Shown here piece after piece: positions 1 through 64,000 of a DNA stretch of 64,000 bases. Below the pieces are notes generated by a model, which made no database searches, was not told where the DNA came from, and saw only the letters and a program-made list of their open reading frames with translations. The position numbers were made by a program, and so were the translations under genes. The stretch is from Bacteroidales bacterium (GTDB lineage Bacteria > Bacteroidota > Bacteroidia > Bacteroidales > VadinHA17): assembly GCA_046706305.1 (NCBI GenBank), contig JBJKPQ010000188.1, positions 3,202 to 67,201 of the forward strand. Reading direction: 5' to 3'. Position 1 is the first letter of the stretch. The number at the start of each line of letters is the position of its first letter.

Positions 1-2144
1 TACTTAAGGAGTTTTCTATAAATCACCTGATGGGACTGACTCCGCTGATACCGGGAGGTGAACCCCAGACTGAACATTTCACAACAGGCAGTTTCAGACC
101 CTACCTGATCGTGCTTCTTCCTGCACTGGGAGGTCTTCTGGCAGGTTTCCTGATATTCAAATTTGCTCCTGAGGCTGAAGGGCACGGTACTGATGAAGCT
201 ATAAAGGCTTTCCACCGTAAAAGAGGCCTTATAAGGCCGGCAGTCCCCATTGTAAAGTTATTTGCATCAGTTATCTCAATTGGTACGGGTGGCTCGGGAG
301 GTCGTGAGGGTCCTATTGCCCAGATAGGTGCAGGTTTCGGTAGCTTCCTGTCATCGAGGCTCAACCTCGATGTTAAAACAAGGAGATGGCTTCTGGCCGC
401 CGGAATGGGGGCAGGTATTGGCAGTATATTCAGGGCTCCTCTTGCCGGTGCCATTTTTGCTGCGGAAGTTCTTTATTCTTCGGCTGAAGTGGAGGCAGAG
501 GTTCTACTTCCTGCTGCTGTTTCATCAATAATCGCATTTTCAATATATTCATTCAGGTACGGATGGGAACATATACTGACAAATGCCGGTCAACACGGAT
601 TCAATCAGCCAATTGAGCTTATACCCTATACCATAGAAGCTCTTGTCCTGGCATTTGCCGCCCTGATCTTCGTAAAATCTTTTTACGGAGTAAGGAAAGC
701 TTTTACACAATGGAATATTCCGCAGTTCATGAAACCTGTCATTGGCGGTTTATTGACCGGGATAATTGTTCTTACGCTTATCCTTGTTACAGGCGACAGA
801 ACTTACACAATTGATGTAATGGGAGGAGGATACGGAATATTACAGGATATAGTGCAGAACGGGATCAAAAACACAGGCGTAATGATTCTTATTCTGGTAG
901 CTATAGGTAAGATTCTTACCACGTCTTTTACAATAGGATCGGGAGGAAGCGCAGGTGTATTCGGCCCTTCCATGGTTATTGGAGGTACTGTGGGTGCTGC
1001 TTCAGGATACCTTCTGCAGTTCATTTTCCCGGGAATGACTCTCTATCCTTCGACATTTGCAATTGTAGGTATGGCGGGGTTTTTCGCGGCAGCAGCCAAT
1101 ACTCCTATTTCAACCATTATTATGGTAAGCGAGCTTACGGGCAATTATGAACTACTGATGCCAAGTATGTGGGTATGTACCCTTTCATTCCTGGTAGCAA
1201 GAAAATGGAGTATATACCAGAGCCAGGTTCCGGGGAGAATATATTCACAGGCCCACTTTGGAGAGTATGCTCATGACATCTTCCGGACAATAACAGTAAG
1301 GGAAACATATAACAGGCATAAGAATAACATATCGCTCGATGAAAACATGCCCCTGGAAAATATCCTGAAGATCATGAAAGAAACCAAACAAAGGATGTTC
1401 CCTGTTATCAATAAAGAGAAACAGCTTGTCGGTACCTTCTACATAAAAGACCTTCATAATATGCTTCAGCAACCCGATCATAACATAAAAACCGTTTCGG
1501 ACATAATGCAAAGACATATTCTTAAGATAGGTCTTAACGAGACCATAGACAGGGCACAGGAAATTATGTTGCATAACCATGTTGACGAACTCATTGTAAC
1601 GAATGAATTTGAAAATCCGTCTGCTGTACTCGGCATTATTACAACAGCCGATTTGATGAAAGCCTATAACAGGGAAATGAACCGGCTGAAATACGGTAAA
1701 GATAAGCCGGAGGCCCTGCCGGGAGACGAATCACTACTTAAGCAGATAAACCTTAACAAGGTTCTTGAAAGAGGGTTCCTGACCGTGGAGCCGAATGCAA
1801 CCCTGGGTGATCTTGTCAATATCTTTACCCAGGCCAGGCGAAACATTTTCCCTGTCGTCGATAAAGAAGGCCATTACCTGGGGATAGTCTCCCTTAATGA
1901 TATCAGGAAGCTGTTATTTGATACTTCAAAATATGATACCGTAAAGATCGGAGATATAATGGTAACAACTCCCGAGGTAGTTCACATTGAAGACAGGATG
2001 GACCAGGTAATGAACAAGCTGGAAAAGACAAAGACATGGAATCTGCCGGTAATAGATAACCGCCACAGGTACGTGGGAATGGTATCGCAGTCAACCCTGT
2101 TCTATTTTTACCGTAACCAGCTTCTTTACCAGACAGAGACCTGA
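1..2144 (+). CDS. ClC-family chloride channel/antiporter with four C-terminal CBS motifs; 5' end probably lies upstream of the window
   Basis: ClC motifs GHGTDE, GGSGGREGP and GSAGVFGPS sit in a multi-TM N-terminal half, with four CBS-like units in the last ~280 aa. The frame stays open from nt 3 to the listed ATG at 30. The helix that normally precedes the first motif is absent, so the gene is likely cut by the window edge. Confidence 0.85.
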   Translation, partial: LKEFSINHLMGLTPLIPGGEPQTEHFTTGSFRPYLIVLLPALGGLLAGFLIFKFAPEAEGHGTDEAIKAFHRKRGLIRPAVPIVKLFASVISIGTGGSGGREGPIAQIGAGFGSFLSSRLNLDVKTRRWLLAAGMGAGIGSIFRAPLAGAIFAAEVLYSSAEVEAEVLLPAAVSSIIAFSIYSFRYGWEHILTNAGQHGFNQPIELIPYTIEALVLAFAALIFVKSFYGVRKAFTQWNIPQFMKPVIGGLLTGIIVLTLILVTGDRTYTIDVMGGGYGILQDIVQNGIKNTGVMILILVAIGKILTTSFTIGSGGSAGVFGPSMVIGGTVGAASGYLLQFIFPGMTLYPSTFAIVGMAGFFAAAANTPISTIIMVSELTGNYELLMPSMWVCTLSFLVARKWSIYQSQVPGRIYSQAHFGEYAHDIFRTITVRETYNRHKNNISLDENMPLENILKIMKETKQRMFPVINKEKQLVGTFYIKDLHNMLQQPDHNIKTVSDIMQRHILKIGLNETIDRAQEIMLHNHVDELIVTNEFENPSAVLGIITTADLMKAYNREMNRLKYGKDKPEALPGDESLLKQINLNKVLERGFLTVEPNATLGDLVNIFTQARRNIFPVVDKEGHYLGIVSLNDIRKLLFDTSKYDTVKIGDIMVTTPEVVHIEDRMDQVMNKLEKTKTWNLPVIDNRHRYVGMVSQSTLFYFYRNQLLYQTET

Positions 2145-2167
2145 CATATCTGTGTTTTACAGCCGAC

Positions 2168-2725
2168 TCAGTATATAAAAGGTATGATCTTTTTCCTTGT
2201 TGAGCAAAACCTGAAATAATCTTCCCCGAATTCTTTTTTAAGAAGCGCCTCCTCAACACTGATCCTGTAATTAAGGCCGAGGAAGACCGGAACGATTAAT
2301 ATCAAAAAGGATGCAACACTGTTCATTGCCAGTCCCAGCCCTGCCAGAATAAGCAGGAGGCCTGAATAGGAAGGATGCCTGAGGTATTTATACATACCTC
2401 CTGTTTCCAGCTTATGATCCCTGTTTACAACAACATCCACCGTGAACCTGTTCCTGAGTTGAATGATTGACTTCCACCTGATAATTAATCCCGACAGATA
2501 CATTATCATTCCGGCAAGAGCCATTACATAATTTCCCGTAGTGCGGATACTGTAACTGGCAGTGCTGAAACCCACTGTAATACAGCTGATCATAAGAATC
2601 CAGAGTACCAGCAGGGAACCCTTGTCGTCCTTTGTCTTAACTGATACGGATTTTGAATGTCTGAAGATTGTAAGAGCAAGTTCTGATATCCCGAAAAAAA
2701 CCGACAGATATATTAATACATGCAT
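2168..2725 (-). CDS. ICMT/PEMT-family membrane methyltransferase (isoprenylcysteine carboxyl methyltransferase-like)
   Basis: Polytopic membrane protein. C-terminal signature GGMYKYLRHPSYSGLLL ... EEALLKKEFGEDY is typical of the ICMT/phospholipid methyltransferase fold. Confidence 0.75.
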   Translation of the reverse strand: MHVLIYLSVFFGISELALTIFRHSKSVSVKTKDDKGSLLVLWILMISCITVGFSTASYSIRTTGNYVMALAGMIMYLSGLIIRWKSIIQLRNRFTVDVVVNRDHKLETGGMYKYLRHPSYSGLLLILAGLGLAMNSVASFLILIVPVFLGLNYRISVEEALLKKEFGEDYFRFCSTRKKIIPFIY

Positions 2726-2738
2726 AATTAATCAGTTT

Positions 2739-3233
2739 TTAGTTTAATTCTTTCTTAAGATTAACTCTCACGGCCCAGCCGTAAGAGGTTGAAGTTGAAA
2801 TACCTATACCTGTTACTCTATCGCTGAAGCTTTTAAGTGATGACCTGTTCAGTTTTGTATCCACTGTAATAAGAAAATCAGCTTTCCCGTCGCAGTTATA
2901 ATCAATTGAATCCTTAATAACCACGGGGATCGTGCCCTTCCATTCAAGCTGAATAAATCCATCCTTCCTGTCATTTATCAATCCTTTAAAGACCGGTCTT
3001 CTTACTTCGAGTGTACAACAATCATTTACTGATTCATACATTCTTTCACCACCGCTGTAACGTGGATGTATCTTCATAAAAGGCGCCCGTGCAAGTGCCC
3101 CGGAAAGACTGTTAAGACCGGGGAAGAGCATTAATATAATCAACATGCCGGCAAATGCCCATATAATGCCTGCTGTTTTTTTTATCTTCTTCATGAGAAC
3201 AGTTATCTTGTTTTTCATAGTCTTTGAGTGCAT
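2739..3233 (-). CDS. Hypothetical N-terminally membrane-anchored protein with a small extracytoplasmic domain
   Basis: One hydrophobic helix (GIIWAFAGMLIILMLF) is followed by ~120 aa of beta-rich-looking sequence. A single DxNxDGxxD-type motif (DYNCDGKAD) is present. The start ATG overlaps the upstream stop (TAATG). No family recognised. Confidence 0.5.
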   Translation of the reverse strand: MHSKTMKNKITVLMKKIKKTAGIIWAFAGMLIILMLFPGLNSLSGALARAPFMKIHPRYSGGERMYESVNDCCTLEVRRPVFKGLINDRKDGFIQLEWKGTIPVVIKDSIDYNCDGKADFLITVDTKLNRSSLKSFSDRVTGIGISTSTSYGWAVRVNLKKELN

Positions 3234-4387
3234 TATCGAATTATAAGCTTAAAAAGGCTCTGCAGTGTATTGATTATTGATCCGGCTGAAAAGACAGCCA
3301 TGAACAGGAAAGAGACAAAGAGAAATAGGTTCCTCGAGAATTTCTTCATCGTACCGGCAGGTACTCCCTTAATACCGAAATGGATGGCTTTCTTTGAACA
3401 GGCATCCGTACACTTTCCGCATTTACTGCAAAAGACCGATACCCTGCCATTTCGAATATCGTCTGCTGTTATTGCAAACATCGGACAGACATCGACACAT
3501 CTGTAACATTCGTTACATAACTCTTTATCTATCCTGACGGTAAATGGAGTTATACTGTTTGAAAGGCTGTTGATAGCTCCCAGGGGGCAAAGGTAGCTGC
3601 ATTGTGTCCTTTTTTTTGTCATAAGTGGGAGCACAACTACAAGACCGGCAAACAGGCTGAAGAAAATTCCGGCTTTGGTTGCCGATTCTACTGATGTAAC
3701 CTGCTCAAACTCGGTAACTGCCTTAAACGGGCATATCCAGTCGCAATATGTAGGGATAAGTGACAGGGCAGCCGTAATTGCAACCATAAAGAGTACCGAA
3801 AAAGGCATCCACCTCCAGATAATATTTATATTCCTTATATACGGTTTCCTCCGGAAACGTGAAAATGCATCATCCCAGCCACCATAGAAACAACCCCAGC
3901 TACAGAAACCACGCCCCAGCACAAGGGTTGCCAGAGCCCAGAGAATCACCATGGAAGAGATATTTGCAAAACCATTAAGAATGCTGCCGGGGAAAATCAG
4001 GGATTTGGATACGGCTGCCGGTATTATCATCATAGGAATAACCAGGTGGCAAAAAGGTATTTTACATTCAAGTATGTCTGCCTGTGAGAATGACATTGAA
4101 TGTCTTATGGCTATCATATTTTTTATAAGTGAAAATGATAATGTCAGTGCAAAGATCACAAACAACACTACCCTGTACCTGTCTGTCTTTCCGGTATAGT
4201 GCATAAGGAAATAAAGGATGTTTACAAGAAGAAATGCCGTAATAAGGGCAAATGAATAAGATGGGTCTGAAAAATCAGGCCTCCCTCCCGTCATTAGCAT
4301 GAACGTCAGCATAAACATCGGGAATGCATAGAGCAATGATTTGCCGAAGGATTTTTGCATGCCATTTGTTTTTAAAGCTTTATCCAT
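3233..4387 (-). CDS. NapH/MauN-like integral-membrane 4Fe-4S polyferredoxin
   Basis: Several TM helices plus the cysteine motifs CKIPFCH, GRGFCSWGCFYG, CDWICPF and CSYLCPLG. Two classical ferredoxin motifs follow at the C-terminus: CNECYRCVDVCP and CSKCGKCTDACS. Confidence 0.75.
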   Translation of the reverse strand: MDKALKTNGMQKSFGKSLLYAFPMFMLTFMLMTGGRPDFSDPSYSFALITAFLLVNILYFLMHYTGKTDRYRVVLFVIFALTLSFSLIKNMIAIRHSMSFSQADILECKIPFCHLVIPMMIIPAAVSKSLIFPGSILNGFANISSMVILWALATLVLGRGFCSWGCFYGGWDDAFSRFRRKPYIRNINIIWRWMPFSVLFMVAITAALSLIPTYCDWICPFKAVTEFEQVTSVESATKAGIFFSLFAGLVVVLPLMTKKRTQCSYLCPLGAINSLSNSITPFTVRIDKELCNECYRCVDVCPMFAITADDIRNGRVSVFCSKCGKCTDACSKKAIHFGIKGVPAGTMKKFSRNLFLFVSFLFMAVFSAGSIINTLQSLFKLIIR

Positions 4388-5003
4388 TGATTATACCTCC
4401 TATAATATTTGTTATACCTTTTATCATGAATATTATACCTGCCAGCCCTGTCGCCAGGATACCTATCGTCCTGATTACTTCCTTCCCCTTAATTCTCCCT
4501 GCCAGCGGCAGGGGGATGAACCACAGTGAAGAACCTGCAAAAAAAGCTGCAAAAGCCAGGTAGCTGCCTGCCAGAGTTCCCTCAGTCGCGCTCTTTGTGA
4601 GCAGGATAAACAAAGCGGGACAGAATCCGATGCTGTTGACAATTCCCAGCATTACCGGGACAAGTCTCTTCTTATTAATGGCGGCTGTTAACCGGGCCGG
4701 GCATGAAGCCTTTCGTCCCCTGTCAATACTGTAGAGAACAAGCATGACGGCAAAAATCACATAAAGTGAACCGGGAACAATCTTACTCACAACAGGACTG
4801 GTAAACAGGGTACGGCCTGAAAACCAGGCCAGGGTACCCATTAACAGGTAGACAATAAAACGGGTCGCAAGAAAAAGAAGAAGCTCTTTGCCTGATTGCC
4901 TTACCCCGGCTGAGTCAGCCACAAAATAGGGAAACATGACCATTCCACAGGTAACAAGACAGGCAGATCCGGAGCTAAGACCAAGTATGAAAGCATCAGC
5001 CAT
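4380..5003 (-). CDS. DsbD_2 / TauE-SafE-like integral membrane protein with a cysteine pair in TM1
   Basis: About 6 TM helices. The N-terminal GLSSGSACLVTCG motif resembles the G..G..C...CG motif of DsbD_2-type membrane proteins. Further cysteines occur in SCPARL and GFCPALF. Family assignment is by recollection only. Confidence 0.45.
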   Translation of the reverse strand: MADAFILGLSSGSACLVTCGMVMFPYFVADSAGVRQSGKELLLFLATRFIVYLLMGTLAWFSGRTLFTSPVVSKIVPGSLYVIFAVMLVLYSIDRGRKASCPARLTAAINKKRLVPVMLGIVNSIGFCPALFILLTKSATEGTLAGSYLAFAAFFAGSSLWFIPLPLAGRIKGKEVIRTIGILATGLAGIIFMIKGITNIIGGIING

Positions 5004-5019
5004 AATCAGTTTTTGATAA

Positions 5020-5027
5020 CAAAATTA
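5020..5027 (-). promoter_or_regulatory. Bacteroidota -7 promoter box (TAATTTTG on minus strand) for the 5003-2168 operon
   Basis: Plus-strand CAAAATTA is TAATTTTG on the minus strand and matches the TAnnTTTG consensus. It lies 17 nt upstream of the ATG at 5003. Confidence 0.4.
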
Positions 5028-5161
5028 CGGGCGGCCCTATTACGCAGCAAGCTAAATGTGATCAACAAATCATTAATGTGGCGATCTGTTAAAGAGCCGG
5101 GGCAAAATGCTGAAAACAGGGATGAAAGGATATTTTATACCGAGGTACCCCAGGTTTATAT

Positions 5162-5983
5162 TTACCTGATAAGAGCGGAAATCTCTTTTGCCTTGTTTCT
5201 TGATACGGGCACAGGATCATTCTGTGTATTGAGCCTGATCTTCATATTCTGGTTATGACCGGTGATATTTTTTGCATAATCCATATTCACGATATAACAT
5301 TTATGGCACCTTATAAACTTACTGTTTTTCCCTAGCTCTTCCTCAACCGATTTAAGAGTCCCTCTTATGGTTGTTTTGGCTGTGGTACCATCTTTAAATG
5401 TCACTACAGTGACATAATTATCATTAGAAGCCAGGTAAACAATATCACGGGGGTTCATCCTGAGCTCATTTTTCGGATTACCTCCCCTGATAATAACTTC
5501 ATCTTCCCAGTAGTCGGGTTCAATGGAAGCTTCTTTCAGCCTGGTACGATACATCCTGTTAAATGAAACCATATAAGTGAGGGTAACAGGAATAAATCCT
5601 ACCAGTATGGCTGTCCATACCGAATACAAAAGATAAATAAAGGAAAAGGAAAGGCGGAAGATGATTGTAATATAAATGTAATTAACCCCGCCTATGCTCG
5701 ATGCAATGAGGAGGTCCCATAAAAGGTTTTTACCGAAAGTCCACCTGTCATGATTAATCACTGCAGGCTCAATAAGGTATTTAAACAGGAGTAGCATAAA
5801 AGTTGTAAGTACGCCAAAGCCCAGTGTCACAGCCAGAAGAATAAATGTCTTGAGGTTAGCCAGGCCAAAGGGCCTGAATAAAAAGAGGAACAGGAAGATA
5901 AAGAGGCCGAAGACCAGGATTGATGTAATCTTCTCCTTTGGTGTACCTGTCTCCCTGTAGGGTCTTTTTAAAAATCCTGCCAT
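5162..5983 (-). CDS. Membrane-bound LytTR-family DNA-binding protein (no receiver domain)
   Basis: About 4 N-terminal TM helices, then a C-terminal LytTR domain (IVYLASNDNYVTVVT ... FIRCHKCYIVNMDY). Confidence 0.7.
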   Translation of the reverse strand: MAGFLKRPYRETGTPKEKITSILVFGLFIFLFLFLFRPFGLANLKTFILLAVTLGFGVLTTFMLLLFKYLIEPAVINHDRWTFGKNLLWDLLIASSIGGVNYIYITIIFRLSFSFIYLLYSVWTAILVGFIPVTLTYMVSFNRMYRTRLKEASIEPDYWEDEVIIRGGNPKNELRMNPRDIVYLASNDNYVTVVTFKDGTTAKTTIRGTLKSVEEELGKNSKFIRCHKCYIVNMDYAKNITGHNQNMKIRLNTQNDPVPVSRNKAKEISALIR

Positions 5984-6000
5984 ATCAGATTAGTTACAGG

Positions 6001-6008
6001 CAAAGCTA
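6001..6008 (-). promoter_or_regulatory. Candidate -7 promoter box (TAGCTTTG on minus strand) for the LytTR gene
   Basis: Plus-strand CAAAGCTA is TAGCTTTG on the minus strand (TAnnTTTG). It lies 18 nt upstream of the ATG at 5983. Confidence 0.35.
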
Positions 6009-6036
6009 TATAATATTTTGAAATCTGGTATGAGGT

Positions 6037-7599
6037 TCAGCCGGAACCTTTCATCAGCCTTGCCACAGCTTCGGCACTCCTTGTTCCGTCGACAGCTGAT
6101 GATACAATACCTCCTGCATAACCTGATCCCTCACCGCACGGATATAATCCTTTTATGCTTATATGCTCCATAGTAACAGCATCCCTGGGTATACGCAATG
6201 GTGAAGAGGTACGCGATTCCACACCCAGAACAACAGCATCATTGGTAAGAAAGCCATGCATCATTTTTCCAAACAGGGTGAATCCGGTTCGCAGGCGGTC
6301 ACTTATACCACGAGGCAGCCATTCACTGATCTGAGAAGGTGTTGCACCGGGGAAATAAGATAAGGGAGGCAGAGATGAAGATTGCTTTCCCGAAATGAAA
6401 TCCATAAGCCTCTGAGCCGGTGCTTTTTGAGTCATTCCCCCGTTTATCCAGGCCCTGTGTTCTATATCCGCCTGGTATTCAAGACCTGCAAACACACCTG
6501 CTCTGTTATAAGCAGCCAGGTCGTCCGGTTTTATCTCCACCACAATACCGGAATTGGCGTAAGGCGAATTCCTTCCGGAAGGAGACATTCCATTTACAAC
6601 AACCTCCTCCTGACTGGTGGCGGAGGGGACGATAAATCCACCCGGACACATGCAAAAAGAATAAACTCCCCTGCCGTCGACCTGTTTCACCAGGCTATAA
6701 GAAGCGGCAGGCAGGAACTCTCCCCTGGCCGATCCGTGATATTGAATCATATCTATGAGTTCCTGGGGATGTTCAACCCTTACTCCCATGGCAAAGGATT
6801 TCATCTCCAGTACTATATTGCGCGAACGGCAAATATTGTAAATATCCCGTGCAGAATGGCCGCTTGCCAGGATAACAAAGTCCGATCTGATAATTTCATT
6901 ACCTGCTGTAGCAACACCCCTCACAGAGTTGCCTTCAATAAGAATGTCGGTCACCCTTTTACCAAGCAGAAAAATTCCTCCGGCGTCAACGATAGATTTT
7001 CTAATACTGGAAATGATACGCGGCAGCCTGTCTGTTCCAAGATGTGGATGAGCTTCATAAAGTATGTTCGAATCTGCGCCATGGTAACGCAGCAGCTCCA
7101 GAACCCTCGTATTGTCACCCCTTTTTTTTGACCTGGTATACAGCTTACCGTCGGAATAGGTACCGGCTCCTCCTTCGCCGAAACAATAGTTGCTGTCGGG
7201 GTCGACAACATGCTCACGGCTTATCCTGGCAATATCTCTTTTCCTGGCAGAAACATCCCGTCCTCTTTCAATTATTACCGGGCGCAAGCCCAGCTCGATA
7301 AGCCGGAGAGCGGCGAAAAGACCTGCTGGTCCGGCCCCAACTATTATCACTTCCCGGGCAGTGCCGACATCCAATGGTTGGAAAGGAAGGGGTGCAGATA
7401 TTACCGGGTCGGTGTCGTCATAAACTTCAACACTCAGGTTAATACGTATATTCTTTTTACGTGCATCGACAGATTTTCTTATAATTCTGACAACACTGAT
7501 ACTGTGCTCATCGATACCTGAAAGCCGTGCTGCCTCCCGGCGTACAAGCGATTCGTCGGCAGCAGCAGACGGACTCAGATTTAACTGAACCTGTTTCAT
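6037..7599 (-). CDS. FAD-dependent oxidoreductase (uncharacterised FAD-dependent dehydrogenase family)
   Basis: Dinucleotide-binding motif VIIVGAGPAGLFAALRL. Typical length and a C-terminal GEGSGYAGGI motif. Confidence 0.75.
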   Translation of the reverse strand: MKQVQLNLSPSAAADESLVRREAARLSGIDEHSISVVRIIRKSVDARKKNIRINLSVEVYDDTDPVISAPLPFQPLDVGTAREVIIVGAGPAGLFAALRLIELGLRPVIIERGRDVSARKRDIARISREHVVDPDSNYCFGEGGAGTYSDGKLYTRSKKRGDNTRVLELLRYHGADSNILYEAHPHLGTDRLPRIISSIRKSIVDAGGIFLLGKRVTDILIEGNSVRGVATAGNEIIRSDFVILASGHSARDIYNICRSRNIVLEMKSFAMGVRVEHPQELIDMIQYHGSARGEFLPAASYSLVKQVDGRGVYSFCMCPGGFIVPSATSQEEVVVNGMSPSGRNSPYANSGIVVEIKPDDLAAYNRAGVFAGLEYQADIEHRAWINGGMTQKAPAQRLMDFISGKQSSSLPPLSYFPGATPSQISEWLPRGISDRLRTGFTLFGKMMHGFLTNDAVVLGVESRTSSPLRIPRDAVTMEHISIKGLYPCGEGSGYAGGIVSSAVDGTRSAEAVARLMKGSG

Positions 7600-7605
7600 A
7601 AAATC

Positions 7606-8352
7606 CTATTCAAAATAGAAAGAAAGGACCCAAATCTGGGATTTGATTTTCTCGATGGCATTATAAAATTCCGAATGACCCGGAGCTGCCTGCTTGACAA
7701 GTATGTCGGAGAGCCCGTTGGACATTTTTACTTCGACCGACATCTTAAAATACGGGAGATAGAAATCCAGCCCGGCTCCCATCTCATAATAAAGGTCAGG
7801 ACGCTTGATTCGTATATAGACCGGCTTTGTATCATCGAATTCCTTCTTCCCGGCAAGGTCATACCTGTAATTAAGCCCGGTAATCACGTATGGCCTTATG
7901 TTGTTAAGCCTCTCTCCCTTAAACTTGAGAAGAAGGGGAAATTCGAGATATGACGATTCAAGCTTTTGCTGATCATTGTAAAGTACACCATTCTTGTAAT
8001 AACGTATTACCCTCTGACCGAAAGAGACACCCGGCAGAAACCTTATGTCAAGGAACCTGGCCGGCCTCAGATCAGTCACAATTTGTATGTTTATACCCGG
8101 GTTAAGCTTACTTACTTCAGGATAGAGTGAATCAGTCCTTAGGTAAGTCTGCGATGGAGTTATTTTATAATCCATTGTATTAAATCCCAGGCTGAATCCG
8201 AAATGAAGGACCTTTTCATCATACCATGAAGAGTTCTTAGGCTTCTGTTTCTGGGCATAAGCGCCAAGATGGATAAGCAGAAAGACAGAAACTAGGGCTA
8301 TATGAAGGTTCCTGGTTCTCAAAGAAGGTTTACGTTTATGGTTAAGTGCCAC
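7606..8352 (-). CDS. porT: PorT/SprT-like outer-membrane beta-barrel protein (T9SS-associated family)
   Basis: Signal peptide, alternating beta-strand pattern and an aromatic C-terminus (LSFYFE). It sits immediately downstream of ubiE, a synteny I recall for porT/sprT in Bacteroidota. A generic OMP_b-brl family is the alternative. Confidence 0.5.
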   Translation of the reverse strand: MALNHKRKPSLRTRNLHIALVSVFLLIHLGAYAQKQKPKNSSWYDEKVLHFGFSLGFNTMDYKITPSQTYLRTDSLYPEVSKLNPGINIQIVTDLRPARFLDIRFLPGVSFGQRVIRYYKNGVLYNDQQKLESSYLEFPLLLKFKGERLNNIRPYVITGLNYRYDLAGKKEFDDTKPVYIRIKRPDLYYEMGAGLDFYLPYFKMSVEVKMSNGLSDILVKQAAPGHSEFYNAIEKIKSQIWVLSFYFE

Positions 8353-8379
8353 AAGATAATAAACTGTATTGACAAATAA

Positions 8380-9114
8380 TTATTGCATTTCCTTTTTAAT
8401 ACCGGTATAAATACTGGCTATACCTCCGGTCAGTCTCACCTGGCCGGTATCATTATAACCGGCTTTTTCCATGATCTCAAGGAATATCTTATTCTCGGGA
8501 AACTGCATCACCGATTCCGGGAGGTACTTATATGCCGAGTGGTCCTTTGAGAATAACTTTCCAAAAAAGGGGAGTATACGGAGAAAATAGAAGTTATAGA
8601 TATGCCTGAACGGAAAGCCCGACGGTTTGGAGAATTCAAGGACAAGTACCATGCCACCGGGACGCAATACCCTGAACATCTCTTCCAGTCCCTTAAGCGG
8701 ATCAGCAAAATTTCTTACACCGAAAGCCACCATGGCCACATCAAACATATTATCCTTAAAAGGAATATTTTCCGAATCGGCCTGGACAAGCTCAATGCTT
8801 TCCGAAAGACCTTTCTTCCTTATCTTTTCCCTGCCTATCTCCAGCATGTTGGCCGAGATATCAATGCCTGTTATCTTTCCGGGAGACAGTCTCATGGCTG
8901 TTATTGCAAGATCTGCAGTGCCGGTGGCAACATCCAGGATACGTGGCTTACTGTACCTTGCCCCGATCATTTTAATTGCTTTCCTGCGCCATCTCCTGTC
9001 GATGCTGAAAGAAAGAAAATGATTAAGAAAATCATATCTCCAGGCTATGGAATCAAACATGTTCTCCACAACCGCTTTCTTATCTTTCTTTTGATTTTCC
9101 TGGTTACCTGCCAT
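8380..9114 (-). CDS. ubiE: Demethylmenaquinone / ubiquinone-menaquinone C-methyltransferase UbiE/MenG
   Basis: MFDSIAWRYDFLNH signature and SAM motif ILDVATGTADLA. The start is moved to MAGNQEN (9114) because a -7 box lies at 9128-9135 and the 22-aa extension is Cys-rich junk. Confidence 0.9.
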   Translation of the reverse strand: MAGNQENQKKDKKAVVENMFDSIAWRYDFLNHFLSFSIDRRWRRKAIKMIGARYSKPRILDVATGTADLAITAMRLSPGKITGIDISANMLEIGREKIRKKGLSESIELVQADSENIPFKDNMFDVAMVAFGVRNFADPLKGLEEMFRVLRPGGMVLVLEFSKPSGFPFRHIYNFYFLRILPFFGKLFSKDHSAYKYLPESVMQFPENKIFLEIMEKAGYNDTGQVRLTGGIASIYTGIKKEMQ

Positions 9115-9127
9115 ATAATTGAAAATG

Positions 9128-9135
9128 CAAATATA
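9128..9135 (-). promoter_or_regulatory. Candidate -7 promoter box (TATATTTG on minus strand) for ubiE-porT-FAD oxidoreductase
   Basis: Plus-strand CAAATATA is TATATTTG on the minus strand. It lies 14 nt upstream of the ATG at 9114. Confidence 0.4.
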
Positions 9136-9225
9136 GCATGTAAGGACGTCGCATGCAACGTCCATGCAACCATCGGTCAATATATTTTCTTATTTTTACA
9201 TCTTTAATTAAACTATCGGACAAAC

Positions 9226-9990
9226 ATGAATAAGACAATAATGATAACCGGCGCCACCTCCGGTTTCGGTAAAGCCATAGCAGAACGCTTTGCCGGCAAT
9301 GGCTATAACATTATTATAACCGGAAGAAGGAAAGACAGGCTTGAAAAGCTGGTGAGCGAGCTTTCAGCCGTAAGCAATACAAAGGTACTGGCGCTTGAGT
9401 TTGATGTAAGGAACAATGATGAGGTCATCAGGTCAATAAACGCATTGCCTGAGGAATGGAAAGCCATTGACATACTGGTTAATAATGCAGGCCTTGCAGT
9501 AGGAATGTCACATATTGATGAAGGTATAACCGACGACTGGGAAAGGATGATTGATACAAACGTGAAAGGTCTTCTTTATGTGACCAGGGCCGTGGCGCCG
9601 CTAATGACAGCAAGAAATACAGGATATATCTTCAATATCGGTTCAATTGCCGGAAAGGAAGTGTACGAGAACGGTAATGTATACTGTGCTTCCAAGTTTG
9701 CTGTGGATGCTCTCTCAAAAGCCATGCGAATTGATCTGTTGAAGCATAATATCAGGGTAACACATATTGCTCCGGGCATGGCAGAGACAGAGTTTTCGGT
9801 TGTGCGTTTTAAAGGTGACTGGGAAAAGGCTGATGCGGTATATAAGGGTTTTGATCCGCTGACAGGAAAAGATATAGCCGATGTTGTACATTATTGCGCC
9901 TCTCTTCCCGGGCATGTTTGTATCAACGACCTTGTAATTACTCCTACCCAGCAGGCCAGTGCATACTACAGTAACAGAAGACAGGAATAG
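9226..9990 (+). CDS. SDR-family NAD(P)-dependent oxidoreductase (YdfG-like)
   Basis: TGATSGFG cofactor motif, NNAG, and catalytic YCASK. Confidence 0.85.
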   Translation: MNKTIMITGATSGFGKAIAERFAGNGYNIIITGRRKDRLEKLVSELSAVSNTKVLALEFDVRNNDEVIRSINALPEEWKAIDILVNNAGLAVGMSHIDEGITDDWERMIDTNVKGLLYVTRAVAPLMTARNTGYIFNIGSIAGKEVYENGNVYCASKFAVDALSKAMRIDLLKHNIRVTHIAPGMAETEFSVVRFKGDWEKADAVYKGFDPLTGKDIADVVHYCASLPGHVCINDLVITPTQQASAYYSNRRQE

Positions 9991-10016
9991 AATAAACACC
10001 GAAAAAATTATTGTTA

Positions 10017-11105
10017 ATGTACACATATCAATACCTGTTCGATTTCACCAGGAGCGTATTTGAAAAGATGGGCTGCAGTGAGCATAACTCATCAGTCATT
10101 GCAGAAGTCTTCCTTGCTGCTGAACTGCGCGGACATGCTTCACACGGAATGATACGCATCAAGGACTATTACCAGTTGTGGCGTGATGGCAGGATAAATG
10201 TAAAACCTGAAATAAAGATTTTGCATGAGTCACCCAGTACCGCAGTTGTTGATGGTGATAATGCAGTTGGAATGGTAGCAGCCCGCAGGTCAATGGAACT
10301 GGCAATAGAAAAAGCTGAAATAGCAGGTACAGGATGGGTGGCAACCTCCAATTCCAATCACTTCGGTATTGCCGGCTATTATGCCATGATGGCTCTCAGA
10401 CACGATATGATAGGAATCTGCCTTACCAATGCCAATCCACTTGTTGCCCCCACTTTCTCTATCAGCAGGATGATGGGCACAAACCCTATTGCCGTTGCCG
10501 TACCGGCAGGAAAACATGATCCCTTTGTTGCCGACTTTGCAACTACACCTGTTGCCAGGGGAAAGCTTGCCGTTGCTGAGAAAAAAGGAGAAAAAGTCCC
10601 GTTCGGCTTTGTCCAGGACAACATGGGCAATCCTTCTGACGACCCGGCCATCCTCAGGAGAGGAGGCTCCATGCTGACTCTGGGTGGTGACAGGGTACAC
10701 GGGAGTCATAAAGGCTTTTGTCTTTCTGCCATAGTGGATATCTTTTCTGCTGTTTTCAGCGGCGCCAATTTTGGTCCCTTCGTGCCGCCCAGTGTTGCAT
10801 ACCTGCCTGTTCTGGAAGAAAAAACAGGAAAGGGCACGGGGCATTTCTTTGGTGCCATGAGGATCGATGCCTTTCAGCCGGCAGATGAGTTCAAATCGAA
10901 GATGGACAGGTGGATAGATACCTTCAAATCATCAAAACCATCAGATGGTTACGATCACATCATCATACCGGGTGAGCCCGAGAGAGAATCCGAGAAAAAA
11001 CTGTTAAAAGAGGGTATAAGCCTTGTTCCTGCAATAGAGAATGACCTGGTAGCGATAGCATCCGAAATGGGTCTTCCTTTTAATAAAGGCCTGTCCATCC
11101 AATAG
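10017..11105 (+). CDS. Ldh_2-family oxidoreductase (malate/L-lactate/ureidoglycolate dehydrogenase type 2)
   Basis: GHASHGMIR motif and family-typical length. The listed start at 10011 is TTG; the first ATG is at 10017. Confidence 0.8.
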   Translation: MYTYQYLFDFTRSVFEKMGCSEHNSSVIAEVFLAAELRGHASHGMIRIKDYYQLWRDGRINVKPEIKILHESPSTAVVDGDNAVGMVAARRSMELAIEKAEIAGTGWVATSNSNHFGIAGYYAMMALRHDMIGICLTNANPLVAPTFSISRMMGTNPIAVAVPAGKHDPFVADFATTPVARGKLAVAEKKGEKVPFGFVQDNMGNPSDDPAILRRGGSMLTLGGDRVHGSHKGFCLSAIVDIFSAVFSGANFGPFVPPSVAYLPVLEEKTGKGTGHFFGAMRIDAFQPADEFKSKMDRWIDTFKSSKPSDGYDHIIIPGEPERESEKKLLKEGISLVPAIENDLVAIASEMGLPFNKGLSIQ

Positions 11106-11121
11106 TTAACAATGACTATAT

Positions 11122-11871
11122 TCACATAAAGCCCTGCTGATGCAGGACATCAAGAAGTACTTTTGAAAAGGCTTCGTTGTCCGCTTTTTTATACCTTATA
11201 TCAGTGAATACCTGTGCCAGTGTCTCTTTCTTATTCTCTGCAACAAACTGCATGGAATCATTCCTTGCCTCTTTTTCACTGTAAAAGGCATCGATACTCT
11301 CCCTTGTATAATCATGATATGTTTCATGATGCACTACTGCATCCAAGGGCAACCGGTCTACCTGTTCCGGCGATTCTGCAGGGTATCCCATCGTGATTGT
11401 GGCTACAGGGACAACTCCCGCAGGCAATTCCAGGACCCCGGTTATTTTGTGAGCCATGTATGTTGTTGTGCCAAGGTAGCATATACCCAGCCCTTTAGAT
11501 TCAGCAGCAATACTTACCGTCTGTGCTACAAGCAAAGCATCGATGGCTGCAGTGAAAAATGACAGGAAATTATCATAGCCTGGCTCTGCGTGCCTCATCC
11601 TGCACCACTTGTTGAACCGGTTAAAATCGGCACAAAAAGTCAGTACCACGGGAGCCTCAGTTATCATAGGCTGGTTAAAATGCAACGGCAGAAGTTCTTT
11701 CTTCTTCCCGCTGTCCCTTGTAACAATGATGCTGTAAACCTGCATATTGCCTGTAGTGGAAGCCCTGCATCCCATCGATAAAATTTCATTCAACAGATAA
11801 TCATCCACAGGATCAGGAGAATATTTTCTTATACTTCTCCGTTTGAGTAAAACATTAGTAATGTCAGTCAT
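11122..11871 (-). CDS. Nitroreductase-family NAD(P)H-dependent oxidoreductase
   Basis: N-terminal LLKRRSIRKY motif and nitroreductase-like length and pattern. Confidence 0.8.
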   Translation of the reverse strand: MTDITNVLLKRRSIRKYSPDPVDDYLLNEILSMGCRASTTGNMQVYSIIVTRDSGKKKELLPLHFNQPMITEAPVVLTFCADFNRFNKWCRMRHAEPGYDNFLSFFTAAIDALLVAQTVSIAAESKGLGICYLGTTTYMAHKITGVLELPAGVVPVATITMGYPAESPEQVDRLPLDAVVHHETYHDYTRESIDAFYSEKEARNDSMQFVAENKKETLAQVFTDIRYKKADNEAFSKVLLDVLHQQGFM

Positions 11872-11989
11872 TTTTTATGTTATAGAATATCCTGCAAAGT
11901 AAGTAAAATAGGATAAAACAGGGCTCCTGTTGAGAATGATTTTCTTATCTTAGCTGAGTCTAATAACTAAACCTGTAAAATTACTGATC

Positions 11990-14900
11990 ATGAAAAAAAG
12001 TCTTTTCATTGTATTTCTTCTGGGATTTGTAATATGCCTTAACCCGGGCATGGCACAAAAAAGAAAACCTTCTGCAAAAACAACTGAAAAAAAGGAAACC
12101 GGCCTGAGTCCGGCTACTTTCCGCGGATTAAAATTCCGTAGTATAGGACCTGCATGGCAGGCAGGAAGAATCTCCGATTTTGCAGTAAACCCAAAGAACC
12201 ATTCGGAAATTTACGTTGGTGTATCAGCCGGGCATGTATGGAAATCGACAAATAACGGAACCACATGGGAACCTGTTTTCGACAAATACGGTGCCTATTC
12301 AATAGGCTGCCTGAGAATGGATCCTGATAACCCGAATGTAGTATGGGTCGGAACAGGTGAAAACAATTCCCAGCGCCAGCTTGGCTATGGTGACGGAGTT
12401 TACAAAACTGAGGACGGAGGTCAGACATGGAAAGACATGGGATTAAAAGACTCGAGGCAGAATGGAATGATACAGGTAGATCCCAGAAACAGCGATGATG
12501 TTTATGTAGCACCTGAAGGTTCTATTTGGGGACCACGCGCTGACCGCGGCCTCTATAAGACCGAAGACGGTGGAAAAACATGGACAAAAGTACTGAATAT
12601 AAGCGAAAATACAGGAGTAAATAATATTGTTTTCGATCCGAGAAACCCTGATATTCTTTATGCTACTTCGGAACAGAGAAGAAGACATGTATATACAAAA
12701 ATTGGCGGTGGTCCTGAATCGGCTGTATATAAATCTAAAGATGCAGGAAAGACATGGGAGAAGATCATGAACGGCCTGCCAAAAGTGGATATAGGCGGTA
12801 TGGGACTTGCAATCTCACCGGTTAATCCTGATGTACTTTATATTATTATGGAAGCAGCCGGAGATGCAAGCGGATTTTTCAGGTCAACCGACCGCGGCGC
12901 CTCATGGCATAAGATGAGCAGTTATGCTTCCAGCGGCCAGTATTTCAATACCATAGTATGTGATCCGGAGGATGTGGATAAGGTATACAGCCTTGAAACA
13001 GTATCGAAGGTAACACTCGACGGCGGTAAGACATGGAACTCGGTCGGTAACAATGAAAGACATGTTGACGACCATGCCATGTGGATCGATCCGAATGATA
13101 CAAGACATTTCTATATAGGCGGCGACGGAGGTATTTATGAGACCTTCGATAACGGTGCCAACTACATATTCAAATCAAACCTGCCCGTTGCCCAGTTTTA
13201 CAGGGTCAGCGTTGATAATGCACTGCCTTTCTATAATATTTACGGAGGCACGCAGGATAACAATTCAATGGGTGGTCCATCGCAGAATATTAACCGTGAC
13301 GGCGTTGTAAATGATGACTGGACGGTTACAGTGGGCGGAGACGGCTTCTGGGTCGCCAATGATCCGAAAAATGAAAATATTGTATATACAGAATCACAAT
13401 ACGGCAATGCAGCCCTGTGGGATAAAAAAAGCCATGAGTCGGTGGGAATAAGACCTGTACCGAAAGAAGGTGAGAAAACTTTTAAATGGTACTGGGATAC
13501 ACCGCTCATAATAAGCCCGCACAACAGCAGCACCATATATATGGCTGCAAACAAAGTATTTAAAAGTACCGACCGGGGAAGATCGTGGGAAGAAATATCT
13601 GGTGATCTCTCCCGCAACGAGGATCGTAACCAGTTTAAAGTGATGGGTAAATACTGGAGTATTGATGCGGTGGCAAAGGATGTGTCAACATCCCTGTGGG
13701 GACTGATAGTATCCCTTGCAGAATCGCCTGTGAAAGAAGGTCTGATTTATGCAGGGACTGACGACGGGGTGATATCCGTAACTGAAGACGGCGGAAAAAA
13801 CTGGACTAAGATCACATCCTTCCCGGGTATACCTGAATACACATATGTAAGTGATATACTGCCGGATAAATTCGATGAAAATGTGGTTTATGCTTCATTT
13901 AACAATATGCTTAGTGACGATTTCAAACCATATATACTGAAGAGCTCTGATAAAGGGAAAACATGGGTTTCTTTGTCAAACAACCTGCCGGCCAACGGAA
14001 GCATTCATACAATTGAACAGGATTATATTAATCCGGATCTGTTGTTTGCAGGTTCTGAATTCAGTTTCTACTTCTCGGCAGACGGCGGGAAAGAGTGGGT
14101 AGAATTCCATTCCGGTATGCCTACAATAGCTGTCAGGGATATAGCTTTACAGCAACGCGAGAGTGACCTTGTTCTGGCTACCTTTGGCCGGGGTTTCTAT
14201 GTACTTGACGATTATTCCCCGCTGCGCAACTTCAAAAAAGAAATCCTCGATGACCCGGGCTACATCTTCCCTGTTAAGGATGCCAAAATGTACGTTCAGT
14301 CACGTGGCCGTGACAACCAGGGATCTATGTATTTCAAGGCTCCCAACCCGCCTTTCGGCGCAACATTCACCTATTACGTGAAGGATGTTCCCAAAACGGC
14401 CAGGGAATTACGGCATGAAAAAGAAAAAGCGTTGTTTGAAAAAGGGGAACCGATACCACAACCTTCACAAGAAGAATTAATGGCCGAGGATAAAGAGGTA
14501 AAACCTTATTTCATCTTCACAGTGACCGACGATCATGGTAACGTGGTAAAACGGCTTTACAAGGGAGCATCCAAGGGTATCAGCAGGATAACATGGAACT
14601 TCACTTACGAGAGCTTCTCTCCTGTCACAACAACAAAATATGACCCCACCGGATCGGGAAGATCAGGGAGAAGGTACGGAGGAGGTATCCAGGCCATGCC
14701 AGGAACATATAATGTATCCCTGGCAATGGTAGCAAAGGGAGAGACAAAGCAACTCAGCGGCCCCGTACCATTTAATTGTGTACCCCTGGGACTTGCAAGC
14801 TTCCCTGCCACCGATCTGAAAGCAAAATACAGCTGGATAAGTGAAGCATCAGACCTGGCCCGTACGATGTTCGGAACCATGAGCTATACCTCTGAACTGA

Positions 14901-15283
14901 CAGACCAGGTAAATGCCATGATGCAGGCAATAAGCCAGACACCGGAAGCTACTCCTGATATGATGAAGGAAGCTGAAAGAATAAATAATGAACTTGAAGA
15001 TATTCAGTTCCGCTTCAATGGTCCACAGGCCAAAGCCAGCACCGAAGAACTGCCGCCGATGCAGGTACCACTCAGGGAAAGACTGGGTGAGATCACATAT
15101 TCCACTTACGGAACAAGTGGTGCCATAACGACAACAGCCAAACAGCAGCTTGATATACTTAAGAAAGAATTTCCACCGGTACTCGAAAGAGTTAAGAAGG
15201 CCGGAGACGATCTCAAAGCTCTGGGCAGGAAGCTTGATGCCGTCAAAGCACCATGGACACCCGGCAGGATCCCGGAACTTTAA
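11990..15283 (+). CDS. Secreted BNR/Asp-box repeat protein (sortilin/VPS10-like double beta-propeller)
   Basis: Signal peptide. About 10 S/T-x-D-x-G-x-T-W Asp-boxes, for example STNNGTTWE, TEDGGQTWK, TEDGGKTWT, SKDAGKTWE, STDRGRSWE, SSDKGKTWV. Confidence 0.75.
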   Translation: MKKSLFIVFLLGFVICLNPGMAQKRKPSAKTTEKKETGLSPATFRGLKFRSIGPAWQAGRISDFAVNPKNHSEIYVGVSAGHVWKSTNNGTTWEPVFDKYGAYSIGCLRMDPDNPNVVWVGTGENNSQRQLGYGDGVYKTEDGGQTWKDMGLKDSRQNGMIQVDPRNSDDVYVAPEGSIWGPRADRGLYKTEDGGKTWTKVLNISENTGVNNIVFDPRNPDILYATSEQRRRHVYTKIGGGPESAVYKSKDAGKTWEKIMNGLPKVDIGGMGLAISPVNPDVLYIIMEAAGDASGFFRSTDRGASWHKMSSYASSGQYFNTIVCDPEDVDKVYSLETVSKVTLDGGKTWNSVGNNERHVDDHAMWIDPNDTRHFYIGGDGGIYETFDNGANYIFKSNLPVAQFYRVSVDNALPFYNIYGGTQDNNSMGGPSQNINRDGVVNDDWTVTVGGDGFWVANDPKNENIVYTESQYGNAALWDKKSHESVGIRPVPKEGEKTFKWYWDTPLIISPHNSSTIYMAANKVFKSTDRGRSWEEISGDLSRNEDRNQFKVMGKYWSIDAVAKDVSTSLWGLIVSLAESPVKEGLIYAGTDDGVISVTEDGGKNWTKITSFPGIPEYTYVSDILPDKFDENVVYASFNNMLSDDFKPYILKSSDKGKTWVSLSNNLPANGSIHTIEQDYINPDLLFAGSEFSFYFSADGGKEWVEFHSGMPTIAVRDIALQQRESDLVLATFGRGFYVLDDYSPLRNFKKEILDDPGYIFPVKDAKMYVQSRGRDNQGSMYFKAPNPPFGATFTYYVKDVPKTARELRHEKEKALFEKGEPIPQPSQEELMAEDKEVKPYFIFTVTDDHGNVVKRLYKGASKGISRITWNFTYESFSPVTTTKYDPTGSGRSGRRYGGGIQAMPGTYNVSLAMVAKGETKQLSGPVPFNCVPLGLASFPATDLKAKYSWISEASDLARTMFGTMSYTSELTDQVNAMMQAISQTPEATPDMMKEAERINNELEDIQFRFNGPQAKASTEELPPMQVPLRERLGEITYSTYGTSGAITTTAKQQLDILKKEFPPVLERVKKAGDDLKALGRKLDAVKAPWTPGRIPEL

Positions 15284-15387
15284 TATGGCTGGCATGCGGA
15301 TATATCCTGTTGCTAATATTGAATTTTTTATTAATCTTGTTTAAGAAATACATAAACTAAAATTTTAACATTAAAAAATAACAGACT

Positions 15388-16383
15388 ATGAGCAGACCAG
15401 TTACGTTATTTACAGGTCAATGGGCCGACCTTCCGTTCGAAACACTATGTGAGAAAGCCAGGGATTTTGGCTATGAAGGCCTGGAACTTGCCTGTTGGGG
15501 CGATCACTTTGAAGTTAACAAAGCAGATGATGCTTACTGCAGGAAGAAAAGAGCCACACTTGACAAATACGGGTTAAAAGTGTTCGCCCTGTCAAACCAC
15601 CTTGTAGGCCAGGCTGTATGCGACCGTATCGACCAGAGACATAAAAGCATCCTTCCGGCTTATGTATGGGGCGACGGTGATCCTGAAGGTGTAAGACAAA
15701 GAGCTGCACAGGAAATGGTGAAAACAGGAGAAGCTGCAAAAAGGTTTGGAGTTGACCATGTGAACGGTTTCACCGGAAGCTCGATATGGCATCTCCTTTA
15801 TTCCTTCCCTGCAGTACCAAAAGAAATGATAGATGCCGGTTATAAGGATTTTGCCACAAGATGGACTCCCATACTTGATAAATATCACGAACTGGGAGTT
15901 GTCTTCGGCCTCGAGGTCCATCCAACTGAGATTGCATTCGACATAGCTTCGGCAAGAAGGGCATTGAAAGCTATTAACAACCATCCCAATTTCGGATTTA
16001 ATTACGATCCTTCGCACATGGGATACCAGGGTGTCGACTATGTTGAGTTCATTTATACTTTCGCGGAAAAGATCTTCCATGTTCATATGAAGGATGTATA
16101 CTGGTCCAGCGTACCCACTGAAGCAGGAGTATTCGGTGGCCATACCGATTTTGGAACAAAAGGACGCTACTGGGATTTCAGAAGTCTTGGACATGGCAGG
16201 ATCAATTTTGAAGAAATAATCAGGGCTCTCAACAGGATCGAATATGAAGGCCCTCTGTCTGTTGAATGGGAAGACAGTGGTATGGACAGGGAATTCGGGG
16301 CAAAAGAGGCTTGTGCTTTTGTGAAAAAAGTCGATTTTCCTTCATCAAATATAGCTTTCGATGCTGCATTTGAGAAAAAATAG
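15388..16383 (+). CDS. Sugar phosphate isomerase/epimerase (xylose-isomerase-like TIM barrel), cytoplasmic
   Basis: Pattern of the AP-endonuclease-2/xylose-isomerase-like TIM barrel family ([13 protein letters not shown] ... HVHMKD ... SVEWED). No signal peptide. Confidence 0.8.
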
Positions 16384-16425
16384 TCTTTTGATGGTTGTAC
16401 AACGTTATAATGTAACTATTTACAC

Positions 16426-17559
16426 ATGAAAAAGATTAAAATGGGAATGATAGGCGGTGGAACAGGCGCTTTTATAGGCGACGCCCACCGTCGCGCCTCC
16501 CGGATATGCAACGATTTTGAACTTGTGTGCGGAGTATTTGATTCCGACTATAGCAGGAGCAAAGAATTTGCAAAGCTTGAAGGAATAAGTGACGACCGCT
16601 GCTATGAAAGCGTAGATGAACTGATCAGGCAGGAAAAGGCCAGGAATGCAGAAGAGAGAGTTGAAGTTGTTTCTATTGTCACTCCCAATGCTCTTCATTT
16701 TCCTTTTGCAAAAAAACTTCTTGAGAACGGCTTCCATGTTGTGTGTGAAAAACCAATGACCATGACAGTAGCTGAAGCTGAGGAACTGGAAAGAATCGTG
16801 AAAGAGAAAAAGCTGACCTTTGCCCTTACACATACCTATACCGGTTATCCTATGATTCGCCAGATGAGAGAAATGATCTCAAAAGGTATTCTTGGTACTA
16901 TACAGCGTATCGATGCCCAGTACTACCAGGGATGGATAAACTCCATCATTCACGGCACTGAAAGCAGGATCACCGGAGTATGGAGACTGGAGCCGGAGCA
17001 TGCCGGTATTAGCAGCTGCATGGGTGACATAGGTGTACATGCCTTCAATCTTATTGAATTTACAACAGGACTTGAAGTTAAAGAAGTATTGTCTGACCTT
17101 AATTCAGTAAAGGATGATGTAAAACTCGACCTTGACGGTACTGTGCTGCTGCGGTTCAGCAATAGCCTTAAGGGAGTGGTGAGAGCCAGCCAGGTTTGCG
17201 GAGGTGAGGAAAATAACCTTACGATAGCCGTTTACGGTTCAAAAGCCAGTTTTAAATGGTCGCAGGAAAATCCCAATTTCCTGTATCTCCTGAGCGATTC
17301 TGAGCCAACAAGGATCTATAAACCAGCACACGGGTATAATGAGCCACTGGCCGAAGCCTCACACACAATGCCCTCAGGGCACCCGGAGGGGATTTATGAA
17401 GCCGTGGCCAATATTTATAAAGGAACGTCTAAGTCAATTCGGGGAGAGAAGTTCGATCCGGCAGAATTTCCGACAGTACACGATGGAGTAAGGGGAATGA
17501 AATTCATTCATGCCGTTGTTGAATCGAATAAGAAAGGAAATACCTGGATTAAACTATAA
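16426..17559 (+). CDS. Gfo/Idh/MocA-family oxidoreductase, cytoplasmic
   Basis: N-terminal Rossmann motif MGMIGGGTGAFIG, an EKPM motif (VCEKPMT), and no signal peptide. Confidence 0.85.
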   Translation: MKKIKMGMIGGGTGAFIGDAHRRASRICNDFELVCGVFDSDYSRSKEFAKLEGISDDRCYESVDELIRQEKARNAEERVEVVSIVTPNALHFPFAKKLLENGFHVVCEKPMTMTVAEAEELERIVKEKKLTFALTHTYTGYPMIRQMREMISKGILGTIQRIDAQYYQGWINSIIHGTESRITGVWRLEPEHAGISSCMGDIGVHAFNLIEFTTGLEVKEVLSDLNSVKDDVKLDLDGTVLLRFSNSLKGVVRASQVCGGEENNLTIAVYGSKASFKWSQENPNFLYLLSDSEPTRIYKPAHGYNEPLAEASHTMPSGHPEGIYEAVANIYKGTSKSIRGEKFDPAEFPTVHDGVRGMKFIHAVVESNKKGNTWIKL

Positions 17560-17595
17560 GTTAACCAATTGGCGCCGGATTGTAACCGGTGCCCC

Positions 17596-17628
17596 CTTTC
17601 AGCACGGATTTGCGATCCGTGCTGAAAG
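17596..17628. terminator. Perfect 14-bp-stem hairpin between convergent operons (probable bidirectional terminator)
   Basis: CTTTCAGCACGGAT-ttgcg-ATCCGTGCTGAAAG has perfectly complementary arms. It sits between the stops at 17559 (+) and 17651 (-). There is no clear U-tract on either side. Confidence 0.4.
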
Positions 17629-17650
17629 GATAAAACCGGGTACCGGTGAT

Positions 17651-17905
17651 CTATTTCTTTTTCTTAAGAACCAGGAAAGCTCCGCCTCCGATAACAACTA
17701 CTGCACCTGCTACTATTCCTATTATAGCGCCGGTACTCATTCCTGATTTATCATCTTCGGTTGAATAATACTCCACCGGTTTGGCATAGGTATCCATGTT
17801 AACCGTATCTTTATGTCCGCTGGGCTGATCCTGTGCTTTCAGAACACTTAACCCGCTTATCAGCAGAATTGCTGTCATCGAAAATACTAAAACTGCTTTT
17901 TTCAT
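17651..17905 (-). CDS. Small secreted/membrane protein (signal peptide plus C-terminal TM anchor and KKKK tail)
   Basis: Start moved to MKKAVLVFSM (17905). The signal peptide ends at LKAQ. The C-terminus has a Gly/Ala-rich TM (GAIIGIVAGAVVVIGGGAFLVL) followed by KKKK. It is the last gene of the operon. Confidence 0.45.
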   Translation of the reverse strand: MKKAVLVFSMTAILLISGLSVLKAQDQPSGHKDTVNMDTYAKPVEYYSTEDDKSGMSTGAIIGIVAGAVVVIGGGAFLVLKKKK

Positions 17906-17927
17906 CTTTCTATTTAATTTTTGATAA

Positions 17928-19994
17928 TTATTTAATTGTCCCGGCCAGTTCATCATATTTCCTGGCTATATCCGGGTCGGTTTTTCTGTAAGTATCAGCC
18001 AGTGCCTTAATTGCCGGCTTATACCGTGGATTCATATCGAGGCATGTCATTAATAATTTCCTCGCTTTACTGGCATTATCATCCATTAGTAATCCGGCCA
18101 GGCTGACATATGCTTCAAAATATTTACGGTTCGCCCTGATCAGCCTCTCGTAATACCTGATAGCTTCATCATCTTTTTTCTGCCACTTTGCGATATTACC
18201 AAGGTACATCAGAATCGGCTCAAAATCAGGATTAATTTCAAGTCCTTTTTTCAAAACCGAATCAGCTTTTTCACATTGTCCGTCATTACAAAGAGCCGCC
18301 GCAAAATTAAAAAAAATCATTTCATCAGTGTCATCATTTTTTAAAGCATTTTCAAAATGCTCAATAGCCTCCTTGTTTTCTCCCTTATTCAGAGCAACAT
18401 AACCAAAGTAATCCTCTTTCGATTTTCTCTTAAGCACGGCACAAACGGGAACAGTGTCGACATAGATTACCTTAATGGCATCCGGAGGCGGATAATAATG
18501 ATGCCTCAGCTTATATGGGGAAATATACCTGTTTACAACAATAGCATAATCCCAGTCAAATTCACTGCGTTCATCATAGCGGAAATATGAAGTCTCTATA
18601 TTGGGATGTTTCCTGAACTGCCAGACCACAGAATATGTTGCTTTTACTTTGATCTTTCCTGTATCATTATTTTCCTCCAGGTATTTTATGAGCCATTTGG
18701 AAGCCTCTGTCTGACTCACATAGTAATAATCCATTTCATAGTTGGTGTATGCGCCGTCAACTCCTCCTTCAAGGATATTATAATACATATATTCATAAGG
18801 GTGATTGGATATCATATACCGCAGGGGTGGATAGGAAAACATGACCATCAATAAAACCATCCCCCACCTGAGGTACCTGTTTCTAACACTTATAAAAAAA
18901 TAATAATAGCCCATTCCTGAAAGAAGTACAATGGCAGGATACAGGAACAGAAACTGCCGCCAGGAACTGTAGAGGTTTGATTTCTCATAAACAACGAACA
19001 GCATCGGGAACAGTATCGTGAACAGCACGGCAAGAAATAAAAAGATCCTGTTGCCTCTGATTATTTTGCCGAAAAACGTGCACAACAGAACCAACCCCGC
19101 AAGAACGATAACAGGTATTGTTATACCCATCGATTTGGGCAGGTAATACCAAGGCATAAAATCAGACCATTCCTCCTTTCCATCAAATATCTGCCTGAAA
19201 GTATCAGGGAAATGTGCCATTACCCTGTACGATTCGATAACATTCCTGACTGGGCTCTGCAAGGCATAAGGCCACAGAATGATGCTCAGCAGCCAGGCAA
19301 CCACAATTATGGCAGTAATCCACCCGAAGCCGGAAGCAAGCTCCTTTAAATCGGACTGATTTTTCTTGATGTAACCATAAAAATGGTACAGACCCCAGAA
19401 AAACAGGAGGTAGCATATCAAAATGAAACCACCAGCCCTGATGCTCATTGCACCGGCAATACCAAGGGTCAGAAATATTATGTCCACCGGGTACTTTTTC
19501 CTTCCGGAGGACAGAAATTTAAGAGTAAAAAATGTTGCTGTTATGTATCCCAGCGCAAAAGGGACATCTTTAAGGTTATTCTGTGAATGCCCTATGAATG
19601 TAGGCGAAAGAGCAAACAGGATGAGTACTGTTATCCCGGCCCGCCAATCGGCCAGCCATACGGCAAACAGTGCAGTAACAAGCATAGTAAGCCATCCTGC
19701 CACGGAGTTCATCTCGTGCCTGAATCTGTAGACATCGTCAATACCGAACCATTTTGTCAGGATTGTAACGATATTGTCGAAAGCCTGGCCATAATATTTC
19801 AGATGAGTCCCCGGCGTGTTAAGAGCTGAACGGTCGGTTCCATGCGTGGCAAAATAATCATATACAGCTACCGACTGGTTATAATGCAATACCTCATCAC
19901 ACGAGATACCTGCATCTCTGCTTGTAACCACCAGGGCAACAAGTATGAATACAGAAATGATAAAGAAGATATATTTCAGCCCTTTTTCTTTCAT
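17928..19994 (-). CDS. GT-C fold glycosyltransferase (PMT/ArnT, GT39/GT83-like) with C-terminal TPR domain
   Basis: About 12 TM helices. A DE motif lies directly after TM1 (ISCDEVLHY), as in PMT/ArnT loop 1. The C-terminal ~170 aa are TPR-like repeats (ALNKGENKEAIEHFENALKND ... YLGNIAKWQKKDDEAIRYYERLI ...). Confidence 0.75.
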   Translation of the reverse strand: MKEKGLKYIFFIISVFILVALVVTSRDAGISCDEVLHYNQSVAVYDYFATHGTDRSALNTPGTHLKYYGQAFDNIVTILTKWFGIDDVYRFRHEMNSVAGWLTMLVTALFAVWLADWRAGITVLILFALSPTFIGHSQNNLKDVPFALGYITATFFTLKFLSSGRKKYPVDIIFLTLGIAGAMSIRAGGFILICYLLFFWGLYHFYGYIKKNQSDLKELASGFGWITAIIVVAWLLSIILWPYALQSPVRNVIESYRVMAHFPDTFRQIFDGKEEWSDFMPWYYLPKSMGITIPVIVLAGLVLLCTFFGKIIRGNRIFLFLAVLFTILFPMLFVVYEKSNLYSSWRQFLFLYPAIVLLSGMGYYYFFISVRNRYLRWGMVLLMVMFSYPPLRYMISNHPYEYMYYNILEGGVDGAYTNYEMDYYYVSQTEASKWLIKYLEENNDTGKIKVKATYSVVWQFRKHPNIETSYFRYDERSEFDWDYAIVVNRYISPYKLRHHYYPPPDAIKVIYVDTVPVCAVLKRKSKEDYFGYVALNKGENKEAIEHFENALKNDDTDEMIFFNFAAALCNDGQCEKADSVLKKGLEINPDFEPILMYLGNIAKWQKKDDEAIRYYERLIRANRKYFEAYVSLAGLLMDDNASKARKLLMTCLDMNPRYKPAIKALADTYRKTDPDIARKYDELAGTIK

Positions 19995-20923
19995 GGGTCC
20001 TGATAGTCGTCATCGTAGTATTCATTTATAAAATAAACCGGACGATTCTGCGATTCTTTATAGTTCCTGTAGATATATTCCCCAAGGATACCAAGGAAAA
20101 CAAGTTGAATGGACCCGAGGAAATATATGCTAAGAAGGGTTGATGACCATCCCGGTATTGCGAATCCGTATACTTTAGCAACGAGTACATATATCCCAGC
20201 AGCGAAAAACACAAGAGTACCCAGGGAGCCAAGGATCAGGCATAAACGTATGGGAAACCTGGAGAATGAAAAGATGGCATCGGCAGCCAGTATAAACAGT
20301 TTACGAATACTCATTTTAGGGTCGCCTCTGAAGCGGTCTTCTCTAACGAACTCCACATAACCCTGCCTGAATCCTATAAACGTCCTTAATCCGGGCAGAT
20401 ACCTCACCTTTTCTTTCATAGACAGTAAAGCATCAACCGCTTTCCGCTTCATCATGGAATAATTGCCATAGTTTTCCATATGCTTAATATCACCAATATT
20501 CCTGAAAAGCAGGTGAAACATGACAGCATATGCATTTCTTCCTCTTTTACCCTTTCTGCCTGTTTTCTTGCCGCTTACTATATCATAATCCTCTTTGAGT
20601 ATCTTATCATACATCTCCGACAGAAGCTCGGGCGGATCCTGCAGGTCACCATCCATCATTGCCACTATATCACCTTTCGCATGCTCAAGCCCGGCTGTAT
20701 AGGCTGCCTGGTGTCCAAAGTTTTTGGAAAGCGTTAATATTTTTATTCTTTTATCTGATTTATGCCATTTCAGCAGTTTTTCAAGACTGTTATCAGTGCT
20801 GCCGTCATCAACAATAATAACTTCATAGTCAACGACAAAAGACTCAATGGCTTCTTTAGTTCTTTGCACAAGCTCATCGATAAGGCTTTCTTCGTTGAAT
20901 ACAGGAATAACAAGTGACAGCAT
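19991..20923 (-). CDS. GT2 polyprenyl-phosphate glycosyltransferase (ArnC/GtrB/Dpm1-like)
   Basis: VIPVFNEE ... IIVDDGSTDNS ... DGDLQDPPE motifs plus two C-terminal TM helices. A 4-nt overlap (ATGA) joins it to the downstream GT-C gene. Confidence 0.85.
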   Translation of the reverse strand: MLSLVIPVFNEESLIDELVQRTKEAIESFVVDYEVIIVDDGSTDNSLEKLLKWHKSDKRIKILTLSKNFGHQAAYTAGLEHAKGDIVAMMDGDLQDPPELLSEMYDKILKEDYDIVSGKKTGRKGKRGRNAYAVMFHLLFRNIGDIKHMENYGNYSMMKRKAVDALLSMKEKVRYLPGLRTFIGFRQGYVEFVREDRFRGDPKMSIRKLFILAADAIFSFSRFPIRLCLILGSLGTLVFFAAGIYVLVAKVYGFAIPGWSSTLLSIYFLGSIQLVFLGILGEYIYRNYKESQNRPVYFINEYYDDDYQDP

Positions 20924-20943
20924 AATTATTGCTATTTCCGGGG

Positions 20944-21879
20944 TTAATCATGTAAATTCCCTGTTTCCGCAGGACCTTTCACATTGAATCGTGGTCTTAG
21001 AACAGCTTTATCAGCTGTTGGAAAGTCATCCGGCACCCTTTGTGTTACCCGGCCCGTCGCAGCCCATTCTGCCCCTCTCCTGAAAGTTGTAATGAAACCC
21101 GTACACTGCATGGCGGGGCCTCCGCCATCTTCGGCATGTCCCATTGTTGTATGAAATATACGCCCTTTTCCGTAGGTAACAGTCATGAGAACAGGCTCGT
21201 CTCTCATGGTACCTCCGCCGGCAGCACTATCGGCGAATGCCGTGGCAAGTATCTGAAGGTTCTTTGCCGGTCCTCTCAGCTGGCTGTACAGTTCATCTGT
21301 ACCATGAAGCCATTCCGCCGGCAGTCCCTTCATGACGGGATGTTCGGGCATCCTTGCCTTAACAAGGAACTCTCTCCTGGCCCCGTGAGATCCTCCTGTC
21401 CCGGGGCTTGTATCGGTCATCAGCACATCATTCTTATAATATACATATGGCCCGTCTTTTTCATTACGGTCACCCCACCCTCCAAGTCCGGTCATCTCGT
21501 TATATTCTTTCCAGCCTGGAAAGGAGTTGTCGGCGGCATGATAAATTACCAGTCCTCCCCCGTTCCTTACAAAATCCACAAAGGCCGATTTTGTTTTTTC
21601 CGGCCATGGGTCACCATTATAATCCATAACAATGAGCCTGTACTTTGAAAAGTCGGGACAGAAACCGCTCATATCACTATCCTGAGGAGGTGTTAATATG
21701 ATGTCGCATGAGAAAATACCTGTCTCGTCAAGAATAGTTTTCAGTACAGGAGAGCTTGCCTGCCAGTTATGATTATTCTGTCCGGTTATAATAAGAGTCT
21801 TATATACGGACTCGTGTCTGCAGGCAGAGAACAGAATCATCAATCCTGTCATCAATAAAAGATACCTTTTTTTCATCAT
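20944..21879 (-). CDS. ThuA-domain (trehalose-utilisation-like) lipoprotein
   Basis: Start moved to MMKKRYLLL (21879) to remove the overlap with the upstream gene. Lipobox LFSAC. ThuA-like motifs GGGLVIYHAADNSF, HPVMKGLP, DELY and GKGRIFHTTMGH. Confidence 0.75.
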   Translation of the reverse strand: MMKKRYLLLMTGLMILFSACRHESVYKTLIITGQNNHNWQASSPVLKTILDETGIFSCDIILTPPQDSDMSGFCPDFSKYRLIVMDYNGDPWPEKTKSAFVDFVRNGGGLVIYHAADNSFPGWKEYNEMTGLGGWGDRNEKDGPYVYYKNDVLMTDTSPGTGGSHGARREFLVKARMPEHPVMKGLPAEWLHGTDELYSQLRGPAKNLQILATAFADSAAGGGTMRDEPVLMTVTYGKGRIFHTTMGHAEDGGGPAMQCTGFITTFRRGAEWAATGRVTQRVPDDFPTADKAVLRPRFNVKGPAETGNLHD

Positions 21880-21919
21880 TCCTGAGTTTATAATTCTGAT
21901 ACCTGCAAAAAAAGAACTA

Positions 21920-23257
21920 TCAAAGAGGCGTTGGAGTACCGGGAATTGGAGTCTTAAATTCCATATCCACCGGGCCGAACTCAAACTTTTTCGGTCCCAG
22001 ATCCATATCCGATTTAAACATCTCATCCCATGTTATCAGCTTTCCCGTATAGGCGGCTGTTCTTCCCATAATGGCAGTAAGTGTTGAGATGGCTGTTGTC
22101 TCAGCTTCATTTACATAGTTACCTGTACGTATGGCATATACCAGATGCATGTGTTCCTGCACATAAGGAGGTATTTTAAGAGTGTTCATAGGGTTACCGT
22201 TTTCATCCCTGGGGTATTCAAACTTCCATTTAACCTTGCCGTCAAGGTCCCAGATAGTGTTTATGCAGTTTGTATATCCCTCGGTACCATAAATAAGCTC
22301 TCCTGTTCCGTTGGCACAGCTGTCTATCTGGCGGCACATACTGTGCGAACTGATACCATTTCCATAGTCAAAGTCGATGCTGAAGAAATCATACTGGTCG
22401 CCTGTGATCCTTCTTGCCCTGCCTCCATAGCCTATTGCTCTTTCCGGGTGTTTGCCCATGAACCAGTTTATTACATCGATATTGTGAACATGAGTGTCAA
22501 GGATAAAATCACCACCAAGCCAGCAGAAATTATTCCAGTCGCGTATCATGTATGTCATATCATCCCATCCGGGTTCTCTCAGGCGGAACCATACATGATC
22601 CTGGTTCCAGAAAGCTTTGGCTGAGGTAAGCCGGCCTATGGCACCCCCCATTATTTGTTTATATGTCTCAATGTAGTCTTCCCGGTGACGGCGCTGTGTT
22701 CCTGTTACGACATTCAGGCCAAGGGCCTCTGCTTTTTTTGCAGTTGTTATTATTGATCTTATTCCAACAGGATCTACGGCCATTGGTTTTTCCATGAAGA
22801 CGTGCTTATGCATTGTAACAGCTTCCAGGAAATGATCGGGCCGGAATTTACATGGAGTGGCAAGTATGACAACATCAATGTCTGGTAATGCAATCAGCTT
22901 TTTATATGCATCAAAGCCGACAAAGCAGTTTTCTTCTGGTATGGGAAGATTAAAAGATGCAAACCTGTCGCGGCATATGTCAATCTTGTCCTGGAAAACA
23001 TCAGCAAGAGCTATAATTTCAAGATCCGGTCCGGCACTTATAAAATTGATAGCTGCACCTGTACCCCGCGCTCCGGCACCAACAAGGCCGGCACGCAGCT
23101 TTTTCCCCGGAGGTGCTCCGTGTAATATTGGAGGTAAACCAAGCTCTTTATTATCAGGTGTTCTTTTACATGACGACAATAAAGACCCTGCACTGGCAAG
23201 CCCGATACCGGCCAATGCTGTTTTTCCTATAAAATTTCTTCTGTTAAGATTATGCAT
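21920..23257 (-). CDS. TAT-signal Gfo/Idh/MocA-family oxidoreductase (probable periplasmic lipoprotein)
   Basis: The twin-arginine motif NRRNFIGKTALAG is followed by the lipobox LLSSC. Rossmann motif GLVGAGARG, EKPM motif (FMEKPMA), and a Gfo/Idh/MocA C-terminal domain. Confidence 0.85.
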   Translation of the reverse strand: MHNLNRRNFIGKTALAGIGLASAGSLLSSCKRTPDNKELGLPPILHGAPPGKKLRAGLVGAGARGTGAAINFISAGPDLEIIALADVFQDKIDICRDRFASFNLPIPEENCFVGFDAYKKLIALPDIDVVILATPCKFRPDHFLEAVTMHKHVFMEKPMAVDPVGIRSIITTAKKAEALGLNVVTGTQRRHREDYIETYKQIMGGAIGRLTSAKAFWNQDHVWFRLREPGWDDMTYMIRDWNNFCWLGGDFILDTHVHNIDVINWFMGKHPERAIGYGGRARRITGDQYDFFSIDFDYGNGISSHSMCRQIDSCANGTGELIYGTEGYTNCINTIWDLDGKVKWKFEYPRDENGNPMNTLKIPPYVQEHMHLVYAIRTGNYVNEAETTAISTLTAIMGRTAAYTGKLITWDEMFKSDMDLGPKKFEFGPVDMEFKTPIPGTPTPL

Positions 23258-23282
23258 ATTCCTGTTGTTATTATATTATTTA

Positions 23283-24818
23283 TTATTGTCCCAAACTACT
23301 GTCAGCTTCACATACCACCCTGAAGCCCACATCAATACAATCTGAATACCACCATATACTCTTTGGCATCTGTGGATCAGTCACAAGCCAGGCCTTGGTC
23401 TTTGTGAAATCACGTGCTGCACTTCTGACATCCTTTGCATCGCTTTTGAAAGATCCTCCCCTGATCACATGTTCACTGCCTCTCAGAGGTCCCCGCGGGT
23501 TAACAAGGCCGGTGGAATCGTTCAGGTAGGCTGTCGGAGAATAATAATCGAGGCAGAATTCGGCAACATTACCAGACATATTCTTCAAGCCAAAGGGATT
23601 AGGCTTCATGTCACCGGGTTCCCTGGTCTTCCCGTCGCTGTTCAGTTTATACACAACCCTTGAAGAGATAACAGCAGTGTCCGGACGGAATATCTTCCTC
23701 AGGAAACCCGTTGAAGAGAATTTCTTTGGATTACCAGGGAAGAAATAAGGTGTTTCAGTTCCTCCACGACATGCATATTCCCATTCGGCTTCAGTAGGCA
23801 GCCTGTATTTCTTTCCTGTAACTTTGGATAACCACTGGCAATAGACGTTTGCAGCATGCCACGACATTGTAATAGCAGGACGCTTGCCCTTACCCCAGCC
23901 CTGGTCGGGAGCACCCCATGGAGGTGTAGCTCCGCTTATAGCATCTACATCTTTTTTTGTAACAACCTGGCCTTCTGTCCTTCCCTGCGAACTTGTTGCC
24001 CTGAAGAAAGCCATATATTCATCCCATGTGACTTCAGTTTTTGATATCCAGAACGTTGAAAGAGTCCCTTTTCTTACCGCACCCTCATCAGCCTCACGCA
24101 AAGGTTCATTATCCGGACTCCCCATATCGAAAGACCCTCCCGGCAGTGCAACCATGTCGAAAGAGACAGATGAACCCGGTATTTTTTCAGTGAAGCTCTC
24201 AAATTTATCCACTTTTGCAGGTTCCGTGTATTCAGCCTGTTTCGCTGTTGCATTCACCCCAAAAGTAGTATCGTGTGCATGCAGCAGATTCTTGTCATAA
24301 TGACCCACACCAAGATGACAGTTGATACAGCTCAGAGGATCTTTGCTGGTTGTGTAGAAAAGGTGTGCATTCCCTCCGTTAACCGAAAGGGTAACCGGGA
24401 AAAGGTTCTGATGACATTTAAGGCATCCCTGTTCATATACATAGCCCTTGGCTTTATCGAGCGATTTTTTTGCTTCCCAGTTGAAACTGGAGCTGTCTTT
24501 AAAATAATACCCGTAAACATCCCTGAAGCCATGCTTAGCCTTGGCAAAGAGGTAGCCATGTCCTTCCGGCGGAAGATGGCAATCGACACAATGTACAATA
24601 TTTCCCGTGGGGTTATTATAATGTGTTGAGAGTCTCCATGCAGCATCAGCCTGGGGATGCACATGACAGGATATACAATAGCGGTCGGATGAGGTGTAAT
24701 TGACTACAGCCTTGCCCGATTTTAAAATGATGAAACCAATAATGAGACCCAAAATAATGTACCAGACCTTTGTCTTCCCCCTGACAGAAGTCTGTTTACG
24801 ACGATTTCTTATATTCAT
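23283..24818 (-). CDS. Fusion protein: membrane-anchored tetrahaem NapC/NirT/NrfH-type cytochrome c (N-terminal) plus FGE-sulfatase/SUMF1-fold domain (C-terminal)
   Basis: One TM helix (VWYIILGLIIGFIIL) is followed by four CxxCH motifs (CISCH, CVDCH, CLKCH, CINCH) within ~175 aa. Then come the FGE-fold motifs LPTEAEWEYACRGG, NPFGLKNMSGNVAEF and HVIRGGSF. Confidence 0.8.
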   Translation of the reverse strand: MNIRNRRKQTSVRGKTKVWYIILGLIIGFIILKSGKAVVNYTSSDRYCISCHVHPQADAAWRLSTHYNNPTGNIVHCVDCHLPPEGHGYLFAKAKHGFRDVYGYYFKDSSSFNWEAKKSLDKAKGYVYEQGCLKCHQNLFPVTLSVNGGNAHLFYTTSKDPLSCINCHLGVGHYDKNLLHAHDTTFGVNATAKQAEYTEPAKVDKFESFTEKIPGSSVSFDMVALPGGSFDMGSPDNEPLREADEGAVRKGTLSTFWISKTEVTWDEYMAFFRATSSQGRTEGQVVTKKDVDAISGATPPWGAPDQGWGKGKRPAITMSWHAANVYCQWLSKVTGKKYRLPTEAEWEYACRGGTETPYFFPGNPKKFSSTGFLRKIFRPDTAVISSRVVYKLNSDGKTREPGDMKPNPFGLKNMSGNVAEFCLDYYSPTAYLNDSTGLVNPRGPLRGSEHVIRGGSFKSDAKDVRSAARDFTKTKAWLVTDPQMPKSIWWYSDCIDVGFRVVCEADSSLGQ

Positions 24819-25013
24819 ACTATTTTTAAAGAATCTGTTAAAACTCGCTAAAGTTAATTCTTTGTATGACTATAAGACAAAAAAAATTGAATTTTCTGTG
24901 AAAAAAATAACTGAAATAATGTATGGGCACACCTCTCCTTCCCGACCTTTAAACGTATCAGTTGCAGAACTACCAATAACATCTTACCCTTCAGGAATAC
25001 TATCCTGCTTTAT

Positions 25014-25946
25014 TCAGAATCTCTTTTTATATATGTGGCAGTAAGGCAGTTTGCCGGTTTTTGCAAAATAGTCCTGCTGATCTTTTTCCGCCGGGTAAAA
25101 AACGGATGCCTCAGCAAGTTCTGTCGCAATTTTCAAACCTTTAGATCTCAGGATATTAAGATCCTTCTCTGCCGTTTGTTTTTGCTCTTCATTCTTATAA
25201 AATATCTCTGACCTGTACTGGTTGCCGTAATCCGGGCCCTGGTGTCCCACTTCCGTCGGATCATGTATCTCAAGAAAGAGTCTTACCAGGTTATCATATG
25301 TTGTTTCAGACGGATTATAGATAACCTTTACAGCCTCAGCATGCCCGGTGGTTCCTGCACTTACTTCCCTGTAAGTGGGGTCTTTTACATGCCCTCCGGT
25401 ATAGCCTGCTATTGTGCAAACAACACCGGGTGCCTTTTCAAGCTGGTACTGTACACCCCAGAAACATCCTCCGGCAAATACTGCTGTGCCGTATCTTCCC
25501 GGGGGAAGGTGTGCCGGAACAAAGTCCATTGAAACAGAATTGACACAATAACGTGTATCCTTTGCTGTCAGATGCTCACCGATAAATACATGCCCCAGGT
25601 GTGCACCACAATTTGCACATTCGATCTCAGTCCTGATTCCGTCCGGATCGGGAAAACTGAGAACTGCTCCTTTTATGGCATCATCAAAACTGGGCCATCC
25701 GCAATCGGATTTAAACTTATCTGAAGAGTAATACAAAGCTTCACCACATTTTTTACATAAATAGGTACCTTTGCCTGTGAAATCAGTATATTTCCCTGTA
25801 AAGGGCGCTTCGGTGCCTTTATTATTAATTACATAAGATTCTGTCCTGGTAAGATCATTATATGGTAATTTTTCCTGTGAAAAAGATTTTTCGCTGGTAG
25901 TCATAAAATATAATGTTAATATAAGGAAAACAGCTCTTATTTTCAT
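25014..25946 (-). CDS. msrAB: Secreted bifunctional methionine sulfoxide reductase MsrB-MsrA
   Basis: Signal peptide. The MsrB half has CKKCGEALY, GWPSF and RYCVNS. The MsrA half has the GGCFWG motif. Confidence 0.9.
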   Translation of the reverse strand: MKIRAVFLILTLYFMTTSEKSFSQEKLPYNDLTRTESYVINNKGTEAPFTGKYTDFTGKGTYLCKKCGEALYYSSDKFKSDCGWPSFDDAIKGAVLSFPDPDGIRTEIECANCGAHLGHVFIGEHLTAKDTRYCVNSVSMDFVPAHLPPGRYGTAVFAGGCFWGVQYQLEKAPGVVCTIAGYTGGHVKDPTYREVSAGTTGHAEAVKVIYNPSETTYDNLVRLFLEIHDPTEVGHQGPDYGNQYRSEIFYKNEEQKQTAEKDLNILRSKGLKIATELAEASVFYPAEKDQQDYFAKTGKLPYCHIYKKRF

Positions 25947-26199
25947 TTTAAATGTTTACTATACATCACAGGTAAACAAAATGAGGGTAAAAATGTTGTA
26001 ACGGCCTGCCAAAATAAAGAATGCAGTTTTTTAGTTTTATAATACATAGCAGGGATTTGCCCAACACAATTTATTTTACCGACCAGGTTGTTATTTGAAT
26101 GAAAAGTTTATTTTTGTGATTTATAAATTAATAATCAGGGATGAAACGAGCATTTAAATTCATTCCGTAAACCATGTGATCAATTAAATAAATATACAC

Positions 26200-26325
26200 A
26201 TGAAAAAATTTGCTGTTTTACTTATAGTCGCTTTTATAACAGTGCTTGTGGTGAGTTCATGTAACAAGAAAGAATGCCCGGCCTATTCAAAAGCAACTAC
26301 AGAGCAGGCAGGAAGAAACGTCTGA
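26200..26325 (+). CDS. Unlisted small ORF: 41-aa putative lipoprotein (MKKFAVLLIVAFITVLVVSSCNKKECPAYSKATTEQAGRNV)
   Basis: Translated by hand from the DNA. It has a canonical signal peptide and lipobox (VSSC). It is below the ORF-track length cutoff and lies in a 425-nt gap, with a TATTTTTG box at 26109-26116. Confidence 0.35.
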   Translation: MKKFAVLLIVAFITVLVVSSCNKKECPAYSKATTEQAGRNV

Positions 26326-26371
26326 ATTTGATTATGCTCTTTAATTCCTCCTGGTTTATAAGTTCTCAGGT

Positions 26372-27175
26372 ATGATGAAGAGGCTGCTAATAATGGTATT
26401 GTTGCTATTATCGTGTACAGCATGGTTGTATTCGCAGGGTGAATTAGATGAGCAGCAAAAGGTTTTCTTCCGTAATGAAAGATCTTTTGCAATCCTTCTC
26501 AATACTGACGGGATAGGCTTTGGCTATCGTGGTGCCAGGAGAATAGATTTCAGGAATAAAAAAATCTATGAAGTTGATCTCGGCACATTAAGAAATGCCA
26601 AGGAATACAAACAGGCCTCCCAGTATATCCAGGGCGGTTCCTTTGTCTTTGGTAAAATGAATTCCGTTATCTTTCTGCGGGGAGGCATCGGGCGTCAGCA
26701 CGAGATATACAAAAAGGCTGACCTGGGTGGTATTGCAGTCAGGTACTTCTACACAGCCGGTCCTGTTCTGGCTGTCTATAAACCCATCTATTACCGCGTT
26801 GTCTATTATGTCTCAAGCTCCGAAGCCGAGATCAGGGAAGAAAAATTCGATGTATCAATAGCCGCTTCACGTGATATCTACAGCAAAGCACCTTTTACAA
26901 AGGGTCTTAATGAGACTAAAGTCCTTCCGGGGCTTTATGCAAAAGGAGGTTTTAACTTTGAATACAGCAAGGAAGATAAAATCATACATGCCATTGAAGT
27001 AGGGGCCCAGATCAATGCCTTCCCGAAGGAAATACCGATCATGGCCAATACTAATAATAAGTCAGTTTTCTTTTCATTGTTCGTAAGCTACAGATTTGGA
27101 GTCATTCTCGACCCTTTGAATCCGGAATCAAACAAAATTTCTCACATTTTTAAAAGAAGAAAGAAAATAGATTAA
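26372..27175 (+). CDS. Hypothetical secreted protein (possible outer-membrane beta-barrel)
   Basis: Signal peptide MMKRLLIMVLLLLSCTAWLYSQ. Alternating-hydrophobicity strands. No family recognised. Confidence 0.5.
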   Translation: MMKRLLIMVLLLLSCTAWLYSQGELDEQQKVFFRNERSFAILLNTDGIGFGYRGARRIDFRNKKIYEVDLGTLRNAKEYKQASQYIQGGSFVFGKMNSVIFLRGGIGRQHEIYKKADLGGIAVRYFYTAGPVLAVYKPIYYRVVYYVSSSEAEIREEKFDVSIAASRDIYSKAPFTKGLNETKVLPGLYAKGGFNFEYSKEDKIIHAIEVGAQINAFPKEIPIMANTNNKSVFFSLFVSYRFGVILDPLNPESNKISHIFKRRKKID

Positions 27176-27188
27176 TTGATCTATGTCT

Positions 27189-27219
27189 TTTGCCAATTAA
27201 GTGGAAAATATTAATTTTG
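27189..27219 (+). promoter_or_regulatory. Bacteroidota-type promoter for gap (TTTG-N19-TAATTTTG)
   Basis: TTTG at 27189-27192 and TAATTTTG at 27212-27219, with 19-nt spacing. It lies 36 nt upstream of the gap ATG. Confidence 0.5.
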
Positions 27220-27236
27220 TATCTTCAATTTATTAA

Positions 27237-28256
<1,020 letters not shown>

Positions 28257-28270
28257 TGAATGATTTATAC

Positions 28271-28307
28271 AAAAAAGAGGGTGTCTCAAAAGGGCACCCT
28301 CTTTTTT
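28271..28307. terminator. Bidirectional rho-independent terminator between gap and the DUF1987 gene
   Basis: 9-bp stem AAGAGGGTG / CACCCTCTT. It is flanked by an A-run (28271-28276) and a T-run (28302-28307). Confidence 0.7.
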
Positions 28308-28684
28308 CATATAATCATTTTTATCTCAAGCGGGATACCGGCTGTATCCCTGTAATGCTCTCCCAACTCCAGCATAGCCTCATCATCTTCCTCATATAAC
28401 CACATAATGCTGACATGCTTACCTGCCTGGCCATAGGCAGTCAGCCTCTTAAGAATTTCATAAAGATACTTCGATGATCCGCTGTTGATATATTCAAGCC
28501 TGATATTGATATCGAGACTGCTGTGCCTTTCAAAATGTGTTATAATCCACTCCTCAAGTTTCGTGAAAATTATTTCAGGATTTTCCGGTATAGAGCGGCC
28601 TATAATCTCCAGTTTGTTATTTTCCGGATAATACACTATTCCCGGACAATTCCTCAGCTCTTCCTGAATGATGTACTTTTCCAT
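28307..28684 (-). CDS. DUF1987 (SiaC-like) domain protein
   Basis: Matches my recollection of DUF1987: IIGRSIPENPEIIF, LEYINSGSSKYLYEILKRL and WLYEEDDEAMLELGEHY. Confidence 0.7.
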   Translation of the reverse strand: MEKYIIQEELRNCPGIVYYPENNKLEIIGRSIPENPEIIFTKLEEWIITHFERHSSLDINIRLEYINSGSSKYLYEILKRLTAYGQAGKHVSIMWLYEEDDEAMLELGEHYRDTAGIPLEIKMII

Positions 28685-28695
28685 CGTTATTCTTT

Positions 28696-29952
28696 TTATT
28701 CGTATCTTAAAGCTTCAATAGGATCGATCCTTGCTGCTTTTACTGCAGGAGCATAACCGGAAACAACCCCGACAATAAAACATACTATAATTCCTGTCAG
28801 CACCCATACCCATGGTATAACAAAGCTGGATCCAAGCGCCGAAGATACACCGTTACCTATCAGGATACCCAGCACTATACCAAATATTCCACCCATCTGA
28901 CCAATAATTATGGATTCAAACAGGAACTGGTTTTTTATTGTAGCTGTCTTGGCACCGATGGCTTTACGCACACCAATCTCCCTCGTTCGTTCTGTTACAG
29001 AGACAAGCATAATATTCATAAGCCCCACAGCAGCCCCGAAAAGAGTCACTATACCTATTATTGTAGCCGCCAGTGTTACATACCTCAGGTTCTTCAAAAG
29101 CATATTTACAATATTGTCGCTTTTTGAAATATTAAAATCCGATTCATCGCGCGGATTAAGATTGCGGACAATCCTGAAAACAGCTTCTGCCTCTCCCGCC
29201 AGCATATCAAGATTAACAGATTTCATCGGCATCACAGTTATGCTGTAGGTCATGTTCGGACGCGAAAAATACTGCCTTGCCGTAGTAATTGGCATAAAAC
29301 AAACACGGTCGCTGTTAAGAGCGCTTGCCCCCTTGCTTTTTAAGACTCCGATCACCTGCATCTTCAGACCTGCCACAGAGATATACTGCCCAAGCGGATC
29401 AACACCGCCACTGAAAAGATCCCTTGCTATATCCGATCCGATTATAACAAACCGCCTGTTAAGTCTGATATCATCAGGACTGAAATCCCTGCCTGAATTA
29501 ATCTCGTACCCCGACACATTAAGATTATTCTCATCCACCCCCATCAGACTTACATTGGGATTGGTTTCCTCGGAACCGTATTTTACAGTAGAGAGGCCGG
29601 AGGCGTTAAAAGATACCGAGACCCAAGCGGCCTGGCTGAACCTCGTCTTGAATTCCTCTGCCTGCCTGAATGTAATCCTCGCATGATTCTTGGTTCTCGA
29701 ACGGCTGTTACCAATCTGTATGTTCATCCCCCTTGATGTAATTGTGAAGGAGTTTGCCCCCATCATTGTAAACTGGTTTGTAAGAGAGGACTTAATAGCA
29801 TCGATGGCGGTTAGGATACCAACCAGAGCCATTATACCAAAAGCAATAATACATATGGTAAGTATCGCTCTTACCCGGTTCGACTTTATTGCTTGAAATG
29901 AAATTCTCAGATTTTCCCTGAATATACCTATTCCCAAAATTTTGCTCTTCAT
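28696..29952 (-). CDS. MacB/FtsX-type ABC transporter permease (no ATPase gene adjacent)
   Basis: N-terminal TM, a large periplasmic domain, then a C-terminal FtsX 3-TM module with [11 protein letters not shown]. Confidence 0.85.
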
Positions 29953-30073
29953 CTGACACGATCTGATGCAACTTATTTAAAAAAATAAAAGTACACTTTT
30001 TTTCCTTTTTAGCTAACAGAGACAGGTGAAATAACTTATTGAAGACACCAAAAACGGAATATGATAATTTTAT

Positions 30074-30089
30074 GCATTCAAATGAATGC
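30074..30089. promoter_or_regulatory. Perfect palindrome GCATTCA-aa-TGAATGC upstream of blaI (candidate operator)
   Basis: 7-bp inverted arms read directly from the sequence. It lies 111 nt upstream of the BlaI-family repressor start, in the divergent intergenic region. Confidence 0.3.
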
Positions 30090-30139
30090 TTTTGTCAAAA
30101 AAGATTATGTTTCCGGTTGCATAACTAAATTATTCGTTT

Positions 30140-30147
30140 TATATTTG
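30140..30147 (+). promoter_or_regulatory. Candidate -7 box TATATTTG for blaI-blaR1
   Basis: Matches TAnnTTTG. It lies 52 nt upstream of the ATG at 30200. Confidence 0.35.
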
Positions 30148-30199
30148 ATAAAACATTTAGTATTAATAATAAGTCATAAAATACACAAAATATCCGGTC

Positions 30200-30580
30200 A
30201 TGAGAGAACTAACAAGGGCTGAAGAGCAGGTTATGCAGGTTCTTTGGAAGATAAAGAAAGGATTTGTTAAAGATATTCTTGAACATTTTAACGAACCAAA
30301 GCCTGCGTATAATACAATAAGCACTATTGTAAGAATATTACAGGACAAGGGTTTTGTAAGCCATAAGGCATATGGCAGAACCCATGAATACTTCCCGGTG
30401 GTTTCCAAGAATGACTATTCAAAAAACCATCTGAATAATTTTGTAAACGATTACTTTTCCAATTCTTTTGAGAAAATGGTAAGCTTTTTTGCGAAGGAAA
30501 AAAGTATTTCGGTAAAAGAGATGGAAGAGATTATGAAGATAATGGAAGGAGAAGTAAAGAAGCAGCGGTCTGAAAAATGA
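30200..30580 (+). CDS. BlaI/MecI/CopY-family transcriptional repressor
   Basis: Penicillinase-repressor winged-helix pattern (LTRAEEQVMQVLW ... YNTISTIVRILQDKGFV). A 4-nt overlap joins it to the downstream M56 gene. Confidence 0.85.
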   Translation: MRELTRAEEQVMQVLWKIKKGFVKDILEHFNEPKPAYNTISTIVRILQDKGFVSHKAYGRTHEYFPVVSKNDYSKNHLNNFVNDYFSNSFEKMVSFFAKEKSISVKEMEEIMKIMEGEVKKQRSEK

Positions 30581-32037
30581 GCACACTACTGGTCTATACA
30601 TTAAAAGTCTCTTTATACCTTACGGCATTTTATACCGTATACTCCCTCTTATTAAGCAGAGACACTGCATATGACCGTAACAGGGCATTTATCCTTTTAT
30701 CCCTTCTTGCATCAGTTATCCTGCCCTTAATTTCATTTTATACTATCAGACCTCATAACATTCAGTTTTTCGGCAAGTTTCTTTCCGAAGTATTCATAGT
30801 AGCCGACTCACACCCGGCAGATTCACCGGTCTCTGTTTCTATCGCCGAGAAATCCCTTTATTTCACATTCGCAGCATATATTGCCGGCATTATTGTAGTG
30901 GTGCTGAAGATTATTGCTGACCTTACATACCTGGTGTTCATGATACTGAGGAAAAAGAACGAAGGGACAAACATAATAGTCTTTAAGGGCTTCAACACTT
31001 CCGGGTTCTCAGCCATGGGTCATATATTTATTAATGCAAGGCTCACACGGGAAGAATCACTGGAGATAATCAGACACGAACAGAATCATATAAACCAGAA
31101 GCATTTCGCTGATATAATTTTTATAGAACTTATTGTTGCCCTTCAATGGTTCAACCCTGTTATTTACCTGTTTAACAGGTCGCTCCGTGCGGTACATGAA
31201 TTTCAGGCCGACAGGGAATGCCTCAGCTCCGGGATTAATGTGGTTACATATCAGAATCTTCTCTTAAGACAGGTGTTCAGCTCAAAGATTTTTAATCTTT
31301 CAAACAGCTTTTCTAACCCTTCACTGATAAAAAAGAGAATGGTTATGATGACTAAAAAAAGAACTTCTTCCCTGGCTAACATAAAACTGGTTTCCGTTAT
31401 CCCGGTTACTCTTCTTGTTTCCATGGCTATTTCTGCATATAAAGAGATGCCGGTTAAAGAACAAAATTATGCAAAGCTGATTACACAACAGGATAACCTG
31501 CCCGAGCCTGAAGATTTGGGCGACAGGATTGTTAAAGCCGGGGAAAAAGTCATTGCACCTTCTTACAGTGTTATTAAAGACAGAACTGAGAGGAAAGAAA
31601 CAGAAACCTCCGGGATAACTCCTCCTCCACCGCCGCCACCACCACCGCCAAAAACAAAAAACGAAGTGGCAGATAACAGCTCAATTAAAACTCTTGCAGA
31701 AGACATTAAAGAACTTGATGAAACTCCTTTCGTAGCAGTTGAGGAAATGCCCGAATTCCCGGGAGGTGACGGTGCTCTCCTGAAATTTATCGGCAAAAAC
31801 ACTATTTACCCGGAAAACGCTAAAAATCATAATATCCAGGGAAGAGTCATCGTACGGTTCTGTGTCTCCGCCAGGGGCTCAGTAAGCCAGGTAAGCGTAC
31901 TGAAGGGAGTATCTCCCGAACTCGACCAGGAAGCTATGAGGGTTGTAAAAACATTACCTTCCTTCAAACCCGGCCGCCAGGGCGGGAAAGCTGTCCCGGT
32001 ATGGTACATGGTCCCTATTACCTTCGCACTTAATTAA
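30577..32037 (+). CDS. BlaR1-like M56 peptidase sensor fused to a C-terminal TonB domain
   Basis: N-terminal TMs and the HExxH motif (RHEQNHINQKH). A 10-Pro linker follows, then a TonB_C domain (MPEFPGGDGALLKFIGKNTIYPENAKNHNIQGRVIVRF ... VPITF). Confidence 0.8.
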   Translation: MSTLLVYTLKVSLYLTAFYTVYSLLLSRDTAYDRNRAFILLSLLASVILPLISFYTIRPHNIQFFGKFLSEVFIVADSHPADSPVSVSIAEKSLYFTFAAYIAGIIVVVLKIIADLTYLVFMILRKKNEGTNIIVFKGFNTSGFSAMGHIFINARLTREESLEIIRHEQNHINQKHFADIIFIELIVALQWFNPVIYLFNRSLRAVHEFQADRECLSSGINVVTYQNLLLRQVFSSKIFNLSNSFSNPSLIKKRMVMMTKKRTSSLANIKLVSVIPVTLLVSMAISAYKEMPVKEQNYAKLITQQDNLPEPEDLGDRIVKAGEKVIAPSYSVIKDRTERKETETSGITPPPPPPPPPPKTKNEVADNSSIKTLAEDIKELDETPFVAVEEMPEFPGGDGALLKFIGKNTIYPENAKNHNIQGRVIVRFCVSARGSVSQVSVLKGVSPELDQEAMRVVKTLPSFKPGRQGGKAVPVWYMVPITFALN

Positions 32038-32123
32038 ACACATAAATACTGCATTTCTTTAAAATTTCCCGTACTTTTTTTGATTTAATTAATATTTTAG
32101 TTGTATTACTAATTTTTTAGTTA

Positions 32124-32131
32124 TATATTTG
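32124..32131 (+). promoter_or_regulatory. Candidate -7 box TATATTTG upstream of the standalone TonB gene
   Basis: Matches TAnnTTTG. It lies 96 nt upstream of the ATG at 32228. Confidence 0.3.
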
Positions 32132-32227
32132 TATAAACAACAGCAGGGAACCTGTCAGACATTATTAATACCAAAGAGGTATGACATTAACCTGATGAAG
32201 ATTAATTAACAATTAAACTCAGAGCAT

Positions 32228-32725
32228 ATGAAAAAAAGCCATGAAAATCAAAATCAGACAGGACATAAGGCCTGGATTGGAGCCATAATGATCTATATGT
32301 TATCGGTGATGCTCCTCTCATGTTCGAACAAAAGCGACAATACTCCCGCCCCTCCACCACCGCCTCCGCCTCAGTCAACAGCTGCCCGGGTACATGACAC
32401 CGTATACCAGTCAGTTGATGTTATGCCTGAGTTTCCCGGAGGTAACCAGGCCATGATCACATATATAGCCAATAATATAAAATATCCTGAGGCAGCAAGA
32501 AATAACAAAACAGAAGGAAAAGTTTTGATAAGCTTTGTTGTGGGCACGGATGGATCGGTTGATGATGTTAAGGTCGTTCAGGGAGTTGACCCTGAAATAG
32601 ATTCAGAGGCATTGCGTGTAGTCAGATCGCTGCCTAAATTTGATAAACCCGCTATTAAGAATGGAAAAGAAGTTGCGGTAAGCTATATGGTTCCGATCAA
32701 CTTCAAACTGGACGGTAAAAAATAA
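32228..32725 (+). CDS. Energy transducer TonB-family protein (TM anchor, Pro-rich linker, TonB_C domain)
   Basis: TM helix, a PAPPPPPPP linker, and a TonB_C domain (MPEFPGGNQAMITYIANNIKYPEAARNNKTEGKVLISF ... VPINF). Confidence 0.8.
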   Translation: MKKSHENQNQTGHKAWIGAIMIYMLSVMLLSCSNKSDNTPAPPPPPPPQSTAARVHDTVYQSVDVMPEFPGGNQAMITYIANNIKYPEAARNNKTEGKVLISFVVGTDGSVDDVKVVQGVDPEIDSEALRVVRSLPKFDKPAIKNGKEVAVSYMVPINFKLDGKK

Positions 32726-32757
32726 GGGTTTTCATACAGGCAGGCAACACGCTTCAA

Positions 32758-32795
32758 GGGGCGGAAGAAAAAGACATTTTTCTCCGCCCTTTTTT
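32758..32795 (+). terminator. Rho-independent terminator after the TonB gene
   Basis: GGGCGGA / TCCGCCC core stem extended by A:T pairs, followed by TTTTTT (32790-32795). Confidence 0.65.
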
Positions 32796-32810
32796 ATCGG
32801 TTAAAATGAA

Positions 32811-32818
32811 TAAATTTG
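32811..32818 (+). promoter_or_regulatory. Candidate -7 box TAAATTTG for the acyl-CoA reductase-like gene
   Basis: Matches TAnnTTTG. It lies 27 nt upstream of the ATG at 32846. Confidence 0.4.
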
Positions 32819-32845
32819 CCCCTTTAAAATTTATACAGAACTTAA

Positions 32846-33889
32846 ATGGAACTGGAAGAAAGGATAAGGACATTTACACGGCTGGGAAATATACTGCGAT
32901 CGTCTCTGAGGGGAGAGGATCCGGTATACTCTTCGGCCGTCTCGGCTCTTATCAGTAATCAGCACTACAGCAACAAGTGGTTTACACCCGGCAATGTAAG
33001 GATGGCTCTTGAGGCAATTGCCAATCAGCTTACAGAGGAGAACCTGCTGAAATGGGTCAGTTCATACCCGGGGCTCAGGGAAAAACCTGCAGAGATAAGA
33101 ATCGGGATCATAATGGCAGGCAATATACCCCTTGTTGGTTTTCATGATTTCATTTCGGTACTTATGACCGGAAACAGTCTTGTTGCAAAAACAAGCTCAA
33201 AGGATGCCGGTCTTATCAAATTCATAAGCGATATAATATGCAGCACAGAACCTTCGTTCCGCAAGCTTATTTCCTTCACCGAAGGTACCCTTTCGGATTT
33301 TGACGCTGTGATAGCAACGGGAAGCAACAACAGTTCCCGTTATTTTGAATACTATTTCGGGAAATATCCCCACATAATAAGGAAGAACAGGAACAGCATA
33401 GCTATCCTCGAGGGAAATGAACCGGAAACAGACCTTGAGAAACTGGGAACCGATATTTTTTCCTATTTCGGACTGGGCTGCCGCAATGTGTCAAAAATAT
33501 ATGTCCCGTCGGGTTATAACATTAATTCCCTGTCCGTCCAATGGAAAAAATATTCGGATGTTATTAACCATTCCAAATACGCAAATAATTATGATTATTA
33601 TAAGGCAATATACCTTGTGAACCGCGATCCGTTCGAAGATTTCGGCTACCTGCTGCTAAAGGAAGACAAGCGGATAGCTTCACCTGTAGCTGTATTGTTT
33701 TACGAGTTTTATGAATCGTACGAGACACTGAAGCAACAGACTGGTTTACTAAAAGATAGCATCCAGTGCACGGTAAGTAAAAATGATGTTTCCTTTGGTA
33801 CTGCACAGATGCCGCAATTATGGGATTATGCAGACGGGATTGACACAATAGAATTTATTTTAAAAAAAAACATACCACGAATATTGTAA
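32846..33889 (+). CDS. LuxC-like acyl-CoA reductase family protein
   Basis: The N-terminal pattern ERIRTFTRLGNIL ... NKWFTPGNVRMALEAIANQLTEENLLKW matches my recollection of the Bacteroidota acyl-CoA reductase (LuxC) family. Not verified by search. Confidence 0.55.
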   Translation: MELEERIRTFTRLGNILRSSLRGEDPVYSSAVSALISNQHYSNKWFTPGNVRMALEAIANQLTEENLLKWVSSYPGLREKPAEIRIGIIMAGNIPLVGFHDFISVLMTGNSLVAKTSSKDAGLIKFISDIICSTEPSFRKLISFTEGTLSDFDAVIATGSNNSSRYFEYYFGKYPHIIRKNRNSIAILEGNEPETDLEKLGTDIFSYFGLGCRNVSKIYVPSGYNINSLSVQWKKYSDVINHSKYANNYDYYKAIYLVNRDPFEDFGYLLLKEDKRIASPVAVLFYEFYESYETLKQQTGLLKDSIQCTVSKNDVSFGTAQMPQLWDYADGIDTIEFILKKNIPRIL

Positions 33890-33931
33890 TCTAAAAAATA
33901 TTATATTGCACCCATTGAATTAATACACATT

Positions 33932-34483
33932 ATGGTTTACAAATTTGTAGTTTTATCAGATGAAGATGAGTCATTTGTCAGGGAGTTTGAATTCCTCGAT
34001 ACCCAGACATTACAAGATTTTCATAACCTGATTCAGGATGAGTTGGAGTTTGACAAATCGCAGATGGCTTCATTTTTTATGGCAACAGATAACTGGGAGA
34101 AAGAAGAAGAATTTACTCTCTTTGATATGGGAACGGGGTCTTCAACTATGGAAGTTGCTATACTGGACGATATTATTTTCCGTAAAAATCAGAAATTACT
34201 TTATGTTTTTGATTTTTTCAACGACCGGGCCCTTTTCATAGAATACACCGGTGAAGCCCAGGAGGTTGAAGGACGGGAATATCCTGTCTGTACCAATTCT
34301 AAGGGTATACCTCCCAAGCAGGTCATCTTCGGGGGAACAGGCCGCAAGATGTATAATACAATTGTGGTATCTGATGATGATGATGATGATCCTGAAGTTG
34401 ATGAGCTCTTCCTTGGAGCGGAAGATGACGAGAACCTTCCTGATTTCGATAATATAGACAGCCTGGGAGAGGACGAAGATTAG
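33932..34483 (+). CDS. Hypothetical cytoplasmic protein with strongly acidic C-terminal tail
   Basis: Good-length ORF in an operon-like position before miaA. The tail VVSDDDDDDPEVDELFLGAEDDENLPDFDNIDSLGEDED includes a (GAT)6 run. Family not confidently recognised. Confidence 0.5.
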   Translation: MVYKFVVLSDEDESFVREFEFLDTQTLQDFHNLIQDELEFDKSQMASFFMATDNWEKEEEFTLFDMGTGSSTMEVAILDDIIFRKNQKLLYVFDFFNDRALFIEYTGEAQEVEGREYPVCTNSKGIPPKQVIFGGTGRKMYNTIVVSDDDDDDPEVDELFLGAEDDENLPDFDNIDSLGEDED

Positions 34484-34505
34484 TCCTCTTCAGGACTTAT
34501 TTCTG

Positions 34506-35423
34506 ATGAATAATTTCCTCATAGTTCTCCTGGGGTCTACCGGAGCGGGCAAAACTGATTTAGCCATTGATTTAGCCGGAAAGCTGAACTGTGATATTAT
34601 TTCCGCTGATTCAAGACAGTTCTACAGGGAGATGTCGATCGGAACTGCAGTGCCTTCCGATGAACAGCTGGCCGGGATACCTCATCATTTCATACGCTTT
34701 CTTTCAGTACACGATTATTACAGTACAAGCCGTTATGAACGTGACGTACTTGAAATCCTTCCGGATTTATTCCGTAACAGCAGGTATGCTATCCTTACCG
34801 GTGGTTCAGCCTTATATATAGATGTAATTTGCAATGGCATGGACGATATCCCGGATGTTGACCCGGATATAAGGGAAAAATACATCGCCATGTACCGCGA
34901 AGAAGGTGTAGAAGGTCTGAGAGCAGCACTTAAACTCATTGACCCTGAACACTATTCAAAAGTCGACCTTAAAAATCACAAAAGAATTATACGGGCTCTC
35001 GAGATAAGTGAGACAACAGGGAAACCTTACTCATCCTTTTTAAAGAATAAAAAAGCTGAAAGAAATTTCGGTATCATAAAAACAGGGTTGCACAGGGAAC
35101 GGTCTGAACTATATAAAAGGATCAACGACAGGGTGGATACAATGATAAAAACGGGATTGGAAGAAGAAGCTTTTGCACTTTATAAATACCGTCATTTAAA
35201 TGCTCTTAACACAGTTGGTTACAAAGAACTTTTTGAATATTTTGATGGCTCTGTGAGTCGCGATAAGGCAATAGAGCTTATAAAAAGGAATACCCGGCGA
35301 TATGCAAAGAGGCAAATGACATGGTGGAACAGGGATAAGGAGATAAAATGGTTCGGTCCTGACCAGGCTGATGAAATACTCGCATACATAAATAAAAAAA
35401 GCTCAACCGGCGTCCCGGGATGA
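34506..35423 (+). CDS. miaA: tRNA dimethylallyltransferase
   Basis: P-loop GSTGAGKTDLAIDLA, SADSRQFYREMSIGTA, and RRYAKRQMTWW. Confidence 0.9.
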   Translation: MNNFLIVLLGSTGAGKTDLAIDLAGKLNCDIISADSRQFYREMSIGTAVPSDEQLAGIPHHFIRFLSVHDYYSTSRYERDVLEILPDLFRNSRYAILTGGSALYIDVICNGMDDIPDVDPDIREKYIAMYREEGVEGLRAALKLIDPEHYSKVDLKNHKRIIRALEISETTGKPYSSFLKNKKAERNFGIIKTGLHRERSELYKRINDRVDTMIKTGLEEEAFALYKYRHLNALNTVGYKELFEYFDGSVSRDKAIELIKRNTRRYAKRQMTWWNRDKEIKWFGPDQADEILAYINKKSSTGVPG

Positions 35424-35519
35424 GATAATCATGCAAGCGTTAAGAACACGCAGTCTTTAATAACATTACCCGTCATTTAATTCTCATAAAGAGTCTAGAG
35501 TACAGCTAAAAGATGACTA

Positions 35520-36173
35520 TTATTTCAGAGTTTTTAACTGCTCAATAGTCATCAATGGATCATCCGAGCTGAAAACTGAGCTGCCGGCAACAAGGACGTC
35601 CACACCCGATCTGACAAGGGCAGAAGCATTGGCAGGGCTGATACCTCCATCTGCTTCGATAAGTATATCGTAACCGCCTTCATCTATCATGTTCCTGAGT
35701 TCGGTTATCTTATTATAGCTGTCCATTATAAACGATTGTCCGCCGAACCCCGGGTTCACAGTCATAATCAGAACCATATCAATAAAAGGCAGTATATTTT
35801 TAAGGAGACTGACAGGTGTATGAGGATTCAAAGCCACCCCGGCTAAGAGTCCAAGATCACGAATTTCAGTAACTGTGCGGTTAAGATGTGTACATGCTTC
35901 AAACTGAACAGTAATGTTTGAGGCTCCAGCATCCCTGAAACGTTCCAGGTACCGATCGGGATCGACAATCATAAGGTGAACATCGAGAGGTTTCGCTGCA
36001 AGTTTTTTCACAGCTTTAACAACAGGGAATCCAAATGATATGTTCGGGACGAACACCCCGTCCATAATATCAAGGTGTATCCAGTCTGCCCTGCTTTCAT
36101 TAACCAGTGATACTGCCTGGCTGAGGTTACCGAAATCAGCAGCCAGCAGTGAAGGAGAAACAAGATGATTCAT
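35520..36173 (-). CDS. rpe: Ribulose-phosphate 3-epimerase
   Basis: SLLAADF, HLDIMDG, VMTVNPGFGGQ and DGGI motifs. The listed start at 36191 is TTG; the ATG at 36173 gives the canonical N-terminus. Confidence 0.9.
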   Translation of the reverse strand: MNHLVSPSLLAADFGNLSQAVSLVNESRADWIHLDIMDGVFVPNISFGFPVVKAVKKLAAKPLDVHLMIVDPDRYLERFRDAGASNITVQFEACTHLNRTVTEIRDLGLLAGVALNPHTPVSLLKNILPFIDMVLIMTVNPGFGGQSFIMDSYNKITELRNMIDEGGYDILIEADGGISPANASALVRSGVDVLVAGSSVFSSDDPLMTIEQLKTLK

Positions 36174-36203
36174 GAAATGTCGTTTTGGCAAAGATAGGAA
36201 CTT

Positions 36204-37067
36204 TTATCCAAGATAAGATTTTAAAATCCGGCAACGGGTGGTAAACTGTATCCGCTTTATAGCCTTTTCCTTAATCTGTCTTACCCTTTCGCGTGTCAGG
36301 CTCAGTTCCTCTCCTATCTCCTCCAGGGTATAGGGATGTTTCATCCCCAGTCCGAAGTACAGCTTCAGGACCTTTGATTCGCGAGGCGACAGCGTGCTAA
36401 GTGCCCTTTCTATCTCGTAAGCAAGTGATTCGTTTATAAGGTTTTTATCCGGACTGGGAGTATCGGGGCTCTGAAGAAGGTCATACATATTATTATCCTC
36501 TTCGGAACTTATAGGTGCATCCATGCTGACTGTCCGCCCATTGGTCTTAAGAGCTTCCTTAACATCTTCCGGCACCATTTCCAGCAGTTCTGCAATTTCC
36601 TGTGAAGTGGGTTCCCTTTCGAATTCCTGCTCGAGCCTGGCAAAAGCCCTGTTTATCCTGTTTATCGATCCAATCTTGTTTACGGGAAGTCTTACTATCC
36701 TGGCCTGTTCTGCCAGGGCCTGTAAAATGGCCTGGCGTATCCACCAGACTGCATAAGAGATAAATTTAAACCCACGGGTCTCATCAAACCGCTGGGCTGC
36801 TTTCATCAGACCCAGGTTACCTTCATTTATCAGGTCGGGCAGGCTCATCCCCTGATTCTGGTATTGCTTTGCAACTGACACAACAAACCTCAGGTTGGCT
36901 TTCACAAGTTTTTTCAAAGCTTCAGTTTCACCGGCCCTGATCCTCCTGGCCAGGATAACCTCTTCTTCAGGTGTAATAAGGTCAACCCTTCCTATCTCCT
37001 GAAGATATTTATCAAGTGATGGGGTATCCCGGTTAGTAACCTGTTTTGTTATCTTTAATTGGCGCAT
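36204..37067 (-). CDS. rpoD: Primary RNA polymerase sigma factor (sigma-70 family, Bacteroidota sigma-A type)
   Basis: Conserved regions 2-4 ([38 protein letters not shown]). The ~287-aa size is typical of Bacteroidota. Confidence 0.9.
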
Positions 37068-37419
37068 TTACAGGTTGGTATTAGTTCATCAAGAGGACAT
37101 CGGCAATTGTTACAATTTTAGTAAAAAAAAGCTTTTATACAACACAATATTTAATTTTTTTTTGAATAATAAGAGTTTTTTAGTATCTTGCACATTGATT
37201 TTTCTAACTGAGAATCAGATTATTAATTAATTTGACTTAACCCCGTTGCATTTTTATAGATATTTTGCAGGAATTTTATAAGCAATTTTTCTTAATATTG
37301 CATCGTTTTTTCGGATATGTGAGATTTAATCACATATTCTTTCGGGTTAATCATCATATCTTGATCCGTGCTTCCATAATATCATAAAAGATATTTTATA
37401 TTCCATTTATCATTAAAAT

Positions 37420-39252
37420 ATGTACGACATTCTTGAGTTAAGTAAGAAGCTGCTTCCTGAGTTAAGGGATATAGCCAAGGAGCTTAAAATTAAAAAAGCA
37501 GAATCTTTAAAGAAACAGGATTTAATCTATAAGATCCTTGATCAGCAGGCCATTGAATCTATTGAAAGCAAATCGGTTCAGGTTCCTGAAAAAGCAAATA
37601 CCAGACCTGCTCCCGAGAAATCAACAGGTGAACATGAAGGACATGTCAGAAGAGGAAAACGTCCGAGAACCTTAAAAGCAGGTTCCAAAGGTACAGTTGA
37701 ATCTGTTATGTCTGTTACACCTGATGACCTGAGGAAGACTGAAGAAATGCAGGCTGAGAAACAGGAACAGCAGGAAAAGCCTGAAAAAGCTGCTGAAATA
37801 GTTGAGGTTCCTGAAAAAAGAGAGCAACCGACGGGAGACAAAAAACCACAGAGGTGGAAAAATGACAGGAGACAGGACGACAGGGGTGGCAGGAATGAAA
37901 GGTATGAAAGGCCACAGGGAAACCGTTATGATAAAAGAAAGTCAGAACCATCACCCGAGATTTTTGCCGACAATACTTCACCAATATTGAACGGTGAGAC
38001 AGCCGATACGGATATCAAGGTTGAGTCGGTTTCAGTATCCAATAATGAACCGGCAGCTTCAAAAGTGAGGGAACAGGTTACATCATCCGCATCAAGGGAT
38101 GAAGAAGAGAAGAAGGAGAAACCTTACGATTTTGAAGGTATCATATACAATACCGGTGTTCTTGAAATAATGCCCGACGGCTATGGTTTTCTAAGATCGC
38201 CTGATTACAACTACCTTAATTCGCCCGACGATATTTACGTATCCCAGTCGCAGATTAAGTTATTCGGTCTGAAGACAGGTGATACTATAAAGGGCTCCAT
38301 CCGTCCTCCGAAGGAAGGGGAGAAATACTTCCCCCTTATCAAGGTCGATGAGATCAACGGGCGCAGTCCCGATTATATAAGGGACAGGGTGCCGTTTGAT
38401 TTTCTTACGCCTCTTTTCCCGAATGAGAAGTTCACCCTCTGCCAGTCGGGCGAAGGCTCTCTCTCTGTCAGGATCATTGATATGTTCACACCTATCGGTA
38501 AAGGCCAGCGTGGCCTTATAGTGGCACAGCCAAAAACAGGAAAGACAATTCTGCTCCAGGAGGTTGCCAACGCCATAGCCAAGTACCATCCTGAGGTATA
38601 CCTGATGATACTGCTGATTGACGAAAGACCTGAGGAAGTTACCGATATGGCCAGGAACGTTAAAGCCGAAGTGATTGCCTCAACATTCGACGAACCTGCT
38701 GAACGGCATTGCAGGGTTGCAAATATCGTTCTGGAAAAAGCAAAGAGGCTTGTTGAATGTGGCCATGATGTTGTTATTCTTCTTGATTCAATCACAAGGC
38801 TGGCCCGTGCTTTTAATACCACGGCCCCCGCTTCAGGCAAGGTATTGTCGGGTGGTGTTGATTCAAATGCTCTTCATAAGCCGAAAAGATTTTTTGGTGC
38901 TGCCCGTAATATAGAAAACGGAGGCTCACTTACTATCCTTGCCACCGCTCTTACCGACACGGGATCCAAGATGGACGATGTTATTTTCGAGGAATTTAAG
39001 GGTACAGGTAATATGGAACTGCAGCTTGACCGCAAGCTGTCAAACAGGAGGATATTCCCTTCTATAGATATACCTGCTTCAAGTACAAGGAGAGAAGACC
39101 TGCTGCTTAATAAGAATATACTTCAGAAAACATGGGTTCTGCGTAATTTCCTTACAGATATGAACTCTGTGGAAGCTATGGAATTCCTGCGCGACAGGCT
39201 CTTACAAACGAAATCAAATGAAGAATTCCTGATTTCAATGAACGGTAGTTAA
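37420..39252 (+). CDS. rho: Transcription termination factor Rho with ~190-aa N-terminal insertion domain
   Basis: N-terminal helix bundle, RNA-binding CSD ([15 protein letters not shown]), Walker A (AQPKTGKT), and C-terminal [14 protein letters not shown]. Confidence 0.95.
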
Positions 39253-39269
39253 TGAACCGTATTTTTTTG

Positions 39270-39277
39270 TAATTTTG
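39270..39277 (+). promoter_or_regulatory. Candidate -7 box TAATTTTG for nifJ
   Basis: Matches TAnnTTTG. It lies 47 nt upstream of the ATG at 39325. Confidence 0.4.
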
Positions 39278-39324
39278 CACTTTCTTTTTAATATTCTTTT
39301 TAAAATCAAATATATCAAATTACA

Positions 39325-42300
39325 ATGGGAACAAAAAAATTTATAACGTGCGACGGTAACCAGGCCGCGGCGCATGTAGCATATATGTTTAGCGAAGTCG
39401 CTTGCATATATCCTATCACACCTTCTTCAACAATGGCAGAATACATCGATGAATGGGCTGCCAACGGACTCACAAACATATTTGGCGAACAGGTACAGGT
39501 TGTAGAGATGCAATCAGAAGCCGGCGCCTCAGGTGCTGTTCACGGCGCATTGCAGTCAGGTGCACTCTGTTCGACATTTACTGCCTCACAGGGTCTCCTT
39601 CTTATGATACCTAACATGTTCAAGATTGCAGGTGAGCTCCTTCCGGGAGTTTTCCATGTGAGTGCTCGCTCGGTTGCCGCTCATGCTCTTTCAATCTTCG
39701 GAGATCACAGTGATATCTATGCCACCCGTCCTACAGGTTTTGCAATGCTGGCCAGCGGAAGTGTGCAGGAGATAATGGACCTGGCAGGTGTAGCTCATCT
39801 CTCAGCCATTAAAACAAGGTTGCCTTTCCTTCATTTCTTCGACGGATTCAGGTCATCAGCCGAGATACAGAAGATCGAAGCCATGCAGATGGACGACCTG
39901 AAAGGTCTTATCGACTATGATGCTCTCCAGAGATTCCGCGATAATGCTCTTAACCCTGAACATCCTGTCACAAGAGGTACAGCACAGAACCCTGATATCT
40001 ATTTCCAGGCCAAGGAATCTGTCAATAAATTCTACGACCCGGTTGCTGATATAGTAAACGATTACATGGGCGAGATATCCAAAATAACTGGAAGGGAATA
40101 CAAACCTTTCACCTATTACGGAGCTCCCGACGCAGAGAATTTTTTCGTAGCAATGGGATCAATCACAGAGACTACAAAAGAAACAATAGACTACCTTACA
40201 GCTAAAGGTGAAAAAGTTGGTCTTATCAGCGTACATCTCTATCGTCCTTTCTCAGCCAGGTATTTCTTTGATGTTCTTCCGAAATCGGTTAAAGTCATCT
40301 CTGTTCTCGACAGGACAAAAGAACCGGGAGCTAACGGGGAACCTCTCTACCTCGATGTTAAAGAAATGTTCTATGACAATGAGGTGAGACCTGTTATTCT
40401 GGGCGGCCGCTACGGTTTAAGCTCAAAAGACACTACACCGGCAATGGTTCTTTCAGTATTTGAGAACATGAAACTTAAAGAACCAAAGAATAATTTCACA
40501 GTTGGTATAGTTGACGATGTTACATTTAAATCTCTTCCTGTTCTGCCGGAGATACATGTTGCTGAAGCAGGTACATACAGTGCAAAATTCTACGGTCTCG
40601 GTTCAGACGGTACTGTAGGTGCAAACAAGAACTCCATTAAGATTATTGGTGACTCTACAGATAAGTACTGCCAGGCGTATTTTGCATATGACTCAAAGAA
40701 ATCAGGAGGTATTACGACATCACACCTTCGTTTTGGTGATAAACCGATTCGTTCACCCTACCTTGTTAACACACCTGATTTTGTAGCCTGCCATGTGCCT
40801 TCATATATCGATAAATATGATATGCTTAAGGGACTTAAGGAGAATGGAACTTTCCTTCTTAACTCCATATGGGATGCAGAAGAAACAAAGAATCGCCTCC
40901 CCGACCATATGAAGAAGTATCTTGCAGCAAATAAAATCAACTTCTATATTATCAATGCTACCAAAATTGCAGAGGAAATAGGTCTTGGCACACGTACCAA
41001 TACTATTATGCAGGCAGCCTTCTTCAAAGTAGCCAATGTGATACCTTATGAGAAAGCCGAATCAGAAATGAAAAAGGCTATCTATAAGAGTTATGGCAAG
41101 AAAGGTGAAGATGTTGTTAAGATGAACTATGATGCCGTCGACCAGGGAAGCAATGTTGAGAAAGTTGAGATTCCGTCTGAATGGGCAAACATAACAGTTA
41201 CGAAAAAGAAGGAAGAACGTAATGTTCCTGCCTTCATCAGTGATGTGATGGACCCGATCAACAGTCTTAAAGGTGATGATCTGCCTGTTAGTGCTTTCGC
41301 AGGAAGAGAAGACGGCACATTCCCGTCAGGTACTTCAGCATATGAGAAACGCGGCATTGCAGTTAACGTGCCCGAATGGCAGCCTGAGGAATGTATCCAG
41401 TGCAACCAGTGTTCATATGTTTGTCCTCACGCATCTATCCGTCCATTCCTTCTCACCGAGGAAGAATTGGCTAATGCTCCTGAAGGAACTACTACAATAA
41501 AGGGTATCCCAGGTGCTCTCAAGGCATATAACTTCAGGATACAGGTAAGTGTGCTCGACTGTACAGGTTGCGGTAACTGCGCCGATATATGCCCTTCCAA
41601 GAACAAAGCTCTTATTATGAAGCCGCTTGAATCGCAGATAAACGAAGCTCCCCGCTGGACATATATGCACGAGGAAGTTGGGTACAAAGACACTGTTGTT
41701 GATAAATTCGTTAATGTTAAGAACAGCCAGTTTGCACAGCCACTTTTTGAATTCTCAGGTGCATGTGCAGGTTGCGGTGAGACTCCTTATATAAAGGCTA
41801 TCACACAGCTCTTCGGCGACAGGATGATCGTTGCCAATGCAACAGGATGCTCATCTATTTATGGTGGTTCGGCTCCTTCTACTCCTTATACACATAATAA
41901 GAACGGTTACGGTCCTGCCTGGGCCAACTCGCTCTTCGAAGATAACGCCGAATACGGCCTCGGACTCGCACTCGGCTCTTCCAAGCTGAGAGACAGGCTT
42001 GCACTGAGGATGAAAAAAGCAGTTGAGGAAGGCTCGGTAAACAATGAAACAAAAGCTGCTTTTGAAGAATGGCTGGGTGCCATGGATAATGCTGAAGCAT
42101 CCAGGACAGCTTCTCAGAGAGTGGTTGAAGCTTGTTCTAAAGAAAAAGCCCCGGTTGCAAAAGAGATATTAAGTCTCAAGAGCTACCTCGTTAAAAAATC
42201 CAACTGGATATTTGGTGGTGACGGATGGGCATATGATATAGGTTATGGAGGGCTCGATCATGTAATTGCTTCAGGTGAAGATGTAAATATCCTTGTTCTC

Positions 42301-42864
42301 GACACCGAAGTATACTCCAATACCGGCGGACAGGCCTCCAAATCAACACCGGCCGGCGCTGTTGCAAAATTTGCAGCATCAGGTAAGAAGATACGTAAGA
42401 AGGATCTTGGCCAGATGGCTATGAGTTACGGATATGTATATGTTGCCCAGGTAGCTATGGGTGCCAGCAACCCACAGTACCTTAAAGCTATAAAGGAAGC
42501 AGAAGCTTATCCCGGACCATCTCTCATTATAGCATATTCTCCATGTATTAACCATGGACTGAGAGAAGGAATGGGTAAGGCACAGGCACAGGAGAAAAAT
42601 GCTGTTGCTGCCGGTTACTGGCATCTTTACAGGTATAATCCTCTCCTTGAGGCAGAAGGCAAGAATCCTTTCCTCCTCGATTCAAAAGAGCCTGACTGGA
42701 CAAAATTCCAGGATTTCCTCCATTCAGAGGTCAGGTATACTTCATTGGTTAAATCATTCCCTGAAGAAGCCAAAAAGCTCTTTAAGGCAGCTGAAGAAAA
42801 TGCTAAATGGAGATACCAGTCATACCAGCGCCTTGCTGCTATGGAGTTTTCACCTGCTGAATAA
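39325..42864 (+). CDS. nifJ: Pyruvate:ferredoxin (flavodoxin) oxidoreductase
   Basis: About 1180 aa. Two ferredoxin motifs (CIQCNQCSYVCP, CTGCGNCADICP). TPP-binding region with GCGETPY and GGDGWAYDIG. Confidence 0.95.
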   Translation: MGTKKFITCDGNQAAAHVAYMFSEVACIYPITPSSTMAEYIDEWAANGLTNIFGEQVQVVEMQSEAGASGAVHGALQSGALCSTFTASQGLLLMIPNMFKIAGELLPGVFHVSARSVAAHALSIFGDHSDIYATRPTGFAMLASGSVQEIMDLAGVAHLSAIKTRLPFLHFFDGFRSSAEIQKIEAMQMDDLKGLIDYDALQRFRDNALNPEHPVTRGTAQNPDIYFQAKESVNKFYDPVADIVNDYMGEISKITGREYKPFTYYGAPDAENFFVAMGSITETTKETIDYLTAKGEKVGLISVHLYRPFSARYFFDVLPKSVKVISVLDRTKEPGANGEPLYLDVKEMFYDNEVRPVILGGRYGLSSKDTTPAMVLSVFENMKLKEPKNNFTVGIVDDVTFKSLPVLPEIHVAEAGTYSAKFYGLGSDGTVGANKNSIKIIGDSTDKYCQAYFAYDSKKSGGITTSHLRFGDKPIRSPYLVNTPDFVACHVPSYIDKYDMLKGLKENGTFLLNSIWDAEETKNRLPDHMKKYLAANKINFYIINATKIAEEIGLGTRTNTIMQAAFFKVANVIPYEKAESEMKKAIYKSYGKKGEDVVKMNYDAVDQGSNVEKVEIPSEWANITVTKKKEERNVPAFISDVMDPINSLKGDDLPVSAFAGREDGTFPSGTSAYEKRGIAVNVPEWQPEECIQCNQCSYVCPHASIRPFLLTEEELANAPEGTTTIKGIPGALKAYNFRIQVSVLDCTGCGNCADICPSKNKALIMKPLESQINEAPRWTYMHEEVGYKDTVVDKFVNVKNSQFAQPLFEFSGACAGCGETPYIKAITQLFGDRMIVANATGCSSIYGGSAPSTPYTHNKNGYGPAWANSLFEDNAEYGLGLALGSSKLRDRLALRMKKAVEEGSVNNETKAAFEEWLGAMDNAEASRTASQRVVEACSKEKAPVAKEILSLKSYLVKKSNWIFGGDGWAYDIGYGGLDHVIASGEDVNILVLDTEVYSNTGGQASKSTPAGAVAKFAASGKKIRKKDLGQMAMSYGYVYVAQVAMGASNPQYLKAIKEAEAYPGPSLIIAYSPCINHGLREGMGKAQAQEKNAVAAGYWHLYRYNPLLEAEGKNPFLLDSKEPDWTKFQDFLHSEVRYTSLVKSFPEEAKKLFKAAEENAKWRYQSYQRLAAMEFSPAE

Positions 42865-42886
42865 CAAAACAATTATATAAAAAGAG

Positions 42887-42918
42887 GCCGTCTCAAAACA
42901 CATTGAGACGGCTTTTTT
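42887..42918 (+). terminator. Rho-independent terminator after nifJ
   Basis: 9-bp stem GCCGTCTCA / TGAGACGGC with an 8-nt loop, followed by TTTTTT. Confidence 0.75.
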
Positions 42919-43077
42919 ATTTGAGTTGTATTATTGATTTTTTAAAAATTCATGATGTTTGTGAGATTTCTAAAAGACTCTGATGCAAACAAGAATTTCC
43001 TGCTCAGGCCTGCTCTTTTCTGCACTCATATCATGCAGTTGACTACCTGTATAATCTCACTTTAAAATAATATTAGT

Positions 43078-43085
43078 AATTTTGC
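43078..43085 (+). promoter_or_regulatory. Candidate -7 box TAATTTTG for ruvX-def
   Basis: Matches TAnnTTTG. It lies 16 nt upstream of the ATG at 43102, implying a very short leader. Confidence 0.45.
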
Positions 43086-43101
43086 ACCTGGCATTAAAAG
43101 A

Positions 43102-43536
43102 ATGGGCAGGATACTTGGAATAGACTATGGGACAAAACGTATCGGACTTGCTGTGACAGATCCGCTGCAGATATTTGCTTCACCCCTGGCTACAATACAT
43201 CCCTCGGAATTTGATGCTTTTATCGAAAGATACCAGGAATCGGAAAGCATAGATGAATTTGTGATCGGATACCCGGTCAGGATGAACAACGATCCGAGTG
43301 AAGTTGTTAAACACATTGATCCGTTCATCAGGAAGCTCAGGAAGCAATACCCTGAAAAACAGGTACACAAAGTTGATGAGAGGTTCACTTCCCAGATGGC
43401 TTTCCGGGCAATGATCGATGGAGGATTAAAGAAAAAGGACAGGCAAAACAAGCAAATGGTTGACAGGATAAGCGCTTCACTGATATTGCAGTCTTTCCTT
43501 GATAAAAGAACAAATAATAATAAAACTGAAATATAA
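43102..43536 (+). CDS. ruvX: Holliday junction resolvase-like nuclease RuvX/YqgF
   Basis: The ILGIDYGTKRIGLAVTD N-terminus and a ~140-aa size. Confidence 0.9.
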   Translation: MGRILGIDYGTKRIGLAVTDPLQIFASPLATIHPSEFDAFIERYQESESIDEFVIGYPVRMNNDPSEVVKHIDPFIRKLRKQYPEKQVHKVDERFTSQMAFRAMIDGGLKKKDRQNKQMVDRISASLILQSFLDKRTNNNKTEI

Positions 43537-43537
43537 A

Positions 43538-44107
43538 ATGGTTTATCCTATAATTATATACGGTCATCCGGTACTTAGGAAAGTTGCAGAGGAAATTGAT
43601 AAGGATTATGAAGGTCTTGATCAATTGATAGACGATATGTTCGAAACACTTCATTATTCCGACGGAATTGGTCTTGCCGCCCCCCAGATAGGCAAATCAA
43701 TAAGGATATTTATTATCGACGGTTCGCCTGTAGGTGACGATGAACCTGAGCTTGCCAATTTCAGGAAAGCTTTCATAAATGCTCATATAACAGAACGAAG
43801 CGGCGAGTCTGTAGCCATGAACGAAGGCTGCCTCAGCATCCCTAACCTGAGGGAAGAGGTTTTACGCGAGTCAAAGGTAAGGATAACCTATTATGATGAA
43901 AAATGGGAATACCACGATGAGGTATATGAAGGTTATACCGCAAGGATTATAGAACATGAATACGATCATCTCGATGGTATCCTTTTTACTGACAGGCTGA
44001 ATCCGTTAAGGAAACGTCTTCTGAAAGGTAAACTCACCGCAATAAGCAAAGGTAAATTCGAGGCTGATTATAAAACAATACTTGCCGGACAGAAGATCAG
44101 GCAGTAA
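43538..44107 (+). CDS. def: Peptide deformylase
   Basis: GIGLAAPQIG, EGCLS and HEYDHLDG motifs. The start is moved to MVYPII (43538), immediately after the ruvX stop. Confidence 0.9.
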   Translation: MVYPIIIYGHPVLRKVAEEIDKDYEGLDQLIDDMFETLHYSDGIGLAAPQIGKSIRIFIIDGSPVGDDEPELANFRKAFINAHITERSGESVAMNEGCLSIPNLREEVLRESKVRITYYDEKWEYHDEVYEGYTARIIEHEYDHLDGILFTDRLNPLRKRLLKGKLTAISKGKFEADYKTILAGQKIRQ

Positions 44108-44154
44108 GAAATACATTTTTTTCTTACCTTTATATAGTCTAATCGCTGCAGATT

Positions 44155-46164
44155 GTGCTATTTAAAGAAATACCCTTTTTACGGATCATAATGTTCCTCT
44201 GTCCGGGTATACTGACAGGTGCCTGGCTCAATCCGGGAATATTTTTTATCTGTCCAGCCATTATCCTGATCACATTCCTTGTGATAACAGACTATGTCCT
44301 TAAAAAATCGCGGAGAAATATTCTGTCGGGTATAGCAATAAACACTGCTTTCTTTTTATGCGGCATCTTATTGTACTCTGCCCGTAAACACAGCCTCTCA
44401 ACATTACCCGGTGAAAAGGCGGAATTCATATGCACACTGTCCGATTACCCCCTGGAAAAGGAAAACAGTATTTTATTAAGAGTAGGCCTTGTTTGCATGA
44501 ATGATAAGGACCGCTTTATCCCCCTTAAAGGTTCTATGTTGGTTTATAACAGGAAAGATACAACATTTACTTCCTGTATGCCGGGTGACAAACTGATTTT
44601 ACGGTGTCGTCCCACAGCCATCACCAACAGGAATAACCCTTATGAGTTCAATTACAGGGCCTACATGGAAAACCGGGATATAAAATATTATGCCCTTACA
44701 CAAACCAGAGATATCACATGGCTGACACCCCCTAAACACAGGAGCATTAAATGCCGTGCACTTATTATCCGCAGGGGTATAATCAATATGTACAGGCGAC
44801 TTGGCATCAGGGGTAAAAACCTTGCCGTAGTTGCCGCCATTTCACTCGGTCAAAAAAACCTGCTCGGCGAGGAACAGAAAAATGATTTTGCAACAGCGGG
44901 TGTCATACATGTTATGGCTGTATCCGGTCTGCATGTAATGATATTGAGCCTGTTTGTGATGAATGTATTTTTCTTCCTGAAAAAAAGATTCAACATAGCC
45001 AGGATTATTATAACCCTGGTATTTATGTGGATGTTTGCCTTCATAACGGGTCTGGCAACACCTGTTATAAGAGCTTCTCTGATGTTCACGTTTATATGGT
45101 CCGGTTACCTTATGAAAAGGAGGCTTAATCCAATGAATTCACTTATGGCATCAGCCTTTGTCCTGATCTTAATAAAGCCGGGGGTCATTTTCGATTCCGG
45201 TTTCCTCCTGTCCTATTCTGCGGTTATCTTTATAATTGTCTTCTACAACGACCTGTATATGAAGCTGCATTTCAGACGATACATACCTGATAAAATATGG
45301 CAGATGGCAGTTGTCGCCATTGTTGCCCAGGCAGCCACAATGCCGATAACAATAACATTATTCAACAGGTTCCCGGTATACTTCCTTATTGCCAACTTAA
45401 TAATTGTACCCCTGGCATCACTTATCGTGATAACAGGCTGCCTGGTTCCTTTAGTCTATTCTGTCAGGCCGTTAGCCGGATTACTGGCTGCTATTCTGAA
45501 TAAAATAACCGGGCTGACAATTCTTATAACTGAAAAGACAGCTTCGCTCCCCCATGCTTCAATTACCGACACAGGCATGCTGCCCCCCGAATGCTTCCTG
45601 TTGATGTTAACTATATTCCTGTGTGCCTTCTATCTGTTGAGAAAGAGGAGTATACCAGTCGTATACCCGTTGATTGCATTACTTCTTTTTGTAACATTCC
45701 GCACATATTCCGATATACGCGTCAAAACCACAAGGGAGATAATAGTATATAATATCCCCCGATCCACTGCCATTGGAATAAGGACCGGAAGGGTATTAAA
45801 CCTTTATTCTGACAGTAAGGTAGTATCGGATGAAGTGCAAAAGCATTGTTCAACCCTGCACCTTAAACTGTCAGTAATAAATCTTCCGGACGAGCCCTTA
45901 TGGATTGGTACGGGCGATAAAAAGATACTTATAAGCAGAACCGGAACAAGGGAATTCAACAATGACATGGAGGCTGACATTATTGTAATACCGGGACGTG
46001 ACAATCAGGTTATTTATGATATATGCAAGAAGACGGGGTCCGGACCTTTTACGGTACCCGGAAAAAGTAAGTTAACAATCTTCAGCGGCAGAGATACAAG
46101 CTGTTCATATACAGGCAGGGTATATTCAGTAGGAAAATCCGGCGCATTTATCAAAAGGATATGA
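44155..46164 (+). CDS. comEC: ComEC/Rec2-family competence membrane protein
   Basis: Polytopic membrane protein with the VMAVSGLHV competence-domain motif. GTG start. Confidence 0.8.
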   Translation: MLFKEIPFLRIIMFLCPGILTGAWLNPGIFFICPAIILITFLVITDYVLKKSRRNILSGIAINTAFFLCGILLYSARKHSLSTLPGEKAEFICTLSDYPLEKENSILLRVGLVCMNDKDRFIPLKGSMLVYNRKDTTFTSCMPGDKLILRCRPTAITNRNNPYEFNYRAYMENRDIKYYALTQTRDITWLTPPKHRSIKCRALIIRRGIINMYRRLGIRGKNLAVVAAISLGQKNLLGEEQKNDFATAGVIHVMAVSGLHVMILSLFVMNVFFFLKKRFNIARIIITLVFMWMFAFITGLATPVIRASLMFTFIWSGYLMKRRLNPMNSLMASAFVLILIKPGVIFDSGFLLSYSAVIFIIVFYNDLYMKLHFRRYIPDKIWQMAVVAIVAQAATMPITITLFNRFPVYFLIANLIIVPLASLIVITGCLVPLVYSVRPLAGLLAAILNKITGLTILITEKTASLPHASITDTGMLPPECFLLMLTIFLCAFYLLRKRSIPVVYPLIALLLFVTFRTYSDIRVKTTREIIVYNIPRSTAIGIRTGRVLNLYSDSKVVSDEVQKHCSTLHLKLSVINLPDEPLWIGTGDKKILISRTGTREFNNDMEADIIVIPGRDNQVIYDICKKTGSGPFTVPGKSKLTIFSGRDTSCSYTGRVYSVGKSGAFIKRI

Positions 46165-46248
46165 TTTGTTATTAAATAAATCCGGGAAAAAACTTGAGTA
46201 TTACCCTATTTATCTATTATTTTGTCATGTTTTTTCAAATAATATTCA

Positions 46249-47589
46249 ATGAGAATAATTATTGCCGGAGCAGGAGAGGTTGGGTCGCATCTTGCAAAAA
46301 TGTTATCAAATGAAAATCATGAAATAATAATCATAGACCCTGAAGATGCCAGACTGAAACCTATTGATGCATCACTTGATGTGCTTACCTACTGGGGTTC
46401 TGCCACATCAGTCAAAATACTCCAGGATGCATTGCGTAAAAAGACGGATCTCTTCATAGCAGTCACACACTCGGAAGACACAAACATAACAGCTGCTATT
46501 CTGGCTAAACGTTTCGGTGCGCTTAAGACTATTGCCCGCATCGATAACATTGATTACCTTGAGCATTCCACCCTTGAATTTTTCAAATCGATGGGTATAG
46601 ATTCGCTTATTTATCCCGAACTGATAGCTGCCCGTGAGGTGCTTGGCCTGCTGCATGAAACAGGTGCCACCGATTTCATGGAATTCTCAGGGGGTAAGCT
46701 TGCTATGTATGTCCAGAAGCTTGAAGAAAAAGCGCCTATACTTAATAAAACTCTCCAGGAGATAGCAAGGATTAACCGTACGGATAAATACAGGGCTGTG
46801 GCAATCAAAAGATCCGGGAAAACCATTATACCCAGGGGCAATGAGCAGTTTAAGCTTGGCGACATGGTCTATGTCATCTCCACTCATGAAGGTATAGATG
46901 AGATGATGAAAAACTCAGGAAAAGAAAATTTTGAAGCCAACAGCATCATGATACTGGGGGGCAGCAAGATTGGAAAGCATATAGCCCTCTATATGCAGAA
47001 AACATGCGAGGTGAAGCTGATAGATACAAATATTAAGAAGTGCGAGGATCTGGCGGAGATACTCGACAATACGCTCATAATTAATGGCGATGGCCGCAAT
47101 ATAGAGCTTCTTGAACAGGAAGGGATAACACAGACCGATGCATTTGTAGCTGTTACTGGTAATTCGGAGACAAACATCCTGGCATGCCTGCTTGCCAAAA
47201 GGCTTGGAGTAAGGAAAACGATTGCCGAAGTTGAGAACATGGAATATATAAATCTGGCGGAAAACACCGGTATTGACACTATTATAAATAAAAAAATAGC
47301 GGCTGCCAGCAGGATATTCCGGCATACGACCAATCCAAATGTTACGCAGGTTAAGTGTATGACGGGAACAGATGCAGAGATCCTCGAATTTATTGTCCCG
47401 GCAAATGCAAAGATTACCAAGGGTACTTTAAGAAGTTTTGATTTTCCGAGAGAAGCCATTGTCGGAGGAGGTACAAGGGACGGCGTACCTTTCATTGCCA
47501 CGGGAGATACAATACTGAAAGCTAATGACAAAGTCATTGTGTTTACCCTTCCTTCGGCATTCGAAAAACTATCGAAATATTTTACCTGA
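46249..47589 (+). CDS. trkA: Trk system potassium uptake protein TrkA (two RCK units)
   Basis: IIIAGAGEVGSHLA and ILGGSKIGKHIA Rossmann motifs, in a tandem TrkA-N/TrkA-C organisation. Confidence 0.9.
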   Translation: MRIIIAGAGEVGSHLAKMLSNENHEIIIIDPEDARLKPIDASLDVLTYWGSATSVKILQDALRKKTDLFIAVTHSEDTNITAAILAKRFGALKTIARIDNIDYLEHSTLEFFKSMGIDSLIYPELIAAREVLGLLHETGATDFMEFSGGKLAMYVQKLEEKAPILNKTLQEIARINRTDKYRAVAIKRSGKTIIPRGNEQFKLGDMVYVISTHEGIDEMMKNSGKENFEANSIMILGGSKIGKHIALYMQKTCEVKLIDTNIKKCEDLAEILDNTLIINGDGRNIELLEQEGITQTDAFVAVTGNSETNILACLLAKRLGVRKTIAEVENMEYINLAENTGIDTIINKKIAAASRIFRHTTNPNVTQVKCMTGTDAEILEFIVPANAKITKGTLRSFDFPREAIVGGGTRDGVPFIATGDTILKANDKVIVFTLPSAFEKLSKYFT

Positions 47590-47595
47590 CAATAA

Positions 47596-49044
47596 ATGAT
47601 CAATTTCAGGATTATCGCCAGGGTATTCAGCCTTTTACTAATCTTTGAAGGTTTATTCATGCTGGCATCTGCCGGAGTCTCTGAAATTTATGAAGAACCG
47701 GCCGCCACGGCTTTACTATTCTCAGCATTGATTACAATGTTCACCGGGTCGATAGTCTTTACTCCCCTGAGACACGAGGAAAGGGTTTACAGCAACAAGG
47801 AAGGCTATATCATTGTAACGGGGACCTGGATTTTATTTGCACTATTCGGCACCCTGCCATTCTTACTCAGTGGTTCAATAAGGTCGTTTGGCAATGCATT
47901 TTTCGAATCGATGTCGGGTTTTACAACCACGGGAGCAACAATACTTACAGATATTGAATCGTTGCCCCGCGGTATCCTTTTCTGGCGCAGTCTTACTCAA
48001 TGGATGGGCGGCCTGGGTGTAATCTTCCTTTCACTCTCACTTTTTCCCGTCGTAAAATCCATAAACATACAGCTGGCTGCAACTGAGTTTGCCGGACAGT
48101 CGCCCGATAAGATTCATCCCAGGATAAAAGATACTGCAAAACGTCTTGTTTTTATCTATGCATTGATAACAGGTATAGAGGTTATCTTCCTTATGGCAGG
48201 CGGAATGTCGTTGTTTGATGCTGTCTGCCATTCATTTTCAACCATGTCGACCGGAGGGTTCTCAACACGCAACGATGGCATCTCAGCATTTAATTCACCA
48301 TATATAATGATTGTAATAATGCTGTTTATGTTCATAGCAGGCATAAATACGACCCTGATATATCACGGCCTTAAGGGCAACTTCAGGAAATTCATTAATA
48401 ACAATGAGTTTGTCCTGTATTCAATTATGTGCCTGGCTTTTATAACCCTTACAGCAATAGTACTCGATTTCAAGCCCGGCTATAATACTGGAAAAGCGAT
48501 TCTCGATGCTGCCTTTCATGTTATTTCTCTTATAACAACAACAGGCTTTTATACGCACGATTATAACATGTGGGGGAGCTTCCTCATAGTTATACTTTTT
48601 ATTCTTATGTTTACCGGTGCCACATCGGGTTCTGCAAGCGGCAATATAAAAATAGTCAGGCTGCTGCTTATCAGCAAAAACAACAGGCAGGAGCTCAAGA
48701 AACTGATCCATCCCAATGCCTTTGTGCCTGTAAGACTCGACAGGCGGATAATATCACAATCTACGGTAGCCAATCTACTTGTTTTCACTACATTATACTT
48801 TCTTATCGTTTCTGTTGGAGCCTTTCTTATATCTTTTATGGGTTACGACCTGATGACATCATTCAGTACATCCGCCTCCATGCTGGGCAATATAGGACCA
48901 GGAATAGGGAAATTCGGCCCTTTCACTAATTATTCAACAGTACCAATGGCGGGAAAATGGCTTATGTCGGGGCTCATGCTCATTGGAAGACTTGAATTGC
49001 TCACTGTCCTTGTCCTTTTTACAAGGAACTTCTATAAGACCTGA
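47596..49044 (+). CDS. trkH: TrkH-family potassium transporter membrane subunit
   Basis: Polytopic protein with repeated M-P-M pore motifs (SGFTTTGAT, STGGFST, TTTGFYT). It is adjacent to trkA. Confidence 0.85.
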   Translation: MINFRIIARVFSLLLIFEGLFMLASAGVSEIYEEPAATALLFSALITMFTGSIVFTPLRHEERVYSNKEGYIIVTGTWILFALFGTLPFLLSGSIRSFGNAFFESMSGFTTTGATILTDIESLPRGILFWRSLTQWMGGLGVIFLSLSLFPVVKSINIQLAATEFAGQSPDKIHPRIKDTAKRLVFIYALITGIEVIFLMAGGMSLFDAVCHSFSTMSTGGFSTRNDGISAFNSPYIMIVIMLFMFIAGINTTLIYHGLKGNFRKFINNNEFVLYSIMCLAFITLTAIVLDFKPGYNTGKAILDAAFHVISLITTTGFYTHDYNMWGSFLIVILFILMFTGATSGSASGNIKIVRLLLISKNNRQELKKLIHPNAFVPVRLDRRIISQSTVANLLVFTTLYFLIVSVGAFLISFMGYDLMTSFSTSASMLGNIGPGIGKFGPFTNYSTVPMAGKWLMSGLMLIGRLELLTVLVLFTRNFYKT

Positions 49045-49077
49045 CGCGGCAGATGGAGGCAACAGGTAATATTGAAG

Positions 49078-49692
49078 TTACCATTCAACTATACCCAGAC
49101 CCTGCCTGACTATTTCAATTTCATCGCCGGTACAATCAACCACTGTTGATGCTTCATTTCTTCCAAAACCACCGTCGATAACAGCATCGGCAAAATCCTG
49201 GTACTTCTCCCAAATAAGCTCCGGATCGGTTGTGTATTCAATTACCTCATCCGGATCGTGAATGGATGCAGTAACAACAGGTCGCCCTAATTCCCTGACA
49301 ATTTCAAGGATAATATTATTGTCAGGTATCCTTATACCTACTGTTTTCTTTTTATTCTTGAATAATTTTGGTATCTGGTTATTGGCCTGGACGATAAATG
49401 TGAAAGGTCCTGGGAGGTTTCTTTTCAGCAGCTTGAAGATATTATTATCGCGTATGACAGTATATTCTGACAGCTGGCTCATGTCGTGAAAGATGAGCGA
49501 AAGTTCCGGATTTTTGGGATTAAGTCCCTTAAAACGGGCAATACTCTCAATTGCCTTTGTGGCTTTGATATCGCATCCCATGGCATATACAGTGTCTGTA
49601 GGATAGATTATAATTCCGCCTGATTCAAGCAGGTCTGCAACCTTCCTCAACTGCCGCTGGTTAGGATTTTCATTATAAAGCCTTATAAGCAT
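49078..49692 (-). CDS. tsaC: L-threonylcarbamoyladenylate synthase (YrdC/TsaC domain)
   Basis: YrdC motifs IIIYPTDTVYAMGCD and GPFTFIV. About 200 aa. Confidence 0.8.
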   Translation of the reverse strand: MLIRLYNENPNQRQLRKVADLLESGGIIIYPTDTVYAMGCDIKATKAIESIARFKGLNPKNPELSLIFHDMSQLSEYTVIRDNNIFKLLKRNLPGPFTFIVQANNQIPKLFKNKKKTVGIRIPDNNIILEIVRELGRPVVTASIHDPDEVIEYTTDPELIWEKYQDFADAVIDGGFGRNEASTVVDCTGDEIEIVRQGLGIVEW

Positions 49693-49729
49693 ATTTAACC
49701 GATAAAAGGCACAAAGATAAATAAAAAAA

Positions 49730-49826
49730 GGGTAAGCTACTTATATCGCACCGCTACAACCGCCTACCCTTGCTATCTTCCGATCCTGGGGGAGTTCAGC
49801 AGGAGCTGGTCGTTTAAGACTTACCC
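49730..49826 (-). ncRNA. ffs: Small (4.5S-type) signal recognition particle RNA
   Basis: The minus strand reads GGGUAAGUCUUAAAC...CCCCCAGGAUCGGAAGAUAGCAAGGGUAGG...GUAGCUUACCC followed by UUUUUUU. The conserved helix-8 features are present: AGG, a GGAA tetraloop closed by C-G, and an AGCA 3' motif. The 5' and 3' ends pair (GGGUAAG/CUUACCC). Confidence 0.8.
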
Positions 49827-49830
49827 TTTG

Positions 49831-49838
49831 CAAAAATA
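49831..49838 (-). promoter_or_regulatory. -7 box TATTTTTG (minus strand) for the SRP RNA
   Basis: Plus-strand CAAAAATA is TATTTTTG on the minus strand. This places the predicted TSS about 5 nt downstream, at the first G of the RNA (49826). Confidence 0.5.
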
Positions 49839-49905
49839 CTACAAATAAAGAACCACGCAAAATAATTATCCCTTTTTATAAACCCTCTCATTCCCAATTT
49901 TAGAT

Positions 49906-49913
49906 TATATTTG
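49906..49913 (+). promoter_or_regulatory. Candidate -7 box TATATTTG for the DUF4199-GT2 pair
   Basis: Matches TAnnTTTG. It lies 44 nt upstream of the ATG at 49957. Confidence 0.35.
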
Positions 49914-49956
49914 CTACTGATCAACTAACCTGAGTAAAGAATAAATATCAATCATT

Positions 49957-50505
49957 ATGGAACAAAATGTTAATCCCTGGAAAGCTAATCTTACAAACGG
50001 TCTTATACTGGGACTCATCGGAGTAGTTTATACACTTATAATGTATTTTCTCGATCTCACTCAAAACAAGGTCCAGGGAATTATATTCATAGCCGTTCAG
50101 CTCGTGATGCTGTATATACTTATTAAATCATACCGCGATAACTTCAGGCACGGGCAGATTACATACGGACAGGCTGTAGGTGCCGGTGTGATAATTGTCT
50201 TTTACTATGCTGTTATTATGGCTGTCTTCACATATATTCTTTATGCAGTAATAGATCCCGGTCTTATTGACAAGCAGCTTGCACTGGTTGAGCAAACACT
50301 CTCACAAAGAGGAATGCCACAGGCTTCAATAGATGCAGCAATGAAGATGCAGGCTAAGTTTATGAAACCGGCATTTATGGCACCTATGTCAATAATCTCG
50401 GGCATGATCTATGGTACCATACTGTCATTGCTTGCAGCTATCTTTGTAAGAAAGGAAGGTAATCCCCTGCTTACAGAAGCAGATGAAAATGTAACTGAAG
50501 AGTAA
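49957..50505 (+). CDS. DUF4199-like small polytopic membrane protein
   Basis: 4 TM helices and ~180 aa. The position upstream of a GtrB-like GT2 is as I recall for DUF4199 in Bacteroidota. Confidence 0.55.
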   Translation: MEQNVNPWKANLTNGLILGLIGVVYTLIMYFLDLTQNKVQGIIFIAVQLVMLYILIKSYRDNFRHGQITYGQAVGAGVIIVFYYAVIMAVFTYILYAVIDPGLIDKQLALVEQTLSQRGMPQASIDAAMKMQAKFMKPAFMAPMSIISGMIYGTILSLLAAIFVRKEGNPLLTEADENVTEE

Positions 50506-50509
50506 GCCG

Positions 50510-51463
50510 ATGGATCTTTCTGTCGTAATCCCCGTTTATAATGAGGAGGAATCTATTCAGGAACTTACTGAATGGATTGAACGTGTATGTGCTTCACGAA
50601 GAATATCATACGAGATAATCTTCGTTGATGACGGCAGTTCCGACTCATCGTGGGAAAAAATAACCGAGATGGCTGTCAAAAATGAGATGGTCAGGGGGTT
50701 CCGTTTCAGAAGGAACTATGGCAAGGCAGCAGCTCTTCATACCGGATTCACAGAGTCGAGGGGAGATATTGTTATTACGATGGATTCTGATCTGCAGGAC
50801 AGTCCGGATGAGATCCCCGATCTTATCAAAATGATCAGGGAAGAAGGATACGACCTCGTCTCTGGCTGGAAGAAGAAAAGGTTTGATCCTTTTATTAAGA
50901 GGACCACAAGCAAATTCTATAACGGCACAGCAAGGCTGTCATCCGGAATAAAGCTGCATGATTTTAACTGCGGACTCAAAGCTTATCGCCAGGAAGTAGT
51001 CAAGAGTATAGAGATATATGGCGAGATGCACCGTTATATTCCCATACTGGCAAAAGAAGCAGGCTTTAAAAAAATAGGAGAGAAAATTGTTGAGCATCGC
51101 TCAAGGAAATACGGGGTAACCAAATATGGCCTCGACAGGTTTATCAAGGGTTATCTCGATCTGCTTACTGTAGGATTTATAACGCGCTTTGGTAAAAGTC
51201 CCATGCATCTCTTCGGGGCCCTTGGCACACTTATGTTCATCCTTGGTTTTATAATGGCAGGATATCTTGGTATCAGGAAACTGATATTTATATCCCACCA
51301 CCTCAGGGCACCTCTTGTAACAGATAGTCCCTATTTCTTCATTGCCCTTACTGTGATGATAATAGGATCAATATTATTCCTTACAGGCTTCCTTGGGGAA
51401 CTTATAAACAGAAATTCTTCAGAAAGAAACAAGTACCTTATAAGCGACAGGCTGAATTCATAA
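50510..51463 (+). CDS. GT2 polyprenyl-phosphate glycosyltransferase (GtrB/ArnC-like), second copy in the window
   Basis: VIPVYNEE ... IFVDDGSSDSS ... DSDLQDSPDE motifs plus two C-terminal TM helices. Confidence 0.85.
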   Translation: MDLSVVIPVYNEEESIQELTEWIERVCASRRISYEIIFVDDGSSDSSWEKITEMAVKNEMVRGFRFRRNYGKAAALHTGFTESRGDIVITMDSDLQDSPDEIPDLIKMIREEGYDLVSGWKKKRFDPFIKRTTSKFYNGTARLSSGIKLHDFNCGLKAYRQEVVKSIEIYGEMHRYIPILAKEAGFKKIGEKIVEHRSRKYGVTKYGLDRFIKGYLDLLTVGFITRFGKSPMHLFGALGTLMFILGFIMAGYLGIRKLIFISHHLRAPLVTDSPYFFIALTVMIIGSILFLTGFLGELINRNSSERNKYLISDRLNS

Positions 51464-51483
51464 ATTATCAGGGTTGTCAGCAA

Positions 51484-52620
51484 TTATTTAAAAGTATCCT
51501 TGAAAACTTCAAGGATCGTTCCTGTCATTCGGTCCCATGCAAACTTGTTCTTTTCCCTTATCACTCCCTGTTCAAAAGAAAATTTCCTGTTATTATCGAA
51601 ATAATCAAGTATGGCTTCTGCGATACCTGAGGGTTCAGGCTTAACCACATAGCCACATTCCCCGTCTTTTACAATTTCACTTAATCCGCCTACATCTGTA
51701 ACCAGCATAGGTTTCCCGTAATGAAAAGCTATCTGGGTAACCCCGCTTTGCGTCGCTGAACGATATGGTTGCACTACCAGGTCGGCAAGGCTGAAAAATA
51801 TCGGAACCTCATCATCTCTTATGAAACGGTCAAAGAATAATATGTCTCCTTCCAGGTTGTATTGCTTAACCAGATTCCGGTAAGGTGTGTCATCCTCATA
51901 GAATTCCCCGGCTACAATTAGTTTAAGACCCTTATCTCTCAACCGCTCATCCGCAAAAGCCTCGATAAGCAGATCAAGCCCCTTATAAGCCCTTATAAAA
52001 CCAAAGAATAACAGGAATGAATTATCCTGATCCATCTTAAGGTAAGCAACAGCGTCAGCCCTTGGTAATGCTTCCCCGTATGCGTCAAACAATGGATGTG
52101 GTGAAAGTTTAACCGGAATATCATCGCGGAATTGCCTCAGGTCACTTTCAACTGTCTCCGACATTACAACAGCCCCGTCTATTGATGATGTAAAAAACCG
52201 TGTCAGCACATTATCACCCGGTCTTTTCTCGTGAGGTATAACATTATCGAAAATACATATAACCTTCGTATGCTTGTTAGACCGTACAATCCTGGCTATT
52301 GTTCCGAAGCATGGCGACATGAAAGGAAGCCAGTACCTGACTATCAGGAGATCCGGCTTCTGTTTTTTAATTTTCATGCCCGTATTAATCCAGTTAAAAG
52401 GATTAACCGAATTAACAAGGCGTTCAATTTTAACACCTTCCGGAGCCGGGCCATCATTATATTGTGTTTTTCCGGGGAACAGAAATCCCGGATACTGTAA
52501 TACGAAGGTAATAACCTCGATGTCATGACCTTCGGCAAGTAACTGCCGGGCCATACGGTCATTGAATGTTGCAGGACCTCCCCTGTATGGATAAGCCGGG
52601 CCTAGTAATGTTATTTTCAT
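51484..52620 (-). CDS. GT4-family (GT-B fold) glycosyltransferase
   Basis: The C-terminal half has the typical EGFG-like region (VQPYRSATQSGVTQIAFHYGKPMLVTDVGGLSEIV). Confidence 0.8.
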   Translation of the reverse strand: MKITLLGPAYPYRGGPATFNDRMARQLLAEGHDIEVITFVLQYPGFLFPGKTQYNDGPAPEGVKIERLVNSVNPFNWINTGMKIKKQKPDLLIVRYWLPFMSPCFGTIARIVRSNKHTKVICIFDNVIPHEKRPGDNVLTRFFTSSIDGAVVMSETVESDLRQFRDDIPVKLSPHPLFDAYGEALPRADAVAYLKMDQDNSFLLFFGFIRAYKGLDLLIEAFADERLRDKGLKLIVAGEFYEDDTPYRNLVKQYNLEGDILFFDRFIRDDEVPIFFSLADLVVQPYRSATQSGVTQIAFHYGKPMLVTDVGGLSEIVKDGECGYVVKPEPSGIAEAILDYFDNNRKFSFEQGVIREKNKFAWDRMTGTILEVFKDTFK

Positions 52621-52713
52621 ACCTTCGTCAATTATGTGTAAAAGTATAAAAACCGGGCTTAATCCGGAACTTATTTACAGTGCTTTTATCTAATACATTG
52701 AAAAGCCGCTCTT

Positions 52714-55062
52714 TTAGCTGGCTATTGTAACCGACTCGCCCCGACCTATGGTTAACAACTGTTCCCTGCCGTTATACTTAACCCTAACGGTTCCTCCTTT
52801 CGCCGAAAATATCTTTGCAGTAATTACACGACCGTCAGACCATTTTATGTCAGCAACAAAGCCCCCTCTGGCGCACAGACCTTTCACCTCACCCTCACTC
52901 CATTCCAAAGGCAGGGCAGGCAGCAGGCTGATTACTCCTTTACCCGATTGTATAAGCATCCCGGCTATACCTGCTGTACCGCCAAAATTTCCATCTATCT
53001 GGAAAGGAGGATGTGTATCAAAGAGGTTTTTGAGCGTCGACCGGCTCAACAGTGCCTGCACATTTTCATAAGCCTTTTCCCCATCATGAAGCCTTGCAAA
53101 AAGATTGATTATCCATGCCCTGCTCCATCCTGTATGTCCGCCCCCAAAAGATAACCGCCTGGCTATGGTCCTGCGTGCAGCTTCATAAAGCTCCGGAGTT
53201 TCAGGAGTAAACTGCTGAAAGGGATAAAGGCCGAGAAGATGGGACATATGCCTGTGACCGGGTTCTGTTTCATCAAAATCCTTTATCCATTCCATGATAA
53301 CACCGCCGGAATTAATCCTTACAGGGGGTAGACGTTTCTCAGTCTCTTTCAAGCGCCCGGCAAAATCCTTGTCTGTGTCAAGTACAGAAGCTGCATTTAT
53401 GCAGTTATCAAATACTTCCCTAATAATTTCAATATCTGTTGTGGCTCCATAAGTAAGAGCCGATACTTCTCCGTTTGACGGATCACGGAAGCTATTCTCC
53501 GGTGAATGGGATGGATTGGTTACAAGATAGCCTTCCGGTGATTCCACAAGGAAACCCAGTATAAACTGTGCAGCTCCCTTCATCAGGGGGTATGCCGTTT
53601 CTCTTAGAAAGGCCGTATCGGCAGTGAACAGGAAATGCTGATAAAGGGAACAGGTCATCCATGGACCGTCGAGTGGTGTTATTCCCCATACTCCATCCAT
53701 TACTCCAGTCCTGCCAAACGGATCTGTAAGGTGATGCATGGTCCAGCCGTCCGATCCATACATCTCCCTGGCTGTTACAGTACCCGGACCAGCCAGTTTC
53801 TGAAGAAAGGATGCCAGTATCTCCGACGTCTCCGGAAGGTTACATACCTCAGCAGGCCAGTAATTCATCTGAAGGTTAATATTTGTATGGAAATCCGAAT
53901 TCCAGGGTGCCTTCATATCCTTATTCCAGATGCCCTGAAGGTTAGCCGGCAGTCTTCCGGGCTTCCTTGATGATGACAAAAGCAGGTACCTCCCATATTG
54001 AAAATACAAGGCCACCAGGCCGTTATCAGCCTTACCTTCTTTGACCCTTTCAAGACGCTGATCTACAGGCATATCACAAAGGGTGTCTTTGCCCAGGGAG
54101 AGACTGACACGTTCAAATACAGCCTTATATTCATTCAGATGCCTGTTAAGCAGGTCATTGTATGACATGTTATCCGAGCTGTCGAGGATGCTTTTGCATT
54201 CGGACGGGGGATTGATGGTCCTGTCGAAATCAAGGTGATCGATATTATAGTCAGTGGCAGCTGTCAGCCGTATAAGAACTTCTTTTGCAGCCCTGACCAT
54301 AAGCCTGTTGCTATCAGTTTCCGTGCTTCCTCCCTTTGTCTTAATCCTCATCTCGGCGGCAAACTTCATATGTGCTCCACCCGGACCTGATTTCGGATCA
54401 TCCCTGTCAATTACCTGGCCTTTCATCATTAGTTTATTGCTGCCACCGGGTTCTATAACAGCATCTTTTTCCCTTGAAAGACCAAAACCGGCATTTATGA
54501 GTCCGCCATCGGTTGATTTTATGCGGATTACTATTACATTATCCGGAGCTGAAGCAAATACTTCCTCCGTGTAATGCCTGCCTCCCGTTGTGAATTCGGT
54601 TGAAGCTATGCCTGTATGAAGATTAAGTTTCCGTGTGTAGTCAGAAACAGAATCCTGCCAGGCAAAACCAATATCGAGGTTACCAAGAGGCTGGTATGAT
54701 CGTATGTTTGGCGGTGTCCCGAGAAAATCCTTCTCTGCAATCCTGTATGCCTCACTGTAGCGGCTGCTAAACAGGGCTTTCCTCAGAGACGGCAGGGCTC
54801 TGAGTGCAGCCGGGTTATCATTATCCATCCTGCTCCCGGCCCACAGGCTCTCCTCATTAAGTTGAAGTGTTTCATTAAAGGGATCGCCAAAAACCATGGC
54901 ACCCAGTCGCCCGTTTCCAACAGGCATAGCTTCTTCCCAGGCTGAAGCCGGTTGCCTGTACCATAACTCCAACGACTTATCGGACAACAGCTTATCCTTC
55001 TTACAGCTGCCGGCGACAAACAAAACAAAGAGGAACGACAACCATAGCTTCAGACTATTCAT
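52714..55062 (-). CDS. Glycoside hydrolase family 95 (alpha-L-fucosidase-type) lipoprotein
   Basis: Lipobox VAGSC. GH95 N-terminal signature LWYRQPASAWEEAMPVGNGRLGAMVFG. About 780 aa. Confidence 0.8.
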   Translation of the reverse strand: MNSLKLWLSFLFVLFVAGSCKKDKLLSDKSLELWYRQPASAWEEAMPVGNGRLGAMVFGDPFNETLQLNEESLWAGSRMDNDNPAALRALPSLRKALFSSRYSEAYRIAEKDFLGTPPNIRSYQPLGNLDIGFAWQDSVSDYTRKLNLHTGIASTEFTTGGRHYTEEVFASAPDNVIVIRIKSTDGGLINAGFGLSREKDAVIEPGGSNKLMMKGQVIDRDDPKSGPGGAHMKFAAEMRIKTKGGSTETDSNRLMVRAAKEVLIRLTAATDYNIDHLDFDRTINPPSECKSILDSSDNMSYNDLLNRHLNEYKAVFERVSLSLGKDTLCDMPVDQRLERVKEGKADNGLVALYFQYGRYLLLSSSRKPGRLPANLQGIWNKDMKAPWNSDFHTNINLQMNYWPAEVCNLPETSEILASFLQKLAGPGTVTAREMYGSDGWTMHHLTDPFGRTGVMDGVWGITPLDGPWMTCSLYQHFLFTADTAFLRETAYPLMKGAAQFILGFLVESPEGYLVTNPSHSPENSFRDPSNGEVSALTYGATTDIEIIREVFDNCINAASVLDTDKDFAGRLKETEKRLPPVRINSGGVIMEWIKDFDETEPGHRHMSHLLGLYPFQQFTPETPELYEAARRTIARRLSFGGGHTGWSRAWIINLFARLHDGEKAYENVQALLSRSTLKNLFDTHPPFQIDGNFGGTAGIAGMLIQSGKGVISLLPALPLEWSEGEVKGLCARGGFVADIKWSDGRVITAKIFSAKGGTVRVKYNGREQLLTIGRGESVTIAS

Positions 55063-55089
55063 TATGTAATAATTGTTAAAGAAATTATA

Positions 55090-56415
55090 TTACTTCCCGG
55101 CTGACATCTGCTTATACTTGGCTTCAAACCGGCGGTAAAGCTGTTTATGCTTATTGTCGAGGCTTATATTGCGACCCGTAATAAATGCCAGGACAACATC
55201 ATTTGTCGACATATCGAGCAGGTCGCCCGTTGACACCACGATATTTGCATCTTTCCCTGCTTCCAGGGAGCCTGTCATGTTGTCGATACCAAGAATTTTT
55301 GCAGTATTAAGAGTCACAGTCTGAAGTGCTTCCTCCCTGGTAAGGCCGTATGCAGCCGTCTCTCCTGCAGCAAATGGGAGGTTTCCATAGGCCTGGTTTG
55401 AATATGTCAGACCTACAAGTATCCCTTCCCCGTGTAACATGGCTGCCAGCTTAAAAGGAAGCCTTGTATCGCTGTAATCATACCTGGGAAGGCTCAGCGG
55501 GTCGGCCAGCAAAACAGGTATGTCGTTATTTTTCAGGAAGTCCCTGACTGTCCAGGCAGTCTCATCAGCATCAGCAAGAACAATCTTTTTCACTCCATGC
55601 CTTTTGGCAAAGCTTATGGCTTCAATAATGCCCTTAGGCTCGCCTGAGCTTATAAAAAGTATTTTTGAACCATCAAAGAGTCCCTTCATGGCTTCAAGTC
55701 GTAAGTTCGCATGTTCAGGTTTTTCAACAGCTGCATAAGCAACAGCGTCGGTAAATATCTTCTCAAGTTCTTCCACGTTGTCTTCATAATTATTGCCACC
55801 CTGCATCCCGAACCTGAAATAGCTGCCTCTGCCGCCTGTAGCTCTCCTGGGCCAGTCAAGCTGAATACCATTATCCATTTTATATGCCGCATCTTCCCAG
55901 TCCCATGCATCGAGTTGCACAACACTTGATGTTCCGGGCAGAAGAGAACCTACCGGCACAATCTGGGCCAGCAGTATGCCGTTGGAACGAATGACAGGTG
56001 TTACCTGGGAGTCAGTGCTGTAGGCTACGATAGCCCGCACATTTGGATTCAGGGAGCCTATCTCCCTGTTGTCGGTTGCCACGTCTACGCCACTGCCAAT
56101 CTCCTGTAAGCCAAGACTTGTTGAAGGAAATATAAGTCCGGGGTATACCTGTTTCCCCGACACATCTATTACCTCATAACCGGTGCGGTCGATGTTCACA
56201 TCCGTAGTCTTGCCGATAGCTGTTATTTTCCCGTTAACAAATACTACCGTACCATTTTCAATAACATCTCCGGTACCGGTATGGATGGTTCCTCCCACAA
56301 GCATCACGGGCTTCTTCTGCACGGGAGCAACAACCGGATTTTGGGCTGCTGCCTGGAAGAGGAATGCCAGGATCATCATTGCTGATATATATATTCGTTT
56401 TTTCATTTTAATCAT
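55090..56415 (-). CDS. Secreted amidohydrolase-fold protein lacking the HxH metal motif
   Basis: Signal peptide. Amidohydrolase-like ends (GGTIHTGTG ... GSLEAGKDANIVVSTGDLLD). The position after PGLI reads FPSTSLG instead of D-H-x-H. Confidence 0.75.
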   Translation of the reverse strand: MIKMKKRIYISAMMILAFLFQAAAQNPVVAPVQKKPVMLVGGTIHTGTGDVIENGTVVFVNGKITAIGKTTDVNIDRTGYEVIDVSGKQVYPGLIFPSTSLGLQEIGSGVDVATDNREIGSLNPNVRAIVAYSTDSQVTPVIRSNGILLAQIVPVGSLLPGTSSVVQLDAWDWEDAAYKMDNGIQLDWPRRATGGRGSYFRFGMQGGNNYEDNVEELEKIFTDAVAYAAVEKPEHANLRLEAMKGLFDGSKILFISSGEPKGIIEAISFAKRHGVKKIVLADADETAWTVRDFLKNNDIPVLLADPLSLPRYDYSDTRLPFKLAAMLHGEGILVGLTYSNQAYGNLPFAAGETAAYGLTREEALQTVTLNTAKILGIDNMTGSLEAGKDANIVVSTGDLLDMSTNDVVLAFITGRNISLDNKHKQLYRRFEAKYKQMSAGK

Positions 56416-56452
56416 TTTTTCATTTTAATAAATACTGATTACAGGCACATTA

Positions 56453-59400
56453 TTAGTTTAACTCAGCTCCTACCGCAGGCCTGCCGGCTCTTGAAAAAGC
56501 ACCGGGTGACTTCTGCGATGAAGACTCATTCAGGATCTCGGAGATGATCCTGTTTCTCTCCTTCTCAATCTGCACTTTCATCACGGCATCCTCCTGTTCA
56601 TCAAAATATACTGTTCCGTCAACCATTGTTTTCAGAACCCTGGAGTAAACAGACAAAGGATTACCACTCCATAAGACAAGATCTGCATCCTTTCCAACCT
56701 TAATACTGCCCGTTCTGTCGCCAAGATGCAGATCAATAGCAGGGTTAATTGTTATCAGCTTAAGAGCTTCTGTTTCACTGATGCCCCCGTATTTCATTAT
56801 CTTGGCTGCTTCCTGGTTAAGTCTTCTTCCCATCTCGGCATCGTCGGAGTTAATGCATACCAGTACTCCCTCCTGCAAAAGAATGGCAGCATTATAGGCT
56901 ATGCCCTCATAAACCTCGTACTTATAGTCCCACCAGTCGGAGAAGACAGAAGCGGCTGTACCGTTGGCGGCAATTTTATCAGCATACTTATAACCTTCAT
57001 TGCAATGAATAAGTGTATTAACCTTCACACCGAAATCCCTCGCCAGGTCCATAATCATAATACCTTCTGACTGTACATACGAATGACATTCAATAAAGCT
57101 CTTTTTTTCAAGGACATCTACAATGGCATCAAGCTCAAGATCTCTCCTCGGAGGTACTTTGCCGGCTTTTTCAGCAGGTTTCATAGCATTCCATTTATCC
57201 CATTCATTTCTGTAATCTTCGGCTCTCCGGTATGCATCACGTATTATCTGCTCCACTCCCATCCTTGTGTTAGGATAGCGTCCCGACATGCGCTTTACAT
57301 TCTCACCCAGGGCATGTTTCAGGAATCCCACCTGGTTTTCCACCTTAAGTCCTTCAGCATCCTTTCCCCATCGTTCCTTTATAAGGACAGACTGACCACC
57401 GATGGGATTGGCAGAGCCGTGAAGAATATGCGAGAGCGTGACACCGCCGGATAGTTGCCTGTAAATGGTCTCATCCTCAGGATCTATAATATCCCCTACC
57501 CTTACCTCTGAAGTAATTGCCTGTCCCATCTCATTGGTACCATCCATGGCTATATGTGAATGCTGGTCTATAATACCCGGTGTAAGGTGTTTGCCTGTGG
57601 CATCAATAACCTTCACACCTGATGGGGCCTTAAGGTTCTTACCTATCTTTACAATTTTGCCTTTCTGCACAAGAACGTCTGTATTAGCCAGGTTACCTTC
57701 TTTTTCGCTGGTCCACACCATGGCATTTTTAAACAGTACATCCTCCTGTTGTGGTATTTCAGTTCTGCCATAGGCAGCAAAAGGGTATATTACAGGACCA
57801 GTCTTGTGGACCTCCGTTTCCTTTTTCCTACCTGTTGACGATTTACCGGTGGAGTCACTTACAAAAACTGCATTCCATTTAACCCAGGTGCCATCTTCCA
57901 ACTGGCCCTTCCCCTCAATCGACTTATCGCCTATATATCCTATAAGTCTGAATTTGTGGCTTGCCCTGTCGAAGTTAACAGTCACCAGGTCCTTGTCAAT
58001 TGAAAATGTGGCGCCCTTTATTGAGGCAGAGTCTTCCATTAACTTAACGGAGGGTTTATTTAGTGTTCCTGACAGAACCATCTTATATTTTGCAGTATCA
58101 ACATTAACTGCCCATGTTCCTCTCAGGTCCTTTGTCCTGAGATCTACAAACCGGTAAGGTGTACCCTGTACCCAGTTTTCATATATAACACAGTCGTCCT
58201 TAAAGATATCACCCGACGTTACAAGAAGGTTGGCTATCATACCCTTCCGTACAGCTCCTAACAGCGCACCGGCACCCACATATTCTGCCGGTACCGTAGT
58301 AAGGGCTTTGAGAGCCTCCGATTCCGGCAGACCATAACTGACTGCTTTCCTGAGGTTATCGAGAAAGGAAGATCTTTTCTTCAGGTCGGATGAGGTAATG
58401 GCAAATGTAATACCGGCTTTCGAGACACTGGAAAGATTTGAAGGAGCCATTTCCCAGCTTTTCAGATCGACATAGCTTACCGAAGCAGCATCATAGGGAT
58501 CCTTAACATCAGGTGCATCCGGGAAATTAACCGGGATTATCAGTTTATCGCCGGTATTCTTTATATCATTAATAGTCTGGTATTCATCGCCCCCTCCTTT
58601 TATGATATAGCTGATACCAAACTCTTTTCCTATCTTGTCTGCCCTCAGAGCTTCCAGCTTATTCGATACTTCGAATATCTGTGGAAGGCCGAGGTTTGCA
58701 TTATAGGCTTCAAGACCATCATCCTGGAAGTACCCGGGAGGAAGCTGTTTATACCACTGTGCATCATAATTCAACTGCCTGAGCAGTGCTATGATACCAA
58801 AGGGCGATATCGGATATAAATCGGCAGATTGTCCTCTCGAAAAAGAATAGTTAGCTGAAGCCCTGTTTTTCAGAATAACATTATTTGACTTTCCGTCTGC
58901 TGTGGTTACGAGTGCCGATGTTCCCCTTGCAATACCATTATCCTTAAATGTCAGTACTGCCCCGAACCCGGCTTTCCTGTATTCATCAGCTGTCTTTTTA
59001 TCAGGTATAAACTCATCTGTTACATCATACGAGGCATGGATCCCGTTATTCCAGTAGTCTGCAATTCTCGGCTCCGGTTTTGTCTCACGCGATGAGCTGC
59101 GACCGGTTGTCATAAAAGCTGCATATGGATTTACAGATGACCCGGACGATCCAGATTTTATCCCGTAGTTACCTGCATAAATATCGACGAAAGAAGGATA
59201 TATTGTTTTTCCTGACATGTCATACACAATTGTACCATCCGGGAATTCCAGACCGGAACCTATGGCCGCTATCCTTCCGTCGGCAATAAGTATATCAGCT
59301 TTCTCCAGAGTGGTCTGGTAGTCAACCACAACGCGGGCATTCTTAAGCCCGAAAATATCCACCCGCCTGTCACTAACACCAATAACAGGAGCATCATCCT

Positions 59401-59458
59401 GTTGAGCATGAAGTTGAAAAGGCAGAGCAAGAAGAAGCAAGAGTAAAATTTTGCGCAT
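56453..59458 (-). CDS. Secreted tandem amidohydrolase-fold protein (degenerate N-terminal unit plus HxH-bearing C-terminal unit)
   Basis: Signal peptide. The first unit has YPSFVDIYAGNYG (no HxH) and ends with KGMIANLLVTSGDIF. The second unit has TPGIIDQHSHIAMDG and ends with GSIKVGKDADLVLWSGNPLS. Confidence 0.8.
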   Translation of the reverse strand: MRKILLLLLLALPFQLHAQQDDAPVIGVSDRRVDIFGLKNARVVVDYQTTLEKADILIADGRIAAIGSGLEFPDGTIVYDMSGKTIYPSFVDIYAGNYGIKSGSSGSSVNPYAAFMTTGRSSSRETKPEPRIADYWNNGIHASYDVTDEFIPDKKTADEYRKAGFGAVLTFKDNGIARGTSALVTTADGKSNNVILKNRASANYSFSRGQSADLYPISPFGIIALLRQLNYDAQWYKQLPPGYFQDDGLEAYNANLGLPQIFEVSNKLEALRADKIGKEFGISYIIKGGGDEYQTINDIKNTGDKLIIPVNFPDAPDVKDPYDAASVSYVDLKSWEMAPSNLSSVSKAGITFAITSSDLKKRSSFLDNLRKAVSYGLPESEALKALTTVPAEYVGAGALLGAVRKGMIANLLVTSGDIFKDDCVIYENWVQGTPYRFVDLRTKDLRGTWAVNVDTAKYKMVLSGTLNKPSVKLMEDSASIKGATFSIDKDLVTVNFDRASHKFRLIGYIGDKSIEGKGQLEDGTWVKWNAVFVSDSTGKSSTGRKKETEVHKTGPVIYPFAAYGRTEIPQQEDVLFKNAMVWTSEKEGNLANTDVLVQKGKIVKIGKNLKAPSGVKVIDATGKHLTPGIIDQHSHIAMDGTNEMGQAITSEVRVGDIIDPEDETIYRQLSGGVTLSHILHGSANPIGGQSVLIKERWGKDAEGLKVENQVGFLKHALGENVKRMSGRYPNTRMGVEQIIRDAYRRAEDYRNEWDKWNAMKPAEKAGKVPPRRDLELDAIVDVLEKKSFIECHSYVQSEGIMIMDLARDFGVKVNTLIHCNEGYKYADKIAANGTAASVFSDWWDYKYEVYEGIAYNAAILLQEGVLVCINSDDAEMGRRLNQEAAKIMKYGGISETEALKLITINPAIDLHLGDRTGSIKVGKDADLVLWSGNPLSVYSRVLKTMVDGTVYFDEQEDAVMKVQIEKERNRIISEILNESSSQKSPGAFSRAGRPAVGAELN

Positions 59459-59581
59459 AATTATTTATGATTTAGGATGAATAAAGACGTAAGAAGTAAG
59501 GCAAAAGGCACAGGGCACTGGCCACCAAAATATAGTTTGCATCGCATACCTTGTTCCATATACCGTATACCGTATTCCCAC

Positions 59582-60799
59582 TCACTCATACAGGTAGTCT
59601 TTCAGGTAACTAAAATTCTCTGTTAGTTTTCCTTCCCTGAGTATAGTTGCTTTTTCAAGCATCGGGCTGTTAAAACCGGTAAAAAGATCGTGCAGTACAT
59701 TTCCCATCAGTTGCCTGCCAAAGTCGAGCGAAGCGTCACGTGGAAGTTCTCCGGGGAGATTGTCGATAGACATCACGGTAATATTGGTATTCCGTGAGAA
59801 TGCAGTCTCTTCCGATTCAAGAAAGGGGTTATATCCATAAAAAGGATCAGATATGGTTGTGGCCCTTAAAGTAGATGGTATAGGTCCCCTGATGTCGCAG
59901 CTGATATCTGCTATGACGGAGATCCTGAAATCTGGTTTTGTCATTTCCTCAGAAGTAAAAAACACCGGGGAACGGGGATCCCAGTAATGGCCGGCAATAA
60001 GAATATCCGTGGTTTTTGTAAAAGGTTCAAAGGCCGATTCATATTCACCCGGACATTCAACAAAATGACCGAAGTCAAATTTTCTGCCCTGCCTGTGAAT
60101 GGTATAATGTGCGGGTCCTATCCTTGTAAAAACAGGTACCTCAAATTCCCGCGATATATATTCTTCCGGAGTAACATACTCTATATCTGCAGCCTGAAGA
60201 GTCTCAACAGCGCCATTGGCTACCCTTCCTTCGCCGGTGACAAGAATCTTCAGACCGGGATTAAGTTCGATAAGTCGCAGACCTGCCCACATTTCTTCAA
60301 GGTCGCGGCACTGGTGAGCAGGTTTAAGCCTGAACCTGTTGGTCTTTATGCCCCTGGCACGTAAACCGTTATAAGCACCAACCAGTCCGGCATACCTGCC
60401 AAAAGCCACTACCCTTTGCCCGTCAGCCGATGTAAGATATTCATAATCGATCAGTGTTACGTTCGCGGCAACCATGTCTTTAAACATTTCGCGGTTATAT
60501 GGTTGTTGTTTCGCTACATGAGCAAAAAACATATAAACCTTACCGGGGATGAATGTCCTTCTGTCGACTTCCTTTACACCCATAAGGATATCGCAATCGC
60601 CCAGGTCTTCTTTTAGTGGAATATTGAGGTATTCATATTCCTCGTTTGAATAACACCTGATATCGCTGGGCTGGACAAAAAATTCAATCTCAGGATAAAG
60701 TTCTTCCAGCTGTGTTATCTGGGGTGGAGTAAGAGGCACCCTTCTGTCCGGGGGATTCTTGGTCTCCCTGAGAATGCCGACTTTTAGAGTTTTATTCAT
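59582..60799 (-). CDS. Alanine dehydrogenase/PNT-fold NAD(P) oxidoreductase, lysine-ketoglutarate reductase / saccharopine dehydrogenase-like
   Basis: N-terminal VGILRETKNPPDRRVPLTP and Rossmann motif ILVTGEGRVANGA. The subfamily assignment is tentative. Confidence 0.5.
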   Translation of the reverse strand: MNKTLKVGILRETKNPPDRRVPLTPPQITQLEELYPEIEFFVQPSDIRCYSNEEYEYLNIPLKEDLGDCDILMGVKEVDRRTFIPGKVYMFFAHVAKQQPYNREMFKDMVAANVTLIDYEYLTSADGQRVVAFGRYAGLVGAYNGLRARGIKTNRFRLKPAHQCRDLEEMWAGLRLIELNPGLKILVTGEGRVANGAVETLQAADIEYVTPEEYISREFEVPVFTRIGPAHYTIHRQGRKFDFGHFVECPGEYESAFEPFTKTTDILIAGHYWDPRSPVFFTSEEMTKPDFRISVIADISCDIRGPIPSTLRATTISDPFYGYNPFLESEETAFSRNTNITVMSIDNLPGELPRDASLDFGRQLMGNVLHDLFTGFNSPMLEKATILREGKLTENFSYLKDYLYE

Positions 60800-60918
60800 T
60801 TATCTGTACAGGTGGATTTAGGTGTAAAGTGTGAAGATAATAATTCAGCACCTTAACATTATAAACATTAAGTTAAATAAACATAAAAAATATCAATTCG
60901 CCCTAAGAACAACGGAAC

Positions 60919-62469
60919 TTACTGCCTGTTGAATGATTCCAGGAATTTCAACTGTTCGAGATGCGGTATTATTATCATTGCTGAGCTGTCGGCGAACTCC
61001 ATGGCCTGGTTTGTTTCGTTATTAAAGAAAGGCCAGTCCGGAAGTCCGGGTCCGTTAGGATCACCAGTCCTGGCAAAATTGACCCAGTATGAAGACATCT
61101 GCCCGGCAAGGTCGTAATCGGCTTTAACAAAAGGTCTGTCCCATAATTTGAGATTATTGAGGGCATAGCCGAATTCTGATGAATGGAAAGCTCCGTAATC
61201 AGGTTCACCGGGAGGAACATGACTGAAGTAATAGAGGTAAGCAGGGTTATGGCCATAAGTGCTCTGAAGGTCAGCCCATATATAGTTCTGAACGCCGAAC
61301 AGCAGTTGATTCAGGAGCTTCTGCGATGCTGCTGCCTCCTGGTCATCACCTGCCGGGAAGAGTTTTATAAACTGATCATACTTATCACCGTAGGTCTGCC
61401 TGGCATTTTTTCTGAATTCGGCTGCGCTCATCGGCCTGCCGCTCATACCGTCATCAGCATTCCATCCGGAGATAAGAGGCACATCATTCTGTTTGTCCTC
61501 TTTAAAGGTCTTCCATGAAGGCATAACCACATGATTATCGATGACGATTCCCCATCGCCCCGGTATTTTGATCAGCGAATCCGCAGGCATTTGCCTGAGT
61601 TCTGCTACAGATCTGGCTCCTGCCCGCTCCATATATTTAACGCCTGCTTCTTCGGCATTCTTCATTGTATTGACGATGCCAAAATTCATAGCGAACATAC
61701 CTCCGCTTTCTCCTATAGCTCTTTGGAACAGTCCTTTTGCCGGAGGAGAGACCATCAACGCGTTAACGCTGAATGAACCGGCTGATTGTCCGTCTATTGT
61801 TACATTTCCCGGATCACCGCCAAAAGCAGCTATGTTCTTACTTACCCATCTCAGGGCAGCTTCCTGGTCGAGTATACCATAATTGCCGGATATGCTGTCG
61901 GGCGACTCGGCCGAGAGCTCGGGATGAGCCAGGAAACCGAAGACACCCAGCCTGTAATTTATTGTAATAAAGACAACGCCTTTCTTTGCCATCTGCTCAC
62001 CGTTATACAGTGGCACTGTTCCGGAGCCTCCTGTAAATCCTCCTCCATGAATCCATACGATAACGGGAAGCTTGTCGCCGGTATGGTTTGCAGGAGTCCA
62101 TACATTGAGATAGAGACAATCTTCGCTCAGTGGTTCCAGGGGAGCCATAAACTCTTTTGTCCACATCATAAAAGGCAAGGGCTTGGCCTGCATTGCACTC
62201 GGAGGAGGAGTAACACATTCCCTTACACCGGACCAGGTGGTAACAGGCTGTGGAGGCTTCCACCGTAATGAGTCAACAGGGGGAGCAGCAAAAGGGATCC
62301 CCATGAATATCTTAACAGAGCCATCCTGGCCTGTCTTGCCGGAAATATAGCCGGCGTCTGTCTTTACCTTTTTAAAATCAATTTTTGAACCTGTATAATT
62401 CTTGTTCGATGAACAGGAAAACAGAACAGGTAAAAGCAACAGTGGAAGGAAGAGTTTTAGTTTATGCAT
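60919..62469 (-). CDS. Type-B carboxylesterase/lipase family lipoprotein
   Basis: Lipobox LFSCS. Oxyanion motif WIHGGGF, nucleophile elbow GQSAGS, and EDCLYLNVW. Confidence 0.85.
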   Translation of the reverse strand: MHKLKLFLPLLLLPVLFSCSSNKNYTGSKIDFKKVKTDAGYISGKTGQDGSVKIFMGIPFAAPPVDSLRWKPPQPVTTWSGVRECVTPPPSAMQAKPLPFMMWTKEFMAPLEPLSEDCLYLNVWTPANHTGDKLPVIVWIHGGGFTGGSGTVPLYNGEQMAKKGVVFITINYRLGVFGFLAHPELSAESPDSISGNYGILDQEAALRWVSKNIAAFGGDPGNVTIDGQSAGSFSVNALMVSPPAKGLFQRAIGESGGMFAMNFGIVNTMKNAEEAGVKYMERAGARSVAELRQMPADSLIKIPGRWGIVIDNHVVMPSWKTFKEDKQNDVPLISGWNADDGMSGRPMSAAEFRKNARQTYGDKYDQFIKLFPAGDDQEAAASQKLLNQLLFGVQNYIWADLQSTYGHNPAYLYYFSHVPPGEPDYGAFHSSEFGYALNNLKLWDRPFVKADYDLAGQMSSYWVNFARTGDPNGPGLPDWPFFNNETNQAMEFADSSAMIIIPHLEQLKFLESFNRQ

Positions 62470-62569
62470 CTGGTATTAAGAATTGATTTAAACATAGCAT
62501 CCGGGCATAGTTTTTGAGGTATCCCGGTTAAATAACAACTAAAGATAAAAAAAGGATTAACAAATATTG

Positions 62570-62577
62570 TATCTTTG
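62570..62577 (+). promoter_or_regulatory. -7 box TATCTTTG for ssrA
   Basis: Matches TAnnTTTG. It lies 14 nt upstream of the mature tmRNA 5' end, consistent with a short RNase P-processed leader. Confidence 0.5.
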
Positions 62578-62591
62578 CACTTATAAAAATC

Positions 62592-62984
62592 GGGGCTGAC
62601 CTGGTTTTGACAGCATGAGAGGTGGTATGTAAGCATGCAGTGTGTGGTGACACGTCACTTATACAGGGTCACAAACAATTAACTGGCGAATCTAATTTTG
62701 CTCTCGCTGCTTAAGCGAATAAAGTAACCTAAGCTTTATCCCGGCTCATGAGTCGGGACGAGACGTCTCCCGGGCGGTTCTGCCCTGATCCAACCCGATA
62801 AGGAGGCGCACGGAATCCGGGGCTAGTCGGAGGGATGTTCCTGCCCAAAGGCGAAAACAACAGGAAATAAGGACAGGTTAGGTTGTTCTGCAGCTGACCG
62901 GTCACGAAAAACAAGCAGGACTAAGCATGTAGAAAGCATATGGTCTCCTTGTTTGGACGCGGGTTCGACTCCCGCCAGCTCCAC
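62592..62984 (+). ncRNA. ssrA: Transfer-messenger RNA (tmRNA)
   Basis: The 5' GGGGCUGACCUGGUUUUGACAGC and 3' GGACGCGGGUUCGACUCCCGCCAGCUCCACC form the tRNA-Ala-like acceptor/T-arm. An internal tag frame is present. Confidence 0.9.
62684..62713 (+). other. tmRNA tag-peptide reading frame GESNFALAA-stop
   Basis: GGC GAA TCT AAT TTT GCT CTC GCT GCT TAA, read directly from the sequence. It ends in the canonical ALAA degradation signal. Confidence 0.8.
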
Positions 62985-63175
62985 CTCCGCCCTCCGTAGC
63001 TTTCTTTGTCCTCCATAATGAAATGAAGGAGGAAGCGAAGGAGGGTTTTTTTATTGATTAAATTTTGTGTCGCTAAAACTACTCCGGGCTTGCTCCTTCG
63101 CTATTTGATCAACATTAGCAACAAATAGTAAAGGAAGCTTCGGAGCAGAGTCACGGTGGACACAGTCCACAACTT
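62985..63175 (+). repeat. Copy 1 of a ~190-bp hairpin-rich non-coding module, starting at the tmRNA 3' end
   Basis: A near-identical copy lies 249 bp downstream. It contains a CU-rich/GA-rich hairpin (CCCTCC...CCTCC / GGAGG...GGAGGG) followed by a T7 run. A ~26-nt-arm imperfect hairpin follows (CTCCGGGCTTGCTCCTTCGCTATTTG / CAAATAGTAAAGGAAGCTTCGGAG), then GTGGAC-aca-GTCCAC. Confidence 0.8.
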
Positions 63176-63233
63176 TTTCTTAGACTACTTTAATATTTCA
63201 CAGAAAATTTTCGATATAATTGGCAAAGGAGGG

Positions 63234-63424
63234 CTCCGCCCTCCGTAGCTTTCTTTGTCCTCCGTAATGAAATGAAGGAGGAAGCGAAGGAGGGCTTTTT
63301 TATTGATAACATTTAAAATCGCTAAACCTACTCCGGGCTTGCTCCTTCGCTATTTGATCAACATTAGCAACAAATAGTAAAGGAAGCTTCGGAGCAGAGT
63401 CACGGAGGACGCGGTCAACTATTA
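63234..63424 (+). repeat. Copy 2 of the same module
   Basis: In my manual alignment to copy 1, the two large hairpin segments are identical except for one loop base. Substitutions cluster in the ~20-nt linker after the T-run and in the terminal small hairpin. Confidence 0.8.
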
Positions 63425-63920
63425 TTCAATTACCCCTTTTGGAAAATACTGAGCAAAGTGAGCAATATCACCTTTACATTCAGGCAAACAATTAAAATTA
63501 TCCATTAATATTTCCTTAGAATTTGCATTTAAAGCAAAAAAACAAATAAATTTGTTTCGGGAAATACCGAAATGAATTAATATGGATTAAATTTTTCCCA
63601 CAAAATGTTTAAAAAGGCCATATCTCGTAAAAAAGTTTAAAGACTCGCATATGGCCGGGTGGAATATAAGTTCTTCAAATGTTTAATACAGTCGGAATAA
63701 AGAGAATTGCAGAATAATGAATTTATAAGTCGGAACACAGGAAACTGAAAAAATTTTAACCGGGTGTTTCGTATTTTTCCGAAATAAGTCTTGAAGTGTG
63801 AACTATTAAGAAAAGGCATGTTACCGGGCTGTTGTGCCGGGGAAATAGCCCTTAACCAGGTGTAATTAAATGGATAACTAATAACTTCAATCAATATAAA
63901 CCTCAAAAAAAATAAAAATC

Positions 63921-64000
63921 ATGGACTTAAAATCAGTTGGTTTTATTGGCGGAGGAAGAATCACCAGGATAATTCTTCAAGCCCTGAAAAATAAGCAAAT
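63921..64000 (+). CDS. 5' end of a Rossmann-fold NAD(P)-binding protein (ProC/pyrroline-5-carboxylate reductase-like), truncated by the window
   Basis: MDLKSVGFIGGGRITRIILQALKNKQ translated by hand. It has a GxGxxG-like dinucleotide motif. Only 26 codons are visible. Confidence 0.35.
   Translation, partial: MDLKSVGFIGGGRITRIILQALKNKQ

Follow-up and report, generated by a model that had tools for sequence, protein, structure and literature searches.

A conserved triad of a DsbD_2-family protein, a polyferredoxin and an anchored beta-sandwich protein, with a putative LytTR regulator and an accessory methyltransferase gene

The window, which is the whole 64-kb stretch of DNA analysed here, includes four minus-strand genes that a preliminary description had read as an operon encoding membrane proteins. 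All four open reading frames were verified where it had placed them. They are co-directional and partly overlapping, and hydropathy predicts that each product is a membrane protein. The genes stand well beyond chance ORFs, with 1360 homologues of the polyferredoxin and 352 of the third protein. The locus comprises the following features.

5162..5983, minus strand: membrane-anchored LytTR DNA-binding protein, 273 aa (Pfam LytTR, 69.4 bits, cutoff 22.6)
5099..5127, minus strand: distal direct-repeat pair with a 20-nt period, TTTCATCCC (5127-5119) and TTTTGCCCC (5107-5099)
5054..5082, minus strand: proximal direct-repeat pair with a 20-nt period, GCCACATTA (5082-5074) and ATCACATTT (5062-5054)
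5020..5051, minus strand: Bacteroidetes-type promoter, -33 CTTG (5051-5048) and -7 TAATTTTG (5027-5020)
4380..5003, minus strand: DsbD_2-family protein, 207 aa, six transmembrane helices (Pfam DsbD_2, 55.4 bits; hydropathy)
3233..4387, minus strand: membrane polyferredoxin of the NapH/MauN/CcoG superfamily, 384 aa (Pfam Fer4_5 and Fer4 matches)
2739..3194, minus strand: N-in anchored protein with one transmembrane pass and a beta-sandwich of eight strands facing outward (longest ORF 2739-3233, 164 aa)
2168..2725, minus strand: membrane methyltransferase of the ICMT/PEMT family at the operon 3' end, 185 aa (PEMT 61.3 bits, ICMT 55.9 bits)

The 8-nt overlap between the DsbD_2 and polyferredoxin genes (4380-4387) and the 13-nt gap ahead of the ICMT gene were both found as described, and relatives, distant lineages included, repeatedly show overlaps of -8, -4 or -7 nt at the former junction. 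The TAATG overlap at 3233 exists in the sequence but is probably not the real start of the third gene. This start likely lies at ATG 3194, because homologues of the product are typically 148 aa long with an MKKI(K/R) N-terminus, and because in the closest relative (L004) no in-frame start of this gene lies further upstream. With ATG 3194 as the start, the gap to the polyferredoxin gene is 38 nt. The motifs ACLVTCG, RHPSYSG, DYNCDGKAD and two CxxCxxCxxxC(P/S) were found, whereas the four CxxxC motifs reported earlier amount to three CX3C and one CX4CH.

The first gene product resolves to DsbD_2 (Pfam cutoff 25 bits) rather than TauE. All 22 diverse orthologues examined match DsbD_2, two of them also match DsbD_TM weakly, and none matches TauE. 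Its invariant cysteines are C15 and C19 in TM1 (CxxxCGP), C101 in a K/R-rich loop and C128-P in TM4, where the motif reads CPP. Weak matches to the PpoB2 copper-chaperone membrane family were observed for 6 of the 22 orthologues (E >= 0.035).

The polyferredoxin comprises extra N-terminal helices, three CX3C motifs of which two are CX3CP (C162/C166, C215/C219-P and C263/C267-P), a K/R-rich domain with two [4Fe-4S] motifs, and a C-terminal helix. The ferredoxin domain lies in a K/R-rich loop. A TGKxDRYR / PFCH signature is conserved in the three extra helices. Among 41 polyferredoxin sequences, down to 24% identity, thirteen cysteines are fully or almost fully invariant; only C113 of the CX4CH pair (C108/C113) is conserved. 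The Fer4_5 and Fer4 matches support the NapH-like superfamily assignment made earlier, but the protein falls below the family cutoffs of both the NapH model (71 bits, cutoff 234), which rules it out as NapH proper, and the CcoG model (24 bits, cutoff 317), the latter match being confined to the ferredoxin motif. Solved structures likewise match in the ferredoxin domain only, and the AF2 model has a pLDDT of 47.

The third protein, described earlier as an anchored unknown, does have a single-pass anchor, with a K/R-rich N-terminus ahead of its helix, and a DxNxDGxxD motif in the form DYNCDGKAD. It matches no Pfam or NCBIfam family, in Pfam not even at E <= 1, and a Foldseek search with its AF2 model (pLDDT 87) returned nothing significant, the best match being CBM9 (E 0.022). 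It can nevertheless be related to a known domain. The third gene products of a sister clade, which occupy the same operon position, match PF09985 plus TPR and are TM + Glucodextran_C + TPR proteins; hhalign aligned the window's protein to them with a probability of 98.2% (E 4.7e-14). As judged by this alignment, the third protein is a minimal relative of the Glucodextran_C-type domain. Its conserved residues are YSGGE, PV, Q82, D98, D106 and R143. The homologue alignment contains no conserved Cys, His or Met that could bind metal.

The methyltransferase matches both PEMT and ICMT, the two families between which the preliminary description had hesitated, and its closest solved structure is 4A2N (E 1.7e-8). 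It scores 66.9 bits against the NCBIfam isoprenylcysteine methyltransferase equivalog (cutoff 160), 29 bits against LmtA (cutoff 325) and 18 bits against MddA (cutoff 270). Its 28 copies form two main classes by identity, with about 72% within the window's class and 48% between the two.

We surveyed 160 related loci from at least four phyla, covering Bacteroidota, Acidobacteriota, Syntrophales/Deltaproteobacteria and Verrucomicrobiota. The carriers are MAGs of uncultured anaerobes from peat, sediment, digesters and rumen. The DsbD_2 gene lies upstream of the polyferredoxin gene in 131 of the 137 scorable loci, and the anchored-protein gene lies downstream of it in 143/147. Co-conservation thus holds across phyla for these three genes. 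It fails for the ICMT/PEMT gene: only 31 of 139 scorable loci have it behind the triad, every one of them from a single Bacteroidales lineage, and it is missing even from close relatives within that lineage. The conserved unit, as these gene orders indicate, is therefore the triad of DsbD_2 protein, polyferredoxin and anchored beta-sandwich protein, not the four-protein set. Since the ICMT gene is missing from most loci, the triad would be functional without it. Judged by this distribution, the methyltransferase is an optional, lineage-specific 3' accessory that the module does not need. It is probably co-transcribed with the triad and may modify a product or lipid.

The -7 box was confirmed at 5027-5020, 16 nt upstream of the DsbD_2 ATG at 5003; the TANNTTTG pattern by itself shows no enrichment in the window (53 occurrences vs 57 expected). 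Just upstream of the promoter lie the two pairs of 9-bp direct repeats, with 2 nt between the proximal pair and the -33 element. In an alignment of 14 orthologous upstream regions, the positions of the -7 box and the CTTG element are conserved, the distal pair corresponds to conserved columns, and the CAC cores of both proximal repeats are invariant. The 64-kb window has a single copy of the pattern YCACWWWW-N12-YCACWWWW (0.11 expected), and in 27 related loci the pattern is likewise found once, in the corresponding place. A relaxed form of it was found in 36/42 LytTR-positive loci vs 1/33 LytTR-negative ones, and the distal pair in 30/42 vs 0/33.

The LytTR gene has its own box, TAGCTTTG at 6008-6001. 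Among 75 genome loci scored, 42 carry a LytTR gene directly upstream of the DsbD_2 gene, one of them from Puniceicoccales (L071). The product of the window's LytTR gene has hydrophobic N-terminal helices, as seen by hydropathy, and a C-terminal LytTR domain. Because the repeats occur almost only where this gene is present, the membrane-anchored LytTR protein is likely the regulator of the operon. We infer, solely from this co-occurrence, that it probably binds the direct repeats, and the proximal pair is a candidate LytTR operator. The sister clade instead carries a LytTR + DUF3021 pair downstream of the triad, a layout described for LytTR regulatory systems (PMC6193735). In the preliminary description the upstream LytTR gene and its putative operator repeats had been left unconnected to the operon.

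An anatomy of a triad core under LytTR control with an ICMT accessory is, in our view, very probably correct. For its function we tentatively propose, by analogy, that an iron-sulfur reductase resembling CcoG and a cysteine-lined translocator would act as a pair on a thiophilic substrate at the membrane. CcoG itself reduces Cu(II) and carries two [4Fe-4S] clusters and two Cu sites (PMC7558416), and NapH-like proteins serve many oxidoreductases as modular trans-membrane electron-transfer units (PMC8238504). The membrane-anchored LytTR protein would bind the two repeat pairs at 5054-5127 and control the -33/-7 promoter at 5020-5051. In the polyferredoxin, the two [4Fe-4S] clusters would face the cytoplasm and the three CX3C(P) motifs would sit where the protein meets the membrane surface. 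It would work in the manner of CcoG. A cytoplasmic or quinol donor would feed electrons to it, and these may pass via the two clusters to the CX3CP sites. The polyferredoxin would then reduce the substrate, for which a soft metal or metalloid ion is the likeliest candidate, and the DsbD_2 partner would carry the substrate, or reducing equivalents, across the membrane. The signal-anchored protein would display its Glucodextran_C-like beta-sandwich on the outer face in a docking or envelope-contact role, which the periplasmic Ig-like domain may also have in CcoG; the function of that C-terminal domain is unexplained (PMC7558416). The weak PpoB2 matches speak for the analogy with CcoG, as does the absence of a thioredoxin-fold partner among the 150 neighbouring proteins. 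Against the reductase reading, the polyferredoxin lies outside the CcoG family, the third protein has no sequence similarity to the CcoG Ig-like domain (Pfam, E <= 1) and no conserved metal-binding residues, and no conserved metal chaperone, P-type ATPase, metal sensor or reductase was found nearby, the 150 neighbours belonging to 121 families. Taken whole, a LytTR-controlled three-gene module that works by this reductase-translocator mechanism, with the methyltransferase as accessory, is a plausible account just short of probable.

The TM1 and TM4 cysteine layout of the DsbD_2 protein fits a thiol-disulfide relay equally. Such a ferredoxin-driven trans-membrane relay would give anaerobes a counterpart to DsbD/CcdA: in place of thioredoxin, the polyferredoxin would use its [4Fe-4S] clusters and CX3C(P) cysteines to reduce the TM1/TM4 cysteines, from which reducing equivalents would go on to extracytoplasmic disulfides or oxidised envelope components. 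The DsbD_2 and DsbD_TM matches are consistent with this, as are the cytoplasmic-loop cysteine and the position of the invariant TM1 and TM4 cysteines beside prolines, as in CcdA/DsbD. The tight DsbD_2/polyferredoxin overlap suggests a 1:1 complex, and envelope-type regulators (LytTR, PadR) would fit a stress-protective role. [4Fe-4S]-assisted disulfide reduction is moreover established chemistry in ferredoxin:thioredoxin reductase and HdrB. However, none of the 160 loci has a gene for a thioredoxin-fold or Cys-bearing periplasmic acceptor, either inside it or nearby, and the 150 neighbouring proteins include no thioredoxin-fold partner, which argues against the classical DsbD/CcdA pathway. The sole conserved outward-facing protein lacks a conserved cysteine, and TM1 has a CxxxC pair vs the single cysteine of CcdA. 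We thus consider the relay unlikely, while still a serious candidate. The preliminary description had suggested a single complex of all four proteins acting on a lipid-soluble or envelope substrate. With the ICMT/PEMT enzyme as an integral partner, such a complex would methylate the substrate after its reduction. The ICMT gene does sit 13 nt behind the triad with no promoter box of its own found in the window, and where present (31 loci) it is always immediately downstream on the same strand. RHPSY and EE..L...FG..Y, the SAM-binding motifs, are intact in 28/28 copies, so the gene is under selection. Yet 108/139 loci lack it, among them those of close relatives that share 70-76% polyferredoxin identity with the window, it was found beside the triad in 0 of 62 scorable metagenomic loci, and we found no literature link between polyferredoxins and ICMT-type enzymes. 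Such a complex is improbable.

Two readings would assign the module to a described system. A respiratory NapH-type quinol dehydrogenase would pass electrons from menaquinol to a periplasmic terminal reductase, as in NapGH, NosR and PceC. The best NCBIfam matches of the polyferredoxin are indeed NapH and NapH/MauN (E 6.6e-20 and 2.5e-19), JGI annotates its homologues as NapH, the modular use of NapH-like units with many oxidoreductases (PMC8238504) would suit this reading, and a UbiE/MenG-type methyltransferase lies inside the conserved Bacteroidales synteny block. We nonetheless give it little credence: the scores are far under the family cutoffs, no FMN-bind domain, NapG-like ferredoxin, cytochrome or reductase was found in or beside the module in any clade, no nap genes adjoin it, and the sole outward-facing partner has no cofactor-binding residues. 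A ccoG-type cbb3-oxidase maturation cluster, or another described system, is more doubtful by far and scarcely credible. CcoG belongs to the same superfamily and, like the triad, brings together a membrane polyferredoxin and a beta-sandwich domain that faces outward, but the CcoG score is too low, the carriers are anaerobes, and no haem-copper oxidase or P-type ATPase was found among the ten largest ORFs of the window or among neighbours in related loci, and we reject such a cluster. The module does not resolve to a described system, and on this point the preliminary description is supported.

The reductase-translocator reading draws on likeness to CcoG (FixG/RdxA) and its shorter relative YccM, which share with the triad a membrane polyferredoxin with two [4Fe-4S] motifs and CX3CP, a cytoplasmic Fe-S domain, an outward beta-sandwich preceded by a helix that comes after the ferredoxin domain, and a role that would not be respiratory. 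In the triad, this beta-sandwich is a separate gene product that is Glucodextran_C-like and not FixG_C, and the polyferredoxin differs by its three extra N-terminal helices and their TGKxDRYR / PFCH signature. It is always paired with DsbD_2, in anaerobe hosts and without cco genes. With NapH, MauN, NosR and PceC the polyferredoxin shares the Fer4_5 CX3C(P) membrane core, the di-cluster ferredoxin domain and its best profile matches, but the triad lacks FMN-bind, ApbE, NapG or a linked reductase/oxidase, and the described partners include neither DsbD_2 nor an anchored Glucodextran_C-like protein. The DsbD/CcdA carriers of the LysE superfamily have the same six helices with TM1 and TM4 cysteines beside prolines, and Pfam places DsbD_2 in the same clan. 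The triad's DsbD_2 protein differs by its TM1 CxxxC pair, its extra invariant cytoplasmic-loop cysteine and an adjacent Fe-S protein as partner in place of a thioredoxin-like donor or acceptor. The methyltransferase, at about 185 aa with predicted transmembrane helices, shares the fold family and the RHPxY and EE..L...FG..Y cofactor motifs with Ma-ICMT (4A2N), Ste14, PEMT, MddA and LmtA, but it scores below every equivalog cutoff and its tie to the triad is lineage-specific. Finally, the putative regulation is reminiscent of HdrRM/BrsRM of Streptococcus mutans (LytTR with a DUF3021/DUF2154 membrane inhibitor), in which a LytTR domain is likewise coupled to a membrane moiety and the promoter's upstream element is closely preceded by direct repeats. 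The canonical LytTR + DUF3021 gene pair occurs in the sister clade, whereas in the window membrane moiety and LytTR domain are fused in one protein, whose putative target is a redox module in place of genes for bacteriocins or competence.

All four open reading frames described on the minus strand between positions 2168 and 5003 were found exactly as claimed, behind a gene for a LytTR-domain protein.

Genes of the operon and its upstream neighbor, in window positions
5162-5983, minus strand: LytTR protein gene, directly upstream of the DsbD_2 gene; hydrophobic N-terminal helices, C-terminal LytTR domain
4380-5003, minus strand: DsbD_2-like gene, 207 aa
3233-4387, minus strand: polyferredoxin gene, 384 aa; 8-nt overlap of its start with the stop of the DsbD_2-like gene
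2739-3233, minus strand: longest open reading frame of the third gene; one base shared with the polyferredoxin stop
2168-2725, minus strand: ICMT/PEMT-like methyltransferase gene; 13-nt gap before its start

Pfam and NCBIfam scans agree with the DsbD_2, polyferredoxin and PEMT/ICMT assignments of the preliminary description, and hydropathy backs the membrane location it proposed for all four products, as well as that of the upstream LytTR protein. Its view of a membrane redox operon without a described function was correct. The 8-nt overlap and the 13-nt gap also stand, and the TAATG overlap ahead of the third gene is probably not used. In homologues, the third protein typically spans 148 aa from the N-terminus MKKI(K/R), and its closest relative is without an upstream in-frame start, which points to ATG 3194 as the probable true start.

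Homologues of the polyferredoxin are numerous, with 1360 in 90% clusters and 3410 in 50% representatives, 95 of the latter at E <= 1e-30. One member of the window protein's own 90% cluster carries only the name '4Fe-4S binding protein'. Two sets of related loci were collected: 80 from species-representative genomes, retrieved with an alignment of diverse members, and a further 80 from metagenomes, retrieved with a narrower and more distant sub-alignment. The five window proteins were mapped onto all open reading frames of these loci with phmmer and HMMs, and gene presence was counted in loci with sufficient flanking sequence. DsbD_2 lies directly upstream of the polyferredoxin in 131 of 137 scorable loci, a homologue of the third protein lies directly downstream in 143 of 147, and an ICMT-like gene follows in 31 of 139. 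The nearest relatives of the window are Bacteroidales MAGs; at about 50% polyferredoxin identity the carriers include, besides Bacteroidales, MAGs labelled Acidobacteriota, Syntrophales, Syntrophorhabdaceae, Deltaproteobacteria and Puniceicoccales. Carriers occur commonly in metagenomes of peat, sediment, digesters and rumen. Judged from gene order and homology, DsbD_2, the polyferredoxin and the anchored beta-sandwich protein are a widely conserved, unnamed triad with a putative LytTR regulator and a candidate operator. The triad is assembled from part types already known, and the module is self-contained. Of the co-conservation anticipated for the cluster, that of the triad holds across phyla and that of the ICMT gene does not.

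The methyltransferase had been proposed as a core partner, which the count of ICMT-like genes shows to be wrong. Its product scores 61.3 bits against PEMT and 55.9 bits against ICMT in Pfam, carries the RHPSY and EE..L...FG..Y cofactor motifs and matches 4A2N (E 1.7e-8). It misses the equivalog cutoffs for isoprenylcysteine methyltransferase (66.9 vs 160 bits), LmtA (29.4 vs 325) and MddA (18.4 vs 270). The gene is limited to the window's own Bacteroidales lineage, and is missing in many close relatives whose polyferredoxins are 70-76% identical to that of the window. Wherever present, it lies on the same strand, directly 3' of the triad, with its cofactor motifs intact. The copies fall into two main sequence classes, with about 72% identity inside the window's class and 48% between classes. 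This patchy, lineage-limited presence of an intact gene argues for an accessory that is under selection yet dispensable, and not for a core subunit. A terminator-like hairpin of 10 pairs (6 G-C) with a weak T tail lies at 2765-2787 on the minus strand, still within the third gene at its 3' end and some 40 nt ahead of the ICMT start. Such sites number 8 against 3.8 expected; the hairpin could attenuate read-through into the ICMT gene or be due to chance.

The first protein of the triad scores 55.4 bits against Pfam DsbD_2 (PF13386), compared with a cutoff of 24.9, over residues 4-189 of 207. All 22 orthologues examined match DsbD_2 and none matches TauE. DsbD_TM (PF02683) is matched weakly by 2 of the 22 (best E 5.8e-4), and the PpoB2 copper-chaperone membrane family by 6 of the 22 at marginal E-values. 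A PDB search with the DsbD_2 profile gave no meaningful match. Four cysteines are invariant across the orthologues: C15 and C19 in TM1 (CxxxCGP), C101 in a K/R-rich loop, and C128, followed by proline, in TM4.

The polyferredoxin matches Fer4_5 and di-cluster ferredoxin families in Pfam. Its cysteine motifs had been described as four of the CX3C type; there are three CX3C, two of them CX3CP, and one CX4CH, and the two [4Fe-4S] motifs also described are present at C291-C301 and C320-C330. Among 41 polyferredoxins with identities down to 24%, C113, C162/C166, C215/C219-P, C263/C267-P and the eight [4Fe-4S] cysteines are invariant or nearly so. The ferredoxin domain sits in a K/R-rich loop between helices, a location from which it probably faces the cytoplasm. 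A PDB profile search with the polyferredoxin alignment matched soluble ferredoxin domains only, and an AF2 model built with 30 close homologues (at least 74% identical) reached a mean pLDDT of 47. A tblastn search against plasmids returned only four weak polyferredoxin matches and no DsbD_2 match, and thus gives no link of the module to a resistance island.

The third protein matched no Pfam or NCBIfam family. Its AF2 model (pLDDT 87) comprises a single long N-terminal helix followed by an eight-strand beta-sandwich, for which Foldseek found nothing significant in the PDB, the top match being a CBM9 carbohydrate-binding module (E 0.022). In a sister clade of metagenomic loci, the protein encoded at the same position is 370-800 aa long and starts with a helix, followed by a Glucodextran_C domain (PF09985, scoring as high as 129 bits) and TPR repeats. 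None of 24 third-protein orthologues matched PF09985, or any other Pfam family, directly at E <= 1. Comparison of the two families with hhalign gave a probability of 98.2% (E 4.7e-14), and they share P-x-Y-[ST]-G-G-[ED], P-V and Q motifs. By this profile-profile link, the third protein is a Glucodextran_C-like domain in minimal form, carried on a signal anchor. Conserved in it are YSGGE, PV, Q82, R143 and an acidic loop, D98-x-N-x-D-x3-D106. No Cys, His or Met is conserved in the orthologue alignment, so the protein itself is probably neither a redox nor a soft-metal site.

The LytTR protein upstream of the triad has a hydrophobic N-terminal half and a LytTR domain at residues 175-272 (69.4 bits). 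The region between its gene and DsbD_2 was aligned with its orthologues, 14 intergenic regions in all, and four elements are conserved.

Conserved elements upstream of the DsbD_2 gene
5127-5099, minus strand: distal repeat pair, TTTCATCCC/TTTTGCCCC
5082-5054, minus strand: proximal repeat pair, GCCACATTA/ATCACATTT
5051-5048, minus strand: -33 CTTG
5027-5020, minus strand: -7 box, TAATTTTG

The two pairs upstream of the -33 and -7 elements consist of 9-bp direct repeats with a 20-nt period. The pattern of the proximal pair occurs once in the 64-kb window, compared with 0.11 expected; in 27 related loci it likewise occurs once, in the same place. A relaxed form is present in 36 of 42 LytTR-positive loci versus 1 of 33 LytTR-negative ones, including none of seven closely related loci without LytTR. 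The sequence TANNTTTG by itself is not enriched, so the promoter is supported by conservation and not by the number of motif copies. Downstream of the triad, the sister clade has genes for a LytTR protein of 145 aa and a membrane protein of the DUF3021 family, often with a PadR regulator upstream; the LytTR and DUF3021 pairing is a published layout of LytTR regulatory systems (PMC6193735). A LytTR gene also lies upstream of the triad in a Puniceicoccales MAG. Taken together, these occurrences suggest that LytTR control is a recurrent feature, in which the protein would bind the repeats. A second TAnnTTTG box, TAGCTTTG, lies at 6001-6008 on the minus strand, 18 nt ahead of the start of the LytTR gene (5983), so the regulator is probably transcribed from a promoter of its own. 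The proximal repeat pattern was not found there.

The surroundings of the triad vary. Outside the close Bacteroidales clade, neighbors are heterogeneous and include a GH94/GH9 cellodextrin operon, SelA, an Rrf2 regulator, a PALP enzyme and a radical SAM protein, all too sparse to build on. SelA (selenocysteine synthase) is divergent from DsbD_2 and 5-9 nt from its start in L064 (5875-7320, minus strand; labelled 'Proteobacteria bacterium') and L072 (476-1921, minus strand; Syntrophorhabdaceae), and L072 also has a radical SAM gene after the triad. In six loci of one Bacteroidales clade (L059, L060, L062, L063, L066 and L076; about 500-7350), a gene run leads directly into the triad, its last gene separated from DsbD_2 by -4 to 8 nt. 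In L066 this run encodes an NrtR-like regulator, an SSF symporter, a GH94 cellobiose phosphorylase and a GH9 cellulase, and the other five loci have part or all of it. The sister-clade loci (L084-L124) carry a complete or partial operon in which PadR, a membrane protein, a POTRA-containing protein of about 440 aa and a secreted TPR-like protein of about 200 aa precede DsbD_2, the polyferredoxin, the TM-Glucodextran_C-TPR protein, LytTR and DUF3021. The upstream POTRA-containing and secreted TPR-like proteins hint at an envelope-directed role. The extra sister-clade genes g3, g6 and g8 have no homologues in the window or the close clade.

Upstream of the LytTR gene, 6037-9180 (minus strand) is a conserved Bacteroidales synteny block whose products are a methyltransferase of the UbiE/MenG type, an outer-membrane protein (OMP_b-brl_2) and an FAD-dependent protein of 520 aa (PF21688); relatives without LytTR have the PF21688 protein directly upstream of DsbD_2. 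Elsewhere in the window, a 511-aa open reading frame (23283-24818, minus strand) shows an unusual combination of an N-terminal NapC/NirT tetrahaem cytochrome c region (PF03264, 88 bits) fused to an FGE-sulfatase domain (PF03781, 149 bits). It belongs to a minus-strand run at 17928-24818, together with a 688-aa TPR protein. A tmRNA gene (140 bits) lies at 62592-62986 on the plus strand and a Bacteroidales small SRP RNA (99 bits) at 49726-49833 on the minus strand.

The module is well defined; its function we infer. CcoG, which reduces Cu(II), combines two [4Fe-4S] clusters and two Cu sites in a membrane polyferredoxin that also has a periplasmic Ig-like domain (PMC7558416), and NapH-like proteins are modular trans-membrane electron-transfer units (PMC8238504). 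By analogy with the CcoG layout and NapH-like modularity, we tentatively favor an Fe-S reductase mechanism, with confidence short of even. The polyferredoxin would act on a thiophilic substrate at its CX3CP sites; translocation would fall to the cysteine-lined DsbD_2 protein, and contact with the envelope to the anchored beta-sandwich subunit. The main rival, a DsbD-like thiol relay driven by the ferredoxin, appears rather doubtful. The TM1 and TM4 cysteines fit it equally well, C15, C19 and C128 being the counterparts of those essential to DsbD/CcdA carriers, but such a relay would be without any thiol-containing acceptor: no thioredoxin-fold donor or acceptor was found among the operon members or 150 neighbors. 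Among 150 flanking proteins from loci beyond the close Bacteroidales clade, which fell into 121 Pfam families, thioredoxin-fold, metal-handling, cytochrome and reductase families were not enriched.

A respiratory role is quite improbable for a polyferredoxin that shares with NapH two CX3CP and two [4Fe-4S] CxxCxxCxxxC motifs and scores 71.4 and 69.8 bits against NapH cutoffs of 234 and 213 (NF007013 and TIGR02163, respectively); neither napA/napG nor another periplasmic reductase adjoins the module in the window or related loci. We give as little credence to the four-protein complex of the preliminary description, which would reduce and methylate its substrate, given a methyltransferase gene that is patchy in distribution, if intact where present. 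A ccoG-type cluster had been named as the known system to which the families might resolve. A cco maturation cluster was rejected because the ten largest window open reading frames include no haem-copper oxidase, and no ccoNOQP/ccoHIS genes were found in these or in the 150 neighbors. The match of the polyferredoxin to CcoG/FixG TIGR02745 (24.1 vs 316.7 bits) is limited to residues 291-333, and its C-terminus is a helix with no match to the FixG_C Ig-like domain.

A broader proposal, which we consider unlikely as a whole, is that the triad represents a hitherto unrecognised, cytochrome-free, flavin-free, envelope-directed redox class of anaerobes. A relay fed by cytoplasmic Fe-S clusters through CX3C(P) and the DsbD_2 TM1/TM4 cysteines would act on a thiophilic substrate at the outer face, with the carbohydrate-binding-type beta-sandwich positioning the complex. 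In the sister clade this would be extended to a trans-envelope set comprising the POTRA-containing probable outer-membrane protein, the secreted TPR-like protein and the anchored Glucodextran_C and TPR protein; in one Bacteroidales lineage, the ICMT-type enzyme would methylate the reduced product, for example a chalcogenide or thiol. Literature searches on polyferredoxin with ICMT, PF13386, DsbD_2 and ccoG with TauE found nothing relevant or usable, the 'DsbD2' papers concerning an unrelated gene name.

NapH/CcoG-type polyferredoxins and DsbD_2 proteins are abundant, mostly annotated as '4Fe-4S binding protein' or 'sulfite exporter TauE/SafE'. One clade of each, with an unannotated anchored beta-sandwich, forms a fixed, translationally coupled module in several anaerobe phyla. 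This corrects the impression of a methyltransferase in the core and provides a concrete, testable unit with a candidate regulator and operator. Should the module prove to be a reductase-translocator for metals or metalloids, or else a disulfide relay driven by the ferredoxin, it would close a gap in the understanding of how strict anaerobes lacking the classical partners supply the envelope with reducing power or reduced metals. In layout, its nearest biochemically characterised relative is CcoG. Its control region resembles LytTR regulatory systems, which combine a LytTR domain and a membrane component with direct repeats just upstream of the promoter's upstream element, both being common to the window.

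Follow-up and report, generated by a model that had tools for sequence, protein, structure and literature searches.

A tetrahaem NapC/NirT/NrfH-type cytochrome fused to an FGE-fold domain with a flavinylation-type motif: a candidate electron-transfer subunit for periplasmic sugar dehydrogenases

The window, the whole stretch of DNA that was analysed, comprises 64,000 nucleotides of a Bacteroidales genome (contig JBJKPQ010000188.1), and all of the features described below lie on its minus strand. A complete open reading frame at 23283..24818 (511 aa plus stop, ATG start, continuous frame) encodes a TM anchor, a tetrahaem NapC/NirT/NrfH-type module, a linker and an FGE-like domain. Profile scanning, which the sequence-only reading had suggested as a check, placed both halves above the Pfam cut-offs, with Cytochrom_NNT (PF03264) at residues 18-174 (E 7.7e-25, 88.1 bits against a cut-off of 24.1) and FGE-sulfatase (PF03781) at residues 221-471 (E 2.2e-43, 149 bits against 23). 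Both domains are found in all 120 best database clusters (74-100% identity, ~511 aa). The gene for a Gfo/Idh/MocA lipoprotein with a TAT signal (RRNF) follows 25 nt downstream (21920..23257), and a ThuA-family lipoprotein gene lies a further 40 nt downstream (20944..21879). The description of these genes as an operon of periplasmic sugar-type oxidoreductases fits the Gfo/Idh/MocA product but not the ThuA-family one, for which Pfam gives no oxidoreductase. A scan of the coding strand revealed no terminator-like site between the genes, and promoter-like matches around them are at chance level for a sigma-70 consensus that may not suit the host, so that the scan marks no boundaries of an operon.

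The N-terminal module (aa 18-174, 24297..24767) is assigned to the NapC/NirT/NrfH type, as proposed before, by PF03264, by its alignment to NrfH (2j7a_C) and by its invariant residues. Its membrane anchor, VWYIILGLIIGFIIL (aa 18-34, 24717..24767), was located by reading the sequence and aligns to the TM helix of NrfH. The strongly basic tail before this helix, MNIRNRRKQTSVRGKTK, predicts an N-in topology with the remainder of the fusion in the periplasm. The four haem motifs that had been noted together with the single TM helix start at residues 48, 77, 132 and 164. They are CISCH (aa 48-52, 24663..24677), after which comes the invariant H54, CVDCH (aa 77-81, 24576..24590), CLKCH (aa 132-136, 24411..24425) and CINCH (aa 164-168, 24315..24329). 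The segment KAKHGFRD, running from K93 to D100 (24519-24542), aligns to the quinol-site segment of NrfH. All four CxxCH motifs are invariant across 29 fusions, as are H54, H66, H152, H173, K93 and D100. Judged from its sequence, the module looks competent, and the four additional invariant histidines could be the distal haem ligands. With a score above the cut-off, a single N-terminal anchor and four CxxCH motifs, it belongs to the PF03264 family. Orthology to a named member (NrfH, NapC, TorC, CymA) fails, as none of the NCBIfam equivalog models reaches its cut-off, among them those for NrfH (75.2 against 134.2), NapC/NirT (44.9 against 310.6) and TorC (56.9 against 478).

The C-terminal part (aa 206-511, 23286..24203) has the FGE-sulfatase fold without the catalytic Cys pair, according to PF03781, PDB matches, AF2 and Foldseek. 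Its nearest solved folds are PvdO and FGE; comparison with FGE gives PDB sequence matches with E ~1e-21 and a Foldseek probability of 1.0 with TM ~0.65. The FGE signatures LPTEAEWEYACRGG, NPFGLKNMSGNVAEF and HVIRGGSF, which had been recognised by eye, are all present. After GGSF the fusion reads KSDAKDVRSAARD, with zero Cys, and the former position of the FGE Cys loop, GGSFKSDAKDVRSAAR (aa 454-469, 23412..23459), contains none. In an alignment of 98 family sequences the stretch G455-W477 has no conserved Cys and a sporadic one in 11 members, which bears out the suggestion that neither the catalytic Cys pair nor the Cu ligands remain. The label "cysteine-less" has to be withdrawn, as the FGE half contains five Cys (327, 350, 422, 494, 503), two of which, C327 and C350, are 99% conserved. 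The O2-pocket Trp (Trp228 of tcFGE) aligns to Ala in 86% of the family, and the Ser equivalent to tcFGE Ser266 is retained as S456 in 93%. With no Cu-binding Cys and Ala in place of the O2-pocket Trp, the chemistry of FGE is to all appearances lost from this domain.

Other known roles of the fold were considered and rejected. The 98-sequence family alignment contains no invariant His in the FGE-like domain, and a redox metal site was discarded because there is no invariant His, Met or Cys pair. An iron site of the EgtB/OvoA type, whether a His triad or DinB-like, likewise lacks an invariant His, and none of the EgtB, OvoA, SenA and PvdO models comes anywhere near its cut-off. Identity with the T9SS proteins PorK/GldK was rejected at 107.7 bits against a cut-off of 350, with the profile covered in part. 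A search of a representative library returned mostly giant proteins with multiple FGE repeats.

Where FGE has its Cys loop the fusion has an RSAAR segment, and after it comes a family-specific insert, WLVTDPQMPKSIWW (aa 477-490, 23349..23390), in which W477, D481, P482, Q483, P485, S487 and W489 are invariant. AF2 pLDDT is 85-95 in the FGE-like core and low in the NapC part, and the insert falls below 50 although it is conserved. The only parts of the core modelled with low confidence are loops 277-308 and 480-492, which are the two most conserved family-specific loops. Such low confidence would be expected if the loops fold around a ligand or partner absent from the model.

The first of these loops contains DAISGAT (aa 292-298, 23925..23945), an exact match to the minimal ApbE flavinylation motif D-x-x-[ST]-G-A-[ST], with T298 as the predicted FMN site. 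These seven residues are stated to be sufficient for flavinylation by ApbE (PMC12052999), and from amino-acid frequencies the chance of the motif is estimated at ~0.002 per protein. The site is conserved in 98 family members as D (99%), A (93%), [VI], [ST] (94%), x, [PA], [TS] (100%), x, P (99%), [YW]. A six-frame search of all ORFs in 80 loci finds 12 copies of the canonical motif, each of them in an FGE-like protein and at this position, and no other ORF in those loci carries it as a potential ApbE target. In the Gfo partners [ST]GA[ST] is not conserved, and the stretch that is reads RGTGAA. DAISGAT aligns to D100-A106 of tcFGE, beside the active-site residues Trp108/Trp109, so that its loop corresponds to one bordering the substrate pocket of a true FGE; in the tcFGE paper Met99 and Ala101 are assigned to that pocket, and Trp108/Trp109 to a network of water molecules in the active site. 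The motif is predicted to be extracytosolic, being C-terminal to the N-in anchor and to the c-type haem motifs. Maturation of such motifs is confined to the outside of the cytoplasm. Haem-less homologues of the FGE-like domain carry Sec signal peptides.

Homologues of apbE, the gene for the flavinylating enzyme, occur in 24 of the 80 loci, 21 directly adjoining the FGE-like gene and three separated from it by the Gfo gene alone, in four different gene orders. All seven of the homologues tested were confirmed with PF02424, and apbE is also present in two of three further contigs without a haem domain. The 64-kb window contains none, and 16 of 17 NapC-type fusions have no apbE beside them. An adjoining apbE is found in none of the 11 loci whose motif has the canonical G-A form, against 24 of the 69 with the x-P variant (Fisher p = 0.03); this fits a housekeeping ApbE for the former and a dedicated one for the latter. 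To our knowledge, every characterised ApbE target has Ala at the position where most family members have Pro, and we know neither of a flavinylated x-P-T variant nor of a precedent for an FGE fold that binds flavin. We propose that T298 is the site at which ApbE attaches FMN through a phosphoester bond, in which case the fusion would carry covalent FMN. Full-text searches found no literature on the fusion, in keeping with the initial view of it as an uncharacterised class, and none on the FGE-like/Gfo gene pair or the ApbE-FGE link.

In the Gfo partner GxGxxG, EKP and H258 are conserved, so that it resembles NAD(P)-dependent sugar dehydrogenases. It scores far below the curated NCBIfam cut-offs of every named sugar dehydrogenase: the best named model is myo-inositol 2-dehydrogenase (72.8 against 355), and the BT2158-type glycoside 3-dehydrogenase model NF058561 gives 36 bits against 750. 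A role as a GH109-type NAD-dependent glycosidase was rejected, with no GH109 structure among the PDB matches.

Conservation of the neighbourhood, which it had been suggested to survey, is strongest for this partner. At least 53 of the 80 loci, which represent GTDB species-level genomes, have a full-length TAT-Gfo homologue directly downstream of the FGE-like gene, and the pair spans Bacteroidota, Planctomycetota, Verrucomicrobiota and Acidobacteriota. It is also present in all six extra contigs, as judged from precomputed annotation or a Pfam check, and Sunxiuqinia dokdonensis has a bare two-gene unit of fusion and TAT-Gfo. Linkage to ThuA is limited to close relatives (L001-L006), and it is uncertain whether the ThuA gene is part of the module; the same relatives keep a second TAT-Gfo gene that has been lost from the window. 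The conserved unit is the FGE-like/Gfo pair, sometimes with ApbE, and not the whole five-gene cluster. The unit is accompanied in 19 loci by genes for TAT xylose-isomerase-like TIM barrels and in 6 loci by genes for DUF1080 3-keto-disaccharide hydrolases, which points to 3-keto-sugar metabolism.

The FGE-like domain has been joined to haem domains at least twice independently, as identified with Pfam. NapC-type fusions are found in Bacteroidia and in one Acidobacteriota genome, and fusions with one or two PSCyt1 domains in Verrucomicrobiota and Planctomycetota. Haem-less members have no conserved cytochrome gene nearby. The idea that the fusion is an electron outlet for the neighbouring oxidoreductase, raised in the sequence-only reading, gains strong support from the gene pair shared by four phyla and from the PSCyt1 fusions.

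On balance it is probable that the fusion is a flavocytochrome subunit in which an ApbE-attached FMN takes hydride from the NAD(P)H of the partner and passes single electrons through the four haems to menaquinone. The fusion would then serve a periplasmic sugar dehydrogenase, probably one for glycosides or polyols, as its electron-transfer subunit, anchored in the membrane. The Gfo partner would be exported through TAT in a folded state with NAD(P) already bound, and hydride transfer from the sugar would generate bound NAD(P)H. The FMN tethered to T298 could accept this hydride and convert a two-electron into a one-electron transfer, after which the electrons would move through the four c-type haems to menaquinone at an NrfH-like site near haem 1. 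Of this picture, the architecture with its lost catalytic residues, the gene pair, the independent haem fusions, the motif and the apbE genes of related loci are observed; we infer the covalent FMN, a physical contact between fusion and Gfo enzyme, the way in which the electrons run and the nature of the sugar. The potentials of NAD(P)H (~-320 mV) and menaquinone (~-75 mV) make transfer from NAD(P)H to menaquinone or c-type cytochromes downhill, and the reverse not. FMN on DAISGAT would also supply the converter between two- and one-electron chemistry that the earlier outlet model lacked. Against the proposal, Gfo-type enzymes keep their tightly bound NAD(P)H buried, and hydride transfer from such an enzyme to a flavin on a second protein is, as far as we know, unprecedented. 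The Pro in the motif of most family members, the lack of a known flavin-binding precedent for the FGE fold, the low scores of the Gfo partner and the absence of a conserved cytochrome gene near haem-less members also count against it. Since apbE is missing from the window and from beside 16 of the 17 NapC-type fusions, an ApbE encoded elsewhere in the genome must be assumed.

The broader reading, that the FGE/SUMF1 fold has given rise to a new class of ApbE-flavinylated redox domain which reoxidises the NAD(P)H of TAT-exported Gfo/Idh/MocA enzymes and feeds the respiratory chain, is plausible, with a chance that falls a little short of even. The route would be through NapC-type tetrahaem modules to menaquinone in anaerobic Bacteroidia, through PSCyt1 haems in Planctomycetota and Verrucomicrobiota, and to other acceptors elsewhere.

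A different reading takes the FGE-like domain for a C-type-lectin-like module without a cofactor, whose sole task is to bind the Gfo enzyme or a glycan; the haems would then be reached by another route, or the cytochrome would serve just as a membrane anchor. This suits the absence of potential ligands for a redox metal, there being no invariant His or Met and no invariant Cys pair. Structural proteins with an FGE fold exist (PorK/GldK), and the FGE-like/Gfo pair persists in loci that lack a fused haem domain. The initial view, in which the FGE fold was probably inert and used for docking, was right about the missing catalytic residues but overlooked the exact flavinylation motif. A docking or scaffold role seems unlikely, as it leaves unexplained both the linkage to apbE in 24 of 80 loci and a positionally conserved flavinylation-type motif whose hydroxyl residue is present in 100% of members, and it offers no path for hydride from NAD(P)H to one-electron haems.

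A catalytic role of the PvdO/FGE kind appears improbable to a similar degree. The FGE-like domain would oxidise a small molecule or mature the Gfo protein, would pass the electrons to the haems or, in aerobes, to O2, and would amount to an anaerobic, quinone-coupled counterpart of the O2-dependent FGE-type reaction. Its closest matches by structure and in NCBIfam are PvdO and FGE, conservation within the domain peaks at the former substrate pocket, and a flavin in that pocket would be compatible with catalysis as well. Against this reading, the domain misses the PvdO/FGE-type cut-offs by a wide margin (105 bits against 500), lacks the catalytic Cys pair and has a DAxSxxT loop that is absent from PvdO. 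Moreover, the Gfo partner looks like an ordinary NAD(P) dehydrogenase with an intact active-site signature and no known need for maturation, and sulfatase genes are not consistently in the neighbourhood.

Electrons might also flow in the opposite direction, from menaquinol through the haems to FMN and a substrate, which would make the fusion part of a quinol-driven periplasmic reductase; this we regard as very unlikely. The NapC, NrfH and CymA relatives are usually quinol oxidisers, and CymA feeds flavinylated fumarate or urocanate reductases. Characterised periplasmic enzymes flavinylated by ApbE are often reductases as well (PMC8238504). Transfer from menaquinol to Gfo-bound NAD(P)+ would nevertheless be uphill by ~250 mV, and by more from the c-type cytochromes of PSCyt1 fusions, and the co-occurring DUF1080 hydrolase and TIM-barrel isomerase belong to oxidative 3-keto-sugar routes (PMC8121099). 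Finally, a frameshift or assembly error that merged two separate genes, an artefact envisaged in the sequence-only reading and one for which nothing was found in favour, is virtually ruled out by the uninterrupted frame and by the recurrence of the ~511-aa fusion in at least 120 clusters drawn from NCBI, JGI, ENA and Logan assemblies, full length in at least 17 species-level genomes and including the cultured Sunxiuqinia dokdonensis.

Bacteroidota, Planctomycetota and Verrucomicrobiota that degrade glycans are rich in periplasmic Gfo/Idh/MocA dehydrogenases, and the route by which the tightly bound NAD(P)H of these enzymes is recycled is at issue. For BT2158 of Bacteroides thetaiotaomicron recycling by a second sugar has been proposed, gut Bacteroides having no cytochrome c chains (PMC8121099). 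If the flavocytochrome proposal is true, the fusion family is probably the missing wire from exported sugar dehydrogenases to the respiratory chain. The turnover of cofactor-loaded periplasmic Gfo-type enzymes would then be explained without a second sugar substrate, and periplasmic sugar oxidation would be able to feed anaerobic respiration through a widespread, unrecognised type of respiratory sugar dehydrogenase. A structurally unrelated fold would join the substrates of ApbE, possibly with an x-P-T variant served by a dedicated ApbE. Thousands of proteins annotated as "SUMF1/EgtB/PvdO family nonheme iron enzyme" or "sulfatase-modifying factor 1" would have to be relabelled.

Among known systems, NrfH, CymA and NapC share with the fusion one N-terminal TM helix, four CxxCH motifs and a PF03264 score above the cut-off, and the K...G.RDVY segment of the fusion aligns to the quinol-site region of NrfH. 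NrfH has Met at haem 1 whereas the fusion has His (CxxCHxH), only the module of the fusion is joined covalently to a 300-aa FGE-fold domain, and the fusion, in contrast to these relatives, probably delivers electrons to the quinone pool instead of drawing them from it. FGE/SUMF1 has the same fold, and the fusion keeps its RLPTEAEWEYA, GNVxE and RGGS motifs. The fusion differs in lacking both catalytic Cu-binding Cys, in its shorter loop, in the conserved 14-residue insert W..DPQ.PKS.WW gained by its family, and in the family loop DA[VI][ST]x[PA][TS], which replaces DAVVPEA. PvdO, a periplasmic dihydropyoverdine dehydrogenase with an FGE fold but without the FGE catalytic residues, is the best structural match (5hha, TMt 0.75) and resembles the fusion in its location, its missing FGE Cys and its redox-related role. 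It is set apart by the score already given, by an alignment gap at the motif loop, by the lack of a haem fusion and by a different gene context.

The electron-transfer proteins flavinylated by ApbE (NqrC/RnfG FMN_bind, NosR, PceC, DUF2271, DUF3570, Flavodoxin_4, FMN_red) are likewise extracytosolic with D-x-x-[ST]-G-A-[ST]. They also share the clustering with apbE seen in many relatives of the fusion and the association with cytochromes and quinones. Most FGE-like members differ in using x-P-[TS], and their flavinylation is predicted; a carrier with an FGE/C-type-lectin-like fold is absent from the flavinylation surveys consulted (including PMC8238504 and PMC12052999). Functional parallels are the periplasmic glycoside 3-dehydrogenases (the LacABC-type FAD enzyme with cytochrome c, and BT2158) and the Zymomonas glucose-fructose oxidoreductase, which are also TAT-exported sugar dehydrogenases. 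The glycoside 3-dehydrogenase systems have DUF1080 hydrolase and xylose-isomerase-like TIM-barrel genes nearby as well, and re-oxidation of the bound cofactor is a problem common to periplasmic NAD(P)-loaded enzymes (PMC8121099). The Gfo partner lies outside the BT2158 family, the system in the window has no FAD/GMC subunit of the LacABC type, and re-oxidation is proposed to proceed through a flavinylated FGE-fold cytochrome in place of a LacB-type or second-sugar route.

The open reading frame at 23283-24818 on the minus strand encodes a 511-aa protein in which a NapC/NirT module (PF03264, residues 18-174, E 7.7e-25) is joined to an FGE-sulfatase domain (PF03781, residues 221-471, E 2.2e-43) of the formylglycine-generating enzyme (FGE) fold. 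Both matches lie well over the curated Pfam cut-offs, as the sequence-only reading of a cytochrome-FGE fusion had anticipated. On re-translation a basic N-terminus is followed by the single hydrophobic helix of that reading (aa 18-34) and by its four haem motifs, CISCH at residue 48, CVDCH at 77, CLKCH at 132 and CINCH at 164; the FGE signatures that it quoted are also present. Its description of the FGE domain as cysteine-less holds for the catalytic pair, since a Cys-free stretch, GGSFKSDAKDVRSAAR, occupies the place of both cysteines in true FGEs, and fails for the domain as a whole, as the FGE half has five Cys. Two of these, C327 and C350, are conserved in 99% of FGE-like family members and may form a new disulfide or remain free thiols. 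In human FGE the equivalents pair with C365 and C346, cysteines that this family does not conserve. The fusion is genuine and not an artefact: all 120 best database clusters (74-100% identity; NCBI, JGI, ENA, Logan) are ~511 aa long with both domains, and the fusion is encoded at full length by the genomes of many Bacteroidia species, by one Acidobacteriota MAG and by the cultured Sunxiuqinia dokdonensis.

In 29 diverse fusions all four CxxCH motifs are invariant, together with K93, D100 and four further histidines (H54, H66, H152 and H173), which would be a sufficient supply of distal haem ligands. Desulfovibrio NrfH (2j7a_C) aligns with the N-terminal half over the TM helix, haems 1-2 and a K-x-x-x-G-x-R-D-V-Y segment, which in the NrfH structure carries the Lys and Asp of the quinol site. 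The cytochrome half scores under every cut-off of the NCBIfam equivalog models for NrfH, NapC and TorC, so by profile it belongs to the NapC/NirT family without orthology to a named enzyme.

The closest solved relatives of the FGE-like domain by sequence are T. curvata FGE (tcFGE) and PvdO (E ~1e-21). In an AlphaFold2 model built from a 98-sequence alignment the FGE core is predicted with confidence (pLDDT 85-95), and Foldseek ranks PvdO as its best match (TMt 0.75), followed by FGEs and then ToxD, PorK and EgtB. Neither FGE catalytic position keeps a conserved Cys among the 98 family members, and no His in the domain is invariant, so that it is neither a copper FGE nor an EgtB-type iron enzyme; the NCBI label on relatives, 'SUMF1/EgtB/PvdO family nonheme iron enzyme', is at odds with these residues. 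Identity of the fusion with FGE, PvdO, EgtB or PorK is ruled out by missing defining features or by scores under the cut-offs. The family has features of its own: R465 and R469 are invariant, the position of the tcFGE O2-pocket Trp228 is Ala in 86% of the 98 members, and an invariant, family-specific 14-residue insert reads W477-x3-D-P-Q-x-P-K-S-x-W-W.

Between conserved blocks of the fold the fusion carries D292-A-I-S-G-A-T298. This sequence fits exactly the pattern D-x-x-[S/T]-G-A-[S/T], the minimal 7-residue motif that suffices for FMN transfer onto the last Thr/Ser by the flavin transferase ApbE, also when inserted into surface loops (PMC12052999, a 2025 review). From amino-acid frequencies, chance matches are estimated at ~0.002 per protein of this size. 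In six-frame ORFs of at least 150 aa from 80 loci (>450,000 residues) the canonical motif occurs 12 times, each time in an FGE-like protein at this position. In the 98-sequence alignment the site reads D (99%), A (93%), V/I, S/T (94%), R/G/H, P (70%) or A (30%), T/S (100%), x, P (99%), Y/W. A phmmer alignment to tcFGE (6s07) places D292-T298 opposite D100-A106 and P300/W301 opposite Trp108/Trp109. In tcFGE, Met99 and Ala101 line the substrate-binding dell, Trp108 and Trp109 hydrogen-bond to the active-site water network, and Trp109 packs against the substrate (PMC6676471). The predicted FMN-bearing Thr would thus lie at the mouth of the ancestral substrate/copper pocket, from which the cysteines and the bulky Trp228 are gone and to which the conserved DPQxPKSxWW insert has been added. 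Within the modelled domain, low confidence is confined to two conserved, family-specific loops (277-308 and 480-492), which is compatible with, and no proof of, a site folding around something outside the model. In motif and location the fusion is a predicted ApbE substrate. Against flavinylation, the majority motif has Pro where, to our knowledge, all characterised ApbE targets have Ala, and we know of no flavin-binding precedent in the FGE fold.

In a survey of one genome per GTDB species (80 loci, ORFs analysed), the FGE-like gene is immediately followed in 53 loci, in the same orientation, by a full-length homologue of the TAT-signal Gfo/Idh/MocA dehydrogenase gene at 21920-23257 (minus strand). 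In these partners the twin-arginine signal is intact, as are the GxGxxG loop of the Rossmann fold, the EKP motif and the catalytic His, and the window's own copy scores far under the cut-offs of every named model. The pair spans Bacteroidales, Chitinophagaceae, Flavobacteriaceae, Pedobacter, Cytophagales, Planctomycetota, Verrucomicrobiota and Acidobacteriota, recurs in all six contigs that were selected independently (precomputed genes and Pfam domains for five, a Pfam check for the sixth), and stands isolated among unrelated genes in Sunxiuqinia and one Verrucomicrobiota genome. The conserved unit is therefore an FGE-like protein with a TAT-exported dehydrogenase; the earlier link to a neighbouring oxidoreductase operon survives for this partner, while the rest of the cluster falls outside the unit. 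Outside Bacteroidia the FGE-like protein is a haem-less, ~320-aa Sec-secreted form, carries one or two N-terminal PSCyt1 c-haem domains, or has an FG-GAP-type N-terminal extension. In the Limisphaerales variant (loci L022 and L088; proteins P0284, P0303 and P0342; ~720 aa) an FG-GAP/VCBS-type extension replaces the haem domains, and the gene is again followed by a TAT-Gfo gene and, in L088, by apbE. That two unrelated haem modules, NapC-type and PSCyt1, are joined to the same domain argues for a role in electron transfer. Against this, neighbour-ORF clustering found no conserved cytochrome gene in the haem-less loci (e.g. L034, L038, L054, L077-L080). TAT-signal xylose-isomerase-like TIM barrels lie near the family in 19 loci, and DUF1080 3-keto-disaccharide hydrolases in six loci and L088; the BT2156-BT2159 3-keto-glycoside pathway of Bacteroides combines Gfo-family dehydrogenases with these TIM barrel and DUF1080 families (PMC8121099).

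With an HMM built from candidate neighbours, 24 of the 80 loci yield an ApbE homologue, and PF02424 was confirmed in all seven candidates tested (E 1e-57 to 1e-77). The apbE gene abuts the FGE-like gene in 21 loci and is separated from it by the Gfo gene alone in three; it lies divergently upstream, co-directionally upstream, downstream or after Gfo, across four phyla. Additional haem-less contigs show the linkage in two of three cases. With one or two apbE copies per genome, chance occurrence within a few genes would be <1%. Loci with the canonical G-A motif have no adjacent apbE (0/11), against 24/69 with the x-P form (Fisher p = 0.03), the pattern expected if a housekeeping ApbE served the canonical motifs and a dedicated enzyme the divergent ones. 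Counting against flavinylation, the ApbE HMM finds no apbE in the 64-kb window, and among 17 NapC-type loci only one, Acidobacteriota MAG locus L015 (6789-9536), has it adjacent. In that locus both apbE and the Gfo gene are broken up across several frames, and CDQFCH (CX3CH) stands in the place of haem motif 1, probably through long-read indel errors rather than biology.

Within the window the minus-strand cluster is tightly packed (gaps 25, 40, 20 and -4 nt) in the order fusion, TAT-Gfo lipoprotein, ThuA lipoprotein (20944-21879), GT2 polyprenyl-phosphate glycosyltransferase and TPR membrane protein. Lipobox Cys residues follow the signal peptides of the Gfo partner (RRNF...SLLSSC), which thus looks like a TAT-exported lipoprotein, and of ThuA (LMILFSAC); the former lipobox is common to Bacteroidia homologues and absent in Planctomycetota ones. 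The closest relative, an uncultured Rikenellaceae MAG (L001), is collinear over 17.5 kb, with 88% identity in the fusion protein and ~82% DNA identity over the fusion-Gfo segment. The close relatives L001-L006 have another TAT-signal Gfo/Idh/MocA gene, for a 437-aa protein with a C-terminal domain of the PF19051 type, between the first and ThuA, whose C-terminus is ~90 aa longer; the window lacks both (20923-21926 versus L001 10894-13483). The PgfS/ArnC-like GT2 enzyme (310 aa) and a 688-aa multi-pass protein with C-terminal TPR repeats, overlapping by 4 nt within 17928-20923 (minus strand), directly follow ThuA, are kept in L001, L002 and L004 and are missing from other family loci, and so are probably an unrelated glycan-modification pair. 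A secreted, signal-peptide-bearing MsrB-MsrA fusion, a bifunctional methionine sulfoxide reductase (25014-25946, minus strand), lies 195 nt upstream, in synteny with the fusion in the two closest relatives only. A periplasmic Msr requires an electron donor; no evidence tying it to the cytochrome fusion was found.

The protein thus joins a periplasm-facing membrane anchor, sites for four c-type haems and a quinone-site segment like that of NrfH to an FGE fold devoid of FGE chemistry, whose former active-site loop carries an exact flavinylation motif. A TAT-exported dehydrogenase of the NAD(P) type is its obligate gene neighbour, and relatives show linkage to apbE. In the proposed mechanism, ApbE would place FMN on T298, and sugar would be oxidised by a Gfo enzyme that is exported, like Zymomonas Gfo, with NAD(P) in place (PMC8121099). 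The hydride would pass to the tethered FMN and leave as single electrons through the haem chain to menaquinone. We lean, by a little, towards this reading of an ApbE-flavinylated, FGE-like flavocytochrome subunit draining Gfo-bound NAD(P)H to menaquinone. Against it, we know of no precedent in Gfo enzymes for hydride transfer from buried, protein-bound NAD(P)H to the flavin of another subunit. The rival readings of a cofactor-less docking domain and of a PvdO-like catalytic or maturase function, the latter in keeping with the best structural match, both explain less, chiefly because neither covers the apbE linkage and the motif together. Reverse, quinol-driven reduction shares this weakness, and the potentials (NAD(P)H ~ -320 mV, menaquinone ~ -75 mV, c-type cytochromes positive) with the 3-keto-sugar gene neighbours favour the oxidative direction.

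Literature searches turned up nothing on the fusion, on the gene pair or on a connection between ApbE and FGE, in agreement with the earlier view that the fusion belongs to no class known to be characterised; FGE, sulfatase and Gfo go unmentioned in the eLife 2021 survey, the mSystems 2024 survey and the JBC 2025 review on flavinylation. By analogy, the fusion would work like a flavocytochrome electron-transfer subunit with a predicted flavin, resembling CymA/NrfH cytochromes joined to an ApbE-flavinylated module. Judged against that literature, the known kind is extracytosolic flavinylated, cytochrome-linked electron transfer, and what is new is the FGE fold and the Gfo partner class.
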